From contig JBOIDR010000002.1 in assembly GCA_050740695.1 (NCBI GenBank), forward strand, positions 3,307 through 67,306: DNA of 64,000 bases, written 5' to 3'. The notes under the pieces are model-generated. The model was not told where the DNA came from and did no database searches. It saw nothing but the letters and a program-made list of their open reading frames with translations. The stretch comes from Gammaproteobacteria bacterium. GTDB taxonomy: Bacteria > Pseudomonadota > Gammaproteobacteria > JACCXJ01. A program made the position numbers and the translations under genes. This document shows, one piece after another, positions 1-64,000 of the stretch. Position 1 is the stretch's first letter; each line of letters opens with the position of its first letter.

Positions 1-710
1 AGATAGACGAGGACTATCGCAAACGCAAACAGGTATTCTCCGGCGTACAGGTGTGGGCGATCGGTCAGTTGATGGCGGTGGAGAGGTTCCTGAAATTGCT
101 GGCCAGCCCCAAGTATCGGGGCATCGGCCCGTGGCCGGAGCTGGCGTTCTATGATTGCCACGCCTGCCACCACCCGATGAGCGATCGGCGCTGGCGGCCA
201 CGCGAGCTGACCCGTGCGCTCGGGCCCGGCGTGGTGCGGCTCAACGACGCCAATTTCCTGATCCTGAGCCAGATAGCGGGCCGACTCGCCCCCGATCTCG
301 GTGAGCGCTTCAAGCGTGCCGTCGAAGACCTGCACCAGGCGACGGTAAAGGACCAGGCCTCGGTGCAGGCCGCGGCCGCCCGGCTCGGCGAGGTGACGGC
401 GAACCTGCGCGGGATCCTGGTCCAGCACAGCTTCTCCGCCGCCGACATGAAGGCGATGTTGCAAGTCATGGCGAGCCAGGGGGCCTCCGGAGAGTACAAC
501 GACTACGGGGCTGCGGAACAGGCCGTGATGGCGATGGCGTCGATCAAGGACGTGCTCGAAGAGACCGGGTCGTTGACGGCGGGCGAGAAGGCCGATCTCA
601 CGGCGCTCATGAGCAGGCTCTACGCGGTCCTCGAAGACCCCGATAAGTATCGGCCCGAGCAGCTGTCGGCGGTTCTCCAAACCCTGGCGGGTCGGACCCC
701 GAGGTCGTGA
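1..710 (+). CDS. Partial ORF, 5' end outside window. Hypothetical protein with one CxxCH (heme c-binding) motif, possibly a c-type cytochrome.
   Basis: The reading frame is open from the window start; the listed ORF begins at GTG at position 51 with no upstream stop. It contains DCHACHH (CxxCH). No other recognisable domain. Confidence 0.4.
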   Translation, partial: IDEDYRKRKQVFSGVQVWAIGQLMAVERFLKLLASPKYRGIGPWPELAFYDCHACHHPMSDRRWRPRELTRALGPGVVRLNDANFLILSQIAGRLAPDLGERFKRAVEDLHQATVKDQASVQAAAARLGEVTANLRGILVQHSFSAADMKAMLQVMASQGASGEYNDYGAAEQAVMAMASIKDVLEETGSLTAGEKADLTALMSRLYAVLEDPDKYRPEQLSAVLQTLAGRTPRS

Positions 711-776
711 CGTCTCCATGGCCATCGGGATCCGATCGGGACCTATTAGAAAACCGGCACGGCACCCGTCCCCCGC

Positions 777-3209
777 ATGGCGGCAAAAGCCTATAAGATA
801 GCGGTCATCGGTGCCGGCCCGGCGGGACTGAGCGCGGCTGCGCGGGCCGCCGAGGTCGGGGTTTCGCACGTCCTCCTGGAGGCCGCGCCACACCTCTCCA
901 ATACCATCTATCGCTATCAGAAGGGCAAGCTGGTAATGGCGGAGCCCACCGTCCTGCCCTTGCGCAGCAGCATCGGTTTCGAAGCCGGCTCGCGCGAGCG
1001 CGTGCTGTCGGTGTGGGATGAGGCCAAAGAACGGCTGCGCGTCAATGTGCGGCATGGGGCCGAGGTCGCGGTCGTCGGGGGGGCACCAGGCAACTTCAGC
1101 GTGAGCCTCACCGGCGGCGAGGTCGTGAACGCCGAGTTCGTGGTGCTGGCAACCGGCCTGCAAGGCAACTTGCGCAAGCTCGGTGTGCCCGGGGAAAACC
1201 TGCCCTTCGTGCAATATCAGCTCGACGACCCGGACGAATACGAGAACGAGACCATCGTCGTGGTCGGGGCCGGGGACTCCGCCATCGAGAACGCCGTCGC
1301 GCTGTCCGCGCACAACAAGGTTGTCGTTATCAACCGCCGTGATGATTTCGACAAGGCAAAAGAAGGCAATCGCAACGGAATCGAGCGGGCCATCCAGGAC
1401 GGCGTCATCGAGTGCCTCTATAACACCGCCCCGGTGCGGGTCGAGGCGGCCTCCGGCCGGAACGGGAAACCGGGTGTCCTGGTCGTCAAGACGGCGAGCG
1501 GCGAGGTGGCACTGGACTGCGATCGCGTCATCGCGCGCCTAGGCGCCATGCCGCCCCGGAAGTTCGTCGAGTCCTGCGGGATCGAGTTTCCCAACGATGA
1601 CCCGAACGCCGTGCCGGCCGTCAGCGCCCAATATGAATCCAATGTCCCGGGCCTTTACATCATCGGTGCGCTGGCCGGTTATCCGCTCATCAAGCAGGCC
1701 ATGAACCAAGGCTATGAGGTGGTCGAGTTCATCGACGGCCGGGCCATCGAGCCGGCCGACGAACCGGTGTTGCGCGACAAGTTCCGCGCCGTGGTCGAGA
1801 TCCGCAGCGTGGCCTCGGCCCTGGAAGTCATCAAGAAGAACGTCCCGGTCCTATCGGGCCTGACCACCTTGCAGTTGCGCGAGTTTCTGCTCGACAGCGC
1901 GATCCGGGCGCCGAAACGCGGCGAGGTCCTGTTCGAGCGCAATGATTACTCGGATAGCTTCTTTTCGATCGTGCGCGGCGGGGTCGATATCCATATCGAT
2001 CCGAACGACGCCTCCAAGCGCGTGGCTTTGACGAAAGGCGACTTTTTCGGCGAGATGGGCCTCATCTCCGGACGCCGCCGTAACGCCACGGTGACGGCGG
2101 GTGAGCGTTGCATCTTGATCGAGACACCGCGGCGTTCGATGAACAAGCTGATCAATTCGGTGGCCTCGGTCAAGGGTTTCATCGACGGCACCTTCCTGCG
2201 CCGCGCGATTCAATCGCAGATCGCGCCGGAGCTGCCCGCCGAGGCCCTGCGGGAGGTGGTGGCGAGCGCCCGCATCGAGCGCTTCGATGCCGGCAAGGTG
2301 TTGTTCAAGGAGGGCGATCCCGGGGACAGCCTGCACTTGATCCGCAAGGGCTCGGTCACCGTGGCGCGCGACATCGGGGGGCGGGAACGGGTGCTCTCCT
2401 ATGTGGCGGCCGGCAATTATATTGGAGAGATGGCGCTTTTGACCGACAGCCCCCGTTCCGCGACGGTGCGTGCGGCGATCGAAACGGAGACCATCCGGCT
2501 CGAAGGCGCGGCCTTCAAGGCCCTGCTCTCGCGTTGGCCGGATATCCAGGCCAAGATGCAGAGCAAGGCCCGGGATCTCTTGGCGGGGCAGTCGGTCAAG
2601 GTGCAAGAGACCCCCGAGGGCGCGGGCGATCTCATCTCCTTCCTGGTGAATCAAGGGGTCGGCGAAGCAACGGACGTGTTGCTCATCGACGAGACCCTGT
2701 GTGTGCGGTGCGATCACTGCGAAAAGGCCTGCGCCGAAACCCATGGCGGTACCTCGCGCCTGGACCGCGAGGCCGGACCGACCTTCGCGTACATCCATGT
2801 TCCGACCTCGTGCCGACACTGCGAGCACCCGCACTGCATGAAGGACTGCCCGCCGGATGCCCTGCGCCGGGCACCCAATGGCGAGGTCATTATCCTGGAC
2901 AGTTGCATCGGTTGCGGGAATTGCGAGACCAATTGCCCCTATGGCGTCATCCAGATGGCGGTGAAGGAAGAGCCGAAGCCCGTGAATCTCTTGTCGTGGT
3001 TCTTGTTCGGCAAAGGCAGGGCGCCCGGAGAGGAGATCTCCGCCCATCACGATGCCGGGGCAGCGAAGATAGCCACCAAGTGCGATATGTGTAAGGACCT
3101 GGCCGGGGGTCCCGCCTGCGTGCGGGCCTGTCCCACGGGCGCGGCGATACGCGTGAGCCCGGAACAGTTCCTGACGGTGACGCGCGGCACGACTCTCGAC
3201 AGGTCCTAG
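777..3209 (+). CDS. Multidomain redox protein. It has an N-terminal FAD/NAD(P)-binding pyridine nucleotide-disulfide oxidoreductase domain, two cyclic-nucleotide-binding (cNMP/CAP-like) domains, and C-terminal tandem 4Fe-4S ferredoxin-type dicluster domains.
   Basis: A GxGxxG Rossmann motif (VIGAGPAGLSAA) near the N-terminus, with a second dinucleotide motif VVGAGDSAIE. Two cNMP-binding signatures: FGEMGLISGRRRNATVTA and GEMALLTDSPRSATVRA. Four Cys clusters of CxxCxxCxxxC(P) type: CVRCDHCEKAC, CRHCEHPHCMKDCP, CIGCGNCETNCP, and CDMCKD...CVRACP. Confidence 0.7.
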   Translation: MAAKAYKIAVIGAGPAGLSAAARAAEVGVSHVLLEAAPHLSNTIYRYQKGKLVMAEPTVLPLRSSIGFEAGSRERVLSVWDEAKERLRVNVRHGAEVAVVGGAPGNFSVSLTGGEVVNAEFVVLATGLQGNLRKLGVPGENLPFVQYQLDDPDEYENETIVVVGAGDSAIENAVALSAHNKVVVINRRDDFDKAKEGNRNGIERAIQDGVIECLYNTAPVRVEAASGRNGKPGVLVVKTASGEVALDCDRVIARLGAMPPRKFVESCGIEFPNDDPNAVPAVSAQYESNVPGLYIIGALAGYPLIKQAMNQGYEVVEFIDGRAIEPADEPVLRDKFRAVVEIRSVASALEVIKKNVPVLSGLTTLQLREFLLDSAIRAPKRGEVLFERNDYSDSFFSIVRGGVDIHIDPNDASKRVALTKGDFFGEMGLISGRRRNATVTAGERCILIETPRRSMNKLINSVASVKGFIDGTFLRRAIQSQIAPELPAEALREVVASARIERFDAGKVLFKEGDPGDSLHLIRKGSVTVARDIGGRERVLSYVAAGNYIGEMALLTDSPRSATVRAAIETETIRLEGAAFKALLSRWPDIQAKMQSKARDLLAGQSVKVQETPEGAGDLISFLVNQGVGEATDVLLIDETLCVRCDHCEKACAETHGGTSRLDREAGPTFAYIHVPTSCRHCEHPHCMKDCPPDALRRAPNGEVIILDSCIGCGNCETNCPYGVIQMAVKEEPKPVNLLSWFLFGKGRAPGEEISAHHDAGAAKIATKCDMCKDLAGGPACVRACPTGAAIRVSPEQFLTVTRGTTLDRS

Positions 3210-3229
3210 GGACGAGCGGGGGACGAGCG

Positions 3230-4150
3230 GTGCACGAGTCGTTTCTGGCTTACCGCAAGTTCTTGTATCTCAAGCTCGGCTTGGGGCTCATCGTGCTCTC
3301 GATCCTGGCCTACGCGCTGCACGATCCGCCCCACGGCCCGAACGGGGGGACGTGGCTGGGCTATACCCTGGGCACCATCGGTGCCGGTCTCATTATCTGG
3401 CTGCTCTGGTACGGGGTCCGCAAGCGCCAGTATCACTCGAAGCTCGGCCAGGTGTCCGGGTGGCTGTCGGGCCATGTGTATCTCGGGTCGGCACTCTTGG
3501 TCGTCGCCACCCTGCATGCTGCATTCAAATTTGGCTGGAACGTGCATACCTTGAGTTACGTGCTCATGATCATGGTCATCGTGAGCGGTGCCTACGGGAT
3601 TTTTACCTATGTCCGGTATCCCACGCGCCTGACGGACAACAAGGGCGGCATGGCGATCGACGCCATGCTGAAGGAGATCGGCGATCTGGACGGGCAATGC
3701 CTCCGGATCGCGGCGGAGATGGGTGACAAGGTCCATCAGATGATCCTGCGCTCCATCGAACGCACTTCTTTCGGAAGGACTCCGTGGCGCGATGCGATGG
3801 GCGGTGTGGGCCAGGGGCTCGAGGACCTCGCCCGTGAGATCAAGTCCATCGCCGGTGACGCCCCGACACAGGCGCCGCTGCCGGCCGCCGCCGCGCCGGC
3901 CGCGGCCGGCGAGTCCACGGTGTACTTCGTGGCCGATCAATTCGCCAGTCTCCGCGACCGCGCCCAGGCCGCGCTGGGCCACCGCCTGCTCGACCTCATC
4001 ACCAGCAAAAAGGCCCTGGTGATCCGGGTGCAGCGCGATATCGTCTACCGCAAATTACTCAATTCCTGGCTTTATCTCCACCTGCCCTTGTCTATTGCGC
4101 TGCTCGCGGCCCTGACCGTTCACGTGGTCACGGTCTTCTTCTACTGGTAA
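3230..4150 (+). CDS. Integral membrane protein, hypothetical, with about six predicted TM helices.
   Basis: Several long hydrophobic stretches (LGLGLIVLSILAYAL, IGAGLIIWLLWYGV, ALLVVATL, LMIMVIVSGAYGIF, LPLSIALLAALTVHVV). GTG start 20 nt after the upstream stop. Same strand and tightly packed with its neighbours. Confidence 0.5.
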   Translation: MHESFLAYRKFLYLKLGLGLIVLSILAYALHDPPHGPNGGTWLGYTLGTIGAGLIIWLLWYGVRKRQYHSKLGQVSGWLSGHVYLGSALLVVATLHAAFKFGWNVHTLSYVLMIMVIVSGAYGIFTYVRYPTRLTDNKGGMAIDAMLKEIGDLDGQCLRIAAEMGDKVHQMILRSIERTSFGRTPWRDAMGGVGQGLEDLAREIKSIAGDAPTQAPLPAAAAPAAAGESTVYFVADQFASLRDRAQAALGHRLLDLITSKKALVIRVQRDIVYRKLLNSWLYLHLPLSIALLAALTVHVVTVFFYW

Positions 4151-4159
4151 GCGCCGTCG

Positions 4160-6046
4160 ATGCGTTGCCTGTTACGCGCCGTCGTCCGGAGGAGTCGAGG
4201 TGTCGTCTCCCATCAGGACCGAGGGTTCGAAGGCGAGCATCTCACCATCGGGCGGTCGACGGACCAGGACCTGGAGCTTCCGGACCTGCGCGTGGCCCTG
4301 CACCATGCCACGGTGGTCGCGGCGGGCGCCGGCCGTTTCGTGATCCAGTCGGCGGTGCCCTCCGGGATCCGTCACAACGACGAGCCCGTCCAATCCGCCT
4401 TCCTGGAAGTGGGCGATCAGGTGAGCATCGGCGATCACCGCATCACCGTGCGGCCTCCGGAGGGCGCTCATGAGCTCTGCCTGGAGATCGCGCAGGTGCG
4501 TGCCGATCCCGGCCAGGAGGTCGAGAAGCGCGTCGCGTCGGCCTCGGGCAGCGGCCCGGAAAAGGGCCTGCGCCTGGGCGTGCGCGGCTGGTCCTGGATC
4601 CTCGGCATGGCGATCCTCACGCTGTTCTTCGTCGTGCCGCTCGTCGCTCGCCAGTCGGAGGCGATCCAGGGGTTCCTGCGCGGGGTCATCCCTGGCGTGA
4701 GCGATCACGCGTGGAGCACCGGGGGGCTCACGGAGGGCCATCGGTATTTCGGCGACGACTGCAACAAGTGCCACGAACGGGCCTTCGTCTCGGTACGCGC
4801 GAGCGCCTGCGTCGAATGCCACAAGGACCAGCCGCATCACTTCGATGTCGAGCGTTTCAAGGTCCCGGCCCTCGCCGACAAGCAATGCGCCGCTTGCCAT
4901 AAAGAGCACGGCGGGGCGCCGGCCCTGACCCGGCAGGACGAGGGCCTGTGTCTCGACTGCCACCGCGATATGCAGGAGACGGCGGCGGATTCGAAGCTCC
5001 TGGACATCCGCGGGGGCTTCGCGGAGGACCACCCGGAGTTTCGCGCCACCTTCGTCACCCACACGGACGGAAAAGACCGGTCCGAGCGCATCGAAATCGA
5101 CCGGCGCATTGTCCCGAAGGAGCGCTCCAACCTGTTCTTCCCCCACAAGACCCATCTCGACAAGACCGGGGTCCAGGGGCCCGATGGCAAGGTGGTGCTG
5201 AGCTGCGCGAGCTGCCACGTCCCCGAACCAGGGGGACGGCTTATGGCGCCCATCCGCTTCGAGCAGCATTGCCATCGCTGCCACCAGCTCACCTTTGAGA
5301 TCGACGATCCGAAGCGCGAGGTGCCTCACGGCCATGTCGGTCGGGTGCTCGACGGCCTCGAGGCCTATTACGGCCTGCGTACCCTGGAACGGGCCGATAT
5401 CGATACCGGCGAGCCGGAGGTCCTGTCCCGGCGCCGCCCCGGGCGGCAGGCGGTCCCGCCGGAGCGCTCCGAGGGCCTGGAGAGTGCGGCGCGGCGGGCG
5501 CGGCAAGCGGGCAAGGAGCTTTTCGAGTATCGCGCCTGCGCGACCTGCCACCAGGTCGATGAGAAGGCCCAATCGGTCTTCGGGTGGGACATCGTGCCGG
5601 TGCGCATCGCCCGCACCTGGTACCCCAAGGCCGGCTTCGACCACGGCCGGCACGCCACGGTGGCCTGCGCGCGCTGCCATGGCTTCCGACCCGCCGATTG
5701 CGCCGCCTCTACATCGCCCCCCTCTACATCAAGTAGGGCGGTGGCGGATCCCGAGAAGGGCGCGGCCGATTGCAACAAGGGCGTGGCCGATTCCGAGAAG
5801 AGCGAGGATGTCCTCATCACCGGTATCGCGACCTGCCGGGAGTGCCATGGCGATCCCGGGGCAAAGGATCGGGTTCAGTCGACCTGCATCTTCTGCCACG
5901 ATTTCCATATCTCGCCGAGGTTCGCGATGGATGGCCGGGCGCGGACCAGACCGGGCGACCTAGCCCCCCCTCGGCAGGCGGCGGCGGTGCCGTCGGCCGA
6001 TCTCACGGATCTCCCGGCCGGCCAGGCGCGGATGGGGCAGCAGTGA
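4160..6046 (+). CDS. FHA-domain protein fused, through one TM helix, to a decaheme c-type cytochrome.
   Basis: The N-terminal roughly 110 aa match the FHA fold pattern (GRSTDQDLELPDLRVALHHATVV...DEPV...FLEVGDQVSIGDHRITV). There is one hydrophobic helix (WSWILGMAILTLFFVVPLVA). Ten CxxCH motifs follow: CNKCH, CVECH, CAACH, CLDCH, CASCH, CHRCH, CATCH, CARCH, CRECH, CIFCH. Confidence 0.65.
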   Translation: MRCLLRAVVRRSRGVVSHQDRGFEGEHLTIGRSTDQDLELPDLRVALHHATVVAAGAGRFVIQSAVPSGIRHNDEPVQSAFLEVGDQVSIGDHRITVRPPEGAHELCLEIAQVRADPGQEVEKRVASASGSGPEKGLRLGVRGWSWILGMAILTLFFVVPLVARQSEAIQGFLRGVIPGVSDHAWSTGGLTEGHRYFGDDCNKCHERAFVSVRASACVECHKDQPHHFDVERFKVPALADKQCAACHKEHGGAPALTRQDEGLCLDCHRDMQETAADSKLLDIRGGFAEDHPEFRATFVTHTDGKDRSERIEIDRRIVPKERSNLFFPHKTHLDKTGVQGPDGKVVLSCASCHVPEPGGRLMAPIRFEQHCHRCHQLTFEIDDPKREVPHGHVGRVLDGLEAYYGLRTLERADIDTGEPEVLSRRRPGRQAVPPERSEGLESAARRARQAGKELFEYRACATCHQVDEKAQSVFGWDIVPVRIARTWYPKAGFDHGRHATVACARCHGFRPADCAASTSPPSTSSRAVADPEKGAADCNKGVADSEKSEDVLITGIATCRECHGDPGAKDRVQSTCIFCHDFHISPRFAMDGRARTRPGDLAPPRQAAAVPSADLTDLPAGQARMGQQ

Positions 6047-6218
6047 TGGCGCCGTGTTGGCACGGAACCGGCCTTCCGGGGTATTTTCTGGTGCCGGTGA
6101 ATCTTTCGCGCTGGCGTGCTAACTTAGGGTGGGTGTCAGGGATCGAGCCGGACGGGCTCGAATGGGTTCCCGTATGGCGAATCGGCACTTGTTTCGGGTC
6201 TCGGGTCGAACTCGGTCG

Positions 6219-7013
6219 ATGAAGACTGCGGCGGATCCGCGCCTGTCGCCCGGGCTCAAGTGCCGGATAGACGCGAGTATCGCGACCGACACCGGTTGCC
6301 AGCGCGATCACAATGAGGACCACATCGACTTCTTCGCGGCCGATGACCCCGTGGTACGGAGCAGCAAGGGTGCCCTTGCGGTGGTCGCCGACGGTATGGG
6401 AGGGCACCTCGCGGGCGGTCTGGCGAGCGAACTGGCCGTCCAGGTCGCGCGCCGCACCTACTACCAGGAACCGGGAGAAGGCCGCAAGGCCCTAGAGACC
6501 GCCCTGCAGAGGGCGAACCGGGAGATCTATGAGCTGTCGCTCACGGACGAGGCCTATCATGGCATGGGGACCACGTGCACGGCGCTGGTGTTGACGGGAT
6601 CGCTCGCCCACTGCGCCCACGTCGGCGACAGCCGCCTGTATCTCATCCGCGACGGTCAGATCCGTCTGATGACGGAAGACCACTCCCTGGTTCGGGAGAT
6701 GGTCAAGGCCGGGATCCTGAGCCCCGAGCAGGCGCGCTCTCACCCCAACAGAAACGTGATCTCCAGGGCCTTGGGGGTGCGTCCCAGTGTCGATCTTTTC
6801 TTCTGGCAGGACCCCATGGAGCTCTGCGACGGCGATACCTTCGTCCTGTGTTCCGATGGCCTGCACGACCCCGTGCGCGAAGACGAGATCCTTGGTGTGT
6901 GCGTGGCAGAGGCGTCCGAGGCGGCGTGCCGGAGTCTGGTAGACCTGGCGAAACAGCGCGGCGGCCACGACAACATCAGCGTGGGGGTCTTCCGGGTGAG
7001 AGCCGAGGAGTGA
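6219..7013 (+). CDS. PP2C-family (PPM) Ser/Thr protein phosphatase.
   Basis: PPM motifs are present: DTGCQRDHNEDH, VVADGMGGH, GTTCTALV, LCSDGL, GGHDNISV. The start was chosen at MKTAADP; the ORF can also open at position 6129. Confidence 0.75.
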   Translation: MKTAADPRLSPGLKCRIDASIATDTGCQRDHNEDHIDFFAADDPVVRSSKGALAVVADGMGGHLAGGLASELAVQVARRTYYQEPGEGRKALETALQRANREIYELSLTDEAYHGMGTTCTALVLTGSLAHCAHVGDSRLYLIRDGQIRLMTEDHSLVREMVKAGILSPEQARSHPNRNVISRALGVRPSVDLFFWQDPMELCDGDTFVLCSDGLHDPVREDEILGVCVAEASEAACRSLVDLAKQRGGHDNISVGVFRVRAEE

Positions 7014-7048
7014 AAGGGCGGCGGCGCCGTGGGCCATAGATAGCCACC

Positions 7049-10000
7049 ATGATCAACGAAGTGATCGCCAACTGCTACCAGATCGTCGAGAAGATCGGCG
7101 AGGGTGGGATGGGGGAGGTGTTCCGGGGTGTGGACATCAACCTCGATCGCGATGTCGCCATCAAGGTCATGCGTACCGAGCTCGCCCGCCGGCCCGAGAT
7201 CCTCCAGCGTTTCCGCAAGGAAGCGGTCGTCCTAGCCAAGCTCAACCATTCCAATATCGCGACCCTCTACAACTTCATCCATGACGGTAACAACTATTAC
7301 ATGGTCATGGAGTTCGCGCCGGGTCAGACCCTCGACGTCCTCGTCGCGGATTGCGTCGGGGGGCTGCCGTGGCGATACGCGCTGGAGCTGTTCATGGATG
7401 CGCTCCGGGCCATCGACCACGCCCATAAGCAGGGCATCATCCACCGTGACATCAAGCCGGCCAACATGATGGTCAGCAAGCGCGATACCCTGAAGGTTCT
7501 GGACTTCGGGATCGCGCGCGTCCTGGGAGAATCCGGATTCACCAAGGCGGGCATCGTGGTCGGAACGACCAAGTACATGTCCCCCGAACAGATCCTCGGC
7601 CGCAGCATCGATACGCGTTCGGATATCTACGCGCTCGGGATCGTGCTCTACAAGATGCTCACCGGGCATGTGCCCTTCGAGGGCCTGGGTGAGTTCGAGC
7701 TCATGAAGGCGCAGGTCGAGGACCGCGCCCTGCCGGTACGCCAGATCATTCCGGATCTGCCCGAAGCGGTTGACGAGGCCATAATGCGGTCCCTGGAGAA
7801 GGCGCCGGAAGACCGATTTCAGCGGGCCTCCGAATTCATTGCCGCATTGGTGCCGATACTGCGCGACGATGTTGCCGACTGGGAGTCGCACCGCAGAGAC
7901 TTGCGCGACCAGGAGTCGGGCCCGCGTGCGCCTCGGCAGCGGGGCGGGCAGAAACGCCCGGTGGTCATCGACGGCAACCTGGCGCGCAAGCAGGCCGAGA
8001 TGCCCACTTCGAGCAGCCGCAGCGGGCTCATGGACGATGCCTATCAGCCACCTCCCCGTCAGGCCTCCCCCCGTCAGATGCCGACCCGTCAGTCCACCCC
8101 GGCCCCGAGGCTCGAGGTGGTTCGCACGCCGGTGCCGGCGAGCGCGTCCCAGGTGCCGACGCAGGCTTTGGACACGCGGGTCGCAGCGGAGATCACACCT
8201 CCGCTGCGACCACGCGTCCCGGTGACGGCCGAGGCCGGGGCCACCACGGTCGATGAGCCGTCCATCTTTGGGACCCGGGTCGGGACGAAGGTCATGGGGA
8301 CCGGGAAACCCGTCGCACCGCCCACACCCTCGTGGCGTGCCCGGATCGGTGAGGGGTTGCGGCCGGTCTTGGGATGGCTGTCGCGGCTCGGATGGCGGCG
8401 CGTCGCGGGTGCCGCGCTGGGACTCGCCGTACTGGCGGGCGTATCGCTGGGGGTCCGTGAGCTGATGCGACCTCCCGATCCTGAGGAGATCGCGCTGTGG
8501 CTCGCACAGGCGAAGCAGGCGCTGGCGGCGGGGAAGGTTGGGCCCGGAGACACGGCCGTGTCTCTGGCACAGGATGTCTTGAAATGGGTACCGGACCACG
8601 GCGAAGCGAGAGACGTCGTGCTCGCGGCGGTCGCCCGTCTCGTGAGCGCCGGCCAGTCGGCGCTCCAACAGGGCAAACTGAGCGACGCGAAAGCGCGGCT
8701 TGCCGAGGCGGAGACTTTGGTCAGGGACCCCGCGCTGGAGAACCCTAAGCTGGACAAGCGCAGTGTGGCGGCGCTCGCGGGCGGTATCGCCGCCGAGGAG
8801 TCGCGGCGCACCGCGATCGAAAGAGCAGAACGGGAGAAAGCGGAACGGGAACGCCGTATCGGCGAGCTGATCGCGGCCTCGCGGGCGGCGCTTGCGTCGG
8901 AGAAGTTCGCGGAGGCCGCGGCGCGAGCCCAGGAGGTCTTGGGCCTGGTGCCGGACCAGGCCGAGGCGCGCCAGATCCTCGACGATGCGCTCCAAGGGGC
9001 GCTCAAGGGCATGGAAGAGGCGCTCGCCCGCGGCGATCTTGCAGCGGTCGGCGCCCGTGAAGCGGAGGCGCGTGCCCTGGTGCAGCAGTACGGTCTACCC
9101 GAGGCGAAGCTCAACGACTTGGCCGCACGGCGCGCTAGAGAAGCGCAGCGACAGGCCGAGGAAGAGGAACGCCTGGCGGGGCAGAAGCGCGCCGTGGAAG
9201 AGCGGACGGCGCGTGTCCGGGGGCTGCTGGACAAGGCGCAGGCGGCCGCCGAGGCGGGCCGCTGGACGGTCCCGCCCGAGGACAGCGCCGTCGGGTATGC
9301 GGGGGCGGTCCTGGGCCTCGAACCCAAGAGCACCGAGGCCTTGCGGGTGATCGGCGATGCCGTCGATGCCGTGGTCGATGAGGCCGATGGTGCGCTCGGG
9401 GCCGGTGATATGGCAACGGCCAAGGCCCGGCGTGACGCGGCCGCGAAACTGGCCTCCACCTACCAGGTGCCGAGCCAGAGCATCGCGAAGCTGTCCGAGC
9501 GGATCACCGAGGCCGAACGTCTAGCCCGCGAGGCAGAGGACGAGGCCGCGCGCCTTGCCCGCGAGACGCAAGAGAAGAAAGCGGCGCTGGTGGCCCGCGA
9601 AGCGAAAATCGAGGATCTGATCGAAAAGGCCACTCGGGCCATCGCCCAGGACCGCTTGACGGCGCCCGCGAACGACAACGCCATGAAACACGTACGCGAT
9701 CTGGTCAGCCTGGATCCGGGGAACGTAGAGGCGCAGGGCCTTGCTGCCGGGGTGCGCGACCGTTACATTGCACTGGCCGACAAGGCCGTGGCCGATGCCC
9801 ACTTCACAAAGGCTCGTGATCTCGAGCGCCAGGCGGGCGAGATCGCCTCCGAGTTTCGCCTGAGTGCCGACCCGATCCGTGATCTCGCGGCCCGGATCGC
9901 GGCCGCCGAGGACAGCAATGCGAGCGCCGTGATCGAGTCGCGCGAAAAAGCCGAGCGCGACAGGGCGGCAGAAGAAAGGCTGACGCAGCAGAAGGCTGAG

Positions 10001-10540
10001 GAGGCTCGGGCGGAACGCGACAGGCTGGAGCGAGAAAAGCTCGCCCGGCAGAATGCGGAGCAGGGGGAGGCCCGCCGCCGCGAGCAGCAGCTCGCGGATC
10101 TACGCAAGAAGGCGAGGTCGGCGCTGGCCGGCAACCGGCTGACCCGTCCCCGGGGTAACAACGCCGTGGAGCTTGCCGCCCAGATGCTTACCCTGGATAA
10201 AGGCCGCAACGAAGGCCTTCAGATCCTCCAAGAGGTGGTAGGCCGCTATGTGGCGATGGGTGAGCTGGCCGTCGCCGGCGAGGATCTCGCGGTGGCGGAC
10301 GATCATTATCGGGCCGCCGAGCGCGTCGTGAAGGATTACCGGTTGCCGGACGCGGAACTTCGTCGGCTGGATCGGCGTCTTACGGCCAAACGACAAGAGA
10401 TCGCCGAAGTGGAACGGCGTGCGCGTGATAAGCGGACGCCGATCGTCTCGTCGCCGCCCGCGGAGGTTTCGCCCCCGGCGGATCCGCCGAAGAAAGCGGA
10501 CGGGGGGAGGTCGAGAGTATTCGTGCCCCCTTCGTTCTAG
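7049..10540 (+). CDS. Hanks-type Ser/Thr protein kinase. It has one TM segment and a very long C-terminal extracytoplasmic Ala/Glu/Arg-rich coiled-coil region, with roughly 38-aa repeats, that ends in FVPPSF.
   Basis: Kinase subdomains: GxGxxG-like EKIGEGGMGEV, VAIK, HRDIKPANM, DFGIA, SPEQ. A hydrophobic segment (AALGLAVLAGVSLGV) at about aa 450. Repeats of the RLTxPxxNNA...L.L.PG..EA..L...V..RY type occur at least three times. Confidence 0.8.
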   Translation: MINEVIANCYQIVEKIGEGGMGEVFRGVDINLDRDVAIKVMRTELARRPEILQRFRKEAVVLAKLNHSNIATLYNFIHDGNNYYMVMEFAPGQTLDVLVADCVGGLPWRYALELFMDALRAIDHAHKQGIIHRDIKPANMMVSKRDTLKVLDFGIARVLGESGFTKAGIVVGTTKYMSPEQILGRSIDTRSDIYALGIVLYKMLTGHVPFEGLGEFELMKAQVEDRALPVRQIIPDLPEAVDEAIMRSLEKAPEDRFQRASEFIAALVPILRDDVADWESHRRDLRDQESGPRAPRQRGGQKRPVVIDGNLARKQAEMPTSSSRSGLMDDAYQPPPRQASPRQMPTRQSTPAPRLEVVRTPVPASASQVPTQALDTRVAAEITPPLRPRVPVTAEAGATTVDEPSIFGTRVGTKVMGTGKPVAPPTPSWRARIGEGLRPVLGWLSRLGWRRVAGAALGLAVLAGVSLGVRELMRPPDPEEIALWLAQAKQALAAGKVGPGDTAVSLAQDVLKWVPDHGEARDVVLAAVARLVSAGQSALQQGKLSDAKARLAEAETLVRDPALENPKLDKRSVAALAGGIAAEESRRTAIERAEREKAERERRIGELIAASRAALASEKFAEAAARAQEVLGLVPDQAEARQILDDALQGALKGMEEALARGDLAAVGAREAEARALVQQYGLPEAKLNDLAARRAREAQRQAEEEERLAGQKRAVEERTARVRGLLDKAQAAAEAGRWTVPPEDSAVGYAGAVLGLEPKSTEALRVIGDAVDAVVDEADGALGAGDMATAKARRDAAAKLASTYQVPSQSIAKLSERITEAERLAREAEDEAARLARETQEKKAALVAREAKIEDLIEKATRAIAQDRLTAPANDNAMKHVRDLVSLDPGNVEAQGLAAGVRDRYIALADKAVADAHFTKARDLERQAGEIASEFRLSADPIRDLAARIAAAEDSNASAVIESREKAERDRAAEERLTQQKAEEARAERDRLEREKLARQNAEQGEARRREQQLADLRKKARSALAGNRLTRPRGNNAVELAAQMLTLDKGRNEGLQILQEVVGRYVAMGELAVAGEDLAVADDHYRAAERVVKDYRLPDAELRRLDRRLTAKRQEIAEVERRARDKRTPIVSSPPAEVSPPADPPKKADGGRSRVFVPPSF

Positions 10541-10620
10541 ATTATTACAGAACTTCAAACTGTACGAGACGAATTCGACGATGTAGAAGTCCCTTCTCTC
10601 GCGGGGGGAGACAGGTTAGG

Positions 10621-11457
10621 ATGAGGGAATTTCCAATGTGTTTCAATAGATTCAGCTTGTTTCGAGGTCTCTGCATGACCATTATGTCAATTAATGTCCG
10701 GCGCGGAATGCTCGCGTGGGTATTCGTGCTCGCGGCTTACCCGGGGCTCTCCGCGGGCGCCGAACAGAAGCGCCCGGCTCCATCCGCTCGCATTGCAGCG
10801 ATTCTCGTCCAGGCGGAGCGCGCCCTGGCGGAGGATCGGCTCACCCTGCCCTCGGGCCATAATGCCGTCTCCTATGCCCAAAAGGTGCTGGACCTCGCGC
10901 CCGGCCACCCCGCAGCCCAAGGGATCCTTCGCGCCGTTGTCACACGCTACGGGCTCATCGCCGGTGCCGCTCTGGACCGGGCCGAGGCGCTGAGGCGTCA
11001 GGAACTAGCCAGGGCGCAGGCGTATCGATCGCGAGGGGAGGGCGTGGCGCATCGGTTCAATCTTAGCACGGTGCCCTTGAGTGCCGTCGCGGAGCGCATG
11101 GATGGCGTGAAGGCTCGTCCCCATGGGACGAGCGTGGTGGATAATTCAACGATCATTATCGGGCAACGCCAGCCCCCGGCGGACCGAGTGCTCGACCGAC
11201 TGGTCGGCAAGTACCTATATGAGAGTGAGATCGCACTGGAGGGTGGCCGGGTGCACGATGCCCGGCGCTACTGGGAGGTCGCCGCTCAGATCGCGATGGA
11301 TCACCGGGTTTCGAATCCGGGCCTCGACGGGCTCGAGCGCCGTGTCGCCGCGGCCGAGCAGGAACGGGACGAGGGCCGGGTCCGGGCGCGTGAGGACGCC
11401 CGCCTTTCTGCGCAGGGCCGGTTGCTCAAGGCCGTATTCATTCCGCCCAGCTTTTAG
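10621..11457 (+). CDS. Secreted or periplasmic repeat-domain protein. It shares the repeat module and the C-terminal FIPPSF motif with the upstream kinase. The start may be internal (MSINV...).
   Basis: Signal-peptide-like MLAWVFVLAAYPGLSAGA. RLTLPSGHNAVSYAQKVLDLAPGHPAAQGILRAVVTRYG matches the kinase repeats. The protein ends ...VFIPPSF, and the kinase ends ...VFVPPSF. Confidence 0.5.
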   Translation: MREFPMCFNRFSLFRGLCMTIMSINVRRGMLAWVFVLAAYPGLSAGAEQKRPAPSARIAAILVQAERALAEDRLTLPSGHNAVSYAQKVLDLAPGHPAAQGILRAVVTRYGLIAGAALDRAEALRRQELARAQAYRSRGEGVAHRFNLSTVPLSAVAERMDGVKARPHGTSVVDNSTIIIGQRQPPADRVLDRLVGKYLYESEIALEGGRVHDARRYWEVAAQIAMDHRVSNPGLDGLERRVAAAEQERDEGRVRAREDARLSAQGRLLKAVFIPPSF

Positions 11458-12510
<1,053 letters not shown>

Positions 12511-12552
12511 GAGGTTGTGAAAAACCGTCGCGAGCGACTGCACGGGCGTGGG

Positions 12553-13962
<1,410 letters not shown>

Positions 13963-13976
13963 GATTTCGAGCCATA

Positions 13977-15020
13977 TCAGAGAGTGGGCAGGCGGACCGT
14001 GAAGCGTGTCTCGCCCGGTTTGGAGGTGAATTCGATGAGCCCTCCGTGGCCGTAGATGAGGGCCTGGGCGATCGAGAGTCCGAGGCCGGTGCCGCCGACC
14101 CGGCCGCTGACCATGGGGTAGAAGATATCGTCGCGGACTTCCGCGGGAACGCCCGGCCCATCGTCGATGATGTCGATGCGGATCACCGTCCGGTAGCGGT
14201 TGACGCCGATGGTGACCTGGCGATCGGCGCGCGTCCTCAACAGCACCTTTCCAATCCCGCACAGGGCCTGCCCGGCGTTGCGCACCACATTGAGGAAGGC
14301 CTGGATCAACTGGTCGCGGTCAGCGAGCAGCGCCGGCAGGCTCGGATCGTAGTCCCGCTCCACCGTCAAGGTGGGCGGACCCTCGGCGCTCACCAAGGTG
14401 CGCACGTGCTCCAGGACCTCGTGGATGTTGATGGTGCGTTTGTGCGGACGGTAGTTCGGCACCAGCATGCGGTCCACGAGACCGCGCAGCCGGTCCACCT
14501 CGTCGACGATGAGGCGGGTGTACTCGGCGTATTCGGGCAGCTCGCTTTCGAGCAGTTGTGCCGCTCCGCGGATCCCGCCCAGCGGGTTCTTGACCTCATG
14601 GGCCATGCCCTTGAGCATGGTGCGAATGGCGTTCTGCTGGTTGGCCACGGCCTCGTCGCGCAGCACGCGACGGTAACGATCGGCATTGCTCATCTCGACC
14701 AGGATGTGCGATACCCGGGTGCCCTGGAACAGCGGGGCGGCCGTGAAATCGAGTGAGATCCTCGTGCCCCAGGGGGTCGTAAGGTCCACACCCCATTCGG
14801 TCACCGCCTGTCCACTGGCCTGCACGCGTTCCAGGGCAGTGGCGAGCGCGGTGTCCCGAAACAGTTCGTCGGGGGCACGCCCGAGCACCTTGCGCGCGCT
14901 CGCCGACAAGAGATGCTCGCCGGCGGCGTTGATGAGCGTTAGTCTGGCCTCGTGATCGAACAGCAGCACGGCGGTGCAGAGATTATCGACCAACCAGCCC
15001 GCCTGAGCGTGCTCGATCAT
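13977..15020 (-). CDS. glnL: Nitrogen regulation sensor histidine kinase NtrB (NR-II).
   Basis: PAS-like N-terminus, H-box HEVKNPLGGIRGAAQLL, and HATPase motifs (DDGPGVP, GGTGLGL). It lies immediately upstream of ntrC on the same strand. Confidence 0.85.
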   Translation of the reverse strand: MIEHAQAGWLVDNLCTAVLLFDHEARLTLINAAGEHLLSASARKVLGRAPDELFRDTALATALERVQASGQAVTEWGVDLTTPWGTRISLDFTAAPLFQGTRVSHILVEMSNADRYRRVLRDEAVANQQNAIRTMLKGMAHEVKNPLGGIRGAAQLLESELPEYAEYTRLIVDEVDRLRGLVDRMLVPNYRPHKRTINIHEVLEHVRTLVSAEGPPTLTVERDYDPSLPALLADRDQLIQAFLNVVRNAGQALCGIGKVLLRTRADRQVTIGVNRYRTVIRIDIIDDGPGVPAEVRDDIFYPMVSGRVGGTGLGLSIAQALIYGHGGLIEFTSKPGETRFTVRLPTL

Positions 15021-15232
15021 ACCCCCTCTCCCTACAAAGCACCACGCCGGTGCGTGGCCTTACGCACCATGATGCTCGCCTCTAGGATTAGATAGAGTAC
15101 CAAATCGTGGGGTTACGTTGGCCCGGGCGGCTCATGCCGGTGCGGCGTTAACGTGTAGGCGGCAAAATCCACACCACGCGATGGGAGTGTGCCCCACCAC
15201 GACGCCGGTTGGGACCGGATTAAAGCGTTCGG

Positions 15233-15952
15233 TTACGGCATGCCGGGGGCGCCAGGCGGCACTGCCGGGGTTGCGGGAGGCGCCCCAGGGGGTGCTGCCG
15301 GGGCTCCTGGGGCTACGGAGATGCGCTTCATGTGGAAGACCGAGGGCGGTGATTCACCCAGCACCTTGCCATCCGCATCCACGATGCGCGCCTGCAGAGT
15401 GTAGGTATTGCGATCGAGGTTGGTCACCGTGAAGCTGGTGGCGGCGATCGGCTCACCCAGTGCTTGCCCGTTGAGCAAAACCACAAGCTTGTGGCCCAGC
15501 GTGCCCTGCAGCGCCGGCGCCACAGCGACCTCGATGGACACGTTGCCGGAGTTGTCCCACACCGTGCCGTCATTGGGCGGGTTGGCGACCGCGATCTTGT
15601 CGTATCCTGCGAAGCGAGGCGCAGCCGGGTCCGAGGGCGCCGGATCACCGGCCGGTGTGGGTGCCGGTGCCGGGGCGGCCGGCGCCTTGGGGATCCGGAT
15701 CACCTGTGCATTCGGTCGGGGCCGATCGGAATACTGGGTGTTGCCGTCGGGATCGACCCATCGGTAGACCTCCGCGGCGGGCGAGACCGCGCTCCAAAGC
15801 CCTAGACACAAGACCAGCCAATGCACGCAGGGAGCATAGACAAGCGCGCGGCGCGGGGCAAGGCTCGCCCCGGCGTGGTGGGCGCCCGTTGCCGGCCCCC
15901 CCGTGCCGCGGAAGGCTCGCATCGGAGAGGTGTGCGCACCGATGATGTGCAT
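15233..15952 (-). CDS. DUF4124-family secreted protein with a Pro/Ala-rich linker. The exact start is uncertain.
   Basis: Signal-like LVLCLGLWSAVSPAAEVYRWVDPDGNTQYSD is a typical DUF4124 N-terminus. A P/A-rich spacer is followed by a C-terminal domain. Confidence 0.5.
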   Translation of the reverse strand: MHIIGAHTSPMRAFRGTGGPATGAHHAGASLAPRRALVYAPCVHWLVLCLGLWSAVSPAAEVYRWVDPDGNTQYSDRPRPNAQVIRIPKAPAAPAPAPTPAGDPAPSDPAAPRFAGYDKIAVANPPNDGTVWDNSGNVSIEVAVAPALQGTLGHKLVVLLNGQALGEPIAATSFTVTNLDRNTYTLQARIVDADGKVLGESPPSVFHMKRISVAPGAPAAPPGAPPATPAVPPGAPGMP

Positions 15953-16021
15953 TGGCGGTCCGCGCGCACCATCCTTGCCGTGATGGTCCTTGCCGTGATA
16001 GCCAGAGGCGCTGGCCGACGC

Positions 16022-17269
16022 CTAGGCTCGCGGGATCACCTCTCCGCTCATGAGGTCCTGTACGGTTCCGCGGTGGCCGACCAGATGGATGCGCGCGCCG
16101 TCCACCAGGACCTCGGCGGCGCGCGGCCTTGTGTTATAGGTCGAGCTCATGGAGGAGCCATAAGCCCCCGCGGTACAGACGGCCAGGACATCGCCGGAGG
16201 AGAGGTTCAGAGCGCGCCCCGAGCCGAGAAAGTCGCCCGATTCACACACCGGCCCGGCGATCTCATAGCGGCGCTCGGGACCCGGGCGGCGTTCGACCGG
16301 TACGATGTCGTGCCAGGCGTCGTAGAGCGCGGGCCTCACCAGATCGTTCATGGCGGCATCGACGATGGCGAAATGCTTCTCTTCCACGTCCTTCAGGTAT
16401 TCGACGCGCGTCAGGAGCACGCCGTTCGGCCCCACGACCGCGCGTCCCGGCTCGGTGATGACCGAGAGCGGCGTGCCGCCCAGGCGGCTGAGGACGGCGT
16501 GCGCGTAGGCCGCGGGTGTCGGCGGCGATTCCTCGCGGTAGCGGATGCCGAGCCCACCGCCGATATCGATATGCCTCAATGCGATGCCTCGTGCATCGAG
16601 CCGTGCCACGAGGCCGAGGATCTGGTCCAGGGCCTCGAGCACGGGATCGAGGCGGGTGAGCTGCGAGCCGATGTGCACGGCGATCCCGCGCACCTCCATA
16701 TACGCCAGGTCCATGGCTTCTGCATACACGGCCTCGGCCTCCCGCGCCGGGATGCCGAACTTGTTGGCGTTGGTGCCGGTGGCGATGTAGGGGTGGGTCT
16801 TCGCATCGACATCGGGGTTGACGCGGATCGCCACCGGTGCGCGCACGCCGAGGGGAGACGCGATCTGATGGAGGCGCCTCAGCTCCGGCAGGGATTCGAT
16901 GTTGAAGCAATGGATCCCGACTTCCAGGGCGCGCAGCATTTCATCAGCGCGCTTGCCGACCCCCGAAAACACGACCTTTCCCGGGTCTCCCCCGGCACTG
17001 AGGACGCGCTCGAGCTCACCCCCCGAGACAATATCGAAACCAGAGCCCAGGCGCGCCAGGAGGTTCAGGACGGCGAGGTTGCCGTTGGCCTTGACGGCAT
17101 AACAGACGAGATGCGGATGGCTGCCGAAGGCGCTGTCGAAGGCGCGCCAGGCGCCCTCGATCCCGCTCCGCGAATAGACGTAACACGGGGTCCCAAACTC
17201 CTCGGCAATGGCCGTGAGCGCTACCCCTTCGACGTAGAGCACGCCGTTACGGTAAGAGAAGGGTTTCAT
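16022..17269 (-). CDS. lysA: Diaminopimelate decarboxylase.
   Basis: MKPFSYRNGVLYVEGVALTAIAEEFGTPCYVYS...VCYAVKANGNLAVLN matches the LysA PLP-fold family. The start is set at the internal Met (415 aa), not at ORF-track position 17485. Confidence 0.85.
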   Translation of the reverse strand: MKPFSYRNGVLYVEGVALTAIAEEFGTPCYVYSRSGIEGAWRAFDSAFGSHPHLVCYAVKANGNLAVLNLLARLGSGFDIVSGGELERVLSAGGDPGKVVFSGVGKRADEMLRALEVGIHCFNIESLPELRRLHQIASPLGVRAPVAIRVNPDVDAKTHPYIATGTNANKFGIPAREAEAVYAEAMDLAYMEVRGIAVHIGSQLTRLDPVLEALDQILGLVARLDARGIALRHIDIGGGLGIRYREESPPTPAAYAHAVLSRLGGTPLSVITEPGRAVVGPNGVLLTRVEYLKDVEEKHFAIVDAAMNDLVRPALYDAWHDIVPVERRPGPERRYEIAGPVCESGDFLGSGRALNLSSGDVLAVCTAGAYGSSMSSTYNTRPRAAEVLVDGARIHLVGHRGTVQDLMSGEVIPRA

Positions 17270-17438
17270 CCGAGGTGAGGCGTGACTCGGGTTTCTTCTC
17301 GCGATACAGGCCGCCCTTCTGGCCGCAGGCCACGAGGGAGGAGAGGAGCAACAGGCCGATGATGAAACGCCGGGCGGGCCCACCGTCGGTCCACCGGATG
17401 CGCGCGGGACGAGGGGTGGTGTCACGAGGTGTCCGCAT
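17247..17438 (-). CDS. Small putative lipoprotein, LppL-like, upstream of lysA. Its 3' end overlaps the lysA start by about 22 nt.
   Basis: A lipobox-like RRFIIGLLLLSSLVACGQKGGLY. The position upstream of lysA is conserved in other proteobacteria. The start codon is uncertain. Confidence 0.35.
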   Translation of the reverse strand: MRTPRDTTPRPARIRWTDGGPARRFIIGLLLLSSLVACGQKGGLYREKKPESRLTSDETLLLP

Positions 17439-17683
17439 GGGCAGAGGATACCAAAGTCCCGGGCCTCGAGTCGTATTGCCTGCATTCGCCAGATGGAGGA
17501 CCTCTACTGCGCCCGGGCATATCAAGGGCGTGCGCAGGCACTGTGACTTCCTCTTCGGGCGCTAATACTAGATACTTACATTGCAACGTTGACCACAGGG
17601 GTGAGGGTGAGGGTTGGGCGTCGGATAGGCCTGAGAGACTCAACCCTGCTCCCCTTCCCTACCCCTTCCAGTTTGTAGCCCTG

Positions 17684-18349
17684 ATGTCTGCAGCGCACAT
17701 CGTCGGACTCCTCTCCGTCTTTATGGCGGGGGGTTGCGCCGGGCTGGAGCGCGTGCCGCCGGGCGAGCCGCCCCAGATCGGCGTGACGCGGGGCGCGTCC
17801 GCCGCGCCCGAGCCGCTGGCGCCTCCGGCCCAACCGATGAAAGATAAGGGTTCGATGCCCGAGCCTCCCGAGGCCAGCGCCACGGAGAGGAGGACCGTTG
17901 CGCCGTCCGTGACCCCTTGCACGGCTCAGCGCGCCGCCAAAGCCGCCTCGCCGGCCGCCGAGACCCCGGCAAGGCTCGTCGCGCCACCCGTGGCGACCGA
18001 GAGAGGATTCGAGAAGGAGAGCGCCGCACCGGTCCCTGTGAAACAGGCGCCGCCGCCGCTGGATCTGAAATCTCTCGAGACGCGACTCAAGGAGACCGAT
18101 GCCATCGGCGTGTTCACCAAGCTCGCGCTCAAGAATCAGGTCGATGACCTGCTCGACAAATTCAGGGCGTTTTACCAAGGACGGCTCGAGACCACCCTCG
18201 CCGAGCTTCGGCAACCGTACGATCTGGTACTCCTCAAGGTGCTCGCTCTTCTGCAGGATACCGATCCGCCGCTGGCCGCTGCGATCGTGGCGTCGCGTGA
18301 AGCGATCTGGGGCATCCTTGCGGATCCAACCAAATTTGCAACCCTCTGA
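17684..18349 (+). CDS. Putative lipoprotein, hypothetical.
   Basis: Start at MSAAHIVGLLSVFMAGGCAG (lipobox). The rest is Pro/Ala-rich with no recognisable domain. Confidence 0.45.
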   Translation: MSAAHIVGLLSVFMAGGCAGLERVPPGEPPQIGVTRGASAAPEPLAPPAQPMKDKGSMPEPPEASATERRTVAPSVTPCTAQRAAKAASPAAETPARLVAPPVATERGFEKESAAPVPVKQAPPPLDLKSLETRLKETDAIGVFTKLALKNQVDDLLDKFRAFYQGRLETTLAELRQPYDLVLLKVLALLQDTDPPLAAAIVASREAIWGILADPTKFATL

Positions 18350-18370
18350 TCTGCCGGCAGGAGAAGTACT

Positions 18371-18625
18371 GTGAGCAAACGCATTGAGACTTGGGCCCTG
18401 ATCCTGGTGATGTCGACGCTCCTCGCCGCACCGTCGCGCGCTGCGGATGACGTATCGGTCCTGAAGGATCTGACGGCCGTGATCGCGCTCCTCGGCTTGC
18501 CATGTGGTCAGGTCGTCAAGACCACACGGCTGAAGGACAACGACCACCTCGCGACGTGCAAGGACAAGAACCGTTACCGGGTATTTGTGAACTCCAAGGG
18601 CCGGGTCGTCGCGCAGAAACAATAG
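18371..18625 (+). CDS. Small secreted hypothetical protein (84 aa).
   Basis: Signal peptide MSKRIETWALILVMSTLLAAPSRAADD. No known domain. Confidence 0.4.
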   Translation: MSKRIETWALILVMSTLLAAPSRAADDVSVLKDLTAVIALLGLPCGQVVKTTRLKDNDHLATCKDKNRYRVFVNSKGRVVAQKQ

Positions 18626-18834
18626 GGCGGTTGTGCCTGGCGAAATCTCACCACGCGTCTGGCGCGCTATCGTCGACGCGGGTGAAGGAGGTGCGTCGAT
18701 GCAACGGTCGCCGGGGCCGCGACCGGCTAAACGAATGGGTCATGAGCTGCAGGTCGACGGCCGCGCGTACCTGTCGAACGCCATCCTGGCTGATCTCCCT
18801 TATCCGTCATGCAAGCCGCACGGCGGATGAGTTA

Positions 18835-18972
18835 CTAGCCAAAGACATTTGAAATTCGTCGTCCCTTCCCCCTGGAGTACGGGCCCGACGCGATCGGCTT
18901 GGCGCTGCAAGAGGACAACTGAATCTGTGCACGATGTTCAACTAACCAGGTAAGTCTCGATTGATTTGTCAT
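18835..18972 (-). CDS. Small ORF (45 aa) preceded by a strong Shine-Dalgarno sequence. Function unknown.
   Basis: AAGGAGG lies 5 nt upstream of ATG (minus strand). Product MTNQSRLTWLVEHRAQIQLSSCSAKPIASGPYSRGKGRRISNVFG. It sits at the edge of a low-GC ORF-poor region. Confidence 0.3.
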   Translation of the reverse strand: MTNQSRLTWLVEHRAQIQLSSCSAKPIASGPYSRGKGRRISNVFG

Positions 18973-19401
18973 GAACAACCTCCTTTGAAAGAGCCGACCC
19001 TTGTTTGTTGTGACGCCCAACGTGGCTGGTAAGCGGCGTACCGTAGGCATGTCCGCTTGACCTGCGGGTGTACGCCCAACATGGGCCGCACTTATGGGGC
19101 GAAAGTCCCCGGTAGGAGTACCGGTAATGTCCTCTTGTAGGACAAAGGTAACTACGAGGCGAAAACAAGGGTAATCCCGCGAGAGGTGGTCTGAAGGAAG
19201 CCCGAGCGCAAAAGTGCGAGCCGACGACAAAATCGCCGGAAGCGATTTTGAAGCGCTCTGTCGAGGGTCCGCATTGTCACGGTGTTTCTCGTTGCAAGAG
19301 CGCGACAGTATGCCGTGTACTGACTCCAGAGTTGGAAGTCGTAGAACGACGGCTTACTGCACTCATAGGGTGAATCAGGCGCGGCCGGGTGGTGGGTTTT
19401 A

Positions 19402-20295
19402 CTAGGCACGCGCGCGGCGCAGCCTGCTTCTCGCGGGCAGCTCGCTGTCGTAAATGCGCTTGACGCCGTCGCCGAGCGAGGTCTCGATGTCGCGGAGGTT
19501 GCGCACCAGGCGCTCGAAACCTCCGATCTCGACCGAGGCCGCCTGGTCGGTACCCCACGTGGCCCGATCGAGGGTGATATGGCGCTCGACGAAGGTGGCG
19601 CCCAGGGCCACCGCCGCGCCGCTCGGGGCGAGGCCGGTCTCGTGGCCGGAATACCCGATCGGGGTCTCGGGATAGGCGGCCTTCAGGGTCGGGATCATCT
19701 TGAGGTTCAGCTCTTCGAGCTTGCACGGGTAGGTAGAGGTCGAGTGCGCGATGAACAGTCCGGCCCGCCCCCCGGGACCGTGGAGACCGACGGTCTCGAC
19801 GGCCGTGCGGATCTCTTGCACCGTGGACATCCCGGTCGAGATCATGACCGGCCGCCCGGTCGCGCGTGCCTTGCGCAGTAAACGCAGATCCGTCAGTGAG
19901 GCGCTGGGGAGCTTGTAGAAAGGCGGCTCGAAACGCGCCATGAAGCCGATCGAGTCCTCGTCCCAACACGAGGCCGTCCAGTCGATCCCGAGATCGCAGC
20001 AGTAGCGGTCGATCTCCAGGTAATCCTCGACCCCGAGTTCAACGCGAAACCGGTAGTCGATGTAGCTCATCCGACCCCAGGGAGTGTCTCGCTCGACGCC
20101 CCACTGGTCCTTGGGCACGCATACCTCCGGATTGCGCTTCTGAAATTTCGCCATGTCGGCCCCGGCGCGCTTGGCGCCGGCGATGAGCGCCTTGGCGTGG
20201 GCGAGCGAGCCGTTATGGTTGATGCCGATCTCCGCGATAATGTAGACTGGCTCGCCGTCGCCTATTGCGCGTGCCCCGATATCCACGATTGCCAT
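19402..20295 (-). CDS. N-acetylneuraminate synthase (NeuB/SpsE) family protein. It has the TIM-barrel domain only, with no C-terminal SAF domain.
   Basis: MAIVDIGARAIGDGEPVYIIAEIGINHNGSLAHAKALI and ...GYSGHETG are NeuB-family motifs. Start at the internal Met. Confidence 0.7.
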   Translation of the reverse strand: MAIVDIGARAIGDGEPVYIIAEIGINHNGSLAHAKALIAGAKRAGADMAKFQKRNPEVCVPKDQWGVERDTPWGRMSYIDYRFRVELGVEDYLEIDRYCCDLGIDWTASCWDEDSIGFMARFEPPFYKLPSASLTDLRLLRKARATGRPVMISTGMSTVQEIRTAVETVGLHGPGGRAGLFIAHSTSTYPCKLEELNLKMIPTLKAAYPETPIGYSGHETGLAPSGAAVALGATFVERHITLDRATWGTDQAASVEIGGFERLVRNLRDIETSLGDGVKRIYDSELPARSRLRRARA

Positions 20296-20544
20296 GGTCC
20301 CCCTTTCTCGTCTCTTGCCTGTCGGACGCAAGCTATTCTTACAGCGGTCGCCAATCGCCCATTCTCGATCCCTAGCCCTCTCGCGGAGGCAAATGGGGCC
20401 TAAGGAGGCGATTCGTGGCCGTGCCTATCGTATGCCTTCAAATACGCCATGCCTGTGGCGCGGTTGGTGGGCGATGGCGCAGACAACGCCTCTAACCCCC
20501 AAACACAGGGATGCCCAGCCACCGCGGATGTTCGCACAGTCCTT

Positions 20545-21357
20545 TTACCAGATCGTGAACCCCCCGTCGACGATGAGGTTCGCGCCGCTCATATAGGCCG
20601 AGGCCTCGGAGGCCAGGAACACCAGCGCGCCTCGATAGTCCGTGGGCGCCGCCATGCGGCCGAGCGGCGTGCGGCGACCGTATTCCGCGACGAAGAAATC
20701 GTCCTGGCCGTTCTCGACCCCGCCGGGTGAAAGTGCATTGACGCGCACTCCACTAGCGCCCCAGTAGGCCGCGAGGAAGCGGGTGAAGGACAGCACCGCG
20801 CCCTTGCTGGTCGGGTAGGCGGGGGACTTGTAGAAACGCCGGCGGCCCTCGGGGTCGAGATAGAGCGATTGATCGGGGGCCACGACACCGTAGGTCGAGG
20901 CGATGTTGACGATGCTGCCGCGCCCGGTCTTGGCCATGTGCGTACCGATCACCTGTGAGGAGAGAAAGACCCCGGTCACGTTGACCTTGAGGACCTGTTC
21001 CCAGAGATCCAGCGGATAACGCTCGAAGCGCGACGATTCCAGCGCGGTGAACGGATCCTCGTAGCGGTCGTTCAGCGCCGCGTTGTTGACGAGCACGTCC
21101 ACCCTTCCTGTGATCGAGAGCACCGCCGCCAGCAGGATTTTGAGGGACTCGGGATCGCTCACGTCGGCCCGATGGCCGAAGGCACCGCCCCCGATCTCGG
21201 CGGCCAGGTGTTCGCACGCGGCGGCATCGAGGTCCGTCGCCACCACCCGGGCCCCTGCCTCCACCAGGGCGCGGCAGTGCTCGCGGCCCAGCAGACCGGT
21301 CGCGCCGGTCACGATCGCGGTCCGACCCTCTAACGAGAAGAGCTCCGTCGTGCTCAT
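20545..21357 (-). CDS. Short-chain dehydrogenase/reductase (SDR) family oxidoreductase.
   Basis: TAIVTGATGLLG (TGxxxGxG), NNAA and YxxxK-type motifs. The start ATG overlaps the upstream stop (ATGA). Confidence 0.8.
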   Translation of the reverse strand: MSTTELFSLEGRTAIVTGATGLLGREHCRALVEAGARVVATDLDAAACEHLAAEIGGGAFGHRADVSDPESLKILLAAVLSITGRVDVLVNNAALNDRYEDPFTALESSRFERYPLDLWEQVLKVNVTGVFLSSQVIGTHMAKTGRGSIVNIASTYGVVAPDQSLYLDPEGRRRFYKSPAYPTSKGAVLSFTRFLAAYWGASGVRVNALSPGGVENGQDDFFVAEYGRRTPLGRMAAPTDYRGALVFLASEASAYMSGANLIVDGGFTIW

Positions 21358-22718
21358 CACCCCTCCCGTGCCTCTGCCCGCGGCTTGGTATTGAGCCCGC
21401 CGGTCTTGCGGAACACCGGCTCGATCGGCGCCCCCTCGAGCGACTCCGAGACCCGCCCGGCATCGACCGCCTCTTCGAGGACGCCGAGCGCCTCGCCAAA
21501 GGCGGCGAGTGTGTAGTCGATGTCCTCTTGTGTATGGGAGTCGCAGAGGTTGTGGATGCCGGTCCACAAGACCCCGCGCCGGATCAGCTCCTGCTGGACC
21601 AGGGTCTTTAGGACCAGCGGATCACCGGCCCGGGTATCGTCCGCTGGGGTATCAAAACCGACCAGCGTCCGGAACGGATAGCCCGTGACCGAGACAAAAT
21701 CGAGCCCGAGCCTCCCGATGAGCCGTTGCAGGCCCTCCAGGAGCGACTGGCCGCGCAGGGCGATGCGCTCGATGACCCCGTGATCGCGGAGGTAGCGGAT
21801 GCAGGCGATCGAGGCGGCGAGCGACAGGGTCTCGCCGCCGAAGGTGGTGAAGAAAAACACATCTTTTTCCAGGAGCGACATCACGTCCCGTCGGCCGGTC
21901 ACGGCCGAGATCGGCATGCCGTTGGCCATGGCCTTGGAGAACAGCGACAGGTCCGAGCGCACCCCCAGGAACGCCTGGGCCCCGCCGAGGGCACAGCGGA
22001 AGCCCGTCCACATCTCGTCGAAGATGAGGAGCGCGCCGTTCCGATCGCAGAGCCGCCGCAGCTCCGCGAGAAAACCGCCTTGCTCGCGCTCGAAGGTGAA
22101 GGGCTCCAGGATCACGCAGGCGGTGTCGGTATCGAGCGCCGCGAGCACCGAATCGATGTCGTTGTAGCGGAAGGTGCCGGTCAGCTCGGCGGTCGCCACC
22201 GGGATGCCGGCGGCCCGATCGGTCACGGCGATGTACCAGTCGTGCCAGCCATGATAACCGCAGCACAGCACCCGCTCGCGCCCGGTGTAGGCGCGCGCCA
22301 ACCGCACCGCGGCGCTCGTCGCGTCGCAACCGGTCTTCGAAAAACGCACGGATTCGGCATGGGGCACGATCTCGCGCAGGAGCTCCGCCAGCTCGACCTC
22401 CAAGGGGTGCATGAGCGAGAAGGTGATCCCGTCTTCGAGCTGGCGGCGGATGGCCTCGTCCACCGCCGGGTGGCAGTAGCCCAGGATGATGGGACCGATG
22501 CCCATGTTGAAATCGAGAAACTCGTTGCCGTCCACGTCCCACACCCGCGCGCCGCGGCCGCGCGCGAGGTACTTGGGCGCTACGCCCCGAGAGAACTGCG
22601 TGGGTCCCTTGGCGAGGGTCTGGGTGCCCGCCGGGATGAGCCCCTGCGCCCGCGCCCAGAGGGCGTCCGAGCGCTCGATAGAAGGCAGTTCGGGGTTGGA
22701 TTGGACTCGGTTCGGCAT
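21357..22718 (-). CDS. Class III (PLP-dependent) aminotransferase, glutamate-1-semialdehyde aminomutase-like.
   Basis: Full-length match to the class III aminotransferase fold, including LIFDEMWTGFR and SKAMANGMPISAV (Schiff-base Lys region). Confidence 0.8.
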   Translation of the reverse strand: MPNRVQSNPELPSIERSDALWARAQGLIPAGTQTLAKGPTQFSRGVAPKYLARGRGARVWDVDGNEFLDFNMGIGPIILGYCHPAVDEAIRRQLEDGITFSLMHPLEVELAELLREIVPHAESVRFSKTGCDATSAAVRLARAYTGRERVLCCGYHGWHDWYIAVTDRAAGIPVATAELTGTFRYNDIDSVLAALDTDTACVILEPFTFEREQGGFLAELRRLCDRNGALLIFDEMWTGFRCALGGAQAFLGVRSDLSLFSKAMANGMPISAVTGRRDVMSLLEKDVFFFTTFGGETLSLAASIACIRYLRDHGVIERIALRGQSLLEGLQRLIGRLGLDFVSVTGYPFRTLVGFDTPADDTRAGDPLVLKTLVQQELIRRGVLWTGIHNLCDSHTQEDIDYTLAAFGEALGVLEEAVDAGRVSESLEGAPIEPVFRKTGGLNTKPRAEAREG

Positions 22719-22727
22719 GCGATCTCC

Positions 22728-23030
22728 TCAGAGACGTTCGAGCCGGGCCAGGACCTTGTGCGCCAAGGCCTCCGGCGTGTAGCCCTCATGCTCCAGGAGC
22801 GCCGGGTAGAGCGCCGGTTTGAACCAGCGGTCGGGGAGCGACAGGCACAGGGTCTCGGCCGTGACCCCCGCCTCGAGCAGGGTCTCGGCCAGGATACAGT
22901 ACAGGCCGCCGGTCTTAAAATGGTCCTCGACGACTACCAGAAGCCGGCAGGAACGGGCGACGGCGACGAGGCAATCCCGGTCCACCGGTTTCAAGGTCCG
23001 CAGGTTCACGAGCCCGACCGACAGGTGCCG
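22728..23030 (-). pseudogene. Truncated 3' part of a transketolase C-terminal-subunit gene, covering about 80 of 302 aa. The intact paralog is at 30767..31675.
   Basis: Residues LVNLRTLKPVDRD...LERL match the intact copy. Similarity is lost upstream of about 23030. Confidence 0.6.
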
Positions 23031-23534
23031 CGTGAGGGGGCACCTCAACCTGGTCCGCTGAGGGGGGTATTGGCGTTGACCGGCACGTTCGGAGTGATGT
23101 CGGGACGTAGCCTGGCGCTGCATCCTCGGCGCGCCAAGCATGCCCTTCCTTGGGCCTGGCTCCGGGCGCGAGCACGTCATGAAATATTACTCAAGCCGAG
23201 TATACTTTCATAGCTGATCCAAACGAGCTAGGCCAAGCGTTCGGAAACAATTATGAGAAATTTAGTATTAGACAAGATAAGAAAGCGTTCCAACTCTATG
23301 ACGATGGTTGGCGGCTAGCGTGGTAAGCTCTCTAAGTGAAATATTAGACGAGATAAATGCCTCTCTCATGACAGCCAGCGAACGCTGTGGCCGTTACCGT
23401 GCTGCACGGATCAGGGGACAATACACCCTTTTCTGCTATCGGGGCAAATAGGGGGCAAACAATGAGATCGGCTCTAACCATTGCTATGCTTGTTGCTTCG
23501 TTCATTCACGGATGTGCCATGGAGCGCACGGCGA

Positions 23535-23830
23535 ATAGGGATTTTAAACGTCCTTTTTATAAAGAAGCAGAGTACTGCTCGGCTTCGTGAGCTGTCAAGC
23601 ATACGGGTCCGCGGCCTCGGATCGGGCCCTTCCTCGGCCCGAGGCGCTATGTTTCGGGGCGTTTTGGGGTCTCGGGCGAGCGAGGGCCAAGAGGAAGCTC
23701 AGGGGCTGAGCCGGATGGGAGGGGGGTCGGTGGGGGATCAGACCTGTTGGAATCGATCGAAGGCCCTGGCCGCTGCTCGGGGCGGTGCTCGGGCGGACAT
23801 GCCAAGATGCTTGAGGATCTTGGCTCGCGG
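23535..23830. repeat. Copy A of an approximately 290-bp repeat. It carries the 3' tail of an IS91-family transposase remnant.
   Basis: Near-identical to 29113..29395, with a few indels and substitutions. Confidence 0.7.
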
Positions 23831-23835
23831 CACGC
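23738..23835 (-). pseudogene. IS91/ISCR-family transposase extreme C-terminal remnant (...KILKHLGMSARAPPRAAARAFDRFQQV).
   Basis: It matches the tail of the longer remnant at 29313..29495. Confidence 0.5.
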
Positions 23836-23922
23836 CTTCAGCACTTCCTCGTGCGCGGCGGTCTGATGTCGCATAGTCAACCTCCTCGTTAACGTGCCAG
23901 TCGCTGTGGTGCAGGAATGAAC

Positions 23923-24621
23923 TCAGCGGCTGCCAGTGCCTAGGTCGTCGGAATGCCCGGCCTTCAGGCGAGACCACTGGGCGGTGGGGCGTCCATCGGT
24001 ACGGTAATGCTGCTTGCCTTTCCACCTTTGCGGCCAGCCGGTCGGCGAGTCCTCCCATGTCTCCTGCCGCCCGTAGACCGTCAGGTCGAGCAAAGCGTAG
24101 CTGTTGTCCATCGCCTCAACGCCGCGCGTCGTCGTCCAGTAAGTCTCGAAGACACTGGATCCTTGTCGCAGGTAGCAAACGATGTGCATCATGCCCACCC
24201 GGCGTCCAACCAAGAGAGTGTCGAGCGAGTCCTGGGCCGAGTACCAAGGCATCTCCCAGCCCATGAAATCGCGGTACCGGACGCTCTCTTCGTAAGGGCC
24301 CTGGCAGAATGTGGCGTAAGTGACGTCACGGGAATGCAGGTAGGACAGCTCGCGGACCTGCGACGTATAGAAGGTGCAACCCTCACACTGCTCTGCTGCC
24401 GGGTGGCCCGTGTGCCACATGAAGTAGTAGGCGATTAGCAGCCGGCGCCCCTCAAACGCCTCCAACAGCGTCACCACGCCACGCTCGCCGATAAGTGGTG
24501 TCGCACTATTCATTTCGACCATGGGCAGCCGCCGGCGGGCGGCTGCAATCGCGTCGCCTTCTCGTGTGTGAGCTTTCTCTCGAACCCGCAGTGCGTCCAG
24601 CTCGGCCTGGAAAGTGCCCCG
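23923..24621 (-). CDS. DUF899 thioredoxin-like protein. It lacks its own start codon and is fused in-frame to a transposase remnant upstream.
   Basis: RRRLPMVEM...LLIAYYFMWHTGH...CEGCTFY...HSRDVTYATFC...FMGWEMPWYSA fits the DUF899 pattern, including the CxxC motif. Confidence 0.5.
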   Translation of the reverse strand, partial: RGTFQAELDALRVREKAHTREGDAIAAARRRLPMVEMNSATPLIGERGVVTLLEAFEGRRLLIAYYFMWHTGHPAAEQCEGCTFYTSQVRELSYLHSRDVTYATFCQGPYEESVRYRDFMGWEMPWYSAQDSLDTLLVGRRVGMMHIVCYLRQGSSVFETYWTTTRGVEAMDNSYALLDLTVYGRQETWEDSPTGWPQRWKGKQHYRTDGRPTAQWSRLKAGHSDDLGTGSR

Positions 24622-24729
24622 ATCAATCACGGTGGGATCTACGATGGCGGCGATGATCGTCAAGGGGCCACCGCACTGGGGGCAGTGCTCGATGTCGATC
24701 TCGAACACTCGTTTGAGCAGCCGGGCCCA
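24622..24729 (-). pseudogene. IS91/ISCR-family transposase zinc-finger segment remnant (WARLLKRVFEIDIEHCPQCGGPLTIIAAIVDPTVID).
   Basis: The same peptide is contiguous with the ILKHLG tail in copy B at 29313..29495. Here it is separated from the tail by the DUF899 segment. Confidence 0.5.
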
Positions 24730-24781
24730 GCTTATGGGGGCAGGCGCCGCGGGAGGGCGCACCTCAGCATAGTCCGCTGAG

Positions 24782-25463
24782 TTGGGCCTGGGCCTGGCCG
24801 CCGTCGTTGGGATGACGGCCACGCACGCGGGAGCGTCGGGTGCAGCCACTCCGGACGATGGCCACCGACAGTTCTCCAAGGCCGAAACCCTGCTGTGGCA
24901 GACCGACCACCTGGCCAATGTGCGCCGCCCGAGCACGCTCCGCTATCGCTATACCAAGACCGGGACGGCGGAGGAGCAGCATACCGACGTCATCGATCTG
25001 GAGGTGCTGCGCGTCCACGCCGACGGCCAGAAGGGCGTCCAGGTCCACTAATTCACCGGCAAGCAGGAGCGGCCCGTCCCCGAGCAGGACCTGGTCACCG
25101 GCAACCCGGTCCTCGCGGTGTACCTGCAGGGCGCTGTCTACGCGATGAACCGCCGCCCCGAAGGGGGTTGGCGCTACTTCCACCGGGCCATCAAGACGGC
25201 GCTCGCGGCGACCAATACGGTAGAGTCCATCGGCCTCGATTTTCGTGACCGGAAGGTCCCGGCGAGCCGGGTCACCATCACCCCCTATCTCGGCGATGCC
25301 AAGCGCCTACCGCTCAAGGCCTATGCCCAGACGACCTATGCCTTCACCTTCGCCGATGGCGGTCCCGGGCCAGCTCTATGAGATCCGATCGCTCGTGCCC
25401 CAGCCCGATGGGGCGCCCCTCATCGAAGAGGCCCTGACCTTCGTCGAGTCCAAGGATCGGTAA
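24782..25463 (+). pseudogene. Hypothetical gene broken by frameshifts and a stop.
   Basis: Three consecutive ORFs in different frames (24782..25051, 25118..25381, about 25245..25463) read as one continuous polypeptide. Confidence 0.3.
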
Positions 25464-25536
25464 AGGTACCCCCCCCGACCATGGCCCGAGAGACCATCCC
25501 AGCCGCATGGCTGTTGTTGCCCCTGCGGCTCGCGCG

Positions 25537-27483
25537 TTACCGGCTAAACAGCACAAAGCCATTGGCCGGAATCGTGATCTCCGCAGAGGCAGGCATGTTA
25601 TCCCAGGCAACGCCCTCGGCCCAAATGCTGCCACCGTTGCCGGCCACCGACGGGTTTGGCAACTGATCATAATAATCGCTATTAAAGATCTCACGCCAGG
25701 GGCCGCCGCCCGGAAAGCCGACGCGATGCCCGTAGCGGTTAAACTCCTGGAGATTGCCCACCAGGAGCACGTCGTGTCCAGCTCCCTCGATCCAGCGATG
25801 CACAACGATCACTCGGTCGAGGCTCTCGGCGCGGGACACGCGTAGCGATTCACCACGCAGGCCAGAAAACGAGCGGCGCAGCCAGATCAGGTCGCTCAGA
25901 AAGTGCAGATAATCCTGCCGCACCTTGTCAGTCGCGAGTGCCTCCCACTCGATGAGCAGGTCTGGACGGAACCCGACGGCGTCGCTCCACTGTTTGTCTT
26001 CGAGGAATTCCTGGCCCATGAAGAGCATGGGCATGCCACATGACACCAGCAGCAGCCCGGCGGCAAAGCGGGCACGGCTTCTGGCGTACCAGGAGCGCGG
26101 GGCTGATCCGTCCGCTAGGCGGGCCAGACGCGGGCCATTGCCATCGTAGACAATGTCGTGATTCTCCAGGCAGTTCACCACCTTCCACGCCGCTGAGAAC
26201 CCAGGAGGCGTATCCAGGCCGGACGCCAGGGCCGACATATCGATATAGGAGTTCTGTCCGCCGCTGGCCTGCCCAATGGTCTGGCGCACAGCATCACGCA
26301 ACCTGTCGCCCCAGGCGGCGTCAAAGCCCAGGCCTTGCGGCATCACACGCACCGCCGCGGCCCGATCACTGGCCCAGTACTCGGCGATCTGGATCGCCTG
26401 CGGTTTGCGAAAGCGCACCGTGCCGGTGAGGTCCTGGCAAAACCGACCACCACCATGCGTGTCGATCACGGTCACCTCGTCGTAACGAATGCCGTCGATG
26501 TGGTACTCATCGAGCGAGAACGTCGCGTTGTCGATGAGGAACTGCCGCACATCCTGGTTCCAATAGGCAAAGATGAGTCCGCCCACCCAGCCTTGATCGG
26601 TGAAGTACAGACTGCGGTTTTCATCGCCAGAAGGCTGGCGGTCGAAAAATCGCAGGGAGCGGGCGTCCCAGCCACCGCCGGCATGGTTGTATACAAGGTC
26701 GAACAACACGGCGATGCCATATACGTGCAGGATATCGATCACACACTTGAGCTGATTGGGACCGGGTTCGAGCTGGCTCGCCGTGATCGGCGCGTGGCCC
26801 TGCGCCGCGAGCAGGGTATTGGCCTGCGCCAGGTAGCGTTGCAGCTCCTGCGGCTGCTCGACCTGATAGTCCATCTCGGGCGAGAAAAGGTCCAGGCCGT
26901 TGTAGCCACGGCTCGTTTCAGTCGGGAACTCTTGGATGGGCAGCAACTGGATCGCATTGATACCCAGAGTACGGAAGTACTCGACGCGGTCGAGGATATC
27001 GAGGAACTTGGCGATGGCGCGCCGCTTATCCCGGCCCGCGGCATCAACGCCGTAAAAGACCCCCACGTGCAACTGATACATGATGAGGTCGTTGAAGGCC
27101 GGCGTCCGGAAGCCCGCGTCGTGCCAAGGATACGTGGTTGGAGAGCGCACCAGGCAGTCCGAATCGGGAAATCCCGGCGTCAGTTCGCGGGCGCGCGGAT
27201 CACGTTTGAGGCCGGTACTGCCGGTCCCCACGATCCAGAACAGATAGGGTGTGCCTTCGGTTGCACCCGGAACAAAGCCGCCCCACGTCCCATCGCCCAG
27301 GGTAAACAGCGCATCGTCGGCAGCGGGCACAAAGCCAGGTTGGCGCGCCGCGGTCAGCGCTGAACCCGTGAGCACAAACACCTGCTGTGCCTGTGGCGCC
27401 CAGGTCCGAAAGGCCACGCCGTCGGGGAGCAGCGTCGCTCCCAGCGGCGTATTGCGATCGATGTGCGTGCGTATCGTTGGCAT
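25537..27483 (-). CDS. Glycoside hydrolase family 13 (alpha-amylase superfamily) enzyme with an N-terminal CBM48-like domain. It is branching-enzyme-like or debranching/trehalohydrolase-like.
   Basis: GH13 catalytic regions are GIRYDEV (nucleophile Asp), EYWA (acid/base Glu) and ENHD. N-terminal FRTWAPQAQQVFV is CBM48-like. Confidence 0.7.
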   Translation of the reverse strand: MPTIRTHIDRNTPLGATLLPDGVAFRTWAPQAQQVFVLTGSALTAARQPGFVPAADDALFTLGDGTWGGFVPGATEGTPYLFWIVGTGSTGLKRDPRARELTPGFPDSDCLVRSPTTYPWHDAGFRTPAFNDLIMYQLHVGVFYGVDAAGRDKRRAIAKFLDILDRVEYFRTLGINAIQLLPIQEFPTETSRGYNGLDLFSPEMDYQVEQPQELQRYLAQANTLLAAQGHAPITASQLEPGPNQLKCVIDILHVYGIAVLFDLVYNHAGGGWDARSLRFFDRQPSGDENRSLYFTDQGWVGGLIFAYWNQDVRQFLIDNATFSLDEYHIDGIRYDEVTVIDTHGGGRFCQDLTGTVRFRKPQAIQIAEYWASDRAAAVRVMPQGLGFDAAWGDRLRDAVRQTIGQASGGQNSYIDMSALASGLDTPPGFSAAWKVVNCLENHDIVYDGNGPRLARLADGSAPRSWYARSRARFAAGLLLVSCGMPMLFMGQEFLEDKQWSDAVGFRPDLLIEWEALATDKVRQDYLHFLSDLIWLRRSFSGLRGESLRVSRAESLDRVIVVHRWIEGAGHDVLLVGNLQEFNRYGHRVGFPGGGPWREIFNSDYYDQLPNPSVAGNGGSIWAEGVAWDNMPASAEITIPANGFVLFSR

Positions 27484-27848
27484 CGTTCGTTGCTCCTGGG
27501 TCTCAGTCGTAGCCGCCGAACATGAACAGCGTCATCTCCATGTCGGTCGGATTGATCAAGCCATGCAGGTTCCCGCCTTTGAGCATCGCCAGGTGCCCGG
27601 ACGTCATGGGTGGGACAGGGTGAAGGCCTGAACCTTCCACAAAGAAGAGCCGCGCTTATCTCAGCATGGGGCGTTGCCGGTGACCACTGGAAGTCCGTGT
27701 TGGCGGTAGGTTGTCGGAACCAGCTTTGAAGCGGAAAGATTCATCTTGCTGCTTTAAACCTCGAAGGAAACGCCCCGTGCGGACCCGCATGCGGGGTGTT
27801 GTGGGGGCTGGGGGTTAAACACGGCCCGAACTACCCCATTAGCCATTT

Positions 27849-28592
27849 TCACGACAAGAAATGGTGCACGACTAAGAGTAATAATCCACTGCAGTAGAAA
27901 ATGATATTTAGACCATACAACTCGATACTGTCGGCAAGCTGCGAAAACCCACCCACTCCACAGCTCACGGGGATTTCTCGGACATGCTTAGTTTTTGAAT
28001 AGAAAAATGTGTCTGATTCGCGAAGTGTTAATTCTACGAGAGCTATGGACCACTTACTACCAATAAGCCAGTTCCAGACGAGAAGATATATTGAAATAAG
28101 GCAGTAGGAGATAAAAGAACCAATCGGCTTGATAGAAAAAGGGACGCACGCAACTACCAGAGTTGCACCAAATAGGTAATAGAGCCATGTAGTCGGATCT
28201 TTCGCGCTCATCAAATAAATCAGCGATCCTTCGCTAATCGGATGACGCCTCATTAGTCCGCGAAACAGCAAGGGCCCGGCCAGCGTAAGCTCGTCAAACA
28301 ATGACCTGCATTCTTGTAAGGATTGCTTTTCCCTAAAAGCGAAAAGGGAATTAACAAAATGCTCGGCGCAGAACTTGTGCGCAATAGTCATGATCAGAAC
28401 TGCTATCCAAGCTTGCGCCGTTGAAAGCTCTACGTCGCCTACTTTGAACGTGGACTTTCCAGTCAGTTTCAACGCCACGATTGTCAGGGTTAGGGTTGCA
28501 AAAAAGATAAGCACCTTGCCAAGAAGTTCTGCATTACTTGAAGCCGCTGCCTTCAGAACGTCGTCCTTCTTATCGATTTTTTTCTGCGGCAT
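27849..28592 (-). CDS. Low-GC polytopic membrane protein of unknown function.
   Basis: GC is about 40-45% against a 67% background. Four or five hydrophobic helices. No recognisable motif. Confidence 0.5.
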   Translation of the reverse strand: MPQKKIDKKDDVLKAAASSNAELLGKVLIFFATLTLTIVALKLTGKSTFKVGDVELSTAQAWIAVLIMTIAHKFCAEHFVNSLFAFREKQSLQECRSLFDELTLAGPLLFRGLMRRHPISEGSLIYLMSAKDPTTWLYYLFGATLVVACVPFSIKPIGSFISYCLISIYLLVWNWLIGSKWSIALVELTLRESDTFFYSKTKHVREIPVSCGVGGFSQLADSIELYGLNIIFYCSGLLLLVVHHFLS

Positions 28593-28705
28593 ATGGTCAC
28601 TTGGACTGGTCAGTGGAAATAGATCTGGGAGTTGGTCTTATCGGGCAGTATGGTCCTGAAGCGGAAAAGAGTCAAGGAGCCGGATGGACGCAAGGCCGTC
28701 TGCGG

Positions 28706-29062
28706 CTACTTCTCGCGACGTCGCCGGAGCGGAGAAACGGAACGGTTCATCGTGTACCTCATAAAAGCCGGGCTCCTGCCCGTTCGGTTCAGGCCGCCCA
28801 TCGGAAGAACGGAGGCCGGTAGCCCGAGGGAGAGGCGGAAGCGTTTGACAGGGCGCAGCCTTCCTTGAGCGCAGTGCGGGCAGCGTTTGGGGTGGGTTCC
28901 GAGGATCCGAACGAGGAACGCTTCGACGGTTTCCGGTTCGCGCGGTGCGGGAATGGAGACATCGAGGGCGAGCCGACAGGAGTGTCGGATCCGCATGAAG
29001 CCCTTGGGGAGCAAGTGGAGCAGAAATCGACGGATAAACTCCTCGACCGGGAGGCGCATCAC
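28706..29062 (-). mobile_element. IS91-family (HUH Y2) transposase fragment covering the C-terminal approximately 115 aa only.
   Basis: FIRRFLLHLLPKGFMRIRH...KRCPHCAQG matches the conserved C-terminal region of IS91-family transposases. The N-terminal catalytic part is absent. It abuts the repeat at 29113. Confidence 0.5.
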
Positions 29063-29112
29063 CTTCCCTTTTTTGCGATGAGCGTAGTCCCGCCAACGGA
29101 AACGGAGCGAAT

Positions 29113-29395
29113 AGGGATTTTAAACGTCCTTTTTATAAGAAGCAGAGTACTGCTCGGCTTCGTGAGCTGTCAAGCATACGGGTCCGCGGCCTCGGATCGG
29201 GCCCTTCCTTCGGCCCGAGGCGCTATGTTTCGGGACGTTTTGGGGTCTCGGGCGAGCGAGGGCCAAGAGGAGCTCAGGGGCTGAGCCGGATGAGAGGGGG
29301 GTCGGTGGGGGATCAGGCCTGTTGGAATCGATCGAAGGCCCTGGCCGCTGCTCGGGCGGACATGCCAAGATGCTTGAGGATCTTGGCAATCACGG
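29113..29395. repeat. Copy B of the approximately 290-bp repeat (see 23535..23830).
   Basis: Direct sequence comparison. Confidence 0.7.
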
Positions 29396-29495
29396 TGGGA
29401 TCTACGATGGCGGCGATGATCGTCAAGGGGCCACCGCACTGGGGGCAGTGCTCGATGTCGATCTCGAACACTCGTTTGAGCAGCCGGGCCCAGTG
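29313..29495 (-). pseudogene. IS91/ISCR-family transposase C-terminal remnant, with the zinc finger and tail contiguous.
   Basis: WARLLKRVFEIDIEHCPQCGGPLTIIAAIVDPTVIAKILKHLGMSARAAARAFDRFQQA. Confidence 0.5.
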
Positions 29496-29664
29496 TCGCT
29501 CTTCCCAGAAGGCTGTCAGTATTGATAGTAGCATGCGGTTGCCGCCTGAGGCAATGGCACTGCACGTGGCCATTGGTGCAGTCAGACTTCCCGTGCTTAG
29601 CCCAGCCTGCAGGGGACTTGTAGAAACGCCGGCGGCCCTCGCGGTCGAGATAGAGCGATTGATC

Positions 29665-30757
29665 CGGGGCCGGGTATCGCCCGCTGGGGTATCAAAACCG
29701 ACCAGCGTCCGGAACAGATAGCCCGTGACCGAGACAAAATCGAGCCCGAGCCTCCCGATGAGCCGTTGCAGGCCCTCCAGGAGCGACTGGCCGCGCAGGG
29801 CGATGCGCTCGATGACCCCGTGATCGCGAAGGTGCCGGATGCAGGCGATCGAGGCGGCGAGCGACAGGGTCTCGCCCCCGAAGGTGGTAAAAAAAACACG
29901 TCCTTTTCGAGGAGCGACATCACGTCCCGTCGCCCGGTCACGGCCGAGATCGGCATGCCGTTGGCCATGGCCTTGGAGAACAGCGACAGGTCCGAGCGTA
30001 CCCCCAGGAACGCCTGGGCCCCGCCGAGGGCAGAGCGGAAACCGGTCCACATCTCGTCGAAGATGAGAAGCGCGCCGTCGCGATCGCAGAGCCGCCGCAG
30101 CTCCGCGAGAAAACCGTTCTGCTCGCGCTCGAAGGTGAAGGGCTCCAGGATCACGCAGGCGGTGTCTGTATCGAGCGCCGAGAGCACCGAATCGATGTCG
30201 TTGTAGCGGAAGGTGGCGGTCAGCTCGGCGGTCGCGGCCGGGATGCCGGCGGCCCGATCGGTCACGGCGATGTACCAGTCGTGCCAGCCATGATAACCGC
30301 AGCACAGCACCCGCTCGCGCCCGGTGTAGGCGCGCGCCAGTCGCACCGCGGCGCTCGTCGCGTCGCAGCCGGTCTTCGAAAAACGCACGGATTCGGCATG
30401 GGGAACGACCTCGCGCAAGAGCTCCGCGAGCTCGACCTCCAGGGGGTGCATGAGCGAGAAGGTGATCGCGTCTTCGAGCTGGCGGCGGATGGCCTCGTCC
30501 ACCACCGGGTGGCAATAGCCCAGGATGATGGGACCGATGCCCATGTTGAAATCGAGGAACTCGTTGCCATCCACGTCCCACACCCGCGCGCCGCTACCGC
30601 GCGCGAGGTACTTGGGCGCCACGCCCCGGGAGAACTGCGTGGGTCCCTTGGCGAGCGTCTGGGTGCCCGCCGGGACGAGTCCTTGCGCCCGCGCCCAGAG
30701 AGCGTCCGAGCGCTCGATGCAGGGCAGTTGGGGGTTGGATTGGACTCGGTTCGGCAT
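29665..30757 (-). pseudogene. Second, diverged copy of the class III aminotransferase gene. It has one frameshift in an A8 homopolymer near 29890 and is 3'-truncated.
   Basis: About 93% identity to 21625..22718. The frame switches after ...LLEKDVFF. Similarity ends at GFDTPAGDTRP. It is followed by a 60-bp piece identical to the SDR gene's 3' region (20822..20885). Confidence 0.65.
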
Positions 30758-30766
30758 GCGCTCTCC

Positions 30767-31675
30767 TCAGAGACGTTCGAGCCGGGCCAGGACCTTGCGC
30801 GCCAAGGCCTCCGGCGTGTAGCCCTCGTGCGCCAGGAGCGCCGGGTAGAGCGCCGGTTTGAACCAGCGGTCGGGGAGCGACAGGCACAGTGTTTCGGCCG
30901 TGACCCCGGCCTCGAGGAGGGTCTCGGCCAGGATGGAGTACAGGCCGCCGGTCTTGAAGTGGTCCTCGACGACCACCAGAAGCCGGCAGCAATGGGCCAG
31001 GCCGACGAGGAGATCCCGGTCCACCGGCTTCAAGGTGCGGAGGTTCACGAGCCCGACCGACAGGCCGTTTTTTCGCAAGCGCTCGGCCGCCTGGTGACAC
31101 TCCGAGAACAGCACCCCATAGGCCAAGAACGTCGCGTCCCGGCCCTCGGCCAGCACCTCGGCACGGCCGGGGGCGAAGTCGGGGGTGTGGGTGACCACCG
31201 GGCCCTGGGCGTTATAGCGGATGTAATACGGTGCGGGATCGAGGAGCACCGTATCGAGCCCGATCAGCAAATCGTCGAGGTCCGCGGGACAGAAGACCTT
31301 CATGTTGGGGATGCCGCGCATGAGCGCCACGTCTTCGATGGCTTGATGGGTCGGGCCGTTGGCCTCCGAGACGAAGCCCGGGAAGCTCCCCACAAGCTTG
31401 ACGGGCAGGCACGGGATACCGACATCGGTGCGGATGAACTCGAAGGCCCGGAGCGTCAGGAAGGCCGCGAGCGCGTGGATGACCGGGATGCGGCCGCGCA
31501 GCGCCAGTCCCGCCGCCATTCCGACCATGGTTTGCTCGGCGATCCCGACATCGATGAAGCGCGCTCCCAGCCGCTCGGGCAGTGTCCGGATCGCGGCCCG
31601 GTTCTCGGCCGTCATGGCGATGAGCCGCTCGTCCTGTTTGGCGAGACGGTAAAGGGCGTCTTCGTAACTTGTCAA
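30767..31675 (-). CDS. Transketolase C-terminal subunit of a split transketolase.
   Basis: A 302-aa match to the transketolase pyrimidine-binding/C-terminal section (IAEQTMVGMAAGLALRG...). Confidence 0.8.
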   Translation of the reverse strand: MTSYEDALYRLAKQDERLIAMTAENRAAIRTLPERLGARFIDVGIAEQTMVGMAAGLALRGRIPVIHALAAFLTLRAFEFIRTDVGIPCLPVKLVGSFPGFVSEANGPTHQAIEDVALMRGIPNMKVFCPADLDDLLIGLDTVLLDPAPYYIRYNAQGPVVTHTPDFAPGRAEVLAEGRDATFLAYGVLFSECHQAAERLRKNGLSVGLVNLRTLKPVDRDLLVGLAHCCRLLVVVEDHFKTGGLYSILAETLLEAGVTAETLCLSLPDRWFKPALYPALLAHEGYTPEALARKVLARLERL

Positions 31676-31761
31676 CTACCGTTTCCCTTTGGGCTATTGG
31701 AGTCTGCTCGGGCTTACCCGCAGCCGAGCAACTTGGGCCGCAGGCTTTCGTTGACCCGTAT

Positions 31762-32469
31762 CTATTTAGCTTTCGCTTCTACTATATGATCGAATGCTGT
31801 TTTGTAGATTATTATTCTACCAAACACGTCGGAGCTTAACCCGAAGTCTTCGACACGTATCTCCTGGTCCTGCGCCGGATCCCAGAAATCGACGACTATG
31901 AGCAGCCAATAAGCATCACAATTAGTATACTCTTTAACCTTGTTCTCTTTAGTCCTTATGATATCCGACAGCCTTTGAATGGACATCATAGGTACAGTGT
32001 AGACATTATAAGCCCTCCACTTGGGATCGCTATACAGTTTTGTATTCACATATAGGTAGTCCAGTTCAGGGAGGTCCTTGTATACGTGTCTGAATACCGT
32101 ACCTGCATCCAACGCCTCAACCCGTTTTGCCAATTCAACGAGTTTCTTCACAAACTTATTCGTTTGTCCGATCGGCTTTTCCAAATTGAACCCAACAGAT
32201 ATCTCGATCGGCTTTCCCCCTTGATCCACGAACTGTCGTTGCGCTTCTTGCAGAACGTCTTGTCGAATTTTGTCTTGCTTCTGCTCGTTGTCCGCGATCG
32301 CTCCATCCTGCAAAAAGAACCGGGTTACTTCTATGCCGATTTTTCTTTGCCCTTCGATTATCACATCCGGCTTGTCGCCATGCTTGACCTCTCCCTCCGG
32401 AAGGGCATACGCTCCGCGGAATCGTTCGAAGTAGTATCGTTCAATTTCTTGATTGGACATTGACCTCAA
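31762..32469 (-). CDS. Low-GC hypothetical protein (235 aa) inserted between the two transketolase subunit genes. Possibly nuclease-like.
   Basis: GC is about 42%. N-terminal GDKPDVIIEGQRKIGIEVTRF is reminiscent of a PD-(D/E)xK core (weak). No other match. Confidence 0.45.
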   Translation of the reverse strand: MRSMSNQEIERYYFERFRGAYALPEGEVKHGDKPDVIIEGQRKIGIEVTRFFLQDGAIADNEQKQDKIRQDVLQEAQRQFVDQGGKPIEISVGFNLEKPIGQTNKFVKKLVELAKRVEALDAGTVFRHVYKDLPELDYLYVNTKLYSDPKWRAYNVYTVPMMSIQRLSDIIRTKENKVKEYTNCDAYWLLIVVDFWDPAQDQEIRVEDFGLSSDVFGRIIIYKTAFDHIVEAKAK

Positions 32470-32534
32470 TCCTGTCGAGCTAAAGCGAACTTGATGTTCG
32501 ACGGACCCGTGGACTCATTCCTGAAAATAGCACG

Positions 32535-33392
32535 CTACCGCGCGACGATGGTCTCGCTCGCGAGCACGGCCTCACGGGTCCCCTCCAGTTCCTCCAAAAG
32601 CATCTCGACCTCCCCGGAGGTGAAGTTGCAGAACCAACGGTCGGCGCGGGCCGTCAGGCTCGGCAGGCCCTGGCCGCGCACGGTGTCCGCGATGACGGCG
32701 CTTGGCCGGCCCAGGGCGATCGGGATGCGCGCCAGGCCGCGTTCGATAGAATCGAAGTCATGACCGTCGATGCGCAAGGCCGCCCAGCCGAAGGCATGGA
32801 ACTTCTCTTCGAGGGGTTCGAGCGGGATTAGGTCCTCGGTCGCGACGTTGGCCTGAAAGCCGTTGCGGTCTACGATGCAAACGAGGTGGTCCATCCCCTT
32901 GGCGGCCGCGACCAGGGCCGCCTCCCACACCGATCCCTCGTTCAGCTCCCCGTCGCCGAGGACCACCACCACGCGGTTCGGGCCGCCGCAAAGCCTCACG
33001 TCGAGCGCGATGCCGAGGCCCACCGAAAGCAGGTGGCCGAGCGAGCCGGAATGGAACTCTACGCCCGGAATATTACGGTTCGGATGCCAGTAGATGTCGT
33101 CGCCGGGCGCGAGGTGTCGTGCGAGGCGTGCGGGATCGAGGACCCCAAGCTCGGCTAATAGCCCGTACAACGCGGGGACATCGTGTCCCTTGGAGAGCAA
33201 GAGGTAATCACGCTCGGGGTCCTCTAGCCGCGCCGCATCGAATCTGAGCCAGCGGGCATAGAGATACGTCAAGAGATCCACGCACGACAGCGAGGCCCCG
33301 ATGAAACAACCCCCGCGGGTCGCCATGCGGACGATATGGCCGCGCACGCGATGGGCGAGCGCTTGGAGATCTTTTTCGTCCTCTGGAGTCAT
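32535..33392 (-). CDS. Transketolase N-terminal (TPP-binding) subunit.
   Basis: MTPEDEKDLQALAHRVRGHIVRMATRGGCFIGASLSCVDLLTYLY...LSKGHDVPALY is typical of the split transketolase N subunit. Confidence 0.8.
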   Translation of the reverse strand: MTPEDEKDLQALAHRVRGHIVRMATRGGCFIGASLSCVDLLTYLYARWLRFDAARLEDPERDYLLLSKGHDVPALYGLLAELGVLDPARLARHLAPGDDIYWHPNRNIPGVEFHSGSLGHLLSVGLGIALDVRLCGGPNRVVVVLGDGELNEGSVWEAALVAAAKGMDHLVCIVDRNGFQANVATEDLIPLEPLEEKFHAFGWAALRIDGHDFDSIERGLARIPIALGRPSAVIADTVRGQGLPSLTARADRWFCNFTSGEVEMLLEELEGTREAVLASETIVAR

Positions 33393-34240
33393 AGGGACGG
33401 GACGGCGCGCGTCTCCGCCGCGCCGATGGTGCGGAGCCGATGCAGGTGATGGCGATACCAGTTGACACCGGCGTACTTCGCATTGATCGCCGCAAGCCCC
33501 GGGCGGCGGTCCAAGAGGTCCAGGATGTCGTAGAGACCGAAGGCGGGATCGGCGGGATACAGGGCCTCGTACACCCGCCGGATGAATTCATAGTCCTCGG
33601 GATAGTCGATGGTCCAGCGGTGCGACATCGAATAGTTCCTGCCGGGGCGGCCGTCGGTCCGCTCCTCCCACGCGACGTTACTCAACGGGAAACACAAGGG
33701 CCGCTCCCAGATGAAGGGCGTCGTGTGCTCGCGCTCGAAATCCAACCGGGCCTCGCGAAAGGCGCATTCCAAGACCTCGACCGACATGAGCTCGGCGTCG
33801 TTGCCATCCGGGAAAGAGGCGGGGTGCAGGTTGCTCGTGTAATCGCTGTCTCCTTCCGCGAAGCGTGCGAAGACCGCGTCAATGACCGCCGGATCGACGA
33901 GCGGGCAGTCGGATGGCACCTTGGCGAGCACCTCCGCGCCGTAGCGGCGCGCGACCTTGAGGTGACGGTCGAGGAGATCGGTCGGGTGCCCCCGAAAGAC
34001 CTCGATCCCTGCCGCCCGGCACACCGAGACGAGCCCATCGTCGGCGGGATCGGTCGTCGTGGCCACCACGATCCGCCCCGGGGTCTTCATGCGCGCCACG
34101 CGCTCGACCATGCGCACGATGAGCGGTTCGCCGGCGAGGTCCATCAAGACCTTGCCCGGCAGGCGGGTCGAGCCCAGCCGTGCCTGCACGACCACGAGTG
34201 ATTCAGCCCCGCTCACGGGCCCCCCTCCCTCCCCTGCCAT
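33389..34240 (-). CDS. Acylneuraminate cytidylyltransferase family protein (SpsF/CMP-sugar synthetase-like).
   Basis: VVVQARLGSTRLPGKVL...VVATTTD is the cytidylyltransferase N-terminal signature. Its stop overlaps the tktN start (ATGA). Confidence 0.75.
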   Translation of the reverse strand: MAGEGGGPVSGAESLVVVQARLGSTRLPGKVLMDLAGEPLIVRMVERVARMKTPGRIVVATTTDPADDGLVSVCRAAGIEVFRGHPTDLLDRHLKVARRYGAEVLAKVPSDCPLVDPAVIDAVFARFAEGDSDYTSNLHPASFPDGNDAELMSVEVLECAFREARLDFEREHTTPFIWERPLCFPLSNVAWEERTDGRPGRNYSMSHRWTIDYPEDYEFIRRVYEALYPADPAFGLYDILDLLDRRPGLAAINAKYAGVNWYRHHLHRLRTIGAAETRAVPSL

Positions 34241-34443
34241 CGTCTTTCGCCCACCGCTCCCGCACCACCCGGATCATACACCGGGCAATGTGGGCGGACC
34301 TGAGCTCTGGCTGAGATCGTGCCGCCTCTCGTCGGCCGAGTGCGGGCAGCGCCTCGTCGCACTCGGCCTCGATACCCCTTCCCGATCGTGCCGATGAAGC
34401 GATTAACGTTCATAATCGCTTCATCGTTTGGAGCGAATAAGGC

Positions 34444-35856
34444 ATGCAAACGTCTCGGGTGTGGATCTGGCAACAATCTGATTGGCCGCCGATGAAGATC
34501 AAAGGGTTCCGCTGGGATCAAGGGGCGCTGGCCCCTTGGCTTTCGCGTGCGCGGCTGGCTCAGGGCAAGGTGCTGGGTGCCACACAGTGGCTCGATCCCA
34601 ACCTGACGTTGGAAGCCGTGGCCGTCATCCTGGTCGAGGATGGGGTTACAACGAGCGCGATCGAGGGCGACCTGTTGGATCTGGACGCGGTTCGGTCGTC
34701 GGTTGCTCGCCATCTCGGCTTGCCTACCGCCGGTCTGCCCGCACCACCGCGCGCCGTTGATGGCTTGATTTCAATATGAAGGGTTCAAACCCCCGCCTTT
34801 CAGGCGGGCAGATTTCATCTGCAGCCATGAGCGGGCATGGTAGCATAGTCTGATTGAAGAAGGGGATCCGATGGACGGCAGCCATACGGTAGTCAAGATT
34901 GAATGCCACTTTGTCTGGGTAACGAAGTATCGCTACCAAATCCTGAAGGGAGAGGTGGAGCCGTAGACGCGTCGTTCAGTCGACGCGTATCCGGACTTTC
35001 AGTCCGTAACTCAAACCCACCGGCTTTTAGCCGGTGGTTGTTTAGTGAGGTGCTGCTCGATGCCACCCGTGACCTCGGTTCGCCCCTGACCGCTAAGCGC
35101 CTCTGCGGCTGGCAGGCATCCCTGTTCCCCACAGGCTACTCGGGTCTGCACCAGATCCGAACCGGCGCACTACGGGGTGATGAGCCGATGCAGGTCATCT
35201 CCGGGCGCATCGGCCATGAGCGCGTTCATTTCACCGCACCACCGCGTGAGGGGCTGGACCTGGAACTGGATCGCTTTCTGGCGTGGTTCAATGCATCCCC
35301 GACCGATTTGGATGGACTGATCCGCGCAGGTCTCGCGCACCTGTGGTTCGTGACGCTTCACCCTTTTGAAGACGGCAACGGCCGACTGGCCCGCGCCATC
35401 ACCGACAGAGCCTTGTCGCAGGACGAGCACCGGCCGATGCGGTTTTTCAGCCTGTCTGCACAGATCCTGCGCGAGCGAGAGGGCTACTACAACATCCTCG
35501 AACACACTCAAGGTGGCAGCGTCGATGTCACGGACTGGCTGGCGTGGTTCCTGGTGCAAGTCGAGGCCTCGGCCACGGCGGCGGAAAAGACTGTCGACAC
35601 CACGCTGGCAAAGGCGAGATTCTGGCTGCGTCACCAGGCTGCGGATCTCAACGAGCGCCAGCGCAAGGTGCTCAACCGGCTGCTCGACGCAGGCCGGGAC
35701 GGCTTCGAAGGCGGGATCAACACCCGCAAGTACATGAGCCTGACCAAGACCAGTCGCGCCACAGCCTACCGTGAGATCGCTCTACTGATCGAGAAGGGCT
35801 GCCTCACGCCGACCGGCAAGGGCGGACGGAGTAGCGGCTACGAGATCGTTTGGTGA
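34444..35856 (+). pseudogene. Fic/Doc-family (AMPylation) gene, split by an approximately 260-bp insertion.
   Basis: The N part (34444..34779) has the TSAIEG motif. The C part (about 35040..35856) has the Fic motif HPFEDGNGRLAR. The two parts are in different frames, separated by the inserted element. Confidence 0.6.
34785..35045. mobile_element. IS200/IS605-derived miniature element. It carries a TnpA N-terminal remnant and is flanked by similar hairpins.
   Basis: An internal ORF encodes MDGSHTVVKIECHFVWVTKYRYQILKGEV, the HUH Y1 TnpA N-terminus. Flanking hairpins are TCAAACCCCCGCC-TTTCA-GGCGGG and TCAAACCCACCGGC-TTTTA-GCCGGTGG. Confidence 0.5.
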
Positions 35857-35898
35857 TCCAGAATCTTACAAACTCCGAAGACCGCACCAGCGAGTGTT

Positions 35899-37803
35899 AT
35901 GATAACCGCTCAGTCCGTGGGGCGGGTGACTTTCAGGAGCCGAACCCTGTCGATGACCGGCCCGGCACCCGGGTATGCCGACCCGCATCTGCGACGAACG
36001 AGCGCCAATCCGCTCTTTAAGAGCGCTAGAGCGCGTTTGCCGCATGACCCGATTCCCATGACTTCGTACCGCCGTCTTCCGCGATCATCGGGGCTGCCAG
36101 GTCCGCCGGAACCGACCGGCCTTTTCGAAGGGGATGCCTCTCCCGAAGAGGTGGTCGTCGCCTACCACGAGCGCACCAAGCACCACTTCCATCGGTTTGC
36201 GGCCGCGCTCGGGTACATGGATTGGGCTACACAACCCGATCCGTTTCGGCGTTACGCGGGAGCGCCCGTCGTGCGTCTCCCCCTGCCCCGAGCGGGCCGC
36301 CTGCTTCCCTACAGGCAGCTCTATGCCAGCGGGACGGTAGCGCCGGAGCCGCTGTCGCTGGAGTCGGTGTCGCTGTTCTTCCGCTACGCCCTGTCGCTCA
36401 CGGCGTGGAAGCGATTCGGCGATACCTCGTGGTCCTTGCGCGCCAACCCCTCGAGCGGGAACCTTCATCCGACCGAGGGCTATGCCGTTCTGCCCCCGAT
36501 CGAGGGGCTCGGCGATACGGCCGCGGTGTACCACTATGCCCCGGCGGCACACGCCCTCGAGCGGCGGGCGGTTCTCGACACAGAGCGATCGGCCGAGCTC
36601 TTCGCGCCCTTCCCGGAAGCGGCCTTCCTCGTCGGTCTGTCGTCCGTGCCTTGGCGGGAGGCCTGGAAGTACGGCGAGCGCGCCTTCCGGTACTGCCAGC
36701 ACGATGTCGGGCACGCGCTCTGCAGCCTGCGCATCGCGGCAGCCGCGCTCGGTTGGAGATTGGTGCTCCTCGATGGCGTCGGCGATGATACCCTCGCGAG
36801 CCTCCTCGGACTCAGCCGCGATGAGGATTTCAGGGAGGCAGAGCGGGAGGAACCGGAACTCCTCGCCCTGGTCGCGCCGGCGCTGTCATCAAGGGTTCCA
36901 CACGGCTTGAGCCAGGGGAGTATGGACGGCGTGCTCTGGCAGGGCCGGGCCAATAGGCTGAGCCCCGAGCACGCGGTCGAGTGGCCCGTGATCGCCGAGG
37001 TCACGCGGGCCACGCGAGGCTTCGATGCGTCGATCACGGAAGACTGGTCCAGGTTCCCCGGAGAGGGATCCCTCATCGAGACACCGGTCCACCAGGGTCT
37101 ACTCACCGCCGAGCAGGCGATCCTCGGGCGCCGCAGCGCGGTGGCGATGGATGGCTCGACCGCGATCTCACAGGGCACATTTTTCCGCATGCTCGCCCGC
37201 TTGATCCCGACACGCGAGCCGCGAGCCATGCCCTGGGATGCGATCCCGTGGCGGCCGCGCATCCATCTCGGGCTCTTCGTCCACCGCGTGGACGGCCTGT
37301 CCCCGGGCCTTTACGCGCTACCCCGGGCTCCGGACAAGATCGAGGTTCTCAAGGACGTGATGCATCCAGGATTTCGTTGGCGGCGCGTGGCCGCTGGTCC
37401 CCCCGGGCTCCCCCTGTATCTCTTGCAGGAAGGCGACTGTCGTGCGCTGGCGGCCAGGGTCTCCTGCGGCCAGGACATCGCCGGCGATGGGGCGTTCAGC
37501 CTCGGAATGATCGCCGACTACCGCGACAGCCTGACGACCTATGGCGCGGCGTTCTACCGGAATCTCTTCTGGGAGGCCGGCATGGTGGGGCAGGTGCTCT
37601 ACCTCGAGGCCGAAGAGGCGGGCATTCGGTCCACCGGGATCGGCTGTTACTTCGACGATCCGGTCCACGAGGTCTTCGGGATCGACTCGATGGAGTGGCA
37701 GAGCTTCTACCACTTCACGGTGGGTGGCCCAGTAGAGGACCCGCGCCTGACGACGCTGTCCGCGTACGGCCCGGCGCTCCCGGGCAGGGGCCAGGAGACG
37801 TGA
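35899..37803 (+). CDS. Nitroreductase-superfamily (SagB/ThcOx-type dehydrogenase-like) protein with two nitroreductase-like domains. Start uncertain.
   Basis: HERTKHHF...RANPSSGNLHPTEGY resembles the SagB family. The C-terminal domain is ...GAAFYRNLFWEAGMVGQVLYLEAEEAGIRSTGIGCYFDD. Confidence 0.55.
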   Translation: MITAQSVGRVTFRSRTLSMTGPAPGYADPHLRRTSANPLFKSARARLPHDPIPMTSYRRLPRSSGLPGPPEPTGLFEGDASPEEVVVAYHERTKHHFHRFAAALGYMDWATQPDPFRRYAGAPVVRLPLPRAGRLLPYRQLYASGTVAPEPLSLESVSLFFRYALSLTAWKRFGDTSWSLRANPSSGNLHPTEGYAVLPPIEGLGDTAAVYHYAPAAHALERRAVLDTERSAELFAPFPEAAFLVGLSSVPWREAWKYGERAFRYCQHDVGHALCSLRIAAAALGWRLVLLDGVGDDTLASLLGLSRDEDFREAEREEPELLALVAPALSSRVPHGLSQGSMDGVLWQGRANRLSPEHAVEWPVIAEVTRATRGFDASITEDWSRFPGEGSLIETPVHQGLLTAEQAILGRRSAVAMDGSTAISQGTFFRMLARLIPTREPRAMPWDAIPWRPRIHLGLFVHRVDGLSPGLYALPRAPDKIEVLKDVMHPGFRWRRVAAGPPGLPLYLLQEGDCRALAARVSCGQDIAGDGAFSLGMIADYRDSLTTYGAAFYRNLFWEAGMVGQVLYLEAEEAGIRSTGIGCYFDDPVHEVFGIDSMEWQSFYHFTVGGPVEDPRLTTLSAYGPALPGRGQET

Positions 37804-38831
37804 GTCCTTCGGTCGCGGCAGGCCATTGACGAGGCCCTATCCGGTCGGGCGCGCATAGAGCCGCGCCCTTGGCGACAAGCAGAAGCATCGGATAATGCAA
37901 CTTTGAATTCGGCACAAAATGCTCCGCCCGAAACTGCCGTTCTGAAAGTAAGGCGGGCATTCCTCAATTCGCTTCTGCTTGTTCTATTGCCGCCGCCGTC
38001 ACCCCATCCACCCCACTGGCCGCGTCCTAGTTGAGGTCGAGCCAGCACGCCAATAGGGAATCGACGTTCAGGCAACCGGTAGAAGTCTCTGAAACGATGT
38101 CGCTTGTCGGCTTTCGCCTTGTTGGCTATCCCCCGCAGCAAGGTTGACTCCGCTCTATCCGGTCCAACACTGTCCGGGCTGAGTTGCCTTTGCGGGCTGC
38201 GTACTTCTGTCAAGTCCTTCCCCCTGTGTCCGGCTTTCCCGGACGCCGAGTACTACGCTTGATAAGACTCCCCATCGGTATCTGGCAGGCTTTCCGTTTC
38301 ACGGTACTCCTCCGCCTACCCGCACAGCACCAAGACCCCATCCGACAGCACCTGCCACTGGACGCAAAGGGATATCCACGATGGAACCGAAAGAAACTTG
38401 CCACGCCCCCTTCGCCGCTGCAACTGCGGAACGTAGACGTTGAGGTACATCCGATCGATGCCCTCGATCTCCAAGCTCACATGTTCTCGAAGGACTTCCA
38501 CGACGCTCTGTGGTATGCTCCTATATCGGCTCCGGTTCGACTCCGATCCAACGGATCGATCGCCGCCTCGGCGGCCTACATCAGTGGCAAGAACTGCTTG
38601 CAGTTCTTCCGTCGACCGGAGCCTCTCCTCCTATTATGCAGCACCGGTCGATCCCACGACATACACCTCGGCCTTTACCACAATCATGAATCGCATCGTG
38701 TTGTCCTCCTGGTTTCGGCCTTTAGTAGGTGTTTGTCTGGATCCGGGATTCCGGGCGGTCTCGACCGGACGCACGCTTTCCGACCCCTCGAACCTCTCCG
38801 GCGCCTTGGCCTCCGCGTCGCGGGCATTAAA

Positions 38832-39197
38832 TCAATCCGGCAGGCCCGCGATCTCTATCACCGGCCGGATCTCGACGGTCCCCTTGCGCGCCATGGGGAT
38901 CCGTGCGGCGATGCCGATCGCCTCGTCGAGATCCCGAGCGTCGATCAGGAAGTAGCCGCCCAGTTGCTCGCGCGTCTCGGCGAACAGACCGTCGGTCACG
39001 AACCGTTTACCGCCCCGCACCCGGACGCTGGTCGCCGTCGATGTCGGGTGCAACGGGTTGGCGGCCAGGTACTGCCCGCTCGCTTTCATCTCTTGTGCGA
39101 GCCGCGTGGACTCCACGTAACACTCTTCCCGTTCGGTCTCGCTCAACGCCAGCTCGTCTAGGTAAATCAACAACATGTATTTCATGTGTGCCTCCAA
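38832..39197 (-). CDS. YciI-like (DGPF domain) protein.
   Basis: MKYMLLIY...GGYFLIDARDLDEAIGIAARIP is the YciI family pattern. Confidence 0.6.
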   Translation of the reverse strand: MEAHMKYMLLIYLDELALSETEREECYVESTRLAQEMKASGQYLAANPLHPTSTATSVRVRGGKRFVTDGLFAETREQLGGYFLIDARDLDEAIGIAARIPMARKGTVEIRPVIEIAGLPD

Positions 39198-39226
39198 CGC
39201 TCAGTCGAATGGCGGGCCCGGATCGA

Positions 39227-39619
39227 CTACCGCGGGGTATCCGCCGCGACAACCCCGAGCGCGCGCAGCGTCCGTGCGTCCTCCGCGATCGGCCGCACCT
39301 CGACACACCCGATCCGTGCCCCCGGGATCCTCGAGGCCACCTGGATCGCCTCGTTCAGATCCCCGGCCTCGATGATGTAATAACCGCCCAGCTGTTCTTT
39401 GGTTTCGGCGTAGGGCCCGTCGGTGGTCGAGAGCTTGCCCTTTCGCACCCGCACCGTGGTCGCGGCATGGGGAGGCAACAAGCGGTTGCAGCCGATGAAG
39501 TGGCCGCTTTTCCTGATACCTTCGGTGAACTCGCTGTACTCCTCGTAGTGCTTCTCCGCATCGGCCTCCGACATCTGCTCCATCAGGGTCTCGGCACAGA
39601 TCAGGCACAGGTATTTCAT
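39227..39619 (-). CDS. YciI-like (DGPF domain) protein, paralog of the gene at 38832..39197.
   Basis: MKYLCLICAE...GGYYIIEAGDLNEAIQVASRIP. Confidence 0.6.
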   Translation of the reverse strand: MKYLCLICAETLMEQMSEADAEKHYEEYSEFTEGIRKSGHFIGCNRLLPPHAATTVRVRKGKLSTTDGPYAETKEQLGGYYIIEAGDLNEAIQVASRIPGARIGCVEVRPIAEDARTLRALGVVAADTPR

Positions 39620-39722
39620 CGCGCTCTCTTTAATTTGATTGTAGACACCTATGGTCGTTTGGCGGAGCCCCGATTCGACACGCCACGATAGGACCGATCG
39701 TCGTAACGCAGCCGCTGGCGTA

Positions 39723-41015
39723 TCATTCCGCCAGCTCTCTCAGCCGGCGCTCGAGAAACCGTTGCTCCGGCTCCTGCTTCGTGAGGCCGAGGGCGCGTTC
39801 GTAGGAGGTTCGGGCTTCGGTCGTCCTGCCCAACCGCCGGCACAGCTCCGCCCGCGCCGAGTGCGCCAGGTGGTAGTCCGCAAGATCGCCGCGCGCGAGG
39901 ATGGCGTCGATAAGGGCAAGACCCGCCAAAGGGCCGTCGCGCATCGCCACCGCCACGGCGCGGTTCAACTCGACCACGGGTGACGGATCGGCCCGCGCCA
40001 GCAGGTCGTAAAATCCGACGATCTGGGCCCAGTCCGTGGCGGCGGCGTCGGGCGCCTGGGCATGCACCGCCGCGATCGCCGCCTGGAGCGTGTAGGGGTC
40101 GAACCGCCGCGACGACAGCGCCAGCTCCGCCAGCGCCAGCCCCTCGGCGATCTGATCCCGGTTCCAGAGTGAGCGATCCTGGTCCGCCAGCAGGACTAGC
40201 TCGCCCGCGGACGAGCTGCGCGCGGCGCGCCGCGATTCCTGCAGCAGCATCAGCGCGAGGAGTCCAAGCGTCTCGGGCTCCGGTACCAATTCGATCAGCA
40301 ATCTTCCTAAGCGGATCGCCTCGCCCGAGAGATCGTGTCGCGTCAGCGACGCACCGGACGACGCGGAGTAGCCTTCGTTGAACACGAGGTAAACCACGCG
40401 CAGCACGCTGTCCAATCGATCCGGCAGATCGGCCACCGACGGCACCTGATAGGGAATGCGCGCGTCCCGGATCTTGGCCTTGGCGCGAACGATACGCTGG
40501 GCGAGCGTGGGCGCAGCGCTCAGGAACGCTCGCGCGATCTCCTCGGTCGTGAGGCCACACACCTCGCGCAAGGTCAGCGCTACCTGGGCCTCCGGGGGCA
40601 GGGCTGGATGGCAGCAGGTGAAGATCAGCCGCAGTCGGTCATCTTCGACACCCTCGTCGTCCCACGCGACGGCGTCTTCGGTGGCAGGATCGACGGGTTC
40701 GGCATCATCGTCCAGCGTGTCGAAGCGGGCACGGCGTCGCAGGGTGTCGATGGCCTTGAAACGGCCGGCCGAAATGAGCCACGCGCGGGGATTCGCGGGC
40801 ACCCCATCCCGCGGCCATTGCTCCACCGCTGCTCTAAAAGCGTCGTGCAGCGCTTCCTCGGCGAGGTCGAAGTCGCCGAGCAGGCGTATCAGGGTAGCGA
40901 GGACGCGGCGCGAGTCGGAGCGGTAGACGGCGTCTACCGTCTCGCGCACACGCAGGACGGCGTCCTCGCTCATTGGCGGAGCGCTCGAGACCACTGAGGT
41001 TGAGCTCCACGACAC
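39723..41015 (-). CDS. ECF-type RNA polymerase sigma-70 factor with a long C-terminal TPR-like extension.
   Basis: Sigma2 region (RVLATLIRLLGDFDLAEEALHDAF), sigma4 region (LREVCGLTTEEIARAF), and about 230 aa of extra C-terminal helix-rich sequence. It is co-directional with the two yciI-like genes. Confidence 0.7.
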   Translation of the reverse strand: MSWSSTSVVSSAPPMSEDAVLRVRETVDAVYRSDSRRVLATLIRLLGDFDLAEEALHDAFRAAVEQWPRDGVPANPRAWLISAGRFKAIDTLRRRARFDTLDDDAEPVDPATEDAVAWDDEGVEDDRLRLIFTCCHPALPPEAQVALTLREVCGLTTEEIARAFLSAAPTLAQRIVRAKAKIRDARIPYQVPSVADLPDRLDSVLRVVYLVFNEGYSASSGASLTRHDLSGEAIRLGRLLIELVPEPETLGLLALMLLQESRRAARSSSAGELVLLADQDRSLWNRDQIAEGLALAELALSSRRFDPYTLQAAIAAVHAQAPDAAATDWAQIVGFYDLLARADPSPVVELNRAVAVAMRDGPLAGLALIDAILARGDLADYHLAHSARAELCRRLGRTTEARTSYERALGLTKQEPEQRFLERRLRELAE

Positions 41016-41467
41016 TCGGCCCGAACCGGCACTTTAATTCTCGTAGCGGTCGTGGTGTCTGACCCAGGACATGGTGAAGGGCAGGGTTGCCTCGTCGCGG
41101 CCTTTGGGCACGAGGTCGAGGATATGATATGTCGAGAGCGCGCGTAGCAACGAATAGGGATGGTAGACCTCCGCTGCTGCTATCGCGATGGAAGGCGCGC
41201 ATGTCCGCCGTCTCGTGGCTCGGGAACCGGCGTTTCTCGAAATTGTAGAACACGTCCCGCCCCCCACGGACCACTCCCTCACCGACCGGCCCGTCCAACG
41301 CGACGCGACCGGTTGCAAAACCGCGTTGAACTTCTTATCCCTTTTTGGGCTTACCCTAAAGCATGAGGCTTGAGCTTCAATATCATACGCCACGCCGGAC
41401 CGATCGGGGATCGGCGCTATGTTCCATCGCGGCGCGTGCGGCATGAAGGGCGCGAGATCCGGCATGC

Positions 41468-41640
41468 ATGGCCAACGAGACCTTCAAGGACCTCGAGAAG
41501 CTCGAATCCGACCTCTGGGAGGCCGGGACCACCTCCGCGCCAACTCCAAGCTCACCTCCAGCGACGTGATCTTCCTGCGGCACGCCGCCAACCGCTTCGC
41601 CCGGGACGGATCCAGAAGAGGTCCCAGCGGAAGCCGAGCC
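41468..41640 (+). pseudogene. Type I restriction-modification HsdM N-terminal fragment, frameshifted and truncated.
   Basis: MANETFKDLEKLESDLWEAG, then after a +1 shift ANSKLTSSDVIFLRHAANRF. Together they match the HsdM N-domain pattern. Confidence 0.4.
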
Positions 41641-41983
41641 CTTCGGGCGCCCATGTGGGTGGCAACGCCTGAGCCCGGATGTTGGCATAGAGCGAGGCGA
41701 GGAGGTGCTCACCGCGCTGGTGGTGCCAGGCGTTGAACCACACCGACCGGCAGCCGCGCCCGCGCAGATCCTCGTAGAGCAGGCCCATGAGCGTGCTCTT
41801 GTCGCTCCCCCACTCCCCCGTCACCGTGATTGTGAGCTGCGGCTCGGTCTGGCGGTTGCGGAGGAACCGGGAGATCCCACGCGCGATGGCACCGAGATCC
41901 AGCGCGTCCAACTCGCCCGGCCGGAGCAGCCGGTCGGAGGCGAAGAGATCGGTGACCGAGACTGTGCGGCGCTCGACTGGCAC
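41552..41983 (-). pseudogene. KAP-family P-loop NTPase N-terminal fragment with a degraded Walker A motif.
   Basis: ITVTGEWGSDKSTLMGLL...VWFNAWHHQ. Walker A reads GSDKS instead of GSGKS. The gene is truncated to 143 aa. Confidence 0.5.
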
Positions 41984-42280
41984 CTCGCGCTGGGGGTTGC
42001 CGCACCCCAGTCGATGTCCGACTGCTGCTCCCAGCTCTCGCCGCCGTCGGCGCTATGGCGGATCAATCGACCGTCCCCGACCGCCCAAACGTGATCGGTG
42101 CCCTTCAGGGCAAATACACCGTTGAGGTTGCTGGTGATCACCGGCAGGCGCCGGAAAACGTTCTCTTCGATGGGTGTCGTGAGCCATTGCCAAAACGTCC
42201 GAGATTCGGCGGGCTCAAAGAGGTCGCGCAGCGGGGCGTAGCGCCACGACCAGCACGCCGCCCCAACGAAGACCATGAGA
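41983..42280 (-). pseudogene. BNR/Ycf48-like repeat protein fragment.
   Basis: GTDHVWAVGDGRLIRHSADGGESWEQQ is a BNR (SxDxGxTW) repeat. The frame is lost on both sides. Confidence 0.3.
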
Positions 42281-42479
42281 CAGGCGATCGCCGAATAGAG
42301 GAGACCGAGCCGGCGCGCCGGCCCCTGGGCGCTCGGTGCAGAACTCGCGGCGACTACGGGCCTCTCCCCTCTGCTTCTCCGTCATGCCGGCCCTCTTCTC
42401 CGCACGAATTTCACCCGCGACGCGCGTGGTAGATACAAGCGAAGCGACGGTAACGTCGTGCGCCGGTAAGTGGGATCCC

Positions 42480-42890
42480 GAAATTAACCGTCCCGGCCGG
42501 CTGCCAAGCCCTTTTCATTCCATACATGGATTGTACGGGATCCAGTTGCAGGGATGCCATCCACTGCGCTGGATTCCGGCCACTCCCTGGCGAAACAAAT
42601 GGGTACATACGGGGTGGAGGTCCTCGGGAAGGTCGATTTCGGCGAGTTCGCCGCCAACCTTCGGAACACCTCGTGGCGCCGCAACTCCTCATACAGCGTC
42701 CGACGACGACACTTCGGGATGAACACCACGTGATATTTACACTCCCACCTCGAGTGGCTTAGGCTTTGATACTCATCCATCGGGATCCTCCACAGTCGTG
42801 TGCTTGGCGGCTCACGACTCGGAGTTTCCCGGTGGACTCCCTCGTAATGTCAAACGGCTACTGCCTCCCCGGCAGAGCCGGGGATTTTCC
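42480..42890 (-). mobile_element. IS200/IS605-family element remnant. The tnpA is degraded after about 45 codons. Terminal hairpins are present.
   Basis: MDEYQSLSHSRWECKYHVVFIPKCRRRTLYEELRRH is the TnpA Y1 N-terminus (42645..42780). Palindromes AGTCGTG...CACGACT and CCCCGGCAGAGCCGGGG lie upstream of it. Confidence 0.55.
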
Positions 42891-43057
42891 CATCATAATA
42901 AAAACGGCTCCGCCAGGAAACGCCCGAGCGCAGGGGTGGATACCAAACCAGTACGAAACCCCGCTATCGCTTCGCCGTGGGTACCTGTCGGCTACAGGAT
43001 TGCGGGCGCAGCCCCCGTTCATTAGCATAGGGGGATCGCAGCCCGGGTCCTCTCCCG

Positions 43058-44008
43058 ATGCCCCCCTCTCCGACACCCCTGCGCATCGTCACGCGCCGAA
43101 GCCCCCTCGCCCTGCGACAGGCAGAGATCGTCCGGGCCGAGCTCATGCGCCGCCACGCCGGGCTCGACGTCGAGCTGATCCCGGTGTGGACCGAGGCGGA
43201 TCGCCGGCTGGATACCCCGCTCGCGCGCCTCGGGGGCAAGGGGCTGTTCATCAAGGAGCTGGAACAATGCCTCGTCGAGGGGCGCGCGGACCTCGCGGTC
43301 CACTCCTTGAAAGACGTTACCGTCGAGATGCCGGCTGGGCTTTGCGTACCGGCCGTCCTGGCGCGTGAAGACCCCCACGATGCCTTGGTCTCGCAGCGCT
43401 ACACGAGCCTCGACGCCCTGCCGAACGGGGCTCGCGTGGGGACCTCGAGCCTGCGGCGGCGTGCCCAGCTCTGTGCCCTTCGTCCCGATCTCGAGGTCCT
43501 GGAGGTGCGCGGCAACGTCGGCACCCGCCTCGCACGCCTCGAGCGCGGCGACTTCGACGGCATCGTCCTTGCTGTCGCCGGACTCAAGCGCCTCGCCCTC
43601 TCGGCCCGCATCGCTGCACCGCTCGATACCGAGATCATGTTGCCGGCCATTGGCCAGGGCGCGCTCGCGGTCCAGTGCCGCGCCGGGGACGAGCATGTCC
43701 TCGACCTCGTCGAAGCCCTCGACGACCCCGATACCCATGCCTGTACCGATGCGGAGCGGTCCTTCAACCGCCGCCTCGGCGGGGACTGCCACGTGCCCAT
43801 CGCGGGCCATGCGGAGTTGCTCGGCACGGAGCTATACCTTCGCGGGTTGGTGGCCCGACCGGATGGCCGCGAGGTGATCCGCGGCAGCGTACGCGGCCCG
43901 ACGACAGAAGCGCAGGCGCTCGGCATCGCCCTGGCCGAAGCGCTGATCGGGAGGGGTGCCGCTACGCTCCTCGCCGCGCTCGGCGTGGTCGTCTGCGATG
44001 CGGGCTAG
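43058..44008 (+). CDS. hemC: Hydroxymethylbilane synthase (porphobilinogen deaminase).
   Basis: LRIVTRRSPLALRQAEIV...GGKGLFIKELE...AVHSLKDV. Confidence 0.85.
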   Translation: MPPSPTPLRIVTRRSPLALRQAEIVRAELMRRHAGLDVELIPVWTEADRRLDTPLARLGGKGLFIKELEQCLVEGRADLAVHSLKDVTVEMPAGLCVPAVLAREDPHDALVSQRYTSLDALPNGARVGTSSLRRRAQLCALRPDLEVLEVRGNVGTRLARLERGDFDGIVLAVAGLKRLALSARIAAPLDTEIMLPAIGQGALAVQCRAGDEHVLDLVEALDDPDTHACTDAERSFNRRLGGDCHVPIAGHAELLGTELYLRGLVARPDGREVIRGSVRGPTTEAQALGIALAEALIGRGAATLLAALGVVVCDAG

Positions 44009-44840
44009 TGCCGGTGGTCCTCTGCACGGGCTCGGGGTCCTGGTAACCCGACCGGCCCACCAGGCCCAGGGGCTTCAACGGCTCATCGAAGCGGCCGGGG
44101 GCCGTGCGTTCCTGTTCCCCCTGCTCGATATCAAACCCTTGAACGATCCGAGCCGGGCGCTGTCCTGGATCCGGGACCTCGCCCGTTACGATATCGCGGT
44201 ATTCGTGAGCGCCAACGCGGTGGAGCACGGCCTGGGGTTAATGGCTCTGCACGGCGGGACGCTGGGGTCGATCGGGATCATCGCCGTGGGCAGGGCGACC
44301 GCCCAACGCCTAGAAGAGCGAGGCATCGCGGGCGCCGCTGTCCCGAGCGTTGCGAGCAGTGAAGGCGTGCTGCGCCTCGATACGCTCGGGGCGGACCGGA
44401 TCGCCGGTAAACGGATCCTCATCTTTCGCGGGACGGGCGGCCGGGAACTCCTGGCCGAGGGCCTGCGCCGCCGCGGGGCGCTGGTGGACTATGCCGAGGT
44501 CTACGAGCGCGCCGTGACCGAGGTCGATCCCAAGCCCTTGCTTGGCCTCTGGGATCGGGGTGAAATAGGGGCCGTGATTGTGAGCAGTTCCGCGGCCCTG
44601 GAGCATCTCCTAGCGATGGGCGCCGCGATGGGGCGCGAGCGCCTGCTCGATGTAACGCTCGTGGTCCTGAGCGAAAGGCTCGCTGCCCGCGCCCGGCAGC
44701 TCGGCTTCCGGCGCCCGCCGCTCGTGGCGACCGAGGCCGGAGACGCGGGCCTGTTCTCGGCATTGACGGCGTGGCACACGCGGCAAGAGCCCCTGGACTT
44801 TATCAAAGGCGTGGGGGCCACCGGGGTAGAGGACCCATGA
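43998..44840 (+). CDS. hemD: Uroporphyrinogen-III synthase.
   Basis: LHGLGVLVTRPAHQAQGLQRLIEAAGG resembles HemD. It overlaps the hemC 3' end. The start was chosen at MRASAGG. Confidence 0.75.
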   Translation: MRASAGGPLHGLGVLVTRPAHQAQGLQRLIEAAGGRAFLFPLLDIKPLNDPSRALSWIRDLARYDIAVFVSANAVEHGLGLMALHGGTLGSIGIIAVGRATAQRLEERGIAGAAVPSVASSEGVLRLDTLGADRIAGKRILIFRGTGGRELLAEGLRRRGALVDYAEVYERAVTEVDPKPLLGLWDRGEIGAVIVSSSAALEHLLAMGAAMGRERLLDVTLVVLSERLAARARQLGFRRPPLVATEAGDAGLFSALTAWHTRQEPLDFIKGVGATGVEDP

Positions 44841-46447
44841 ACGACGAATACCTGACGAGCGCCAAACCCGAAGGCGAGCCGGCCGAACCGCCGCCTCGAC
44901 CCCCGTCGGCAGACGCCAGTGTGCCCCCGCGGGATCGAGGGGAGGCCCCGGGACCGGCCCCGCTTTCGACCGGCGCGTCCCCGGAACCTGTGCGCGGTAT
45001 GACGGCCGCCCCGGCCGAGACGAAAGAGACGCCATCCGCGGGTCCGCGATGGCGGGCGTGGGCATTGCCCGCACTCTTCGTCCTGGCCTTGGTCGCGGCC
45101 TTCGCGTGGCGGCTTTTGGTCCTCTCCCAGACGAGCGCCGGGACCCAGAACCGCGTTGCCGAGATCGAGCCGCAACTGGACGGCCTGCGTCAAAAAACAG
45201 ATGCGCACGCCAAGACCGATACCGAGCAGCTCGCCCGCTTACAGGGCGCTGTGGAGGACCAGAAGCGCCTCCAGGAGGCGCACGGCAAATCCATCGAGAA
45301 GCTGGCGCTATTGACTTCACAGGATAGCGAAGACCTGATCTTCGCCGAGGTCGCCTACCTCCTCGGGATCGCGCAGCAACGCCTGAGCTTCGAGCGCGAT
45401 GTCCCGACCGCCATCCGGGCCATGGAGGCGGCCGATCAGCGCCTCTTGAACCTCATCCGGCCGGACCTCGACACGGTGCGGGCGGTGCTCATGGCCGACA
45501 TCAATGACCTGCGCGCGGTCCCCGTCGTCGATACCACCGGCCCGGCTCTGTATCTCGCCGATGTCCTGGAGCGCATCGATTCCCTGCCCTTCCAGGGCGG
45601 CCTATCGCGCGCATCCGAAGAGGACGCGGGCAAGCGCACCGAGGCGGTGCAAACGCCCCGGCCACCCGTCCAATCCTTCGACGAGGCCGTCGAGCGCGTG
45701 TGGAACGATCTGCTAGGGCTCGTATCCATCAAGCCCCTGGGGGCCGAGGACGCGCGCATCTTCGATCCCAACTTCCGCAAGCTCATCGAGCAGCAGATCC
45801 ACTTGGAGATCAGCAACGCCCGCTTGGACCTGTCACGCCGAGACGCGGCCGCATTCAAGGCGACGTCGGGGGTCCTGGCCGGGCTTTTCGAACGCTACTA
45901 CGATGGGACGGATCCGGCCGTCGCGAGCATCCAAAAGCGGCTCAAGGAGATGCAGGCCCTGGAGCTGTCCCCTACCATCCCCGATGTCGCCAGGTCCATT
46001 AAGGGGCTGCGCGAGTACGTGCTGGCCAGGCGCAAGCTTGAAACACCCGAGGCCCCGGCCCAGGGCGACAGCGCCGCTACACCCGACGCCGCCGGAGCGG
46101 AGGCGGGCCAGGGCGATGCCGCCGCCGAACCGGCGCCGGTCCCCGGCGATCGCGCCGAGGACCCCGGCGCTACGAAACCGGCTCCCGACGAGGACGACAG
46201 CGACGCGCCGGACGCGAACCAACAGACACCGGACCCACACGACAGCACTGCCCCGCCGGCGGGGGCCGGAACGGTCCCCGCACCCCCGATCGGCACGCCG
46301 CCCGAGGCGCCTGGAGACGATCAGGGAGACGATCAGATACATCCTGAGGCGGCCCCTGGCACCGTCATCGCGCCGGACGACACCCCAGCGGCCCCACCCA
46401 CCGCTCCGGGCGCGGGTGACCCAGAGACTCCCGACGCGGCGCCATGA
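44837..46447 (+). CDS. hemX: HemX-like membrane protein (uroporphyrinogen-III C-methyltransferase-annotated family) with a long Pro/Asp/Ala-rich acidic C-terminal tail.
   Basis: The position after hemD is conserved. A TM segment (WALPALFVLALVAAFAWRLLV) is followed by a coiled-coil. The start overlaps the hemD stop (ATGA). Confidence 0.7.
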   Translation: MNDEYLTSAKPEGEPAEPPPRPPSADASVPPRDRGEAPGPAPLSTGASPEPVRGMTAAPAETKETPSAGPRWRAWALPALFVLALVAAFAWRLLVLSQTSAGTQNRVAEIEPQLDGLRQKTDAHAKTDTEQLARLQGAVEDQKRLQEAHGKSIEKLALLTSQDSEDLIFAEVAYLLGIAQQRLSFERDVPTAIRAMEAADQRLLNLIRPDLDTVRAVLMADINDLRAVPVVDTTGPALYLADVLERIDSLPFQGGLSRASEEDAGKRTEAVQTPRPPVQSFDEAVERVWNDLLGLVSIKPLGAEDARIFDPNFRKLIEQQIHLEISNARLDLSRRDAAAFKATSGVLAGLFERYYDGTDPAVASIQKRLKEMQALELSPTIPDVARSIKGLREYVLARRKLETPEAPAQGDSAATPDAAGAEAGQGDAAAEPAPVPGDRAEDPGATKPAPDEDDSDAPDANQQTPDPHDSTAPPAGAGTVPAPPIGTPPEAPGDDQGDDQIHPEAAPGTVIAPDDTPAAPPTAPGAGDPETPDAAP

Positions 46448-47649
46448 GACTGCGATTCCTGATCGTCTTCGCGATCCTGGGCGCGGTGCTCGTCGCCTGG
46501 CTCTTCGGTCGCGACCATGGCCTGGTGGCCATCGCCTATCAAGGCCGACTGATCGAAACGAGCGTCAACGTCGCGTTGGTGGTGCTAGGCCTCACCGCGC
46601 TCCTCTGCTACGGCGCCGCACGTCTTGTTGCTCACCTCTGGTCCCTACAGCGACGGGTGCATGGATGGGCCCACACGCAGAAGACCGGCAAGGCCCGGCA
46701 GGACCTGGTGGCCGGCGCCATCGCCCTCTGCGAGGGCCATTGGCGCCAGGCCGAAGAGGCCCTGTACCGCAGCGCCGAGATCAGCGAGGCGCCCTTCCTC
46801 CATTACCTGGCCGCGGCCCGCGCGGCGCAGGCCCAGCGCGCCCACGAACGACGCGATCACTACCTCGATCTGGCCCGCGAAACGACCCCGAAGGCGGATC
46901 TGGCCGTGGCCCTGACATCGGCCGAGTTGCGCCTGGAGCACGGCGAGATCGCAGAGGCACGGGACGTCTTGCAGCGCTTGCGCTCCTTGCACCCGGCCCA
47001 CCCCGAGGTGTTGCGCGCCGCGCTCCGGTTCCACGTCGAACAGGGGGAATGGTCCGAGGTCCTCGACCTTCTGCCGGCCATGAGCAAGCGCAAGGCGCTG
47101 CCGGTCGAGGAGGTATCCGCGCGTCAGGTCGAGGCCCATGCGGGCCTGCTCAGGGCGGCCCAGGATCCCGAGTCGCTGGAAAAGGCCTGGGCAGAGGTCC
47201 CGACCCCGCTGCGCAAACGGCCGCCGGTGCTGTACGCCTATGCCTCGCAGCTGCAACGCTACGGCGCCGGATCGCGCGTCATACCCCTCATCCACAAGAC
47301 CCTGAAGACGGACTGGGACAGCGCGCTCTGCGCCTGTTACGGGACCATCGATGGCGGGGACACCGCCGCCCAGATCCGGGAGGCCGAGACGTGGCTCGCG
47401 GCGCACGGCGATGACCCGAGCCTTTTGCTCACGCTCGGGCGACTCTGCTACAAGAGCCGTCTATGGGGGAAGGCCTGCTACTACTTCGAGGCCAGCATCG
47501 CGCGCCAGCCCTACCCCGAGGCCTATTGGCTGCTCGCGCAGACCCTGGACCACATCGGCGACCCGGACCGCGCCGCCGAGAGCCGTCGCAAGGGACTCGA
47601 CCTCGCGACCCGTGTCCGCGAGGCGCAAGCACCCGCGGGGCGCCACTAG
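46444..47649 (+). CDS. hemY: HemY protein (heme biosynthesis-associated TPR membrane protein).
   Basis: Two N-terminal TM helices followed by TPR-like repeats. It completes the hemCDXY operon order. Confidence 0.8.
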   Translation: MRLRFLIVFAILGAVLVAWLFGRDHGLVAIAYQGRLIETSVNVALVVLGLTALLCYGAARLVAHLWSLQRRVHGWAHTQKTGKARQDLVAGAIALCEGHWRQAEEALYRSAEISEAPFLHYLAAARAAQAQRAHERRDHYLDLARETTPKADLAVALTSAELRLEHGEIAEARDVLQRLRSLHPAHPEVLRAALRFHVEQGEWSEVLDLLPAMSKRKALPVEEVSARQVEAHAGLLRAAQDPESLEKAWAEVPTPLRKRPPVLYAYASQLQRYGAGSRVIPLIHKTLKTDWDSALCACYGTIDGGDTAAQIREAETWLAAHGDDPSLLLTLGRLCYKSRLWGKACYYFEASIARQPYPEAYWLLAQTLDHIGDPDRAAESRRKGLDLATRVREAQAPAGRH

Positions 47650-47777
47650 CCCGCTCGATCGTCTCCCGCGCCTGGGTGGCCCCGGGATCTCGCGTGTCCC
47701 GCCGGCGTCTTCCAGGGACAGGGCCGGCCGGGATGGTTCCTCCTGCTATGATGCGGGGCTCCTCACACGGGTAGCGG

Positions 47778-48905
47778 ATGGGACGATGGTCGGACTCAGG
47801 CCAGACAGCCAGAGAATGGGCAAGCGAACACGGGACGGGATCGCTCGTGTTCCTTAGCGGGCTAGGGACGGCGGCGCCGCCACAGCGTTACAGCCAGGCC
47901 CAATGCTGGGAGGCGTTCCGGGCCTGTAAGCATTACCGCCGCCTGGGCCACCGGGCGCAGGTCTTGGTCGAGCAGGTGCTTCTGGGCGACAACGGGATCG
48001 CGGCGCGCCATCTGGCCCCCGCCGAGCTCCAAGAGGTCTTCGACATCAACCCCGACACGCTGCACCGGCGCTTCGCCGACCATGCCCCCAGGCTCGCCAC
48101 AGAAGCCGCTCTGCGTGCGCTCCACGATGCCGGCCTGAAGGCGGGACAGGTGGATGCGGTGATCGCCAGCACCTGCACAGGCTACCTGTGTCCCGGCATC
48201 ACGAGCTATCTCATCGAGGGTCTGGGCCTCCGCCCCGAGGTGCTGGCCTTCGACCTCGTGGGGCAAGGTTGCGCCGCGGCCCTCCCCAACTGGTCCATGG
48301 CCGAGGCCCTGCTATCGGCAGGGCGCGCCCGGCAGGTGCTGTCCGTGTGTGTCGAGATCTCGAGCGCGGCGATGTACGTCGATGACGACCCGGGCGTGCT
48401 CATCAGCGGCTGTCTCTTCGGTGATGGTGCGGGTGCGGCGCTGCTTTCGGCGCGGCCTCCCGCCGGCCACCGGCGCATCGCCTGGCGGAGAGGGGGTTCC
48501 ATGACCGATCCGGGCCGTCGCGACCTCCTGCGCTTCGAGCAACGCGGCGGCATGCTGCGCAACATCCTGACCCGTCCGGTACCGCAGCTCGCGGCCCGCT
48601 ATGCGGCCGAGGTGCTCGAGCGGGTGCTGAGGTCGGAGCAGGTCGCTCGCGAGGAGATCGGCGCCTGGATATGGCATGCCGGCGGGCGCGACGTCCTCGC
48701 CGCACTGCAGGAGCGGCTGGGACTCTCGGAGGAACAGCTCAGGTACAGCCGCGCGATGCTGGCCGAATACGGCAATCTCAGCAGCGCCTTCGTGTACTTC
48801 GTCCTCCAAGCGGCGCTCCGGGACCCGGCCCCCGGCGGGCACTGGTGGATGTCGTCCTTCGGCGCCGGCTTCAGTTGCCATGGCGCCCTATTGCGGGTGG
48901 ATTGA
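47778..48905 (+). CDS. Type III polyketide synthase / KAS III (chalcone synthase-like thiolase fold) family protein.
   Basis: GLGTAAPPQRYSQ, active-site Cys context STCTGYLCPG, GCAAAL, and C-terminal His/Asn region WIWHAGGRDVL...YGNLSSAF. Confidence 0.6.
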   Translation: MGRWSDSGQTAREWASEHGTGSLVFLSGLGTAAPPQRYSQAQCWEAFRACKHYRRLGHRAQVLVEQVLLGDNGIAARHLAPAELQEVFDINPDTLHRRFADHAPRLATEAALRALHDAGLKAGQVDAVIASTCTGYLCPGITSYLIEGLGLRPEVLAFDLVGQGCAAALPNWSMAEALLSAGRARQVLSVCVEISSAAMYVDDDPGVLISGCLFGDGAGAALLSARPPAGHRRIAWRRGGSMTDPGRRDLLRFEQRGGMLRNILTRPVPQLAARYAAEVLERVLRSEQVAREEIGAWIWHAGGRDVLAALQERLGLSEEQLRYSRAMLAEYGNLSSAFVYFVLQAALRDPAPGGHWWMSSFGAGFSCHGALLRVD

Positions 48906-48942
48906 GAGTTGGGTGGAAGAGTAATGAGTCGGCTCGCTGCGC

Positions 48943-49578
48943 TCATGCCCGGCTCTTCTTAGGAACACCTGCCGAGGTCGATGGCAACCCTGAGAGCCGT
49001 TCCTCAACCGTCTGCCAGTTGAGATTCGAGAAGAACGCTTCGATATACTTCGGGCGCTCCGCCGGTTTGTAGTCGAGCAGAAACGCATGCTCCCAGACGT
49101 CCATGACGAGCACGGGCATAAAGCCGGACACGTTTCCGACTTCATGCAACGTGACCCAGTGGTTAGACAACCGGCCGTGTACCGGATCCAGGTAGCAAAT
49201 CGCCCATCCGACTCCACGCATCTTGCCGACGCTGGTGAAGTCTGCTTTCCAAAGATCGTAGCTGCCAAAGCTCGATTCGACAGCCCGAACGAATGGTGAA
49301 TTACCGGCCGGATCCACCCCGCCGTCCCTCTTCAAGTTGCTGAAGTAGTATTCATGCAAGACCATGCCGTTATACTCGAACCCGAGACGACGCTTGAGCT
49401 CTGAGTAGGCTGGCATCTCTTCCTGGTCAACCCGACCGTCTTTCAAGATCTCTGCGATTGCCTCCGTCAACCGGTTGGTTTCCTTGACATAACCTTCATA
49501 AAGCTTGAAATGCATCTCCAGAGTCCGATCAGAGATGCCGTTGAGCCTGCTGAGATTTAACTCTCTAACTCGATACAT
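48943..49578 (-). CDS. Fe/Mn-type superoxide dismutase family protein (lower GC, about 52%).
   Basis: C-terminal DVWEHAFLLDY contains the Asp and His ligands. N-terminal EMHF and VLHEYYF contain His ligands. Confidence 0.7.
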   Translation of the reverse strand: MYRVRELNLSRLNGISDRTLEMHFKLYEGYVKETNRLTEAIAEILKDGRVDQEEMPAYSELKRRLGFEYNGMVLHEYYFSNLKRDGGVDPAGNSPFVRAVESSFGSYDLWKADFTSVGKMRGVGWAICYLDPVHGRLSNHWVTLHEVGNVSGFMPVLVMDVWEHAFLLDYKPAERPKYIEAFFSNLNWQTVEERLSGLPSTSAGVPKKSRA

Positions 49579-49933
49579 TTTCTCTACCTCCTTCTAGAAT
49601 CATTGACTTTTCTAGCGAACGCCGCCCCGTACCCGGCTCGAACAATCTCCGTGCCATCCCCAGCCAGCCAGAATTATCTTATTGTTCCGCCGATTAGGGT
49701 ATATATGGATCCAGCCGAAGTCTTTGCCGGGGTGAAGCTCTTACAAATGTCGGTAAGAATTACAGGGAGGTGCTCGCCAGATAATATATTCATGACCCGG
49801 TACTCCACGGCAAGCTAGAGCTGTAACACGATTACGCTCTCCTTTTTATCTGCTTCGATTTCATTCGTATAAGTTCGTCGCCTTAGTCTCTGGCTCCTTA
49901 CGGGGTGTCTCGTCCCTCGCCTCGGACAATTTG

Positions 49934-50228
49934 TTAGCGATCCTGGACTCGCAACAGCCAATAGCCCGGACGACGCGAGTGATGCGCGAGCGCGAAGACA
50001 ATGATGCCGTCTCTGGCTGGCCGATATACAACCGCAAACGGGAAAGTCTTTGAGAAAGACGCGTCGAGTATTCTTGGAGGCAGGTCGAGCGGGAAGTGCT
50101 TCTGTGAAACGCGAGCCAAGACCGGGCTGCTTCTTGTTGTAGTAAATAACTTCGGCAAGAAACTCACGGCGTGCTACCGCTACGAACCGGGGGCCTGTTT
50201 CAACGGGACAAGCGCCTAGCTTCGGCAA
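49934..50228 (-). pseudogene. ParE/RelE-family toxin gene with a one-nucleotide frameshift.
   Basis: In frame A, ...REFLAEVIYYNKKQPGLGSRFTEAL...TRRVFLKDFP matches the ParE N-terminal half. In frame B, FPFAVVYRPARDGIIVFALAHHSRRPGYW matches the C-terminal half. Confidence 0.55.
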
Positions 50229-50330
50229 AGACGTCTTCTGCGGCGTAGGTTTTCGTTTCGCCCCGATCAAACGCCGCAACGCGATCTTCGATCTGTCGGG
50301 CCCACTCCGCCTCAATGTCAGAAAGCGGTG
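50201..50330 (-). pseudogene. Addiction-module antitoxin (putative addiction module component family) C-terminal half. There is no in-frame start, and the upstream part is occupied by the gyrA 3' end.
   Basis: LSDIEAEWARQIEDRVAAFDRGETKTYAAEDVFAEARRLSR matches the C-terminal consensus of this antitoxin family. A stop lies in frame immediately upstream. Confidence 0.45.
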
Positions 50331-50376
50331 GGCGTAACCGGGGTTGGGTGAGATCGCAGCCGAGCGGTCCGCCCGC

Positions 50377-52917
<2,541 letters not shown>

Positions 52918-53158
52918 TCAATTAGAGGCTCTGCAGGAGGCCGGAGGTGGCGGTATTTTAGCATGGCACTGCATTTCTCACCGGCATCGTGCTGCGACGC
53001 CGCGGCGCGCAGGTCGCCGTAGGCGGTGCGCCGGGTATGCTCAGAGTCTGACCTATTTGTCAAGCTGCGACCCGCCTGGGGGGATTTTAACATGTCATAC
53101 CTACACCTGCTGTCCTGCCCTGGTCTCAGGGCTTCGCGGCTGCGCCGATATACCGCGT

Positions 53159-53350
53159 ATGTTTGGCGACGACGAGACCTATTACACCTGCGTGGCGAAG
53201 GAGATCGACAGCGACCAGGACCGACCGGGGCTCCGGGCCAAAGCCCTGGCCGAGACCGACTATGAAGAGCGGCGGGCCCGGGCGCGTTACCTCAAGCTGC
53301 GGGTCAAGGTGACGAAGGCCGAGGTCTCGTGCCGACGGCATGTTAACTGA
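53159..53350 (+). CDS. Small hypothetical protein (63 aa).
   Basis: MFGDDETYYTCVAKEIDSDQDRPGLRAKALAETDYEERRARARYLKLRVKV. A compact ORF with a plausible start. No assigned family. Confidence 0.3.
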   Translation: MFGDDETYYTCVAKEIDSDQDRPGLRAKALAETDYEERRARARYLKLRVKVTKAEVSCRRHVN

Positions 53351-53403
53351 GGTCTTAGTCTGGAGACCCAGAACGCGCCAGTCATTGTATTCGCGGAGGT
53401 ATT

Positions 53404-53787
53404 ATGAAAAGCCGATATCAAGGAAAGCGATTCATCGATAAAGTCAATTTCCCCCACGGGTTTAATAGGGGTGCCTTTTCAATACCGCACGCAACTATGC
53501 TTGAGGAGTACGGGGCTCACTGCGTGGCATTGATGCACGTCGAGATCGAGCCGGAAACAGAAGGAGAGCGTCATTTCGTAGCGGTGTGCGCGAGAACGAA
53601 TGAACCGCGTTCTGAATTGGAACATGTGTGGCTACAGTATCTGAAACTGGTCGAGAACAGCCAAAAGCTGACATCCATATTTCTTGGTAAAGGGGGTGGG
53701 TTTACTGTCGCCGCCGAAGTAGGAACCGAGACCATCAGTTTTTCGACGATTATTTATCGAGAAGAATGGGCAAAGCGCCATAAATAG
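53404..53787 (+). CDS. Hypothetical protein (127 aa) in an AT-rich island.
   Basis: ORF with GC about 48% against a 67% background. No motif recognised. Confidence 0.4.
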   Translation: MKSRYQGKRFIDKVNFPHGFNRGAFSIPHATMLEEYGAHCVALMHVEIEPETEGERHFVAVCARTNEPRSELEHVWLQYLKLVENSQKLTSIFLGKGGGFTVAAEVGTETISFSTIIYREEWAKRHK

Positions 53788-54120
53788 GGGCCTAACACGC
53801 AGGCAAGGGGTCAGCTTGAACCTTCCCCGAAAACGCCCGGATGGACCACGGATGGCTCGTAGAAGCAATCCGAGCTTACCGGTTGCAGCGTTGGCACCGT
53901 GGACGGCGGAGATACCGAGGTCGGTGTAGTAAGCGCAGGGTGCGCTGTGCGCACGCGGAATGGCCGAGTATGCCTCTGAGTGGTTACCGTGAACCCAACG
54001 CTCGATCCGCGTGCGCACCGCAAACCACGCGGTGCACACCCTACGACTGCTATTCCCACGGGGAAACCAGGGTAGGGGCCACGGCAGGTACGCACGGGCC
54101 TCTACCCTCCACTTTTACCA

Positions 54121-54563
54121 TGGATGAGGGTAACCATCTGAGAGATGAGACACATCGAGACGTAGCAGTAGAAGCGTATCGGGCCTATGCAAGTGGGAAG
54201 CTTCCAGTAACGACTTTGAATCTTCGCGGTCCGATCAGTCCTAGGATTCTTGCGCAAGGTCAACGCGCCATGAGGAATCCATCATTTGCGTCACTCTTAA
54301 CTCCAACCGAACCGCATGGTATACTCTACATTGGTGGGCATACATCCGGTAAAGATACCATGCGTTTCATGAAGATGATCAATGCGTGCAGGCGAGCAGA
54401 GGATACATACATTCGCAAGAGATATGCAGAGAACGATAAGTGGCACGCTCACAAGGTCGCTAATATGTTGACGACAGGCCTTCTTCGAACAGGATTCTCA
54501 ATAAGGGATTGGTGGATATTGTCGATGGAGGGCAAATATATGGCGAGTTTGAGTTGCTGGTAG
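54121..54563 (+). CDS. Hypothetical protein. The ORF could begin at 53841. It may continue by frameshift into 54509..54823.
   Basis: AT-rich ORF. The 3' end overlaps the next ORF in another frame, consistent with one gene carrying a frameshift. Confidence 0.3.
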
Positions 54564-54823
54564 GGTACCAAGAAACATTTCACCGTTTGCCTCCTTGGAA
54601 CTCCAAGCGGGATGCAGATTCAGCTTACATCCGTTCGCTCAACGTGACTAAAGACCAATTTGCTATTGGAACAAGAACTTGTCACACAGAGTGGCTCGCG
54701 GATGCTTGTCCAGGGCTAACCGCTCTCACGGGCCAAGTTCTGGGTGGTGGGATCGAGCACGGCGAGAGGCTGTCAGTTTTAGTTAATGCTTCTGCAATCT
54801 CGAAGGCGCTTTGTGTTCGCTAA
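54509..54823 (+). CDS. Hypothetical protein, or the 3' part of the preceding gene.
   Basis: ORF in the AT-rich island. No motif. Confidence 0.25.
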   Translation: MVDIVDGGQIYGEFELLVGYQETFHRLPPWNSKRDADSAYIRSLNVTKDQFAIGTRTCHTEWLADACPGLTALTGQVLGGGIEHGERLSVLVNASAISKALCVR

Positions 54824-55025
54824 CAGGCATGCCACCTATCACGGTTTGGTAGCGATTGGTCCTTTTGAGCGGGGCCCAGATACCCTGCCCTATTCCATCC
54901 CTCCCATTGCGAGCATTGGCTGGCCTTTGCCCAAGGTTATACCAGAAGGCCGTCGTGTAATCCTCTCTTGCGAACTGCCCGGTGCGCACCCGCATGCTAT
55001 CGTGGCGTTAGAGCAGGGTACTCGA

Positions 55026-55244
55026 TTAAGCGGCAACGGTTTGTACCTCCGATGGGAGCTTGTTCAGGATCAGTTGCTGAAGCTGGACCTTTTTGCTCGC
55101 GTTGTCGATGTCAATGCCAACAAGGTTTCCGTTGGCGTCATAGTCCACCACAACGCCTTCAGAGATTTCTCGGCTTTCGACACTCGGCTGTTCGGAGAGG
55201 TCAATATATAAGGAATCCGTGTCGGCGTAGTAATTCAGTTTCAT
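55026..55244 (-). CDS. DUF2283-family small protein.
   Basis: MKLNYYADTDSLYIDLSEQPSVESREISEGVVVDYDANGNLVGIDIDNASK is the DUF2283 pattern. Confidence 0.65.
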   Translation of the reverse strand: MKLNYYADTDSLYIDLSEQPSVESREISEGVVVDYDANGNLVGIDIDNASKKVQLQQLILNKLPSEVQTVAA

Positions 55245-55483
55245 GGCTTGAAACCTCGGTCCAAGAAAGCATTATGGATCGTCACCTTATCCTCCAACGT
55301 GACGACCCGCAAGTAGCGGCCGCCGAGATCCGGGCAAGCGGCCCAGAATCTATATCGGTTGTGTTCCTGGGGTTCCGAACGAACCGGTTCATCAACGACT
55401 CGAATGCACCATTCCTTCTTGAGATATGGGCGCTTCCGGAGTACCTTATTCTCGAAGTACTCAGTGAACTGATAGGCGGTCAC
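55241..55483 (-). CDS. DUF4258-family small protein.
   Basis: MTAYQFTEYFENKVLRKRPYLKKEWCIRVVDEP...GRYLRVV fits DUF4258. It overlaps the DUF2283 gene start by 4 nt. Confidence 0.65.
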   Translation of the reverse strand: MTAYQFTEYFENKVLRKRPYLKKEWCIRVVDEPVRSEPQEHNRYRFWAACPDLGGRYLRVVTLEDKVTIHNAFLDRGFKP

Positions 55484-56039
55484 GTTTTAACGGGATACCC
55501 GAGACGGCCTCAAGTCGTAGTCGAGCAAGCGCAGGCGCGCTGTGCGCACCACAAGCTGGATGTTTCCATACGATGAGCCCAATGCGTGGTCCGCCTGCGC
55601 ACAGCAAAACCACAAACGACGCGGTTGCTTGTATGCACGGAAACTCCGAATGAGATATCACACGAGCGCTCCTATCTGAAAAGGTGTGGAGATGCTTAGG
55701 CACCCGAAGGACGAGGCTCAAGGACATCGGGCAGCTACCGGTATGCCTCTGGTCCACTCGACCATTCGTTCCATCATTCCCCATTCCAGGCCTAAGGGGG
55801 CAAAGCTGGGCGAACGCCCTTTTTGAACCGGCGTCCTCCAATAAAGGAAGCCATTGAAGGACGGCTGTCTATGTCCTTCTGTATTAGTTCCTTCATGGCG
55901 AGAAGGCGTTCCAACTCTATGACGATGGTTGGCGGGTAGCGAAGTAAGAGTAAATACTCAGCTTAGCGCCCCCGGCCTGGTTGGACAGATGCGTGCGGAT
56001 CAGGCACTAGCACCGTCCTCGCAGGCGGCTGGGTTCTAT

Positions 56040-56531
56040 TTAAGCTAGAAAAACTCTGTACGGGTGATAAGTTCCATCTTTATCGCGCACGAAAAACTCC
56101 CCGCCGTTGTCTAGCTCTTTAACAACATCTTCTAATAGCCGTAAAGAGACACGGAAAACCTCGGTTCGAGTGCTTGGTTCCACTCGCTGCCTAAGTTTCT
56201 CAAGCCTTGCTGCCATACTCTTACCTAGCAGGATGTGAATTCGTTCATCCGCCTGAACATGTTCCGTGCTCTTCGTCATCCTCGTGTAAGCTCCTTCTCC
56301 CTCATCTGTGTGTTCGTTAGCTCGCTCAACCAATGCAGACATATATAACCCCCGTTGATGTGTGGGGGTGAGCGACGTGATACTGTGCCCGACCCGAGAA
56401 CATACACCCTGCGTACCCCGTGTACGCAGGGCGTCGCGTCCATGATTTATTGTAAAAGCGCCTGCACGCGGTCCCAAAGCTCCCAAACCGCAAGTACCGT
56501 TCCCGTCGCGGTCCCAGCTGCGATCGCCCAC
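56040..56531 (-). CDS. Hypothetical protein with an N-terminal ribbon-helix-helix (CopG-like) region. Start uncertain (probably MSALVERANEH).
   Basis: RIHILLGKSMAARLEKLRQRVEPSTRTEVFRVSLRLLEDVV has an RHH-like pattern. AT-rich. Confidence 0.35.
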   Translation of the reverse strand: MGDRSWDRDGNGTCGLGALGPRAGAFTINHGRDALRTRGTQGVCSRVGHSITSLTPTHQRGLYMSALVERANEHTDEGEGAYTRMTKSTEHVQADERIHILLGKSMAARLEKLRQRVEPSTRTEVFRVSLRLLEDVVKELDNGGEFFVRDKDGTYHPYRVFLA

Positions 56532-57138
56532 GTTCTTAAAGTCCAGCTTAGCCCCTTAGGGGCGTCAGGCCGGACCAATATCTCAACAACCACCTGGCCC
56601 TCCTCGACGCGCACTATCTTCTTGCGTCGAAGCCATACTAGAAACATCATATAGATGCCTCCTATCAACTAAGGCACACCCGACCCCGACACAGCAGAGC
56701 GGGGAAAGCTACTCGGGGGCCATTGGCGGGGACTATCCCGCTCCGCTTTCGTGTGAGTTCATGGTGTCTCCTCGAAGTTGATTGGAATTATGCTACGACG
56801 TCCTTTGTGGAGGTGGTTACCCGCCGCCTCTTTCATAAGCCATTGAGTTCATGATATTTTCTCCTGTCAAAGGTTGATGCACCATTGGTTGGTGCGGACG
56901 CGTGGATACGTGATCCACACATGTAGTCTAGCACGCCCTTGGGCCATGTCAACCCCCCCAGGGGGCCTCTTTATGCCCATGGAGTGCTATGGTTAGAGCG
57001 CGATTGGACCATGAGGGTCGACGGAAGGTTCCGGCGCGTGTGCTGTGACGGCTTCAGGAAGCAGCAAAGAAATCAAGCCGTGCGGCCGCCAGACCAGCGC
57101 TTGGTGGCCTCGCGACCGGCAGTGGTGAGAAATCGGGG

Positions 57139-58575
57139 CTACAGCGCCTCCGACGCGAAGTCAGCAAGCCGTGAACGCTCGCCGCGCAAGAGGATCACGT
57201 GGCCGCTGTACTCCCACTCTTTGAAACGGTCCACCGCGTAGGTCAGGCCCGAGGTGGTCTCGCTCAGGTAAGGCGTGTCGATCTGGGCGAGGTTGCCGAG
57301 GCAGACGATCTTGGTGCCGGGGCCGGCGCGGGTGATGAGGGTTTTCATCTGCTTCGCGGTCAGGTTCTGGGCCTCGTCGATGATCACGTAGCGGTTCAGG
57401 AAGGTGCGGCCGCGCATGAAGTTGAGCGAGCGGATCTTGATGCGCTTCTGTAACAGATCGGTGGTGGCGGTGCGCCCCCAGTCTCCGCCGACATCGGTCT
57501 GCGTGAGGACCTCCAGGTTGTCGGGCAAGGCCCCCATCCAGGGCGTCATCTTCTCCTCCTCGGTGCCCGGGAGGAAACCGATGTCCTCGCCCACCGGCAC
57601 CGTGATGCGGGTCATGACGATCTCGCGATAACGCTGCATCTCCATGGTCTGCGCGAGGCCCGCGGCGAGGGCCAGCAAGGTCTTGCCGGTCCCGGCCGTG
57701 CCGAGCACGGTCACGAAATCGACACTAGGGTCCATGAGCAGGTTCAAGGCGTAGCTCTGCTCGCGGTTGCGGGCGGTGATGCCCCAGACGGCGTTGCGGG
57801 CCGCCCGGTGATCTACGACCTTCTGGAGCGTGGTGCGCTCGCCCTGCCCGCGCCGGACGATGACCTCGAAGTCCTCCTTGCCGGGCTGGTAGAGGAATTC
57901 GTTCGGGTACCAGCGCGCTACCTGCGGCCCCTGCACGTCATAGAAGGTATGACCGTGCTCCTGCCAGCAGCGCATGTCCTCGCCATGATCCTCCCAGAAA
58001 TCGGGGGGGAGCTCGTGGGTGCCGGCATAGAGCAGGCGGGCGTCGTCGATGACCCGGTCGCTGTAGTAGTCCTCGGCCGGGACGCCCAGGACACGCGCCT
58101 TGATGCGCAGGTTGATGTCCTTGGAGACCAGGATGACGGTGCGCTCGGGACGGAGCGGCCCGAGGGCGATGGCCACGGCCAGGATGATGTGATCCGGCTT
58201 GTTGCCGGGCACGGGCGCGGGCAGGTCCACGCTGAGCTGTTCGGTCTGCAGGAACAGGCGTCCGCCCCGCGGCCCCGGAGGAGCAATCGATCCCCCGGGG
58301 AGGTCGCCGTTGCGAGCGCTCGTCGGCTGCGGGAGCGGCAGCCCCTCTTCGATGGCCCGGCGATCGGCGTCGCCGATCAGCTCATCCAGGAAGCGGCTGA
58401 CCTGGCGGGCGTTGCGGGCCAGCTCCGAGGCGCCCTTCTTGGCCGCGTCCATCTCCTCCAGGACCACCATGGGCACGTACAGATCGTGCTCCTCGAAGCG
58501 GAACAACGCCGTCGGATCGTGCAGCAACACATTGGTGTCGAGCACGAACAGCCGCAGACCAGACTCGGTGACCAC
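57139..58575 (-). CDS. PIN-domain/PhoH-like ATPase (PhoH2 type).
   Basis: N-terminal PIN (LFVLDTNVLLHD). C-terminal P-loop (VLGTAGTGKTLLALAAGL) and the PhoH signature. Confidence 0.8.
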   Translation of the reverse strand: MVTESGLRLFVLDTNVLLHDPTALFRFEEHDLYVPMVVLEEMDAAKKGASELARNARQVSRFLDELIGDADRRAIEEGLPLPQPTSARNGDLPGGSIAPPGPRGGRLFLQTEQLSVDLPAPVPGNKPDHIILAVAIALGPLRPERTVILVSKDINLRIKARVLGVPAEDYYSDRVIDDARLLYAGTHELPPDFWEDHGEDMRCWQEHGHTFYDVQGPQVARWYPNEFLYQPGKEDFEVIVRRGQGERTTLQKVVDHRAARNAVWGITARNREQSYALNLLMDPSVDFVTVLGTAGTGKTLLALAAGLAQTMEMQRYREIVMTRITVPVGEDIGFLPGTEEEKMTPWMGALPDNLEVLTQTDVGGDWGRTATTDLLQKRIKIRSLNFMRGRTFLNRYVIIDEAQNLTAKQMKTLITRAGPGTKIVCLGNLAQIDTPYLSETTSGLTYAVDRFKEWEYSGHVILLRGERSRLADFASEAL

Positions 58576-58608
58576 CGAGGCGTGCTCTGCAGGTGGGAGC
58601 CGCGCTCC

Positions 58609-59076
58609 CTAAAGGGCCTGGAGCGCCAGCAACACCTCGGCGACGTGGCCTTCCACCTTGACCTTGCGCCATTCCCGGCGCAACACACCGTCGCCATCGA
58701 TGAGGAAGGTGCTGCGTTCTATCCCCATCACCTTCCTGCCGTATAGGTTCTTTTCCTTGAGGACATCGTACCGGCGGCACAGGGCCTCGTCCTCGTCCGA
58801 CAGGAGATCGAAAGCCAGGCACTCCGCGCCCTTGAAACGCTCGTGGGAGGAGAGCCCGTCGCGCGATACGCCGAGCACCACGGCATGGGCGCGCGCGAAC
58901 GCCGGTAATTGATCGCGGAAGTCCCGGCTTTCGATGGTGCAGCCCGGGGTGCTGTCCTTAGGGTAGAAATACAGGACCACGGCCTGGCCCCGGAGCGCGG
59001 ACAGCCGGATCGATTTCCCGCTGGTCGCGGGCAGCTCGAAGTCGGGCACCGGCTGGCCGAGTGCGGGCGGGCTCAT
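58609..59076 (-). CDS. bcp: Thioredoxin-dependent peroxiredoxin Bcp.
   Basis: PDFELPATSGKSIRLSALRGQAVVLYFYPKDSTPGCTIE matches the Bcp family, including the peroxidatic Cys. Confidence 0.8.
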   Translation of the reverse strand: MSPPALGQPVPDFELPATSGKSIRLSALRGQAVVLYFYPKDSTPGCTIESRDFRDQLPAFARAHAVVLGVSRDGLSSHERFKGAECLAFDLLSDEDEALCRRYDVLKEKNLYGRKVMGIERSTFLIDGDGVLRREWRKVKVEGHVAEVLLALQAL

Positions 59077-59089
59077 ATCGGCTTCCCTA

Positions 59090-59617
59090 TCACTTGACGG
59101 GTTCCATGACCGCATCCAGGTTGAGCTGGTCGCAGAGATCCATGAACTCGCCGCGCAAGGTGGCGATGGAGGTGTTGGTCGGGACGCTGATGGTCACGTG
59201 CAGGGAGAACATGGGGGTCCCGGTATGGGCGGCCGCGTAGCTACCGGTGTAAAGCTCTTCGATGTTGATGTCCCGCGCCGAGAAGAACTGCGCGATGTCG
59301 TGGACGATGCCCGGCCGGTCGCTTGCCACCACCTCTACCGCGTAGGGCATGAGGTTGGCGACCTTCTCGCGGACCTCGGTGCGCCGTGAGATGAGCGTGA
59401 GGTCCAGGCTGTCCTCGAGGCGCGGGATCATGCTCTCGATCTTGGCGATCGCATCCCAGGTGCCGGCGAGCAGCAGGATCACGGCGAACTCGCCGCCAAG
59501 GACCGCCATGCGGCTGTCGAGGATGTTGCAGCCGCAGTCCTTGACGGCCTTGGATAATTGGTGCACGAGCCCTGGGCGGTTGTTGCCGAGGGCAGAGATG
59601 ACGAAGTGATTCTGCAT
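59090..59617 (-). CDS. gcvR: Glycine cleavage system transcriptional repressor GcvR-like protein (tandem ACT domains).
   Basis: Two ACT-like halves (HFVISALGNNRPGLVHQLS... and AVEVVASDRPGIVHDIAQF...). Confidence 0.7.
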   Translation of the reverse strand: MQNHFVISALGNNRPGLVHQLSKAVKDCGCNILDSRMAVLGGEFAVILLLAGTWDAIAKIESMIPRLEDSLDLTLISRRTEVREKVANLMPYAVEVVASDRPGIVHDIAQFFSARDINIEELYTGSYAAAHTGTPMFSLHVTISVPTNTSIATLRGEFMDLCDQLNLDAVMEPVK

Positions 59618-60055
59618 CCGGGGTCGGGCGCGCGCCGGGGGAGAAGGCGAACGGGAAGTATACCTGAAATCGTGCCGGGATCGGCCAAGCGTGGGGCGCG
59701 CCGGGCACGGCAGATTCGTCTCCCGTCTCCGCCTCAAGCACGGGTGGCGCAGGAGTTTCTCGTCATACGCAGGTAGTCGAGGACCAAGCGTATGTTTCTG
59801 TTCAGTTTGCGCATCGTCTGCGCGACGCTGGATCCGCCTTTGGACTTTATGACCCCGATGGCGAAGCGTTCAAGACGGTCTTCTCGGGCGCCGTACAACG
59901 GCAGCCCTTTCCTACCTCATCCAGGGTCGGATCTCCAGGATCCGCTATATGTCCCTAACCTCCTTGACGTTCCTGGACAGGACACAGTCGCCCTGTGGGG
60001 GTCCTATAGAGAGCAATCACTTGACAGATACCTTGCATTCGCATATGGTCGCGCG

Positions 60056-60334
60056 ATGCAGACCACCCTCCGCATCGACGACCAGCTCTACCGCGAGGCC
60101 AAGGCCGAAGCGGCCCGCGCCGGTGTCACCATCACCGGCTTCATAGAGGAGGCCCTGCGGCTCCGCCTGCGCCACAAGGCCGCGGGCGCGCGGGCCGTAC
60201 CGGTCGAGTTGCCCACCGTCGCAGCCGGCAAGGGCTTCCCTTTCGGTCCGGAGGACCTGAAGGTGCTCGCGCGCGAGGCGGATCGGGAGGCCGACGGGTT
60301 GAAGCTTCGCAGGCCCCGCGTACGGCGTCGCTAG
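60056..60334 (+). CDS. vapB: VapB-type antitoxin (ribbon-helix-helix).
   Basis: MQTTLRIDDQLYREAKAEAARAGVTITGFIEEALRLRL. Its stop lies 6 nt before the vapC start. Confidence 0.65.
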   Translation: MQTTLRIDDQLYREAKAEAARAGVTITGFIEEALRLRLRHKAAGARAVPVELPTVAAGKGFPFGPEDLKVLAREADREADGLKLRRPRVRRR

Positions 60335-60340
60335 CGCCCA

Positions 60341-60781
60341 ATGCACCTGCTGGATGCGAACGTCCTCATCTACGCGTTTCGGCGCGACAGCCCGTACCAC
60401 GGCCCCTGCTACGCGTGGCTCACCTCGGCCCTTTTACAGGAGTCTCCCGTCGCGACCACCTCCGTGGTCGATCTGGCGCTCCTCCGGATCGTCACCCTGC
60501 CGTCTCTTGGCAAGGCAGCGGCGGCTGTGGCTGATGTCTTTCGATTCCTGGCAGCGCTCGAGGCTCAGCCGGCAGTGGTCCGGATCGAGCCCACAGATCG
60601 GCATCTGCCACTCTTCGCGAAGCTTTGCGTCGATCTCAAACTGCGCGGCAACGATATCAACGATGCTTATCTCGCGGCGCTCGCGCTCGAACATGATGCC
60701 GTCTTTGTCACCGCGGATCGGGGGTTCGCGCGGTTCTCAGGACTGAGGATCCTCGATCCTCTGGCGGGCGAGGGGGGCTGA
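60341..60781 (+). CDS. vapC: VapC PIN-domain toxin.
   Basis: MHLLDANVLIYAFRRDSPYH...NDAYLAALALEHDAVFVTADRGFARF carries the PIN acidic residues. Confidence 0.8.
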   Translation: MHLLDANVLIYAFRRDSPYHGPCYAWLTSALLQESPVATTSVVDLALLRIVTLPSLGKAAAAVADVFRFLAALEAQPAVVRIEPTDRHLPLFAKLCVDLKLRGNDINDAYLAALALEHDAVFVTADRGFARFSGLRILDPLAGEGG

Positions 60782-60926
60782 GCGCGCCGGCTCGATCACC
60801 GCACGGCGCCCGCGCGCGTGTTATCGTGCACGCTCGGTCCACGACCGTCGTGGTCGTTCGCGGGGGACCGCAAGGACTAAGACGCTGAGCATTCGACTGT
60901 TTCGATCCACGGCCACGGTCGGGGGC

Positions 60927-62432
60927 ATGACACTCGTCTCGCGCGTGTTCGGCTTTGTGCGTGACATGGTCATGGCGCACATGCTCGGCGCGGGCTTGAG
61001 CGCCGATGCCTTTTTCGTCGCCTTCCGCATCCCCAACCTCCTGCGCCGCTTCTTCGCCGAAGGGGCTTTCTCCCAGGCCTTCGTGCCGGTGCTGTCCGAC
61101 TACAAGAATCGCCAGAGCCGGGCCGAGACCGAATGTTTCATCGACCGCGCCGCCGGCGCGCTGGCCGGCGCCGTGGGTGTGATCACGGTGTGCGGAATCG
61201 TCGCGGCGCCTTTGATCATATTCGTGTTCGCGCCCGGGTTTCTGGCGGCCGAGAGCAAGTACGAGCTGACTGTGTCGCTGCTCCGCGTGACGTTCCCTTA
61301 TATCTGGTTCATCTCGCTCGCCGCCTTCGCCGCCGCGATCCTGCAGTGTCACGGGCGCTTCGCCGTGCCGGCCTTCACACCGACGTTCTTGAACCTGAGC
61401 CTCATCGTGGCGGCGTTGTGGATGACCGGGTATTTCCAGGAGCCGGTGATGGCCCTGGCCTGGGGGGTGTTCGCCGGCGGCATCGCGCAGCTCCTGTTTC
61501 AATTGCCGTTCGTCTTTCGGCTGGGCTTTTTCCCGGTTCCCCGGATCCGCACCGGTGACCCCGGCGTCCGGCGCATGCTGGCACTCATGGGGCCGTCGAT
61601 ATTCGGGGTCTCGGTGGCCCAGATCAACACCTTGATCGACACCCTCATGGCCTCCTTCCTGGCCACCGGGAGCGTTTCGTGGCTATATTACTCGGAACGG
61701 CTGGTGGAGTTCCCGCTCGGGGTCTTCGGCATCGCGCTCGCGACCGTGATCCTGCCGCAGCTCTCGGACCACCACAGCACCGGCTCGCGCGAGACCTTTT
61801 CGCGCACTCTGGACTGGGCCCTGCGCTGCGTGTTGGCGATCGGCGCACCGGCCGCGGTCGGGCTCGCGGTCCTGGCCGGACCCATGCTGTGCGCCCTGTT
61901 CCAGTACGGAGAGTTCGGGGCGCACGACGTGGCGATGGCGGAGAAGAGCCTCACGGCCTATGCGCTCGGGCTTTTGGCCTTCATTCTCATCAAGATCCTG
62001 GCCCCGGGGTATTACGCTCGGCACGACACCAAGACCCCGGTGCGAGCCGGCCTCGTGGCGATGCTGTTGCACTTAGCCCTGAATATAGCCCTAATCGTGC
62101 CGTTGGCTCACGCCGGCCTGGCGCTCGGCACCTCGCTCGCGGCCTATGTGAACGCCGCGCTCCTGTACCGCGGACTGCGCCGGCAAGGGGCCTATTCCCC
62201 GGTGGCGGGCTGGGGGGCGTTCCTGACCCAGGTGTTCGGTGCCACCGCGATCATGGCCGCTTTTCTTGTCATGACCTGCCCGCCCCTCGGGCAGTGGCTC
62301 GCCTGGGGTATGGCGGACAGGGCCTTGCGGCTCGCGGGCCTGATAGGCGGCGGTGCCCTGCTGTATGGGGCCGCGCTGTGGGCCCTGGGGCTGCGCTGGA
62401 AAAATATGATGATGTCGCGGGCCTCCACATGA
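60927..62432 (+). CDS. murJ: Lipid II flippase MurJ (MviN). The true start is probably a non-ATG codon slightly upstream.
   Basis: LVSRVFGFVRDMVMAHMLGAGLSADAFFVAFRIPNLLRRFFAEGAFSQAFVP is a MurJ hallmark. 14 TM helices. Confidence 0.85.
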   Translation: MTLVSRVFGFVRDMVMAHMLGAGLSADAFFVAFRIPNLLRRFFAEGAFSQAFVPVLSDYKNRQSRAETECFIDRAAGALAGAVGVITVCGIVAAPLIIFVFAPGFLAAESKYELTVSLLRVTFPYIWFISLAAFAAAILQCHGRFAVPAFTPTFLNLSLIVAALWMTGYFQEPVMALAWGVFAGGIAQLLFQLPFVFRLGFFPVPRIRTGDPGVRRMLALMGPSIFGVSVAQINTLIDTLMASFLATGSVSWLYYSERLVEFPLGVFGIALATVILPQLSDHHSTGSRETFSRTLDWALRCVLAIGAPAAVGLAVLAGPMLCALFQYGEFGAHDVAMAEKSLTAYALGLLAFILIKILAPGYYARHDTKTPVRAGLVAMLLHLALNIALIVPLAHAGLALGTSLAAYVNAALLYRGLRRQGAYSPVAGWGAFLTQVFGATAIMAAFLVMTCPPLGQWLAWGMADRALRLAGLIGGGALLYGAALWALGLRWKNMMMSRAST

Positions 62433-62617
62433 TTCGGGCCATAGGATTCACCATATCATTCGGGCCGTATCATTCAGCAACGCTATAGACCGTCATACCT
62501 GCGAAAGCAGGTATCCAGGACTTATACCGGTTTCCTGGATGCCAACTTCCGCTGGCATGACGGTGGTTCTGCCACCTGAATGCGTAAACGTCTTATGAAA
62601 CATACTACTAGATAGTC

Positions 62618-63661
62618 ATGCACCCCAAGCGCTTCGCGCCCCGGCGCGGCCCCGTTCTCCAGGCGCTCGGCCGACAGGGAGCGGTCGTGACCATCGGCAA
62701 CTACGACGGCGTACACCTCGGCCACCAGGCGGTGATCCATGTGCAGAGACGCGTGGCCGCGCGCCTGTCCCTACCCACCGTGGCACTGGTTTTCGAACCG
62801 CAGCCGCGCGAATATTTCGACCCCCGGTCGGCGCCGCCACGCCTCACACGCTTGCGCGAGAAATACCTGCTCCTCCGTGACTATGGTATCGATCACTTCA
62901 TGTGCCTGCGCTTCGGCGCGGGGCTCGCGGCAGAGACGGCCGAGGACTTCGTCGACCGGGTCTTGACCGAGCGGCTCGGGGCACGCGGGGTCGTGGTAGG
63001 CGACGACTTCCACTTCGGGCAGGGGCGCAGGGGCGACTATGCGCTCCTCCGTGCGCTCGGGCAGGCGCGGGGGATCGAGATCGTGGGCGTGCCCGCCTTC
63101 GAGCGCGACGGCGCACGCGTGAGCAGCACGCGCGTCCGTGAGACGCTGGCTCGCGGCGACCTCTCCGCCGCGAGCCGCTTGCTGGGGCGCCCCTATGCCA
63201 TCTTCGGGCGCGTCGTCCACGGCGAGAAACGCGGCCGCACGTGGGGCTACGCCACCGCCAACGTCCCCTTGCGCCGCCGTTCCTCGGCGGTGCGCGGGAT
63301 CTTTGTCGCCCGGGTGCGAGGGCTTGGACCTCGGCCGCTGCCCGCCGTCGCCTATGTGGGACCACGCCCTGCCCTCGCGGAGACGCGCGAGTTGCTCGAG
63401 GTTCATCTGCTAGATTTCGACGCGGATCTGTACGGAGAGACGCTGTGGGTGGAATTCCTGCACCTACTTCGTGAGGACCGGACGTTCGATACGCTGGAGG
63501 CGCTCCGGGCTCAGATCGCGCTGGATGTCGAAGCCGCCCGCCGCCTGTGGGTCCAGGGGACGGGTATCGACGGCCTGGGGATAGAAGGGCTCTGGACAGA
63601 GGGATCGGGGAGCTCGACACCCACGGCCGGCGACCACGCGCTCGGGGGCTCCGCAGCATGA
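62618..63661 (+). CDS. ribF: Bifunctional riboflavin kinase / FMN adenylyltransferase.
   Basis: [18 protein letters not shown] (FAD synthetase). C-terminal riboflavin kinase ([20 protein letters not shown]). Confidence 0.85.
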
Positions 63662-64000
63662 CGGACTACAAGGCCACCCTCAACCTCCCCCGCACTGCCT
63701 TCCCGATGCGCGCGAACCTGGCCGAACGCGAGCCCGAGACGTTGAAGCGCTGGTCGGCGGAAGACCTCTACGGCCGCATCCGCGCGGCGCGGGCCGGGGC
63801 GCCACGCTACATCCTGCACGACGGCCCACCCTACGCCAACGGCGAGATCCACATCGGGCATGCGGTGAACAAGGTGCTCAAGGACATCATCGTTAAGGCG
63901 CGCACCTTGGGTGGCTTCGACGCCCCGTACGTGCCCGGCTGGGACTGCCATGGCCTGCCCATCGAGCTCATGGTCGAGCAGCGCATCGGGACGCCGGGCA
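63658..64000 (+). CDS. ileS: Isoleucine--tRNA ligase, 5' part. It continues beyond the window.
   Basis: [21 protein letters not shown]...[21 protein letters not shown] (HIGH motif). The start overlaps the ribF stop. Confidence 0.85.

Follow-up and report, generated by a model that had tools for sequence, protein, structure and literature searches.

In the window analysed here, a stretch of 64,000 nucleotides, an operon with a CMP-activated 3-deoxy-2-ulosonic (sialic/Kdo-like) amino acid sugar as its predicted product is interrupted by a mosaic of IS91/ISCR transposase fragments and cargo genes, and part of the operon is repeated in direct orientation on either side of that mosaic. Comparison with orthologues in other genomes points to two alleles from different lineages, one of them imported. 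The reading that we favour, with somewhat better than even confidence, is that a circular ISCR-associated molecule carrying a fragment of the operon recombined into the resident operon by a single homologous crossover.

Results

Pfam and NCBIfam searches of the open reading frames (ORFs), scanned at 15.8-37.8 kb, returned matches to CTP_transf_3, Transketolase_N, Transket_pyr plus Transketolase_C, Aminotran_3, adh_short and NeuB without SAF for the operon, and to GH13/CBM48, DUF899 and IS91/ISCR fragments inside the insert (Table 1). They bear out the gene calls of the first-pass annotation (cytidylyltransferase, split transketolase, class III aminotransferase, SDR and SAF-less NeuB-like synthase) as well as its description of the intervening DNA as a mosaic of IS91-family remnants, a GH13 gene, a DUF899 gene and a low-GC hydrophobic ORF. 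Each of the six enzymes has one intact ORF in the window; neither half of the operon is complete, as had been noticed, with the left tktC 5'-truncated at 23025 and the right aminotransferase both frameshifted and shortened by a 745-bp deletion.

Table 1. Features of the interrupted operon and its insert, listed in the direction of transcription of the operon (coordinates of the window)
Feature	Position	Strand	Remarks
Cytidylyltransferase (CTP_transf_3; SpsF/KdsB-like), operon gene 1, intact	33389..34240	-	PF02348, 101 bits
tktN, transketolase N-terminal subunit, intact, 285 aa	32535..33392	-	PF00456; L098 likewise 285 aa
Low-GC (~47%) 235-aa ORF between tktN and tktC	31762..32469	-	uncharacterised widespread family; outside canonical operon
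tktC, transketolase C-terminal subunit, sole intact copy, 302 aa	30767..31675	-	PF02779 and PF02780
Right copy of repeated block H	29667..31064	-	tktC 3' 298 nt and aminotransferase 5' 1,092 nt
Block A'	29609..29671	-	63-nt SDR fragment (equivalent 20819-20881), ends right partial copy; 95% identity
115 bp without similarity within window or to relatives	29494..29608	.	between SDR fragment and ISCR remnant
Right ISCR 3' end	29107..29493	-	unbroken transposase C-terminus (WARLLKRVFEIDIEHCPQCGG...AKILKHLGMSARAAARAFDRFQQA*) and ~210 bp to oriIS-type terminus at 29107
IS91-family Y2 transposase fragment (…EEFIRRFLLHLLPKGFMRIRH…)	28967..29068	-	~38 nt past right oriIS terminus (29107)
Cargo: low-GC (~46%) hydrophobic 247-aa ORF	27849..28592	-	without family assignment
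Cargo: GH13-type glycoside hydrolase with CBM48 and C-terminal beta domain, 648 aa, intact	25537..27483	-	Pfam
Left ISCR 3' end, interrupted	23531..24858	-	a single ORF matches NF052416 (E 1.6e-10) and PF05988 (E 7e-48); also recovered by tblastn with ISCR2
AT-rich spacer, ~54% GC	23098..23530	.	holds a short ORF fragment on the plus strand; its 3' end is repeated at 55901-55948
Third, more diverged ISCR transposase linker fragment (…PIPPSADQVEVPPHAA)	23026..23097	-	joined directly to truncated tktC via CAGG microhomology
Left tktC fragment, pseudogene remnant	22728..23025	-	3' 298 nt only; PF02780 partial; homology to right copy stops at 23025
Class III (GSA-aminomutase-like) aminotransferase, sole full-length copy, 453 aa	21357..22718	-	PF00202; PRK06209-like, 388 bits
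SDR oxidoreductase, sole full-length copy, 270 aa	20545..21357	-	PF13561 and PF00106; gene calls in relatives
NeuB-family synthase without SAF, last operon gene	19402..20331	-	likely 297 aa (19402-20295); PF03102, 233 bits

The cytidylyltransferase and the synthase both score well under the equivalog cut-offs. The cytidylyltransferase, whose likely start at 34216 gives the 275 aa also called in record GCA_975254505.1 and in the close relative L097, reaches 63 against 193 for KdsB and 23 against 205.7 for PseF, and its nearest solved structure is 6oew, entitled 'cytidylyltransferase'. The synthase reaches 228 against 399.65 for NeuB (TIGR03569) and 173 against 340.25 for PseI (TIGR03586), its nearest structures being SpsE (1vli) and PseI (8h2c); the absence of a SAF domain characterises the family as a whole, with 297-298 aa in relatives, and is not a local truncation. 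The full-length aminotransferase is 93% identical to a protein of the same 453 aa (P0001). With regard to the first-pass suggestion that the pathway may still work in trans, a search for a promoter-like site on the minus strand upstream of the stranded half, a weak test, found none.

The order cytidylyltransferase-tktN-tktC-aminotransferase-SDR-NeuB is contiguous in about 80 loci from Bacteroidota, Ignavibacteriota, Chloroflexota, Acidobacteriota, Nitrospirota, Myxococcota and Gammaproteobacteria, and in three close relatives (L097, L098 and L099), which upholds the view that the two halves make up one coherent operon. L097 is collinear with the window through nitroreductase, cytidylyltransferase, tktN, a low-GC segment, tktC, aminotransferase, SDR and NeuB, and has no insert; in L098 the cluster is fully intact. 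The synteny comparison yields one contiguous operon per relative, with two independent complete clusters seen in none, and by this gene-order evidence the ancestral state was a single, contiguous operon. Most relatives also encode a KdsC/YrbI-family phosphatase (KdsC/KDN-9-P-phosphatase-type HAD) between SDR and NeuB (TIGR01670 scores of 123-156 bits, cut-off 106.95), which is absent from the window and from L097, L098 and L099.

A foreign 235-aa ORF between tktN and tktC had not been part of the earlier description of the locus. It is present in L097, absent from L098 and the 80 syntenic loci, and has 171 homologues, all 'hypothetical', with no match in Pfam, NCBIfam or PADLOC.

Self-BLASTN and base-level alignment found direct repeats around the insert. 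Block H, 21627-23025, equals 29667-31064 over 1,399 nt with 76 mismatches and 1 gap (94.5% identity), and a short SDR block forms the second direct repeat. The non-operon DNA between the repeats, 23026-29608, is unrelated to them and measures 6,583 bp, with a repeat period of 8,040 bp, instead of the roughly 8.5 kb first estimated. The partial duplication brackets the ISCR and cargo DNA; the right copy ends in SDR (29609) and the left copy begins in tktC (23025). In the right copy, a 1-bp deletion in an A8/T8 run (~29891-29899; left equivalent 21852) shifts the aminotransferase frame, and a 745-bp internal deletion (left equivalent 20882-21626) has a 5-nt overlap at its joint; the Aminotran_3 match of the resulting ORF (29597-30757) extends only up to residue 283.

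The two copies, 5.5% diverged and not near-identical, differ from each other at least as much as from orthologues in other genomes. In block H, left and right share 94.5% identity, against 95.6% between left and L099 and 95.3% between right and L099 (L097-L099, 96.0%), and their differences, interspersed along the block, comprise 39 changes derived on the left and 37 on the right. Changes on the aminotransferase branches are mostly synonymous (11 synonymous and 6 non-synonymous on the left, 16 and 6 on the right), as are those between left and right overall (33 and ~20). These values do not agree with a simple duplication-insertion inside this genome, as proposed at first; by their divergence pattern, the copies are alleles of different lineages that have both diverged under purifying selection, so that one of them was imported. 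No crossover point is visible in block H and neither allele can be assigned as the resident one; searches for the origin of the cargo and of the two alleles found no donor context.

The insert contains four IS91/ISCR transposase fragments, all on the operon strand (-), two of which end at an oriIS-type terminus matching that of ISCR2. The right ISCR 3' end matches the ISCR clade Ia model (NF052416, E 1.2e-10) and is also recovered by tblastn, and the Y2 fragment matches NF033538 (E 3.3e-12) and Y2_Tnp (PF04986, E 2.5e-10). The left ISCR 3' end consists of the transposase linker and C-terminus (24858-24624), an in-frame fused 799-bp DUF899 segment (23825-24623) and the remaining C-terminus with an oriIS-type terminus (23824-23531); the DUF899 segment is inserted into the transposase coding sequence at a hairpin foot. 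Within the insert, the ISCR 3' ends repeat each other, at 100% identity in block D and 94% in block C. At 23531 and 29107, blocks C and C' terminate in the same AAAAAGGACGTTTAAAATCCCTATTCGC, ~210 bp past the transposase stop, with different DNA beyond; this terminus compares with AAAAGGGCGTTTATTCTTCCTATACG, the point at which ISCR2 diverges in two plasmid contexts. Identity of the transposase C-terminus to ISCR2 is 50-62%, reaching 62% over 42 aa. The third linker fragment, which stops ~10 nt short of the start point of block D', scores 48 in local alignment, where 500 shuffles give at most 31, and blastn-short aligns it at 85% over 41 nt.

All ISCR copies lack their 5' parts, and the database relatives of the ISCR C-terminus are all short ORFs. 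A tblastn search of the 64-kb window found no intact transposase, the fragments spanning only 411-500 of 509 model positions in one case and 262-306 of 356 in the other, and mobility is therefore not attributable to an element in the window. The GH13 protein has an exact match only in records of this organism.

All sequence data come from metagenome assemblies. The same arrangement is present in a second public record, GCA_975254505.1, which encodes an identical tktC protein and has a stop codon in place of Glu219 in its only full-length aminotransferase. The right allele is also present on a short-read Logan contig, which breaks off within 58 nt that are the same in the two copies.

Discussion

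These data are compatible with a model in which the operon was interrupted by recombination with about 8.8 kb of incoming DNA. This DNA would have comprised 2.2 kb of the same operon, derived from a lineage ~5% diverged (tktC 3' end, aminotransferase and SDR 5' part) and 6.6 kb of IS91/ISCR-derived ends with cargo (GH13, DUF899 and the low-GC membrane ORF). Carried on a circular molecule, presumably of rolling-circle origin, the homologous fragment would have undergone a single crossover with the resident operon, with the predicted order of upstream genes, 3'-truncated copy, ISCR transposase end with oriIS, cargo, second ISCR end, 5'-truncated copy and downstream genes. Such a crossover would give exactly the order observed; later, the upstream copy would have lost 745 bp by microhomology deletion and gained its 1-bp frameshift. 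In favour of this route, near-complementary pieces of an ISCR transposase gene flank the operon fragment, which is the topology expected of a circle, and it is by topology that a circular intermediate is suggested. Against it count junction J1 between the transposase linker fragment and tktC (CAGG), which is an illegitimate-recombination joint and not the oriIS-to-terminus joint of a simple rolling-circle product, and the 115 bp at the other junction, for which the route has no explanation.

Both operon/insert junctions are in fact non-homologous, with microhomology of at most 4-5 nt, as would be expected if illegitimate or one-ended recombination had joined them. The resident operon would then end at the SDR fragment (29609) and everything to its left would be imported, the mosaic together with tktC'-aminotransferase-SDR-NeuB, and perhaps more, having replaced the resident SDR 3' end and NeuB. 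In line with this, the window NeuB is ~90% identical to those of relatives, against 94-96% for block H and 98.3% between the NeuB genes of L097 and L099, and neither L097 nor L099 has a match to the SDR-NeuB spacer or the downstream flank. However, the 10% divergence of NeuB from L097 lies within the range of resident segments (9.5% for the tktC 5' part, 8.9% for nitroreductase), and the downstream flank (LptM, diaminopimelate/ornithine decarboxylase and two-component genes) looks core-chromosomal. As this history also needs an insertion plus the replacement or deletion of resident 3' genes, where a single crossover needs one event, we regard it as unlikely.

Still less probable is a chimera in which metagenome assembly joined, through a shared insert, halves from two co-occurring strains ~5% apart. 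In its favour, the two records both derive from metagenomes, an identity of 94.5% is what co-existing related populations typically show, and the Logan contig breaks within the repeat. The same 14-kb structure nevertheless recurs in the two records with 2 differences in 14,137 nt, although both of these SNPs lie in the repeat; moreover, 5.5% divergence is enough for assemblers to separate the copies, and the insert has coherent internal repeats of its own. A chimera would also require both novel junctions to exist in real molecules and each strain to have a different half-operon cut elsewhere by the same mosaic, which is less parsimonious than one genome. An old tandem duplication in this genome, with later IS insertions and in-place divergence, would account for the direct orientation and overlapping extent of the partial copies, but is highly improbable given that the copies are not mutual closest relatives, that change on both branches is mostly synonymous even though each copy is now partly a pseudogene, and that the single-copy state of L097, L098 and L099 would demand repeated losses.

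The single-crossover route has a precedent in ISCR1-linked complex class 1 integrons, for which a circular intermediate followed by homologous recombination has been proposed (PMC7707992; PMC3575428). There, too, a 3'-truncated conserved segment, an ISCR transposase 3' end with oriIS, variable cargo and a 5'-truncated second copy follow one another, the 3'-conserved segment being duplicated in the same way as the operon here, and more than one ISCR copy is possible. The window differs in having no integron, 3'-CS or resistance genes; among the ORFs at 15.8-37.8 kb there is no integrase or 3'-CS gene of an integron platform (intI1, attI, 3'-CS qacEdelta1-sul1). Its duplicated segment is instead part of a sugar-acid operon in an environmental gammaproteobacterial chromosome, its ISCR copies are 3' remnants only, and the duplicated copies are 5.5% diverged and not near-identical. 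With respect to ISCR2 and the IS91 family (HUH-Y2), whose ISCR members have been characterised (PMC3575428; PMC5714925), the window shares C-terminal homology, a Y2_Tnp fragment, the lack of inverted repeats and an oriIS-like terminus that has the same skeleton as that of ISCR2 and lies about as far beyond the stop codon. It lacks an intact transposase and, with the 5' parts missing, an identifiable terIS, and one of its copies holds the DUF899 segment inside the transposase coding region.

The operon itself resembles nonulosonic acid (nab: Neu/Leg/Pse) and Kdo/KDN clusters in its NeuB-family PEP-condensing synthase and CTP_transf_3 cytidylyltransferase, and, in most relatives, in the KdsC/KDN-9-P-phosphatase-type HAD enzyme. 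Unlike those clusters, it has a split transketolase, a GSA-aminomutase-like class III aminotransferase, an SDR and a synthase without SAF, and neither the window operon nor the conserved operon of relatives encodes a UDP-GlcNAc 2-epimerase/hydrolase, a 4,6-dehydratase, a DegT-type aminotransferase or an acetyltransferase. A literature search for the combination of split transketolase, class III aminotransferase, SDR and SAF-less NeuB found no paper that describes it. The transketolase may make a ketose phosphate, which the aminotransferase and SDR may turn into a 2-amino-2-deoxy-aldose phosphate; the SAF-less NeuB may then condense this with PEP, the KdsC-like phosphatase of most relatives may take off the phosphate, and the cytidylyltransferase may activate the product. 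Our proposal, tentative and rather doubtful, is that the operon encodes an undescribed pathway, not beginning with UDP-GlcNAc, whose product is a CMP-activated 5-amino-3,5-dideoxy-ulosonic (neuraminic-acid-like) sugar. As a separate and equally doubtful suggestion, the 3'-end-only ISCR modules, which are abundant and break recurrently at a hairpin inside the transposase gene, may be prematurely terminated rolling-circle copies that can still capture and shuffle host genes.

The type of rearrangement is familiar, and its site, a sugar operon, is unusual.

Results

Gapped self-comparison of the window, the check that the first-pass annotation had proposed, identifies four blocks of direct repeats (A-D) and bears out the reading of a sugar-acid operon that is split and partially duplicated. 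The predicted genes likewise hold up in Pfam and NCBIfam searches, specifically a cytidylyltransferase (cyt), transketolase N and C subunits (tktN, tktC), a class III aminotransferase (AT), an oxidoreductase (SDR) and a NeuB-family synthase without SAF domain. In the left copy, tktC is 5'-truncated as described. In the right copy, the aminotransferase is indeed both frameshifted and truncated: in base-level alignment, the copies differ by 76 mismatches and a single gap. This gap is the loss of 1 bp from an A8/T8 run (about 29891-29899) in the right copy, which puts the aminotransferase out of frame. A further 745 bp (left equivalent 20882-21626) are missing there, so that the aminotransferase runs into 63 nt of SDR with a 5-nt overlap at the joint. 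The DNA between the copies measures 6,583 bp (23026-29608) rather than the 8.5 kb first estimated, with a repeat period of 8,040 bp.

Features of the operon copies and the insert, in window coordinates
Feature	Position	Strand	Details
NeuB-family synthase without SAF	19402-20331	minus	Pfam, NCBIfam
SDR	20545-21357	minus	Pfam, NCBIfam
Class III aminotransferase	21357-22718	minus	Pfam, NCBIfam
tktC remnant, 5'-truncated	22728-23025	minus	Pfam, NCBIfam
GH13/CBM48 hydrolase, intact	25537-27483		cargo between two ISCR ends
Low-GC hydrophobic ORF	27849-28592		cargo between two ISCR ends
tktC	30767-31675	minus	Pfam, NCBIfam
Low-GC (about 47%) ORF, 235 aa	31762-32469, within 31676-32534	minus	between tktN and tktC
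tktN	32535-33392	minus	Pfam, NCBIfam
Cytidylyltransferase	33389-34240	minus	Pfam, NCBIfam
Block A	20819-20881 left, 29609-29671 right		63 nt, 95% identity; gapped self-comparison
Block B (core of the repeated block)	21627-23025 left, 29667-31064 right		1,399 nt, 94.5% identity; gapped self-comparison
Block C	23531-23824 left, 29107-29387 right		about 294 nt, 94% identity; gapped self-comparison
Block D	24624-24730 left, 29387-29493 right		107 nt, 100% identity; gapped self-comparison

With the aminotransferase as query, 80 loci were recovered from species-representative genomes of many phyla. By tblastn with all window proteins, nearly all of them hold one contiguous cluster, cyt-tktN-tktC-AT-SDR-NeuB (transketolase is absent from some Ignavibacteria), and none holds the genes of the insert. 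A search of a large protein collection yielded three close relatives, whose contigs were compared: L097 (about 91-94% identical) shares the upstream nitroreductase gene and runs unbroken through cyt, tktN, a low-GC segment, tktC, AT, SDR and NeuB; in L098 (about 85%), the cluster is fully intact and tktN adjoins tktC; and in L099 (about 94-95%), it is decaying. Each of the three carries a single cluster, and two complete clusters occur in none of them. This uninterrupted operon in the relatives indicates that the operon was ancestrally single and contiguous and that its disruption in the window is lineage-specific. Broken genes are found in L097 and L099 too, and may reflect decay or long-read consensus error. 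The closest species-representative genomes, L001 and L002 (Chromatiales and Gammaproteobacteria MAGs, 75% identity), carry a different variant of the cluster, in which a conserved 315-aa ORF without family precedes cyt-tktN-tktC-AT and both SDR and NeuB are absent; ECH and HMGL-like genes lie farther upstream in L002.

The 235-aa ORF between tktN and tktC belongs to a widespread, wholly uncharacterised family (171 homologues) and has no Pfam or PADLOC match. At the same junction, L099 holds an HbpS-like gene, the homologous locus L004 a 2.2-kb gap and L098 nothing; these different inserts mark an apparent insertion hot spot. Neither the two low-GC ORFs, which are unrelated to one another, nor the ORFs that follow NeuB receive an assignment from PADLOC, Pfam or NCBIfam. 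Just upstream of the operon, separate adjacent plus-strand ORFs for DUF4172 (34444-34779) and Fic (34903-35856; PADLOC SoFic model, E 1.7e-34) are probably a split Fic gene, and outside operon and insert, 38862-38996 and 39290-39424 form a 135-nt direct repeat of about 70% identity, 428 nt apart.

Profile matches in Pfam and NCBIfam confirm the IS91 remnants, GH13 and DUF899 in the foreign mosaic that had been described between the copies, which also holds the low-GC ORF. This mosaic is built around debris of IS91-family rolling-circle elements (ISCR), every piece of which is oriented as the operon. In the right remnant (29493-29316), a transposase C-terminus (WARLLKRVFEIDIEHCPQCGG...AKILKHLGMSARAAARAFDRFQQA*) is encoded without interruption and matches the ISCR clade Ia model (E 1e-10). 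The left remnant (24858-24624 and 23824-23744) encodes the same C-terminus plus upstream linker and is split by a 799-bp segment, with a DUF899 gene fused in frame. As the right C-terminus is continuous, the DUF899 segment is the insertion, and a deletion of DUF899 from the right copy is rejected. A third fragment is an IS91 Y2_Tnp piece (29068-28967). The fourth (23026-23097), a more diverged transposase linker whose alignment score of 48 exceeds the best of 500 shuffles (31), is directly fused to the truncated tktC via CAGG microhomology. Both C blocks end in ...AAAAAGGACGTTTAAAATCCCTATTCGC (23531 and 29107), with the terminus ...CCCTATTCGC, and each is followed by different DNA; in two plasmid contexts the conserved sequence past the ISCR2 transposase ends in ...AAAAGGGCGTTTATTCTTCCTATACG, similarly far beyond the stop codon. 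The shared ends and the similar ISCR2 end identify the C-block ends as oriIS-type termini, the element's end downstream of the transposase stop.

The chimeric DUF899 ORF (23923-24936, minus strand, 337 aa), joined in frame to the transposase remnant, is without its own first codons, and the gene caller of the sister record GCA_975254505.1 starts it at 24762 (279 aa). DUF899 enters the remnant at the base of a hairpin with a perfect 9-bp stem, TGCCAAGAT(N8)ATCTTGGCA; the corresponding regions of the window are 29355-29425 and 23790-23830 / 24620-24650. In a further locus (L107, 3355-3577), oppositely oriented fragments of the same transposase region meet at this point, which suggests that the hairpin base is a recurrent breakpoint. 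The best 120 homologues of the transposase C-terminus (P0241-P0360), many on short contigs and one on a different contig of this MAG, are all short ORFs (57-145 aa) with no full-length transposase among them, which is only suggestive of 3'-end-only copies being common in this ISCR lineage.

The cargo also includes DNA without assignment, and the spacer of the insert is AT-rich. Within the spacer, 23280-23327 has 41-48 nt in common with 55901-55948, 32 kb apart (92-95% identical), both encoding '...KAFQLYDDGWR(L/V)A', the C-terminus of a small plus-strand ORF. Exact-protein look-ups of two junction-spanning ORFs, the GH13 hydrolase and the low-GC cargo ORF returned matches only in this organism's own records and no donor context.

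Over the repeated block, identity is 94.5% between left and right copy, 95.6% between left and L099, 95.3% between right and L099, and 96.0% between L097 and L099. The copies are thus less alike than either is to L099, and duplication within this genome is not borne out. Of the 77 left/right differences, polarised with three relatives, 39 are derived on the left and 37 on the right; they are interspersed with no visible crossover point, so resident and imported allele are indistinguishable. In the aminotransferase, the left branch has 11 synonymous and 6 non-synonymous lineage-specific changes, the right branch 16 and 6; overall, the copies differ by 33 synonymous and about 20 non-synonymous changes (dN/dS near 0.2). 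Mostly synonymous change on both branches argues that both copies evolved as working genes for nearly all their separate history, and each now holds a dead gene fragment. On the simplest reading, the copies would be alleles of two lineages about 5% apart that were united recently, with the deletion and frameshift of the right copy as late events. A 30-mer common to both copies, scanned against JGI metagenome contigs, found no close relatives and gave chance matches only, to a conserved motif in distant aminotransferases.

Discussion

The operon is split and partially duplicated, as first proposed, and the data point to import of a diverged allele together with ISCR-type DNA rather than to local duplication. 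Along the operon, the order is upstream genes, a copy truncated in SDR, 115 bp of unknown origin, an ISCR end with oriIS, cargo, a second ISCR end, the AT-rich spacer, the transposase linker fragment, a copy truncated in tktC, and downstream genes. Complex class 1 integrons linked to ISCR1 share this architecture: a truncated 3'-conserved segment is followed by ISCR1 and a variable region, and then by that segment again (PMC3575428). It is accounted for by aberrant rolling-circle replication, which yields a circular intermediate that homologous recombination integrates (PMC7707992; PMC5714925). Similarly, operon fragment and mosaic would once have been joined as a circular molecule, and one crossover inside the homologous fragment (2.2 kb) would have produced the present structure. 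Near-complementary pieces of a transposase gene lie on either side of the operon fragment, the linker fragment stopping about 10 nt short of block D', which is the topology expected had fragment and mosaic formed a circle. An ISCR-associated circle integrating by single crossover is the most likely origin, with odds only modestly in its favour: the left joint between linker fragment and tktC (J1) is illegitimate, neither an intact transposase nor a donor was found, and the data are metagenomic. J1 does not link an oriIS to a target, and simple rolling-circle closure from either oriIS is therefore rejected as its origin.

A rather unlikely alternative to the circle is that an imported segment was inserted and took the place of the resident 3' genes. 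A two-strain assembly chimera is improbable. No independent short-read contig spans the junctions by exact look-up of the two junction-spanning ORFs; GCA_975254505.1 reproduces the arrangement and differs at 2 sites over 14,137 nt, and a Logan short-read contig from SRR27067773, 100% identical to 34791-30860 and of the right-copy allele, ends within a 58-nt stretch identical in both copies, where de Bruijn assembly would break if both were in the reads. An old duplication in place, compatible with direct repeats as such, is highly improbable given that either copy is closer to L099 than to its counterpart.

The nearest structures of the synthase are SpsE, PseI and NeuB, those of the cytidylyltransferase a KdsB-like enzyme and those of the aminotransferase glutamate-1-semialdehyde aminomutases; none of the three reaches an equivalog cut-off. 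Canonical nonulosonic-acid clusters, in contrast, have UDP-GlcNAc-modifying enzymes, which are absent from the window operon. In L003, L013, L027 and most other loci, a gene of the KdsC/KDN-9-phosphate-phosphatase type (TIGR01670, above cut-off) lies between SDR and NeuB, which suggests that the synthase product is a phosphorylated ulosonate; the gene is missing in the window and in L097-L099. Transketolase would supply a ketose phosphate, which aminotransferase and SDR would convert to an amino-aldose phosphate, to be condensed with PEP, dephosphorylated and CMP-activated. L003 and L013 also carry an OlsE-like fatty-acid hydroxylase downstream of NeuB. Full-text literature searches on the gene combination found no published account of the operon cyt-tktN-tktC-AT-SDR-(KdsC)-NeuB.

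Every enzyme keeps one intact gene in the window, and AT-SDR-NeuB lie 6.6 kb away from the operon start. Scanning 22600-24000 for sigma-70 and terminator consensus sequences revealed no promoter-like site on the minus strand, although at 65% GC this is a weak test. The function in trans that was first suggested is possible, and decay of the pathway may be under way in this lineage. The two differences in GCA_975254505.1 (window 22064 and 22099) both fall inside the left aminotransferase, and at both the right copy carries the window's base. The change 22064 C>A turns Glu219 into a stop in the only full-length aminotransferase, which leaves that record without an intact one and explains why exact look-up of the left aminotransferase gave no match.

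The locus offers a worked example of the ISCR-type arrangement of truncated copy, ISCR, cargo and truncated copy outside clinical resistance plasmids, located chromosomally in an uncultured environmental gammaproteobacterium. Being 5.5% diverged, the bracketing copies still document donor and recipient, a record that clinical integrons with their near-identical duplications have lost. For annotation, half-operons beside IS91 debris should be read neither as two loci nor as an intact pathway. The type of event is already known, and the conserved operon is of more lasting interest and a more novel lead than the local rearrangement. Taken together, the findings would mean that such ISCR-type elements shuffle ordinary metabolic operons between related lineages.

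What the first reader, a model, noticed from the sequence alone, without database searches (positions are those of the whole stretch)
31676..32534. Low-GC gene inserted between the two subunit genes of the split transketolase
tktN and tktC are normally adjacent. Here a GC-poor (about 42%) 235-aa ORF sits between them on the same strand. Its N-terminus (HGDKPDVIIEGQRKIGIEVTR) weakly resembles a PD-(D/E)xK nuclease core. This is an intra-operon insertion of foreign origin. It could be a selfish or defense-type nuclease, or it could polar-disrupt the sugar pathway.
Basis: partly seen in the sequence, partly recalled or inferred. Interest (0 to 1): 0.55.

Follow-up and report, generated by a model that had tools for sequence, protein, structure and literature searches.

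The report
Fossil integron cassette inside a sugar operon
The GC-poor gene between the two transketolase-like subunit genes is real and foreign: it belongs to a large uncharacterised family that mostly travels as single-gene integron cassettes, and this copy became fixed inside a sugar-biosynthesis operon; what the protein does is still unknown, and the suspected nuclease fold was not confirmed.

Summary
A 232-aa ORF (31762-32460, minus strand) with 45% GC (GC3 52% against 81-87% in the flanks) sits between the tktN-like and tktC-like genes. These lie in a cytidylyltransferase-TKN-TKC-aminotransferase-SDR-NeuB cluster.

It is a genuine insertion. In 64 orthologous junctions the median spacer is 45 nt. 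The closest relatives carry a BrnT/BrnA toxin-antitoxin pair at this site instead, and other lineages carry ParE modules or a Uma2 gene.

The ORF belongs to a family of about 1,900 clusters with no Pfam, NCBIfam, PADLOC or PDB match. In 36 of 87 homologue loci the stop codon is followed within 4-10 nt by a covariation-supported attC site, usually inside multi-attC arrays. The family is therefore an integron cassette family.

The window copy keeps the cassette 5' end (TTAGCTCGACA; one match in 64 kb, 0.04 expected). It also keeps an R''-like box at the usual offset. Its attC is no longer detectable.

A diverged relative has the same tktN-X-tktC layout (dS 0.15, dN/dS 0.42), so the insertion is old and the gene is still constrained.

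The PD-(D/E)xK idea rests only on motif and strand order. Three Foldseek searches found nothing significant.

Verdict: a new member of a known kind, of moderate interest.

The parts
31762..32460 (-). Gene X: a 232-aa stand-alone ORF (ATG at 32460; an alternative TTG start at 32469 gives 235 aa). It belongs to an uncharacterised cassette-borne protein family.
   Evidence: ORF. 171 homologues, and 1,943 clusters at 50% identity with E<=0.001. All family-invariant residues are present. No family model matches. GC 45.4% and GC3 52%.
32473..32483 (-). Cassette 5' end: TTAGCTCGACA, lying 13-23 nt upstream of the ATG. It corresponds to the G|TTAACTCGAYAG... start of homologous cassettes (the 3' half of the R' core plus the 5' UTR).
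   Evidence: Upstream regions of the homologues are. 36 of 79 distinct upstream regions carry TTAACT. The pattern TTARCTCGAYA occurs once in the 64-kb window, here, against 0.04 expected.
32484..32534 (-). 51-nt spacer between the tktN stop codon and the cassette 5' end. Its origin is unexplained. It contains a small CGAAC-ATCAA-GTTCG palindrome.
   Evidence: Sequence. It is conserved in L175 and shows no similarity to the spacers of L008-L019. No attC model match.
31676..31761 (-). 86-nt 3' spacer, probably a decayed attC. It has an R''-like box GGGTCAAC at 31750-31757 (its AAC ends 12 nt after the stop codon), an imperfect hairpin at 31704-31732, and G|TTGACA at 31670-31676 overlapping the tktC TTG start codon.
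   Evidence: In homologues the R'' AAC ends 10-15 nt after the stop codon. The attC covariance model does not match here; a forced local search gives 3.2 bits with E 3.5. The fold z-score is about 0. The hairpin is not kept by compensatory changes in L175.
32535..33392 (-). tktN-like gene (transketolase N-terminal, TPP-binding subunit), immediately upstream of the insert.
   Evidence: Pfam Transketolase_N, E 6e-21. Orthologues in 80 genomes. dN/dS 0.16-0.25.
30767..31675 (-). tktC-like gene (transketolase pyrimidine-binding plus C-terminal subunit), immediately downstream. It has a TTG start and an AAGGGA Shine-Dalgarno-like box about 10 nt upstream.
   Evidence: Pfam Transket_pyr and Transketolase_C. 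dN/dS 0.22-0.28. Sequence.
33389..34240 (-). Cytidylyltransferase (CTP_transf_3), the first gene of the conserved four-gene unit cyt-tktN-tktC-aminotransferase.
   Evidence: Pfam match. Conserved gene order.
29597..30757 (-). Class-III aminotransferase gene, truncated. It is homologous to orthologues only up to about residue 294 and is followed by IS91-family (Y2_Tnp) remnants. An intact copy lies at 21357-22718.

Best explanation
Gene X is a stand-alone, horizontally acquired gene that began as a single-gene integron cassette. Its family circulates in environmental bacteria mainly as promoterless cassettes: about 20 nt of 5' UTR beginning TTAACTC, then the ORF, then an attC site.

In an ancestor of this gammaproteobacterial lineage one such cassette was integrated outside any integron. 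It landed in the short spacer between the two subunit genes of a transketolase-like enzyme in a nonulosonic-acid-type sugar cluster, in the same orientation as the operon. The most likely route is IntI-catalysed attC x genome-site ('attG') recombination; this step is inferred.

Because the cassette has no promoter of its own, X is presumably transcribed by read-through from the operon promoter (inferred). With no integrase and no selection on the recombination site, the attC decayed, which fixed the gene in place. The ORF itself stayed intact and constrained.

The protein acts alone, since it has no conserved partner gene. Its biochemical function is unknown. My best guess, at roughly one chance in three, is a metal-dependent nuclease-like enzyme with a divergent PD-(D/E)xK-type core (E7/E12, D29, P31-D32, E44-x-T46, Q62/R66) that serves in defence or conflict, like many cassette genes.
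For: Shown:
1. The gene is real and conserved: 171 close homologues and 1,943 clusters at 50% identity, nearly all about 235 aa and single-domain. The window copy keeps all 19 invariant residues.
2. It is an insertion. The junction median is 45 nt in 64 orthologous operons, and a different cargo (BrnT/BrnA) sits there in the 93%-identical relatives.
3. The family is cassette-borne.
   - 34 attC sites next to homologues fit an R''/L''...L'/R' structure: 89.6% of cells paired against 21-40% in slid controls, and 8 pairs show changes on both sides.
   - The covariance model built from them finds 75 sites (E<=0.01), all on the gene's strand, in 460 kb of homologue loci.
   - 36 of 87 loci have an attC starting 4-10 nt after the stop codon, and many loci hold 3-5 attCs.
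   - The same model finds nothing in 307 kb of tkt loci.
4. The window copy keeps cassette hallmarks. TTAGCTCGACA lies 13-23 nt before the ATG (unique in 64 kb, 0.04 expected). GGGTCAAC ends 12 nt after the stop codon, where homologues have GAGTTAAC. The nearest relatives with readable flanks (L176 at 63% identity, L095 at 57%) are cassette-borne.
5. The insertion is old and the gene is constrained. L175 has the same tktN-X-tktC arrangement at 91% nucleotide identity, with dN/dS 0.42 and both ORFs intact.
6. X is co-oriented with the operon, and no conserved neighbour family appears among 234 neighbouring ORFs.
7. The family is persistently GC-poor relative to its hosts.

From the literature: integrases can insert cassettes at genomic GWT 'attG' sites; such cassettes are expressed when they land near a resident promoter; and isolated cassettes (SALINs) are common (bioRxiv 10.1101/2022.09.11.507474).
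Against: - The 86-nt 3' spacer is not recognised as an attC by the model, and it folds no better than shuffled sequence. So the defining recombination site is absent, and 'decayed' is an inference.
- No integrase and no other attC was found in the 64-kb window.
- The other inserts at the same and neighbouring junctions (BrnTA, ParE, Uma2) also lack attC sites, so this junction can acquire genes by non-integron routes.
- The roughly 13 nt before the tktC start (GGGAAACGGTAG) resemble the corresponding host sequence in BrnTA-bearing relatives. The apparent R' box GTTGACA at the tktC start may therefore be coincidental, which leaves the exact right boundary uncertain.
- The 51-nt left spacer is unexplained.
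- No integron integrase was seen in the short flanks of the homologue arrays; the only tyrosine recombinase there sits next to an IS91-type transposase.
- Nuclease function: no significant fold or sequence match, and the motif lysine is missing.
Confidence: 0.68

Rival explanations
1. X is a selfish nuclease that inserted itself, like a free-standing homing endonuclease or an addiction module. It would cut a target in or near the tktN/tktC junction and be copied in by repair, or stabilise itself by killing cells that lose it.
For: The motif and strand order resemble a PD-(D/E)xK core. The same junction holds other selfish modules in relatives: BrnTA, ParE and a Uma2 putative endonuclease. X also sits between the two subunit genes of a GlcD/GlcF-like oxidase in another lineage.
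Against: Homologues occupy many unrelated sites with no shared target sequence. There is no partner antitoxin or immunity gene. No homing-endonuclease or toxin family matches. The nuclease fold is not confirmed. About 40% of homologues are plainly attC-bounded cassettes, which need no self-mobility.
Confidence: 0.1
2. X reached the junction by a route that did not involve an integrase. Examples are illegitimate or homologous recombination of a DNA fragment that happened to carry a cassette, or the same unknown mechanism that delivered the TA modules to this operon. Under this reading the cassette-like ends are only inherited baggage.
For: Neither the junction nor the neighbouring cyt-tktN junction has any attC, yet both hold TA modules in several lineages. 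The window has no integrase. The attC is undetectable.
Against: Similarity to cassettes ends at the canonical crossover point on the 5' side (TTAGCTC preceded by unrelated sequence). An integrase-cut cassette predicts exactly this; a random fragment does not.
Confidence: 0.17
3. X is a recruited accessory enzyme of the sugar pathway, for example a modifying or regulatory protein that works with the split transketolase. On this view it is a functional part of the operon, not a passenger.
For: It is co-oriented with the operon. It has been retained over dS of about 0.15 with dN/dS 0.42. It is placed between two co-translated subunit genes.
Against: It is absent from more than 60 orthologous operons across phyla, and its closest relatives carry a toxin-antitoxin pair at this site. 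Homologues have no association with tkt, NeuB or sugar genes. Its composition is foreign.
Confidence: 0.04
4. The arrangement is an assembly or binning artefact: a chimeric join of a low-GC fragment into a high-GC contig.
For: The window comes from a metagenome-assembled genome. It contains a 1.4-kb internal duplication at 94.5% identity, which shows that the region is complex.
Against: The identical junctions appear in an NCBI MAG contig and an independent Logan assembly. The same layout at 91% nucleotide identity appears in a third sample (L175).
Confidence: 0.01

Closest known systems
Integron gene cassettes of unknown function (gcu), including the recently described phage-defence cassettes of mobile and sedentary integrons
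   Same: The family is a single short ORF with a 5' UTR of about 20 nt that starts at the R' crossover. In 36 of 87 homologue loci an attC of 57-94 nt starts 4-10 nt after the stop codon. The cassettes are co-oriented in arrays and are GC-deviant. Papers: bioRxiv 10.1101/2024.07.02.601686 and 10.1101/2024.07.02.601719.
   Different: The window copy has no detectable attC, array or integrase. No defence or other function has been shown for this family, and it matches no PADLOC model.
Cassettes inserted at genomic 'attG' sites, and SALINs (single attC sites lacking an integrase); Loot et al., bioRxiv 10.1101/2022.09.11.507474
   Same: It is an isolated cassette-derived gene outside an integron. 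It is oriented so that a resident promoter can drive it, and its 5' boundary lies at the canonical crossover point.
   Different: A SALIN is defined by a detectable attC, and here that test fails. The base before the crossover is T (A in L175) and not G. The event is ancient and fixed, not recent and not excisable.
Type II toxin-antitoxin modules (BrnT/BrnA, ParE-type) lodged at the same junction in relatives
   Same: They occupy the same tktN-tktC spacer, are co-oriented with the operon, are small, and have lower GC than the host.
   Different: TA modules are two-gene systems. X is a single gene with no conserved partner and has no similarity to toxins.
PD-(D/E)xK (restriction-endonuclease-like) nucleases such as Hjc, VRR-NUC and Cas4/RecB-family enzymes
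   Same: X has a predicted alpha-beta-beta-beta-alpha-beta order, a conserved acidic residue in helix 1, 'PD' at the start of strand 2 and 'E-x-T' in strand 3. Such nucleases recur among the non-significant Foldseek hits to the full-length model.
   Different: The motif lysine is an invariant threonine. No hit is significant: best E 0.04, and the alignments to nucleases have rmsd 7-27 A. The N-terminal half modelled alone gives no nuclease hits. No HMM match.
Free-standing homing endonuclease genes placed between genes in phage genomes (established knowledge, not tested here)
   Same: A small foreign gene lodged in an intergenic spacer between conserved, co-transcribed genes, present or absent among close relatives.
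   Different: X matches no known homing-endonuclease family, has no conserved target site and is absent from phage collections.

Membership tests
Integron gene cassette | A single promoterless ORF whose 5' end starts at the R' crossover (G|TTRRRY) a few to tens of nucleotides before the start codon | tested here: met
   TTAGCTCGACA lies 13-23 nt before the ATG, aligned with the G|TTAACTCGAYAG of cassette-borne homologues. The pattern is unique in 64 kb against 0.04 expected. The preceding base is T or A, not G.
Integron gene cassette | An attC recombination site at the 3' end (R''-L''...L'-R' imperfect palindrome with extrahelical bases) | tested here: not met
   Covariance model R1, built from 34 attCs of the family, gives no match at 31676-31761. 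The local search gives 3.2 bits with E 3.5. The fold z-score is about 0. In 36 of 87 homologue loci the feature is met.
Integron gene cassette | Residence in an array next to intI/attI, or at least in a cluster of attC sites | tested here: not met
   No attC anywhere in the 64-kb window (best E 1.8). No tyrosine recombinase found by phmmer with one query or by Pfam on 20 ORFs; that integrase test is not exhaustive.
SALIN / attG-inserted cassette | An isolated CDS associated with a detectable attC, away from any integrase, inserted at a GWT/GNT genomic site | tested here: inconclusive
   The isolated-CDS and no-integrase parts are met. The attC is not detectable. The target triplet cannot be read because both junctions have diverged.
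PD-(D/E)xK nuclease superfamily | Catalytic motif D...(D/E)-x-K on strands 2 and 3 of the core | tested here: not met
   D32 and E44 are invariant, but the third position is an invariant Thr46 and not Lys. A relocated basic residue (K30, R66) is possible but untested.
PD-(D/E)xK nuclease superfamily | Alpha-beta-beta-beta-alpha-beta core fold, shown by significant structural or profile similarity to a known member | tested here: not met
Type II toxin-antitoxin system | Two adjacent co-transcribed genes, toxin plus cognate antitoxin | tested here: not met
   It is a single-gene unit. No neighbour family recurs among 234 neighbouring ORFs apart from duplicate contigs. There are no toxin or antitoxin Pfam hits.
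Known anti-phage defence systems (PADLOC-DB 2.0) | Match to a defence-system protein model | tested here: not met
   No PADLOC hit at E<=1. Only one homologue (L088) lies in a defence-island-like context, beside an OLD/GajA-like ATPase and a type II R-M system.
Split transketolase operon accessory gene | Conserved co-occurrence with tktN/tktC across orthologous operons | tested here: not met
   X is absent from all 80 genome loci fetched with tktN. It is present only in the window lineage and in L175.

The most novel reading that the evidence does not exclude
X founds an unrecognised family of stand-alone, integron-disseminated conflict or defence enzymes. It would have a divergent, lysine-less nuclease-like active site and a fold with no solved relative. 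Spacers between the subunit genes of two-subunit enzymes (tktN/tktC here, GlcD/GlcF-like elsewhere) would act as 'safe harbours'. There, promoterless selfish genes gain guaranteed expression and are hard to delete, which would explain why TA modules, a Uma2 gene and X all accumulate at the same junction.
Probability: 0.2. Interest if true: 0.65.

Novelty: new member of a known kind. Interest (0 to 1): 0.42.

Why it matters
It gives a natural and apparently ancient example of an integron cassette escaping the integron. The cassette became a fixed, still-constrained gene inside a housekeeping-type operon in uncultured methanotroph-related Gammaproteobacteria. This is the outcome predicted by the experimental 'attG' work.

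It also flags a large protein family of about 1,900 clusters at 50% identity. The family is absent from Pfam, NCBIfam, PADLOC, PHROGs and the PDB, and nearly absent from sequenced plasmids and phages. It is a well-defined target for function discovery among cassette 'dark matter'.

Finally, the spacer between the two halves of a split enzyme has been colonised independently by at least four kinds of small mobile module. That pattern may be a general rule worth testing.

Tried and rejected
- **Family models.** Pfam, NCBIfam, PADLOC and PHROGs scans of X, plus a Pfam scan of 48 family members, found nothing consistent.
- **Solved structures by sequence.** PDB profile searches with the full-length and N-terminal alignments gave only E 0.1-1 hits (SLFN11 N-lobe and a designed protein). 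I treat these as noise.
- **Fold search.** Foldseek on the full-length model against PDB and BFVD, and on the N-terminal half against PDB, gave no significant hit. The truncated model lost strand 4, so the protein is probably one domain and not two.
- **Domain fusions.** Longer family members show only one weak HTH_3 fusion.
- **Conserved partner gene.** None found.
- **Phages and plasmids.** No IMG/VR or GenBank phage hit, and only one plasmid fragment.
- **attC in the window and in the other junction inserts.** The covariance model found none. I therefore dropped my first reading that GTCAAC...GTTGAC bracket an intact attC.
- **Allele swapping.** The apparent difference between L098 and L162 was rejected. 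The two loci are 96% identical throughout.
- **Integrase next to the homologue arrays.** Not found within the fetched flanks.
- **Promoter and terminator scan around X.** Nothing above chance.

Full report
**1. Observation**

The ORF exists as described. It runs 31762..32469 on the minus strand (235 aa from TTG). The ATG at 32460 (232 aa) is the likely start, because it matches the deposited protein P0001 and the starts of the homologues.

It lies between a Transketolase_N gene (32535..33392) and a Transket_pyr/Transketolase_C gene (30767..31675), all on the same strand. The stated interval is 47.1% GC. The ORF is 45.4% GC with GC3 52%, against 66-67% GC and GC3 81-87% in the flanking genes. 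Only one other stretch of the 64-kb window is this GC-poor.

**2. The operon**

The two transketolase-like genes belong to a conserved unit: cytidylyltransferase, TK-N, TK-C, class-III aminotransferase. I recovered this unit in 80 genomes from several phyla. In the window it continues, after a rearrangement, into an SDR gene and a NeuB-family gene. It is therefore a nonulosonic-acid-type sugar cluster and not the pentose-phosphate transketolase.

**3. It is an insertion, and the junction is colonised repeatedly**

- Across 64 orthologous junctions the tktN-to-tktC spacer has a median of 45 nt, and 36 are 60 nt or less.
- Similarity between the window and its closest relatives (L008-L010, 93% TK-N identity) stops at the tktN stop codon and resumes at tktC codon 3.
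- Those relatives carry a BrnT/BrnA toxin-antitoxin pair at the site; L008 carries only the BrnA gene.
- Two Chitinophagaceae genomes carry a ParE-type module there. One gammaproteobacterial MAG carries a Uma2 putative endonuclease.
- The neighbouring cyt-to-tktN spacer also holds gene-sized inserts in five lineages. The tktC-to-aminotransferase spacer never does.

**4. The gene family**

X has 171 close homologues. A profile search gives 1,943 clusters at 50% identity with E<=0.001. Almost all are about 235 aa with one matched stretch.

None has a Pfam domain. X matches nothing in Pfam, NCBIfam, PADLOC or PHROGs. It is absent from phage collections and nearly absent from sequenced plasmids.

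Homologues sit in unrelated contexts:
- UbiA-X-aldo/keto reductase, X-HrpB, and TPR-X-RecO.
- IlvD-X-DUF255.
- Between a GlcD-like FAD oxidase gene and a GlcF-like Fe-S gene.

No neighbour family recurs among 234 neighbouring ORFs. The gene is GC-poorer than its flanks by more than 5 points in 46 of 69 loci and never richer by that margin.

**5. The family is carried by integron cassettes**

- In the 80 metagenome loci the neighbours are mostly co-oriented small ORFs at about 85-100 nt spacing.
- The stop codon is typically followed by GAGTTAAC, an imperfect palindrome, and then CGTTRRR.
- Upstream, about 20 nt before the ATG, lies G|TTAACTCGAYAG, preceded by another such palindrome.
- An alignment of 34 of these sites supports the classical attC architecture: an R''/R' helix and an L''/L' helix with a bulged base. 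89.6% of cells are paired against 21-40% when the partner is slid, and 8 pairs show changes on both sides.
- A covariance model built from the alignment finds 75 sites at E<=0.01 in 460 kb of homologue loci, all on the gene's strand.
- 36 of 87 loci have an attC starting 4-10 nt after the stop codon, and several loci have 3-5 sites.
- No integron integrase was seen in the short flanks available. Strictly, these are attC clusters.

**6. The window copy**

The model finds no attC in the window: none at E<=1 anywhere, and only a 3.2-bit local match in the 3' spacer. It also finds none in 307 kb of tkt loci, including the TA inserts.

Two cassette hallmarks do survive:
- TTAGCTCGACA lies 13-23 nt before the ATG. 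This matches the cassette 5' end of the homologues. The pattern TTARCTCGAYA occurs once in 64 kb against 0.04 expected.
- GGGTCAAC ends 12 nt after the stop codon. In 39 of 79 distinct homologue loci an R'' box ends 10-15 nt after the stop.

The nearest relatives with readable flanks are cassette-borne. L176 (63% identity) has the R' boundary and the R'' box. L095 (57%) has attC sites on both sides.

I infer a cassette whose attC has decayed. The exact right boundary is uncertain. The last 13 nt or so before the tktC start look host-derived when compared with BrnTA-bearing relatives. The GTCAAC/GTTGAC pairing that first caught my eye may therefore be coincidence. The 51-nt left spacer remains unexplained.

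**7. Age and constraint**

A 1-kb contig from another sample (L175) has the same tktN-X-tktC layout at 91% nucleotide identity, again with 45.5% GC inside 64.6% flanks.

Between the two X copies dN is 0.063 and dS is 0.152 (ratio 0.42). There are 30 amino-acid changes and one two-codon indel, and both reading frames are intact. The 3' spacer diverges faster, and its hairpin is not maintained by compensatory changes.

tktN and tktC are under ordinary purifying selection (dN/dS 0.16-0.28 against L008-L010). The insertion is therefore old, the gene is still useful or at least constrained, and it has not killed the flanking genes.

A parallel case is the GlcD/GlcF-embedded copy. It is shared by genomes that are only 77-80% identical at the nucleotide level, yet it stays at 34-38% GC inside 63-70% flanks.

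**8. What the protein might do**

The AlphaFold model from a 48-sequence alignment is moderately confident (pLDDT 82.5, pTM 0.55). It shows one alpha/beta unit beginning helix(3-17)-strand-strand-strand-helix(57-79)-strand.

The invariant residues D29, P31, D32, E44 and T46, the near-invariant E7 and E12, and Q62 and R66 fall where a PD-(D/E)xK enzyme has its helix-1 acid, its 'PD' and its '(D/E)xK'. But the lysine is a threonine, and nothing significant came from any search:
- Foldseek against PDB: best E 0.04, to an unrelated protein.
- Foldseek against BFVD: best E 0.13.
- PDB sequence profiles.
- A model of residues 1-118 alone, which lost strand 4 and hit nothing relevant.

PD-(D/E)xK proteins (Hjc, Cas4, VRR-NUC, YqaJ, MmcB) are noticeably frequent among the non-significant hits to the full-length model. 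This is a lead, not evidence.

One homologue lies in an overlapping operon, resolvase-X-WGR-(weak AbiU2-like HEPN). That operon sits next to an OLD/GajA-like ATPase and a BsuBI/PstI-type R-M system on a MobA-bearing contig. This context is anecdotal.

Because the cassette holds X alone, the protein must be tolerable without an immunity partner.

**9. Mechanism and rivals**

Best supported (about 0.68): cassette origin, integration outside an integron in operon orientation, read-through expression, attC decay and fixation. The integrase step and the expression step are inferred. They match experimental work showing IntI-mediated insertion at genomic GWT 'attG' sites, expression near resident promoters, and abundant isolated cassettes (bioRxiv 10.1101/2022.09.11.507474).

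Rivals:
- The same cassette-derived DNA arrived by a non-integrase route, as the attC-less TA modules at this junction must have (0.17).
- Self-insertion by a homing or addiction nuclease (0.10).
- A recruited pathway enzyme (0.04).
- An assembly artefact (0.01).

**10. Novelty**

Cassettes of unknown function, isolated cassettes and TA modules in operons are all known kinds. This is a new member, a fossil example in an unusual place. It belongs to a large family that no database describes and whose predicted fold has no recognisable relative.

Noticed in passing
window 29667-31064 versus 21627-23025; also 28706-29062 and 29313-29600: The sugar cluster is broken a second time. The aminotransferase gene after tktC is truncated at about residue 294, next to IS91-family (Y2_Tnp) transposase remnants. 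A 1.4-kb segment (tktC 3' end plus aminotransferase 5' part) is repeated 8 kb away at 94.5% identity. There an intact aminotransferase (21357-22718) is followed by SDR (20545-21567) and NeuB (19402-20331) genes. Shorter repeats at 29107-29493 match 23531-23824 and 24624-24730.
   Followed up: partly
window 27849-28592 (minus strand): This is the second GC-poor ORF in the window (about 44-48% GC): 247 aa, apparently multi-pass membrane, with no Pfam, NCBIfam, PADLOC or PHROG match. It lies inside the 8-kb block that interrupts the aminotransferase gene. No cassette-like ends were seen by eye.
   Followed up: partly
L009 1045-1561; L010 4940-5456; L008 4809-5186; L066 4885-5429; L073 4184-4692; L012 5526-6134: In other genomes the tktN-tktC spacer holds BrnT/BrnA pairs (only BrnA in L008), ParE-type toxin-antitoxin pairs and a Uma2 putative endonuclease. 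None has a detectable attC. This makes at least four independent colonisations of one inter-subunit spacer.
   Followed up: yes
L010 2654-4000; L031 3211-4000; L066 3299-4000; L073 2638-3276; L055 275-1007: The cyt-tktN spacer of the same operon also carries gene-sized inserts in five lineages. They include a small two-gene toxin-antitoxin-like pair plus a RAYT-like transposase fragment in L010, and a nucleotidyltransferase-like pair in L031. These assignments are judged by eye from the sequence, not by HMM.
   Followed up: no
L162 5910-6000 and 6705-6790; L098 5925-5975 and 6705-6745; also L097 and L099: In a lineage where X sits between a GlcD-like FAD oxidase gene and a GlcF-like Fe-S/CCG gene, the gene is bracketed by inverted arrays of tandem heptamers: (CAGTAAG/CAGTGAG)n upstream and (CTTACTG/CTCACTG)n downstream. 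An R''-like GGGTTAAC follows directly after the stop codon. The arrangement is shared by genomes only 77-80% identical, yet X stays at 34-38% GC in 63-70% GC flanks. The role of the heptamer arrays is unexplained.
   Followed up: partly
L088 5426-7507 and 7548-12171: One X homologue, seen on 24 contigs, lies in a tightly overlapping four-gene string: serine resolvase, X, a 75-aa WGR protein, and a 187-aa weak AbiU2-like HEPN protein. The contig is MobA/MobL relaxase-bearing. The string sits beside an OLD/GajA-like ATPase and a BsuBI/PstI-type restriction-modification pair, which is a defence-island-like setting.
   Followed up: partly
window 34444-34779 and 34903-35856 (plus strand): A Fic-family gene next to the operon appears split into a DUF4172 (Fic N-terminal) ORF and a separate Fic-domain ORF. 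This suggests a frameshift or a pseudogene.
   Followed up: no
X residues 44-118 (window about 32107-32331): Both PDB profile searches returned the N-lobe of human SLFN11 (7fex_A residues 21-95) at E 0.4-0.9, aligning 'GIEVT...helix...GGKPIEISVGF' with a Schlafen core segment. The hit is not significant and Foldseek does not support it. It is recorded only as a lead.
   Followed up: partly
L007 1090-3649: In one homologue locus the mutS gene is called as two ORFs (domains I-IV, and domain V). This is probably a frameshift in that assembly.
   Followed up: no

Follow-up and report, generated by a model that had tools for sequence, protein, structure and literature searches.

A class II-type Fic gene interrupted by a 276-bp non-autonomous derivative of IS200/IS605 elements

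A Fic (AMPylase) gene in the 64-kb stretch of gammaproteobacterial DNA analysed here (hereafter, the window, to which all positions refer) is interrupted by a cleanly inserted element of 276 bp. The reading that we regard as very probable is that this insert is a deletion-derived mini element, presumably mobilised in trans, which inserted directly after a TTGAT pentanucleotide and left fic most likely non-functional. The features on which this reading is built, all on the forward strand, are collected in Table 1.

Table 1. Features of the interrupted Fic gene and of the inserted element
Feature	Position	Strand	Evidence or remark
Whole interrupted Fic (AMPylase) gene	34444-35856	+	insert at 34770-35045
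Fic 5' part, DUF4172 domain	34444-34769	+	Pfam DUF4172 E=4.4e-24; ortholog alignments
Fic 3' part	35046-35856	+	Pfam Fic PF02661 E=1.3e-11; ortholog alignment
Target or transposon-adjacent motif TTGAT	34765-34769	+	element immediately 3'; L005 empty site
Insert, 276-bp non-autonomous IS200-group element	34770-35045	+	DNA alignment to L005; relatives
Left end	34770-34830	+	DNA fold; identical 27-mer at 12 genome loci; guide/target covariation
Left-end guide TTCAAACC	34784-34791	+	covarying C at 34786
Left-end subterminal hairpin CCCGCCT-TTC-AGGCGGG	34792-34808	+	DNA fold
Second small left-end hairpin	34809-34823	+	DNA fold
tnpA remnant ORF, 31 codons, MDGSHTVVKIECHFVWVTKYRYQILKGEVEP	34871-34966	+	Pfam Y1_Tnp positions 2-25 of 121
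Right end, three hairpins	34964-35045	+	DNA fold; 97.8-98.8% identity to full-length right ends
Right-end hairpins	34967-34988, 34992-35006, main 35017-35037	+	DNA fold
Right-end guide-like segment CTCAAACC	35010-35017	+	
Terminal motif TTTAG	35041-35045	+	

Judged by its sequence, the host gene is a Fic AMPylase gene of the class II type, and AMP-transferase activity is predicted for its product. Class II enzymes are defined by an inhibitory motif, (S/T)xxxE(G/N), located N-terminal to the catalytic core within a single polypeptide (PMC3667792). We found such a motif, TSAIEG, at 34651-34668 (codons 70-75), as the preliminary description of this DNA had noted, and it is invariant in a protein alignment of 12 orthologs. 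The catalytic motif HPFEDGNGRLAR, of the form HxFx(D/E)GNGRxxR, lies at 35359-35394 within the Pfam Fic domain and is followed by a C-terminal winged-helix-like region in the 3' part. The domain order (DUF4172, Fic core, C-terminal winged helix), the TSAIEG motif and the catalytic motif are shared with class II AMPylases such as SoFic (PDB 3EQX) and the closest solved relative, the Fic family protein 8cil_A, which the rejoined protein matches with E=5.7e-118. Unlike these relatives, the gene in the window is interrupted after codon 108, and its product carries, close to the N-terminus, five inserted residues, PMKIK, that are unique to it.

The two parts of the gene belong together. The 5' part, starting with the ATG at 34444, comprises codons 1-108 and two nucleotides of codon 109, and the 3' part runs from the last nucleotide of that codon to the stop in the same frame. 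Searched against a protein collection, the rejoined sequence retrieved thousands of full-length DUF4172-Fic proteins, mostly of 373 aa; the top match has 92% identity at 100% query coverage, and single 373-aa orthologs align end to end with 92-93% identity. All 12 of the intact orthologs that were aligned read ...AVDGLIEVLLDAT... / ...PPRAVDGLIEVLLDAT... across the break, and the gene is intact in the closest relatives. The NCBI annotation treats the halves as separate genes, one encoding a DUF4172 domain protein (MGH8562649.1) and the other a Fic protein of 268 aa beginning at the GTG at 35050 (MGH8562650.1). The public record is corrected accordingly: what it lists as two adjacent 'genes' is a single gene, split by a mobile element that the annotation does not show.

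The insertion site was defined at the DNA level with the best ortholog, P0001, encoded on an 18.6-kb contig of assembly GCA_974558475.1 (locus L005). This locus is syntenic with the window, with a CTP_transf_3 gene on the opposite strand upstream and a nitroreductase-like gene downstream, and the flanks align with about 95% identity on either side of one gap, 276 bp long. In L005 the unoccupied site has GGCTTGAT directly followed by TGAGGTG, or, in the form compared here, GATGGCTTGAT joined to TGAGGTGCTG; in the window, GATGGCTTGAT is followed by the element, TTCAATATG...GGTTGTTTAG, and then by TGAGGTGCTG, without target duplication and without loss of a base. With the element removed, the joint in fic would read GGCTTGATTGAGGTG. 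The preliminary description had proposed a Fic frame that is interrupted by about 260 bp and then resumes; the interruption and resumption hold, and the length is corrected to 276 bp by the L005 alignment together with the 12 protein orthologs. It had also suggested aligning the halves to an intact ortholog, and both do match single 373-aa orthologs as well as the syntenic locus. T34770 and T35046 being identical, the insert can be placed in two ways that differ by 1 nt; relatives of the element favour a left junction immediately after TTGAT, which spans codons 108-109 of fic, and a right junction immediately after ...GTTTAG. The G+C content of the element is 52.5%, as against 64.2% in the window. 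An exact look-up of a neighbouring 283-aa protein returned nothing on record.

Since the window comes from a metagenome-assembled genome and repeats are known to break assemblies, we considered whether the contig might be mis-joined through a repeat, with fic uninterrupted in the cells. A Logan contig from an independent assembly, SRR27067773 (L020), bears on this in two ways: it breaks off 22 nt into the left end, as is typical of a repeat, and it contains the same junction between fic and the left end as the window. Both junctions, moreover, match the L005 empty site to the base and keep the frame, and the insertion obeys the TTGAT rule of the family. An artefact of this kind is thus hardly credible, and we proceed with a genuine insertion.

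The open reading frame within the insert points to its origin. As had been noted previously, it is an N-terminal remnant of a Y1 transposase (TnpA), which is borne out by a match to Pfam Y1_Tnp (positions 2-25 of 121, E=3.4e-5); the remnant has 31 codons and not 30, as it consists of 29 N-terminal tnpA codons and, in frame, the last two codons, EP, with the native stop. Codons 30-140, including the HUH and tyrosine regions, are deleted, so the element cannot transpose alone and is a non-autonomous derivative. The deletion junction falls within GTGGAG at 34955-34960, a sequence that resembles both breakpoints in full-length copies and so points to a microhomology deletion. A separate loss of 9 bp has removed the YRY codons that follow MD.

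Full-length relatives were traced in several collections. Among plasmids, a blastn search with the insert found annotated IS200/IS605 tnpA genes in Azotobacter chroococcum, Methylomagnum ishizawai and Pseudomonas aeruginosa, the matches being split into two pieces that lie about 330 bp further apart than in the window; it also found the 80-nt right end in several other genera, with 84-92% identity. In a three-way alignment, the window element consists of the left end, the tnpA start, a large internal gap and the right end. An exact search of representative genomes with a 27-mer from the left end identified 12 loci, 10 of them in Thiorhodococcus drewsii AZ1 and one each in MAGs of Candidatus Contendobacter and Candidatus Competibacter. 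The complete T. drewsii copies are 616 bp long, have right ends 98.8% identical to that of the window element, and encode a TnpA of 142-143 aa that ends in ...FRVEP. Metagenomic full-length elements encoding protein P0146 (L039-L047) have the left end in common with the window element as far as ...GCAGCCATGAGC, and over the last 93 nt their identity to it is 97.8%; over the 5' untranslated region and the remnant, even the closest full-length elements reach only about 79%. The search for an exact full-length parent found none, the 5' untranslated region being diverged from every full-length copy found.

IS200-group elements carry only tnpA and are typically about 600-700 bp long. Taken together, the comparisons show that the insert is an internally deleted copy of an approximately 616-bp, tnpA-only element of this group. 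It shares with the T. drewsii copies the identical left-end 27-mer, the nearly identical right end, the same hairpins, the TTGAT flank, the terminal TTTAG, and a remnant homologous to both the N- and the C-terminus of TnpA, and related copies reside on the Azotobacter, Methylomagnum and Pseudomonas plasmids; it differs in the missing codons and the diverged 5' untranslated region. Regarding non-coding RNA, a permissive Rfam scan of 34000-36400 recovered no RNA family in the element, and a tRNA-like T-arm, prompted by the motif GGTTCAAACC, was dismissed after ARAGORN predicted no tRNA in 30000-40000.

Further copies of the element exist. In assembly GCA_975254505.1, exact matches to the 31-aa remnant lie at two places and a variant with one changed residue lies at a third, and these three mini copies have the same deletion junction and about 99% identity to the window element. 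They lie at unrelated loci: one next to a gene for a HEAT-repeat protein (L018), one among genes for a glycosyl hydrolase, a YkuD protein and a methyltransferase (L019), and one beside MdoG and 2OG-Fe(II) oxygenase genes (L021). The mini copies are 275-277 bp long, and the only differences are in how long a G-run is, in a deletion of 1 nt and in three substitutions; each of the three sits directly after TTGAT and is itself followed by T. Because the junction GAGGTGGAGCCGTAG, the 9-bp YRY loss and the 5' region are common to all four loci, which have their own TTGAT flanks, the deletion preceded the insertions, and the element has moved as a mini element.

This distribution also bears on a different history, namely, that a full-length insertion sequence entered fic and decayed in place, so that the 276-bp segment was never mobile as such. 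Deleted or frameshifted copies of this family do arise independently, as exemplified by one relative with another deletion (L012) and one with a frameshifted tnpA (L015). However, the same junction, codon loss and 5' region at three unrelated loci next to separate TTGAT targets contradict decay in place, and the flanks of these loci show that segmental duplication of the fic locus does not account for them either. We consider this history highly improbable and retain the mobile mini element.

We infer that mobilisation occurred in trans. No other copy of either end or of the whole element was detected elsewhere in the window, and a tblastn search of the window with full-length TnpA yielded only the remnant; the three database TnpA relatives that were traced all come from assemblies other than the MAGs with mini elements. 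Given that no autonomous tnpA was found among these, a trans-acting transposase is assumed. Exact searches of JGI metagenomes with the deletion junction and with the mini-specific 5' region gave zero hits. IS200/IS605 elements show a lagging-strand bias; in the window, GC skew tracks the direction of the genes and gave no indication of the replication strand.

The most plausible sequence of events starts with a tnpA-only element of about 616 bp that lost some 340 bp of its transposase gene through an in-frame deletion between the short repeats GTGG and GTGGAG. The 276-bp product retains both ends with their subterminal hairpins, guide segments and cleavage motifs and, unable to make TnpA, presumably moved with the help of a Y1 (HUH) transposase supplied in trans by a full-length relative. 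In this single-strand 'peel and paste' pathway, the top strand leaves as an excised circle and is inserted again on the 3' side of a pentanucleotide able to pair with the guide of the left end, TTGAT for this element. One such event placed a copy after the TTGAT at codons 108-109 of the class II Fic gene.

The consequences for fic follow from the gene structure. The N-terminal open reading frame continues into the insert and ends at a TGA at 34777-34779, 8 nt into the element, to give 111 aa (108 native residues plus ISI); the C-terminal part is open from the GTG at 35050 (268 aa) or from an ATG at 34903 inside the element (317 aa). TSAIEG and the catalytic motif are now on separate open reading frames, with the split between the auto-inhibitory helix and the catalytic core. 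Sequence inspection revealed no convincing ribosome-binding site before the GTG or the ATG, no sigma-70-like promoter was found in 34300-35300, and the terminator-like hairpin of the right end lies just upstream of the catalytic half. On these grounds the interrupted fic is most likely a null allele. The insertion looks recent because both halves are otherwise undamaged and the copies are about 99% identical. Excision within the IS200/IS605 family is seamless (PMC8612924, PMC3201880), so that precise loss of the element could, in principle, restore fic.

The position of the break, precisely between the inhibitory motif and the Fic core, could also be read as a functional split, either into a two-part, class I-like Fic toxin/antitoxin pair, made up of the N-terminal fragment with the inhibitory helix and the C-terminal fragment with the catalytic core, or into a reversible on/off switch for fic. 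In Fic proteins, AMPylation is de-repressed, with toxic effect, when the inhibitory helix is removed or mutated (PMC3667792); in a two-part arrangement, the catalytic fragment would be freed of its intramolecular brake. The intact frame of two halves free of other lesions and the seamless excision known for the family would fit as well. The presence of TTGAT, however, simply explains the site, and a functional split is further at odds with the lack of expression signals described above, with the intact gene in the closest relatives, and with the near-identity of the copies, which suggests a recent, unselected event. Nothing but the break position speaks for such a split, which we deem very unlikely; a null allele is the preferred reading.

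The ends of the element have the architecture expected of the IS200/IS605 family. The preliminary description had pointed to two similar flanking hairpins, each preceded by a common motif, and this was confirmed: the octamer TCAAACCC occurs at 34785 and 35011, in both cases directly 5' of a hairpin. With three matches in the window against 1.2 expected, the octamer alone is statistically unremarkable; what gives it weight is where it lies and that related elements conserve it. Both ends, for which folding had been suggested, are more stable than shuffled sequence when folded as single strands of DNA (z=-3.3 for the left end and z=-7.8 for the right end). Full-length relatives from many genomes retain the hairpins, with compensatory changes. 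Neither of the outcomes that the preliminary description had named as refuting it, Fic halves that fail to align to one ortholog or a unique element lacking hairpin conservation, was thus observed. The arms of the left-end hairpin co-vary by lineage (CCCGCCT/AGGCGGG, ACCGGCT/AGCCGGT, CCCGGCT/AGCCGGG and ACCAGC/GCTGGT); in the main right-end hairpin, all eight pairs are kept in a nine-sequence alignment, with one G-C pair replaced by A-U through changes on both sides; and in the first right-end hairpin, GACGCGTC/GACGCGT becomes, by eye, GACGGGTC/GACCCGT in L012 and L015. The main right-end hairpin with its T-run, TTGTTTAG, has a terminator-like score on both strands.

The subterminal hairpins at both ends lie on the same (+) strand, and the termini of the element are not inverted repeats. 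Having neither terminal inverted repeats nor a target duplication, the element is not a classical MITE, and the earlier label of a PATE/MITE-like IS200/IS605 derivative holds in its first half; 'MITE-like' is apt only in the sense of miniature and non-autonomous. REP sequences with RAYTs are extragenic palindromes of about 20-40 nt that occur in high copy number together with a domesticated Y1 gene and have no distinct left and right ends. This label was likewise set aside, given that the element is 276 bp long and intragenic, has distinct left and right ends collinear with the full-length insertion sequence, and retains a tnpA remnant. The accurate designation is a PATE-type IS200/IS605 derivative. 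PATEs are minimal non-autonomous derivatives of this family, described, for example, in Haloquadratum walsbyi and Geobacillus stearothermophilus (PMC3119063, PMC10055086). Like them, the window element is short, non-autonomous and multicopy, keeps only IS200/IS605-type ends with subterminal hairpins, adjoins its target motif without duplication, and presumably depends on TnpA supplied in trans. Unlike them, it retains a 31-codon in-frame tnpA remnant and derives from a tnpA-only element through a single internal deletion that is still legible, and a co-resident transposase was not found among those traced. It thereby illustrates how PATE-like elements can originate, by a single in-frame microhomology deletion. 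The element and its insertion leave the current understanding of such elements unchanged; their value is in annotation and illustration.

The choice of target can be followed across the family. We pooled left ends from genomes, plasmids, contigs of a viral collection and metagenome contigs, with one entry per distinct flank (n=35). The guide TTCAAACC was found after TTGAT in 21 cases and after CTGAT in one; TTGAAACC after TTCAT (6), GTCAT (1) and TCCAT (1); and TTAAAACC after TTTAT (5). The variable guide base is complementary to position 3 of the flank in 35 of 35 entries (C:G in 22 of 22, G:C in 8 of 8 and A:T in 5 of 5), where most of the C-guide cases come from a few insertion sequence lineages, each representing a separate insertion. 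One left end (L037) is nearly identical to that of the window element, including the CCCGCCT hairpin, except for an A guide, and it sits after TTTAT; another, with the hairpin CCCGGCT, has a G guide (L022). The guide switch has thus occurred on different hairpin backgrounds. Two further copies with the guide TTTAAGCC follow TTAAC and TTGAC, with a T:A pair and a G-T wobble, respectively, at position 3. These two cases, from one lineage, hint at a second covariation, between flank position 5 (C for T) and the guide base that lies 3 nt to the 3' side of the first (G for A). Guide and target could form four antiparallel Watson-Crick pairs, TTGA with TCAA. For the right-end guide-like segment, no consistent simple pairing rule with the terminal motif (TTTAG or TTGAG) emerged.

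The matching of guide and flank represents the DNA-guided selection of targets already known for TnpA of the IS200/IS605 family. In IS608 of Helicobacter pylori, guide bases located 5' of the hairpin foot recognise the cleavage sites by canonical as well as non-canonical pairing (PMC3201880), and the target can be reprogrammed by changing the guide (PMC5934647); in Geobacillus, guide and adjacent motif covary naturally, and PATE-like minimal elements are present (PMC10055086). The matching described here agrees with these experiments and adds no new principle. It provides a clean natural example in which one guide base differs and the matching pentanucleotide adjoins, the three well-sampled guide bases being in agreement in every case.

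The architecture differs from that of IS608 in several dimensions: the target is the tetranucleotide TTAC in IS608 and the pentanucleotide TTGAT here, the distance from target to hairpin foot is 19 nt versus 22 nt, and that from the right hairpin to the cleavage site is 10 nt versus 8 nt. ISDra2 of Deinococcus radiodurans (PMC8612924) shares the TTGAT target, insertion 3' of it without duplication, and single-strand peel-and-paste transposition with seamless excision; unlike the window element, it carries tnpB and a guide RNA and is much longer, and the relationship was compared at the level of the family-wide Pfam match. The window element ends in the terminal motif TTTAG, which deviates from the target TTGAT in its third and fifth bases, and in the Geobacillus elements the terminal motif likewise differs from the target motif (PMC10055086).

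The IS200-group family to which the 276-bp mini element interrupting fic belongs seems prone to yielding miniature derivatives. On a Candidatus Contendobacter contig, an element of about 385 bp is likewise an internal-deletion derivative of this family, with breakpoints that differ from those of the mini element, making it a second, independent deletion derivative, and it also lies 3' of TTGAT. The copy in Candidatus Competibacter is full-length, with tnpA frameshifted past codon 16, and is a decayed autonomous element. In Thiorhodococcus drewsii AZ1, a right end directly abuts a left end (GGTGGTTGTTTAG followed by TTCGATATCTAG), a joint that represents either two tandem copies or the assembled circle junction of a transposition intermediate.

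Features of the split fic gene and of related elements at other loci
Locus	Position	Feature
Window	34444-35856	fic gene, + strand
Window	34490-34504	15-bp in-frame insertion in fic
Window	34964-35045	80-nt right end of the mini element
Window	35046	base directly 3' of the right end
L012, Candidatus Contendobacter MAG	- strand	deletion derivative
L015, Candidatus Competibacter MAG	~1900-2350	full-length copy
L016, T. drewsii AZ1, NZ_AFWT01000047.1	~5510-5570	right end/left end joint
L048	~1400-1450	left end with variant guide
L049	~40-90	left end with variant guide

The right end of the mini element matches plasmids of Pseudomonas, Paraburkholderia, Polaromonas, Nitrosospira, Deinococcus, Providencia and Proteus (H4-H13) at 84-92% identity, and the tnpA coding sequence is less conserved than this right end. 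One Paraburkholderia locus (L003) contains only a 3' fragment of tnpA and the right end; it has no left end. The base directly 3' of the right end is T in approximately 17 of 19 distinct copies, and several copies continue as TGA; this T may reflect a target preference additional to the pentanucleotide or, alternatively, an element boundary placed one base off.

Two left ends, in L048 and L049, carry the guide TTTAAGCC and are located 3' of TTAAC and TTGAC. Position 5 of the flank is C where the guide carries G, not A, which suggests a second covarying guide/flank pair, seen in only two copies, both from one lineage. A G.T wobble occurs at flank position 3 in one of these two copies.

In the NCBI record of the MAG, the halves of fic are annotated as separate proteins, a 111 aa 'DUF4172 domain-containing protein' (MGH8562649.1) for the 5' half and a 268 aa 'Fic family protein' (MGH8562650.1) for the 3' half; no pseudogene or mobile-element feature was seen across the gene in the record data examined. 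The 5' half additionally contains an insertion that adds the residues PMKIK to the Fic N-terminus and has no counterpart in the syntenic ortholog L005 or in any of the 12 orthologs aligned. GCCGATGAAG occurs about 100 bp upstream and again within this insertion, which also includes ATCAA, the reverse complement of TTGAT.

What the first reader, a model, noticed from the sequence alone, without database searches (positions are those of the whole stretch)
53400..56900. A 3.5-kb AT-rich island of unknown genes between gyrA and phoH2, with a DUF4258/DUF2283 pair and an RHH protein
GC is about 45-50% against about 67% for the background. On the plus strand, three ORFs (127 aa, about 147-240 aa, about 104 aa) have no recognisable domains. 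The last two may be one gene with a frameshift. On the minus strand there is a DUF4258-DUF2283 pair with a 4-nt overlap, a widely distributed but uncharacterised TA-like pair. There is also an RHH-containing 100-160-aa protein and another small ORF. The island is bounded on its right by a 45-bp sequence also found at 23281. The content and GC suggest a horizontally acquired module. It may be defense- or addiction-related, and its core genes are unstudied.
Basis: partly seen in the sequence, partly recalled or inferred. Interest (0 to 1): 0.6.

Follow-up and report, generated by a model that had tools for sequence, protein, structure and literature searches.

The report
Inverted, strain-variable islet of small gene modules
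The low-GC stretch between gyrA and phoH2 is a real but ordinary patchwork of small, separately conserved gene modules (two toxin-antitoxin-like pairs, a MaoP-family gene and a broken nuclease-like gene), not one new system, and it lies flipped relative to a closely related strain.

Summary
The island is real. It is a mosaic, not one module.

- The 127-aa ORF is a DUF413/MaoP-family protein, so "no domains" is wrong.
Against an intact copy in a related strain it has lost 27, 4 and 2 nt, so it is a pseudogene. Its family is tiny (13 clusters in 1.84 billion representatives) and is probably a divergent GIY-YIG nuclease, on weak fold evidence.
- DUF2283 is confirmed. Its upstream 80-aa partner does not match Pfam DUF4258. 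That partner belongs to a large unannotated family (about 4000 clusters), next to DUF2283 with the same 4-nt overlap in all 11 places fetched.
- The RHH-like protein (100 aa, sub-threshold RHH) pairs with a small upstream protein that has a hydrophobic C-terminus; the pair recurs in one other fetched sequence.
- The 48-nt repeat lies inside the island. It is a relic gene end, not a boundary.
- The real boundaries are 10-bp inverted repeats (ATTTCTCACC). A related strain has the opposite orientation and a PIN cassette in place of DUF413.
- There are no PADLOC hits.

Interest is modest.

The parts
52973..52982 (+). Left inverted repeat ATTTCTCACC (junction on the gyrA side)
   Evidence: The exact 10-mer occurs 3 times in the window against 0.09 expected. 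Strain L099 matches the window's phoH2 side up to this 10-mer, then continues with the sequence that follows this copy.
52983..53034 (+). Segment that directly follows phoH2 in the related strain L099 but lies next to gyrA here
   Evidence: 82% identity over 62 nt to L099:550-610. Alignment score is 70 against a shuffle mean of 16 and maximum of 31.
53159..53350 (+). 63-aa ORF with host-like GC (0.64) and no family match; absent from L099
   Evidence: Called as a gene in L001 and L002. No Pfam, NCBIfam, PADLOC or PHROG match. It lies inside the block that L099 replaces.
53404..53787 (+). DUF413 / MaoP-family gene (127 aa, GC 0.48)
   Evidence: Pfam PF04219 at 2.4e-21, 75.9 bits against a cutoff of 25, covering residues 9-92. 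The best NCBIfam PRK11027 model scores 78 bits, below its equivalog cutoff of 135.
53928..54028 (+). GC-rich hairpin repeat, copy A (unexplained)
   Evidence: It is a direct repeat of 55524-55613 (89% over 27 nt and 80% over 40 nt) with a 26-nt, 81% complementary stem. The only Rfam hit is a weak Ms1 match (22 bits against a gathering score of 162).
54051..54119 (+). Conserved leader of the 180-aa gene with a strong hairpin and T-run (54069-54110). Homology with L005/L099 resumes at 54051.
   Evidence: 97% identity to L005. Folding z-score is -3.0. Alignments.
54120..54823 (+). Pseudogene of a roughly 180-aa protein that is probably GIY-YIG-like. It is read here as two ORFs, 54120-54563 and 54509-54823.
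   Evidence: Intact homologues P0002-P0004 are 179-186 aa and fuse both ORFs. Against L099 the window lacks 27 nt after 54266 (removing the conserved VYVLRLSAS strand), 4 nt after 54508 (frameshift) and 2 nt after 54644 (loss of the stop codon). Substitutions are 12 non-synonymous to 5 synonymous and spread evenly over codon positions.
55026..55244 (-). DUF2283 gene (72 aa), second gene of the pair
   Evidence: Pfam PF10049 at 2e-18. It follows a p80 homologue with a 4-nt overlap in all 11 places fetched. Differences from homologues are mostly at third codon positions.
55241..55483 (-). p80: an 80-aa protein of a large, highly conserved, unannotated family; first gene of the pair
   Evidence: 3979 clusters at E<=1e-3, with 75-95% identity among the 120 listed and no Pfam domain for any of them. 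No Pfam hit at E<=10 and no PDB hit. 49 of 74 nucleotide differences from L086 are at third codon positions.
55524..55613 (+). GC-rich hairpin repeat, copy B (unexplained)
   Evidence: It is not conserved upstream of p80 in other loci.
55892..55948 (+). Relic 3' end of a lost gene. It contains the 48-nt repeat (55901-55948) shared with 23280-23327.
   Evidence: 92% identity over 48 nt. In one frame both copies read ...KAFQLYDDGWR(V/L)A(K/W) followed by a stop. The copy near 23.1-23.3 kb keeps 47 codons and this one keeps 19.
56040..56342 (-). RHH-like protein, 100 aa (the real start is the ATG at 56342, not the GTG at 56531)
   Evidence: Six homologues. P0135 is the same protein annotated at 79 aa (100% identity, 79% of the query covered). 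P0136-P0139 are 101-104 aa and cover 100% of the query; P0140 is 93 aa and covers 81%. RHH_1 scores E 0.002-0.003, and 5 of 6 family members hit it, all below the cutoff. An equally weak T5orf172 match appears in 6 of 6.
56404..56434 (-). Hairpin between the two genes of the p73/RHH-like pair
   Evidence: Inverted repeat of 13 nt, 92% complementary. The same stem, CGCCCTGCGTAC/GTACGCAGGGCG, sits between the two genes in L104 with a different loop.
56447..56650 (-). p73: a small protein (67 aa from the ATG at 56650) with a hydrophobic C-terminal stretch, upstream partner of the RHH-like gene
   Evidence: The 84-aa ORF in the same position in L104-L106 shares the C-terminal ...LR..AI..G.A.GT....WE......A.LQ. 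The start was chosen by an AGGAGG Shine-Dalgarno sequence read from the sequence.
56925..56952 (-). Promoter-like site TTGACA-16-TAGACT with an extended -10 TG, facing the p73/RHH-like pair
   Evidence: 10 of 12 consensus matches, the best site in the region. This is a consensus match only.
57124..57133 (-). Right inverted repeat (GGTGAGAAAT on the plus strand), 5 nt after the phoH2 stop codon
   Evidence: It is part of an 18-nt motif, TAGCCCNNATTTCTCACC, that also sits at the stop codon of an unrelated ORF at 11455-11472.

Best explanation
The low-GC stretch is a strain-variable islet at the phoH2/gyrA junction. It was built from small modules that occur separately elsewhere, and it is not a single system.

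It holds:
1. A DUF413/MaoP-family gene.
2. A decayed copy of a rare roughly 180-aa gene that is probably a divergent GIY-YIG nuclease.
3. An intact pair, p80 followed by DUF2283, with overlapping stop and start codons. This most likely works as a toxin-antitoxin-like (addiction) pair.
4. A second conserved pair: a small protein with a hydrophobic C-terminus followed by an RHH-like, probably DNA-binding, protein. It has its own promoter-like site and a hairpin between the genes.
5. Relics: a 19-codon gene end and two copies of an unexplained hairpin element.

The roughly 4.1-kb block 52983-57123 is bounded by 10-bp inverted repeats. It is inverted relative to a close relative, which also carries a different cassette (a PIN_3 gene plus a 61-aa ORF) in place of the 63-aa ORF and DUF413.

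Shown: the composition, domain matches, pseudogenisation, pair conservation, inversion junction and cassette replacement.

Inferred: that the two pairs act as toxin-antitoxin-like modules, that the 180-aa family is a nuclease, and that the inversion arose by recombination between the repeats.
For: - Composition.
- DUF413 and DUF2283 score above the Pfam cutoffs.
- The two plus-strand ORFs are fused in intact homologues. Three lineage-specific deletions and a 12:5 non-synonymous to synonymous ratio mark the window copy as a pseudogene.
- The 180-aa family has 13 representative clusters in 1.84 billion proteins. The AlphaFold2 model has pLDDT 84 and pTM 0.83. The top three PDB matches are the GIY-YIG enzyme R.Eco29kI (E 0.03-0.17, probability up to 0.77). 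The top viral match is a GIY-YIG domain protein.
- The family's conserved columns are Y45, L47, R48, I71-G76, R85, N108, H114, P163 and W164.
- p80 has about 4000 homologous clusters. In the 11 fetched places, from MAGs labelled Gemmatimonadetes and Gammaproteobacteria, it is followed by DUF2283 with a 4-nt overlap. Differences fall mainly at third codon positions.
- The p73/RHH-like pair and its hairpin recur in L104-L106. In L103 the RHH-like gene lies near a HigB-like toxin gene followed by an HTH gene.
- L099, identical over 1078 nt to L005 from another sample, shows this order: phoH2 end, ATTTCTCACC, the window's 52983-53034, PIN_3 plus 61-aa ORF, intact 180-aa gene, the window's 54690-54901.
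Against: - No toxicity, nuclease activity or expression was tested.
- The GIY-YIG call rests on weak fold matches (TM about 0.4) and on motifs I recognised by eye. No Pfam or PDB sequence match supports it.
- The fold of p80 is untested, and hhalign against E. coli RelE found nothing.
- Only one of the two inversion junctions is seen in the other strain, because its contig ends first.
- No recombinase gene lies within 10 kb.
- The 10-mer is part of a short motif that also follows another gene's stop codon. So the repeats may simply be dispersed microhomology.
- The two hairpin copies are unexplained.
Confidence: 0.7

Rival explanations
1. The island is one coherent, horizontally acquired defence or addiction system whose genes act together.
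For: The genes share low GC and are clustered. TA-like pairs are present. A nuclease-like gene is present.
Against: - The 180-aa gene, the p80-DUF2283 pair and the RHH-like gene each occur elsewhere without the other island genes.
- The nuclease-like gene is broken here.
- The close relative swaps DUF413 for a PIN cassette yet keeps the neighbouring gene.
- No PADLOC model matches any of the eight proteins.
Confidence: 0.08
2. The 4.1-kb block is a programmed invertible (phase-variable) segment. A site-specific recombinase acting on the 10-bp inverted repeats flips which gene set runs co-directionally with phoH2.
For: Exact 10-bp inverted repeats lie at both junctions, and the opposite orientation is seen at the phoH2 junction in a relative. 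In the window orientation the minus-strand genes follow phoH2. In L099 the plus-strand genes do.
Against: - The two orientations come from different strains that differ by 4-8% in sequence, not from one population.
- No recombinase gene lies in the island or within 10 kb.
- The repeat core is part of a short motif also found after another gene, which suits a one-off recombination between dispersed repeats.
Confidence: 0.07
3. The locus is an integron-like or hairpin-mediated cassette hotspot, and the two direct hairpin copies are the recombination sites that delimit cassettes.
For: - Hairpin copy A ends 23 nt before the point where homology with L099 resumes, at the right end of the swapped cassette.
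- The copies are in direct orientation.
- One homologue of the 180-aa gene (L004) is preceded by an attC-like GCCTAAC...GTTAGCC sequence. Another (L097) sits in a same-strand array of small genes, three of which match antitoxin families.
Against: - The hairpins lack the attC core sites (RYYYAAC / GTTRRRY), as read from the sequence.
- No integrase is present.
- L099 has an ordinary terminator-like hairpin, not this element, at the same junction.
- The island's genes lie on both strands.
- Folding is barely better than shuffled sequence (z -1.8 and -0.4).
Confidence: 0.07
4. The region is mostly non-functional debris: decaying foreign DNA with chance ORFs.
For: One pseudogene, one relic gene end and about 1.3 kb with no called gene or conserved ORF. 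The 63-aa ORF has no detected homologue.
Against: DUF413, p80, DUF2283, the RHH-like protein and p73 all have conserved homologues. p80 and DUF2283 show third-position-biased divergence, which indicates purifying selection.
Confidence: 0.08

Closest known systems
Type II toxin-antitoxin pairs of the RelE/ParE (BECR-fold) superfamily, in particular Pfam DUF4258 (PF14076), which PMC11980606 lists as a TA toxin family of unknown activity
   Same: Two small genes in one operon with overlapping stop and start codons. The pair occurs widely and patchily, and in one set of closely similar contigs it lies next to MobA/TraG mobilisation genes. By eye, p80 has the helix-then-strands layout and an ...LRVV...T..NAF.DR ending that recall DUF4258. 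That resemblance is my own recall, not a test.
   Different: p80 does not match PF14076 even at E<=10. Sources call its homologues 'hypothetical protein'. The family is unusually conserved: 76% mean column identity across 20 aligned members, including ones from MAGs labelled Gammaproteobacteria, Burkholderiales and Gemmatimonadetes. Neither toxicity nor neutralisation has been shown for p80 or for DUF2283.
GIY-YIG nucleases, closest solved structure R.Eco29kI (PDB 3nic, 3mx4)
   Same: The best fold matches in both libraries searched are GIY-YIG proteins. Intact family members keep a Tyr-containing strand (IYVLRL), LYIGG, an invariant Arg, a mostly conserved Glu and a PPWN Asn, in the GIY-YIG order. 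From my recall of the Eco29kI catalytic residues, its two Tyr residues are 27 positions apart. Here they are 28 apart.
   Different: There is no sequence-level match to any GIY-YIG Pfam model or PDB chain. TM-scores are only about 0.4. No neighbour that was scanned or carries a precomputed Pfam entry matches a methyltransferase family, so it is not a classical restriction-modification enzyme. The window copy has lost the first Tyr strand and is frameshifted.
MaoP (YifE) of E. coli, the Ori-macrodomain protein that acts with the maoS site (PMC5023128)
   Same: Same Pfam family, DUF413, matched over 84 residues.
   Different: It scores far below all NCBIfam equivalog cutoffs (78 against 135 bits). 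It sits in a low-GC cassette that a close relative lacks. PMC5023128 describes MaoP as conserved in Enterobacteria and as having coevolved with Dam methylase, whereas this host's nearest PhoH2 relatives are mostly Chromatiales-like gammaproteobacteria and unclassified MAGs. No maoS site was sought.
Short-inverted-repeat DNA inversions, such as the fim switch of E. coli with its 9-bp inverted repeats (my own knowledge)
   Same: A DNA block is bounded by short exact inverted repeats and is found in both orientations.
   Different: The block is 4.1 kb and holds whole genes. No recombinase is nearby. The two orientations were seen only in different strains.

Membership tests
Pfam DUF4258 (PF14076; RelE/ParE-superfamily TA toxin) | Match to the family's profile HMM | tested here: not met
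   hmmscan of p80 and four homologues at E<=10 gave no DUF4258 hit. None of the 120 listed homologues has a precomputed Pfam domain.
Pfam DUF4258 (PF14076; RelE/ParE-superfamily TA toxin) | BECR (RelE-like) fold | not testable with these tools
The profile finds no PDB chain. hhalign against E. coli RelE gives probability 0.3%, which is uninformative.
Type II toxin-antitoxin module (for p80-DUF2283) | Two small co-transcribed genes kept together across distant genomes | tested here: met
   The pair has a 4-nt overlap in the window and in all 11 fetched places (L086-L096), which come from MAGs labelled Gemmatimonadetes and Gammaproteobacteria.
Type II toxin-antitoxin module (for p80-DUF2283) | One product is toxic and the other neutralises it | not testable with these tools
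   This needs expression experiments.
Pfam DUF2283 (PF10049) | Match to the profile HMM above the gathering score | tested here: met
   66.8 bits against a cutoff of 23, full length of the model.
DUF413 / MaoP | Match to Pfam PF04219 above the gathering score | tested here: met
   75.9 bits against a cutoff of 25.
DUF413 / MaoP | Equivalog of E. coli MaoP (NCBIfam PRK11027 models) | tested here: not met
   The best model scores 78 bits against a cutoff of 135.
DUF413 / MaoP | A cognate maoS site next to the gene | not tested
   The maoS sequence was not retrieved, and it is defined only for enterobacteria (PMC5023128).
GIY-YIG nuclease superfamily (for the 180-aa family) | Match to a GIY-YIG profile or to a solved GIY-YIG sequence | tested here: not met
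   No GIY-YIG family among the Pfam hits for 13 members at E<=10. No GIY-YIG chain among the PDB profile hits.
GIY-YIG nuclease superfamily (for the 180-aa family) | GIY-YIG fold | tested here: inconclusive
GIY-YIG nuclease superfamily (for the 180-aa family) | Conserved Tyr, Tyr-x-Gly, Arg, Glu and Asn in the canonical order | tested here: met
   In intact homologues Y45, Y73-I74-G75 and R85 are invariant or nearly so. A Glu is present in most members and PPWN in nearly all. Assigning these residues to catalytic roles is my inference.
GIY-YIG nuclease superfamily (for the window's own copy) | Intact reading frame with the first Tyr strand | tested here: not met
   A 27-nt deletion removes VYVLRLSAS. 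Further 4-nt and 2-nt deletions shift the frame and remove the stop codon.
Ribbon-helix-helix (Pfam RHH_1, CopG family) | Match to the profile above the gathering score | tested here: inconclusive
   17.8-18.5 bits against 20.5. Five of six family members hit it (best E 5e-4), all sub-threshold. An equally weak T5orf172 match appears in six of six.
Known anti-phage defence systems (PADLOC-DB 2.0) | Any island protein matching a defence-system model | tested here: not met
   Zero hits for eight proteins at E<=0.1.
Integron cassette array | attC sites with RYYYAAC / GTTRRRY cores, and an IntI integrase | tested here: not met
   The hairpin repeats lack both cores (sequence). No integrase is among the called genes within 10 kb.
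Site-specific invertible element | Inverted repeats at both ends, and both orientations observed | tested here: met
   ATTTCTCACC at 52973-52982 and its reverse complement at 57124-57133. L099 shows the opposite orientation at the phoH2 junction. The second junction in L099 is not on the contig.
Site-specific invertible element | A cognate recombinase, and both orientations within one population | tested here: not met
   No recombinase within 10 kb. The two assemblies with the window's orientation are 100% identical to it, and the other orientation comes from a strain differing by 4-8%. Read-level data could not be examined.

The most novel reading that the evidence does not exclude
p80-DUF2283 could be a distinct, unrecognised toxin-antitoxin or defence family. 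p80 would be a very strongly conserved small effector, possibly RelE-like, that current profile libraries miss, and DUF2283 would be its neutralising partner. Separately, the islet could be a recombinase-driven invertible cassette site bounded by ATTTCTCACC repeats. The evidence excludes neither reading.
Probability: 0.3. Interest if true: 0.5.

Novelty: new member of a known kind. Interest (0 to 1): 0.3.

Why it matters
The region as a whole is an ordinary variable islet of the kind that collects toxin-antitoxin-like pairs and gene relics, so it does not change how such loci are understood. Three by-products are useful.

1. A very large, very conserved 80-aa family has no Pfam model in the copy searched. 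It was next to DUF2283 in every place fetched, so the pair is an easy target for a toxicity and neutralisation test.
2. A very rare roughly 180-aa family looks like a new branch of GIY-YIG nucleases. It occurs as a lone gene among housekeeping genes and in variable regions.
3. This is a clean natural example of a 4-kb inversion, plus a cassette swap, between 10-bp inverted repeats that begin 5 nt after the phoH2 stop codon.

Tried and rejected
- **Empty-site comparison.** 80 genomes with a PhoH2 relative (best 69% identity) keep gcvR-bcp-phoH2. None has gyrA or any island gene within 10 kb, so no empty site could be defined.
- **tRNA or tmRNA integration site.** None in the window.
- **Rfam.** Nothing in the island except a far sub-threshold Ms1 match. 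I do not read the GC-rich stretch as a 6S/Ms1-like RNA.
- **Hairpin repeats as attC, retron or IS200/IS605 ends.** They have no core sites and there is no reverse transcriptase or transposase. They are not conserved next to p80 or the 180-aa gene elsewhere, and are absent from viral contigs and plasmids.
- **The 48-nt repeat as an island boundary or mobile-element end.** Rejected. It is the shared 3' end of a lost ORF. Its other copy lies beside a sugar-biosynthesis cluster, not beside an insertion sequence. Its peptide has no plasmid match.
- **Phage origin.** Neither p80 nor the 180-aa family was found in 2.9 million viral contigs. PHROG hits were only weak ones for DUF2283.
- **The DUF2283 = FseA link in PMC4755241.** I did not use it. 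I believe, from memory, that FseA is assigned to a different DUF in later work, and nothing here tests it.
- **First AlphaFold2 model from three sequences.** pLDDT 60 and no useful matches. It was superseded by the 13-sequence model.
- **Leader of the p73/RHH-like pair as a conserved RNA.** With two sequences only, the consensus fold is unconvincing.

Full report

The stretch lies between gyrA (50377-52917, minus strand) and a PIN-PhoH gene (57139-58575, minus strand).
- 400-nt windows read 0.475-0.60.
- 53351-56950 reads 0.532.
- Individual island genes read 0.475-0.55.
- The whole window is 0.642, and gyrA and phoH2 are 0.66.

The island is 100% identical to two public assemblies, an NCBI MAG contig and a Logan contig. 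The closest PhoH2 relatives in species-representative genomes reach only 69% identity. They are mostly Chromatiales-like gammaproteobacteria and unclassified MAGs. Most of them keep gcvR-bcp-phoH2, but none has gyrA or any island gene next to phoH2. No empty-site comparison was therefore possible at that distance.

**2. The plus-strand genes**

*The 127-aa ORF (53404-53787).* This is a DUF413/MaoP-family protein. Pfam gives 2.4e-21, well above the cutoff. It falls far below every NCBIfam equivalog cutoff.

Three intact homologues of 179-186 aa span both ORFs. A contig from a close relative carries an intact copy. That contig is L099, identical over 1078 nt to L005 from another sample, and it is 95.6% identical to the window over the aligned blocks. 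Against it, the window copy shows these changes:
- It lacks 27 nt after 54266, which removes a strand (VYVLRLSAS) conserved in every family member.
- It lacks 4 nt after 54508, which causes the frameshift.
- It lacks 2 nt after 54644, which removes the stop codon and creates the false C-terminal tail.
- It lacks about 160 nt just downstream.

Substitutions between the two copies are 12 non-synonymous to 5 synonymous and are spread evenly over codon positions. The window copy is a pseudogene.

**3. What the 180-aa family is**

The family is very rare: 13 representative clusters among 1.84 billion proteins. It has no Pfam or PDB sequence match.

The alignment suggested a GIY-YIG layout to me: IYVLRL, about 27 residues, LYIGG, an invariant Arg, a Glu, then PPWN.

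A 13-sequence AlphaFold2 model reached pLDDT 84 and pTM 0.83.
- Its three best PDB matches are all the GIY-YIG restriction enzyme R.Eco29kI (E 0.03-0.17, probability up to 0.77, TM about 0.4).
- Its best match among viral models is a "GIY-YIG domain-containing protein".

This evidence is consistent but weak, and the more sensitive libraries were unavailable. I put the GIY-YIG reading at about 70%.

Contexts of family members:
- A lone low-GC gene between TonB-dependent receptor genes and rsfS-nadD.
- Next to a T5orf172 protein.
- In a same-strand array of small genes, three of which match antitoxin families.
- Preceded by an attC-like sequence.
- No neighbour that was scanned or carries a precomputed Pfam entry matches a methyltransferase family, and the family is absent from viral contigs.

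**4. The DUF2283 pair**

DUF2283 (55026-55244) is confirmed. The 80-aa ORF upstream of it (p80, 55241-55483) overlaps it by ATGA.

p80 does not match DUF4258 or any other Pfam family at E<=10, and neither do four homologues that I scanned. It belongs to a large family of 3979 clusters at E<=1e-3:
- Nearly all of the 120 listed members are 79-80 aa long.
- They are 75-95% identical to the window protein.
- They come from MAGs labelled Gammaproteobacteria, Burkholderiales and Gemmatimonadetes.
- Sources call them "hypothetical protein", and none carries a Pfam domain.

In all 11 places fetched, p80 is followed by DUF2283 with the same 4-nt overlap. In one set of closely similar contigs the pair lies beside MobA and TraG genes. 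Divergence from distant copies falls mainly at third codon positions: 49 of 74 differences in p80 and 41 of 65 in DUF2283. Both genes are therefore under purifying selection.

This supports a conserved two-gene module of the toxin-antitoxin type. Toxicity, the fold of p80 and the role of DUF2283 remain untested. DUF4258 itself is listed as a RelE/ParE-superfamily toxin family of unknown activity (PMC11980606).

**5. The RHH-like gene and its partner**

Homologues show that the protein is 100 aa and starts at the ATG at 56342. Four homologues of 101-104 aa cover 100% of the query, and one of 93 aa covers 81%.

The RHH_1 match is sub-threshold in the window protein and in 5 of 6 family members. 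An equally weak match to the C-terminal half of T5orf172 appears in 6 of 6. So "RHH" is plausible but not established.

The small ORF upstream (p73) most likely runs 56447-56650, giving 67 aa. Its counterpart in L104-L106 shares the hydrophobic C-terminal stretch. The hairpin between the two genes (56404-56434) is also kept there. A promoter-like site, the best in the region (10 of 12 consensus matches), faces this pair. In L103 the RHH-like gene lies near a HigB-like toxin gene followed by an HTH gene. This is a second conserved pair of unknown function. A toxin-antitoxin-like role is my inference.

**6. The 45-bp repeat**

The repeat is 48 nt at 92% identity, at 55901-55948 and 23280-23327. 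It lies inside the island, not at its right edge.

In one reading frame both copies end ...KAFQLYDDGWR(V/L)A(K/W) followed by a stop. The distant copy keeps 47 codons and the island copy keeps 19. It is therefore the relic 3' end of a lost gene. The other copy lies beside a NeuB, SDR and aminotransferase sugar-biosynthesis cluster, not beside an insertion sequence.

**7. The real boundaries, and an inversion**

L099 carries the 3' end of phoH2 (96% identical to the window). It is followed by ATTTCTCACC and then by sequence 82% identical to the window's 52983-53034, which in the window lies next to gyrA.

The window has ATTTCTCACC at 52973-52982 and its reverse complement at 57124-57133, which begins 5 nt after the phoH2 stop codon. 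L099 equals the window's phoH2-side sequence up to the 10-mer plus the window's gyrA-side sequence after it. The 10-mer occurs 3 times in the window against 0.09 expected.

After that segment, L099 runs in the same order and direction as the window's plus strand:
- a cassette;
- then the 180-aa gene;
- then the window's 54690-54901.

The simplest reading is that block 52983-57123 is inverted between the two strains, through recombination in the 10-bp inverted repeats.

Caveats:
- The reciprocal junction is not on the L099 contig.
- No recombinase gene lies within 10 kb.
- The 10-mer is part of an 18-nt motif, TAGCCCNNATTTCTCACC, that also sits at the stop codon of an unrelated ORF at 11455-11472. 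The repeats may therefore be copies of a short dispersed motif.

**8. Cassette replacement**

Between the two conserved flanks, the window has 53035-54050: the 63-aa ORF, DUF413 and hairpin copy A. L099 instead has a PIN_3-domain gene plus a 61-aa ORF. The locus therefore varies between close relatives in content as well as in orientation.

**9. What remains unexplained**

Two direct copies of a GC-rich hairpin element of about 90-100 nt lie at 53928-54028 and 55524-55613. They are the only copies in the 64 kb. The other findings on them:
- They match no Rfam family.
- They fold little better than shuffled sequence.
- They are not associated with p80 or the 180-aa gene elsewhere.
- They have no match in viral contigs or plasmids.

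**10. Verdict**

The island is real and foreign-looking, but it is a mosaic islet rather than a novel system. No protein matches a known defence model.

Interest is modest. The most useful leads are the large unannotated p80 family, which was next to DUF2283 in every place fetched, the rare GIY-YIG-like family, and the short-repeat inversion.

Noticed in passing
window 19173-19376 (+): Rfam group-II-D1D4-3 match at 36.4 bits (gathering score 32), next to a NeuB gene (19402-20331, minus). No reverse-transcriptase ORF was seen in the ORFs scanned nearby. It may be an intron fragment or a false positive.
   Followed up: partly
window 21627-22149 vs 29667-30188; 23531-23824 vs 29107-29387; 24624-24730 vs 29387-29493: Several direct repeats at 92-100% identity within a sugar-biosynthesis region, including two class-III aminotransferase genes. 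This looks like a recent segmental duplication.
   Followed up: partly
window 11455-11472 (+) and 57124-57141 (-): The 18-nt motif TAGCCCNNATTTCTCACC starts with the stop codon of two unrelated genes: a 278-aa ORF and phoH2. Its core is the inverted repeat at the island junctions. It may be a short dispersed intergenic element.
   Followed up: partly
window 60056-60334 (+) and 60341-60781 (+): A VapB-like 92-aa ORF followed by a PIN-domain gene of 146 aa, about 300 nt beyond gcvR. This is another toxin-antitoxin-like pair in the same neighbourhood.
   Followed up: no
window 49579-50376: About 800 nt with no called gene and lower GC (0.49-0.58) between a superoxide dismutase gene (48943-49578, minus) and the 3' end of gyrA. 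The 166-aa ORF there has no Pfam match.
   Followed up: no
window 56754-56773 and 56844-56863 (read on the minus strand): Two tandem mini-ORFs, each with a Shine-Dalgarno-like sequence (MNSMAYERGGG and MNSHESGAG), in the leader upstream of p73. L104 has a similar MVTVHRSGDG mini-ORF. They could be leader peptides or part of an RNA structure.
   Followed up: partly
window 53848-54116 (+): Weak Rfam match to Ms1, a 6S-like small RNA (22.4 bits against a gathering score of 162, E 0.008), over the GC-rich stretch that holds hairpin copy A. Most likely chance.
   Followed up: partly
L004 620-700 and L097 1-3345: One homologue of the 180-aa gene is preceded by an attC-like inverted repeat, GCCTAACAACCCAGAGCAGC...GCTGCTCTGGGTTGTTAGCC. 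Another lies at the end of a same-strand array of small genes that includes Unstab_antitox, HicB-like and (weak) VapB antitoxin matches. Both contexts are reminiscent of integron cassette arrays.
   Followed up: no
L099 755-1376: In the related strain a PIN_3-domain gene (151 aa), overlapped at its 3' end by a 61-aa ORF, occupies the place of the window's 63-aa ORF and DUF413 gene. It is followed by a terminator-like hairpin with a T-run.
   Followed up: partly
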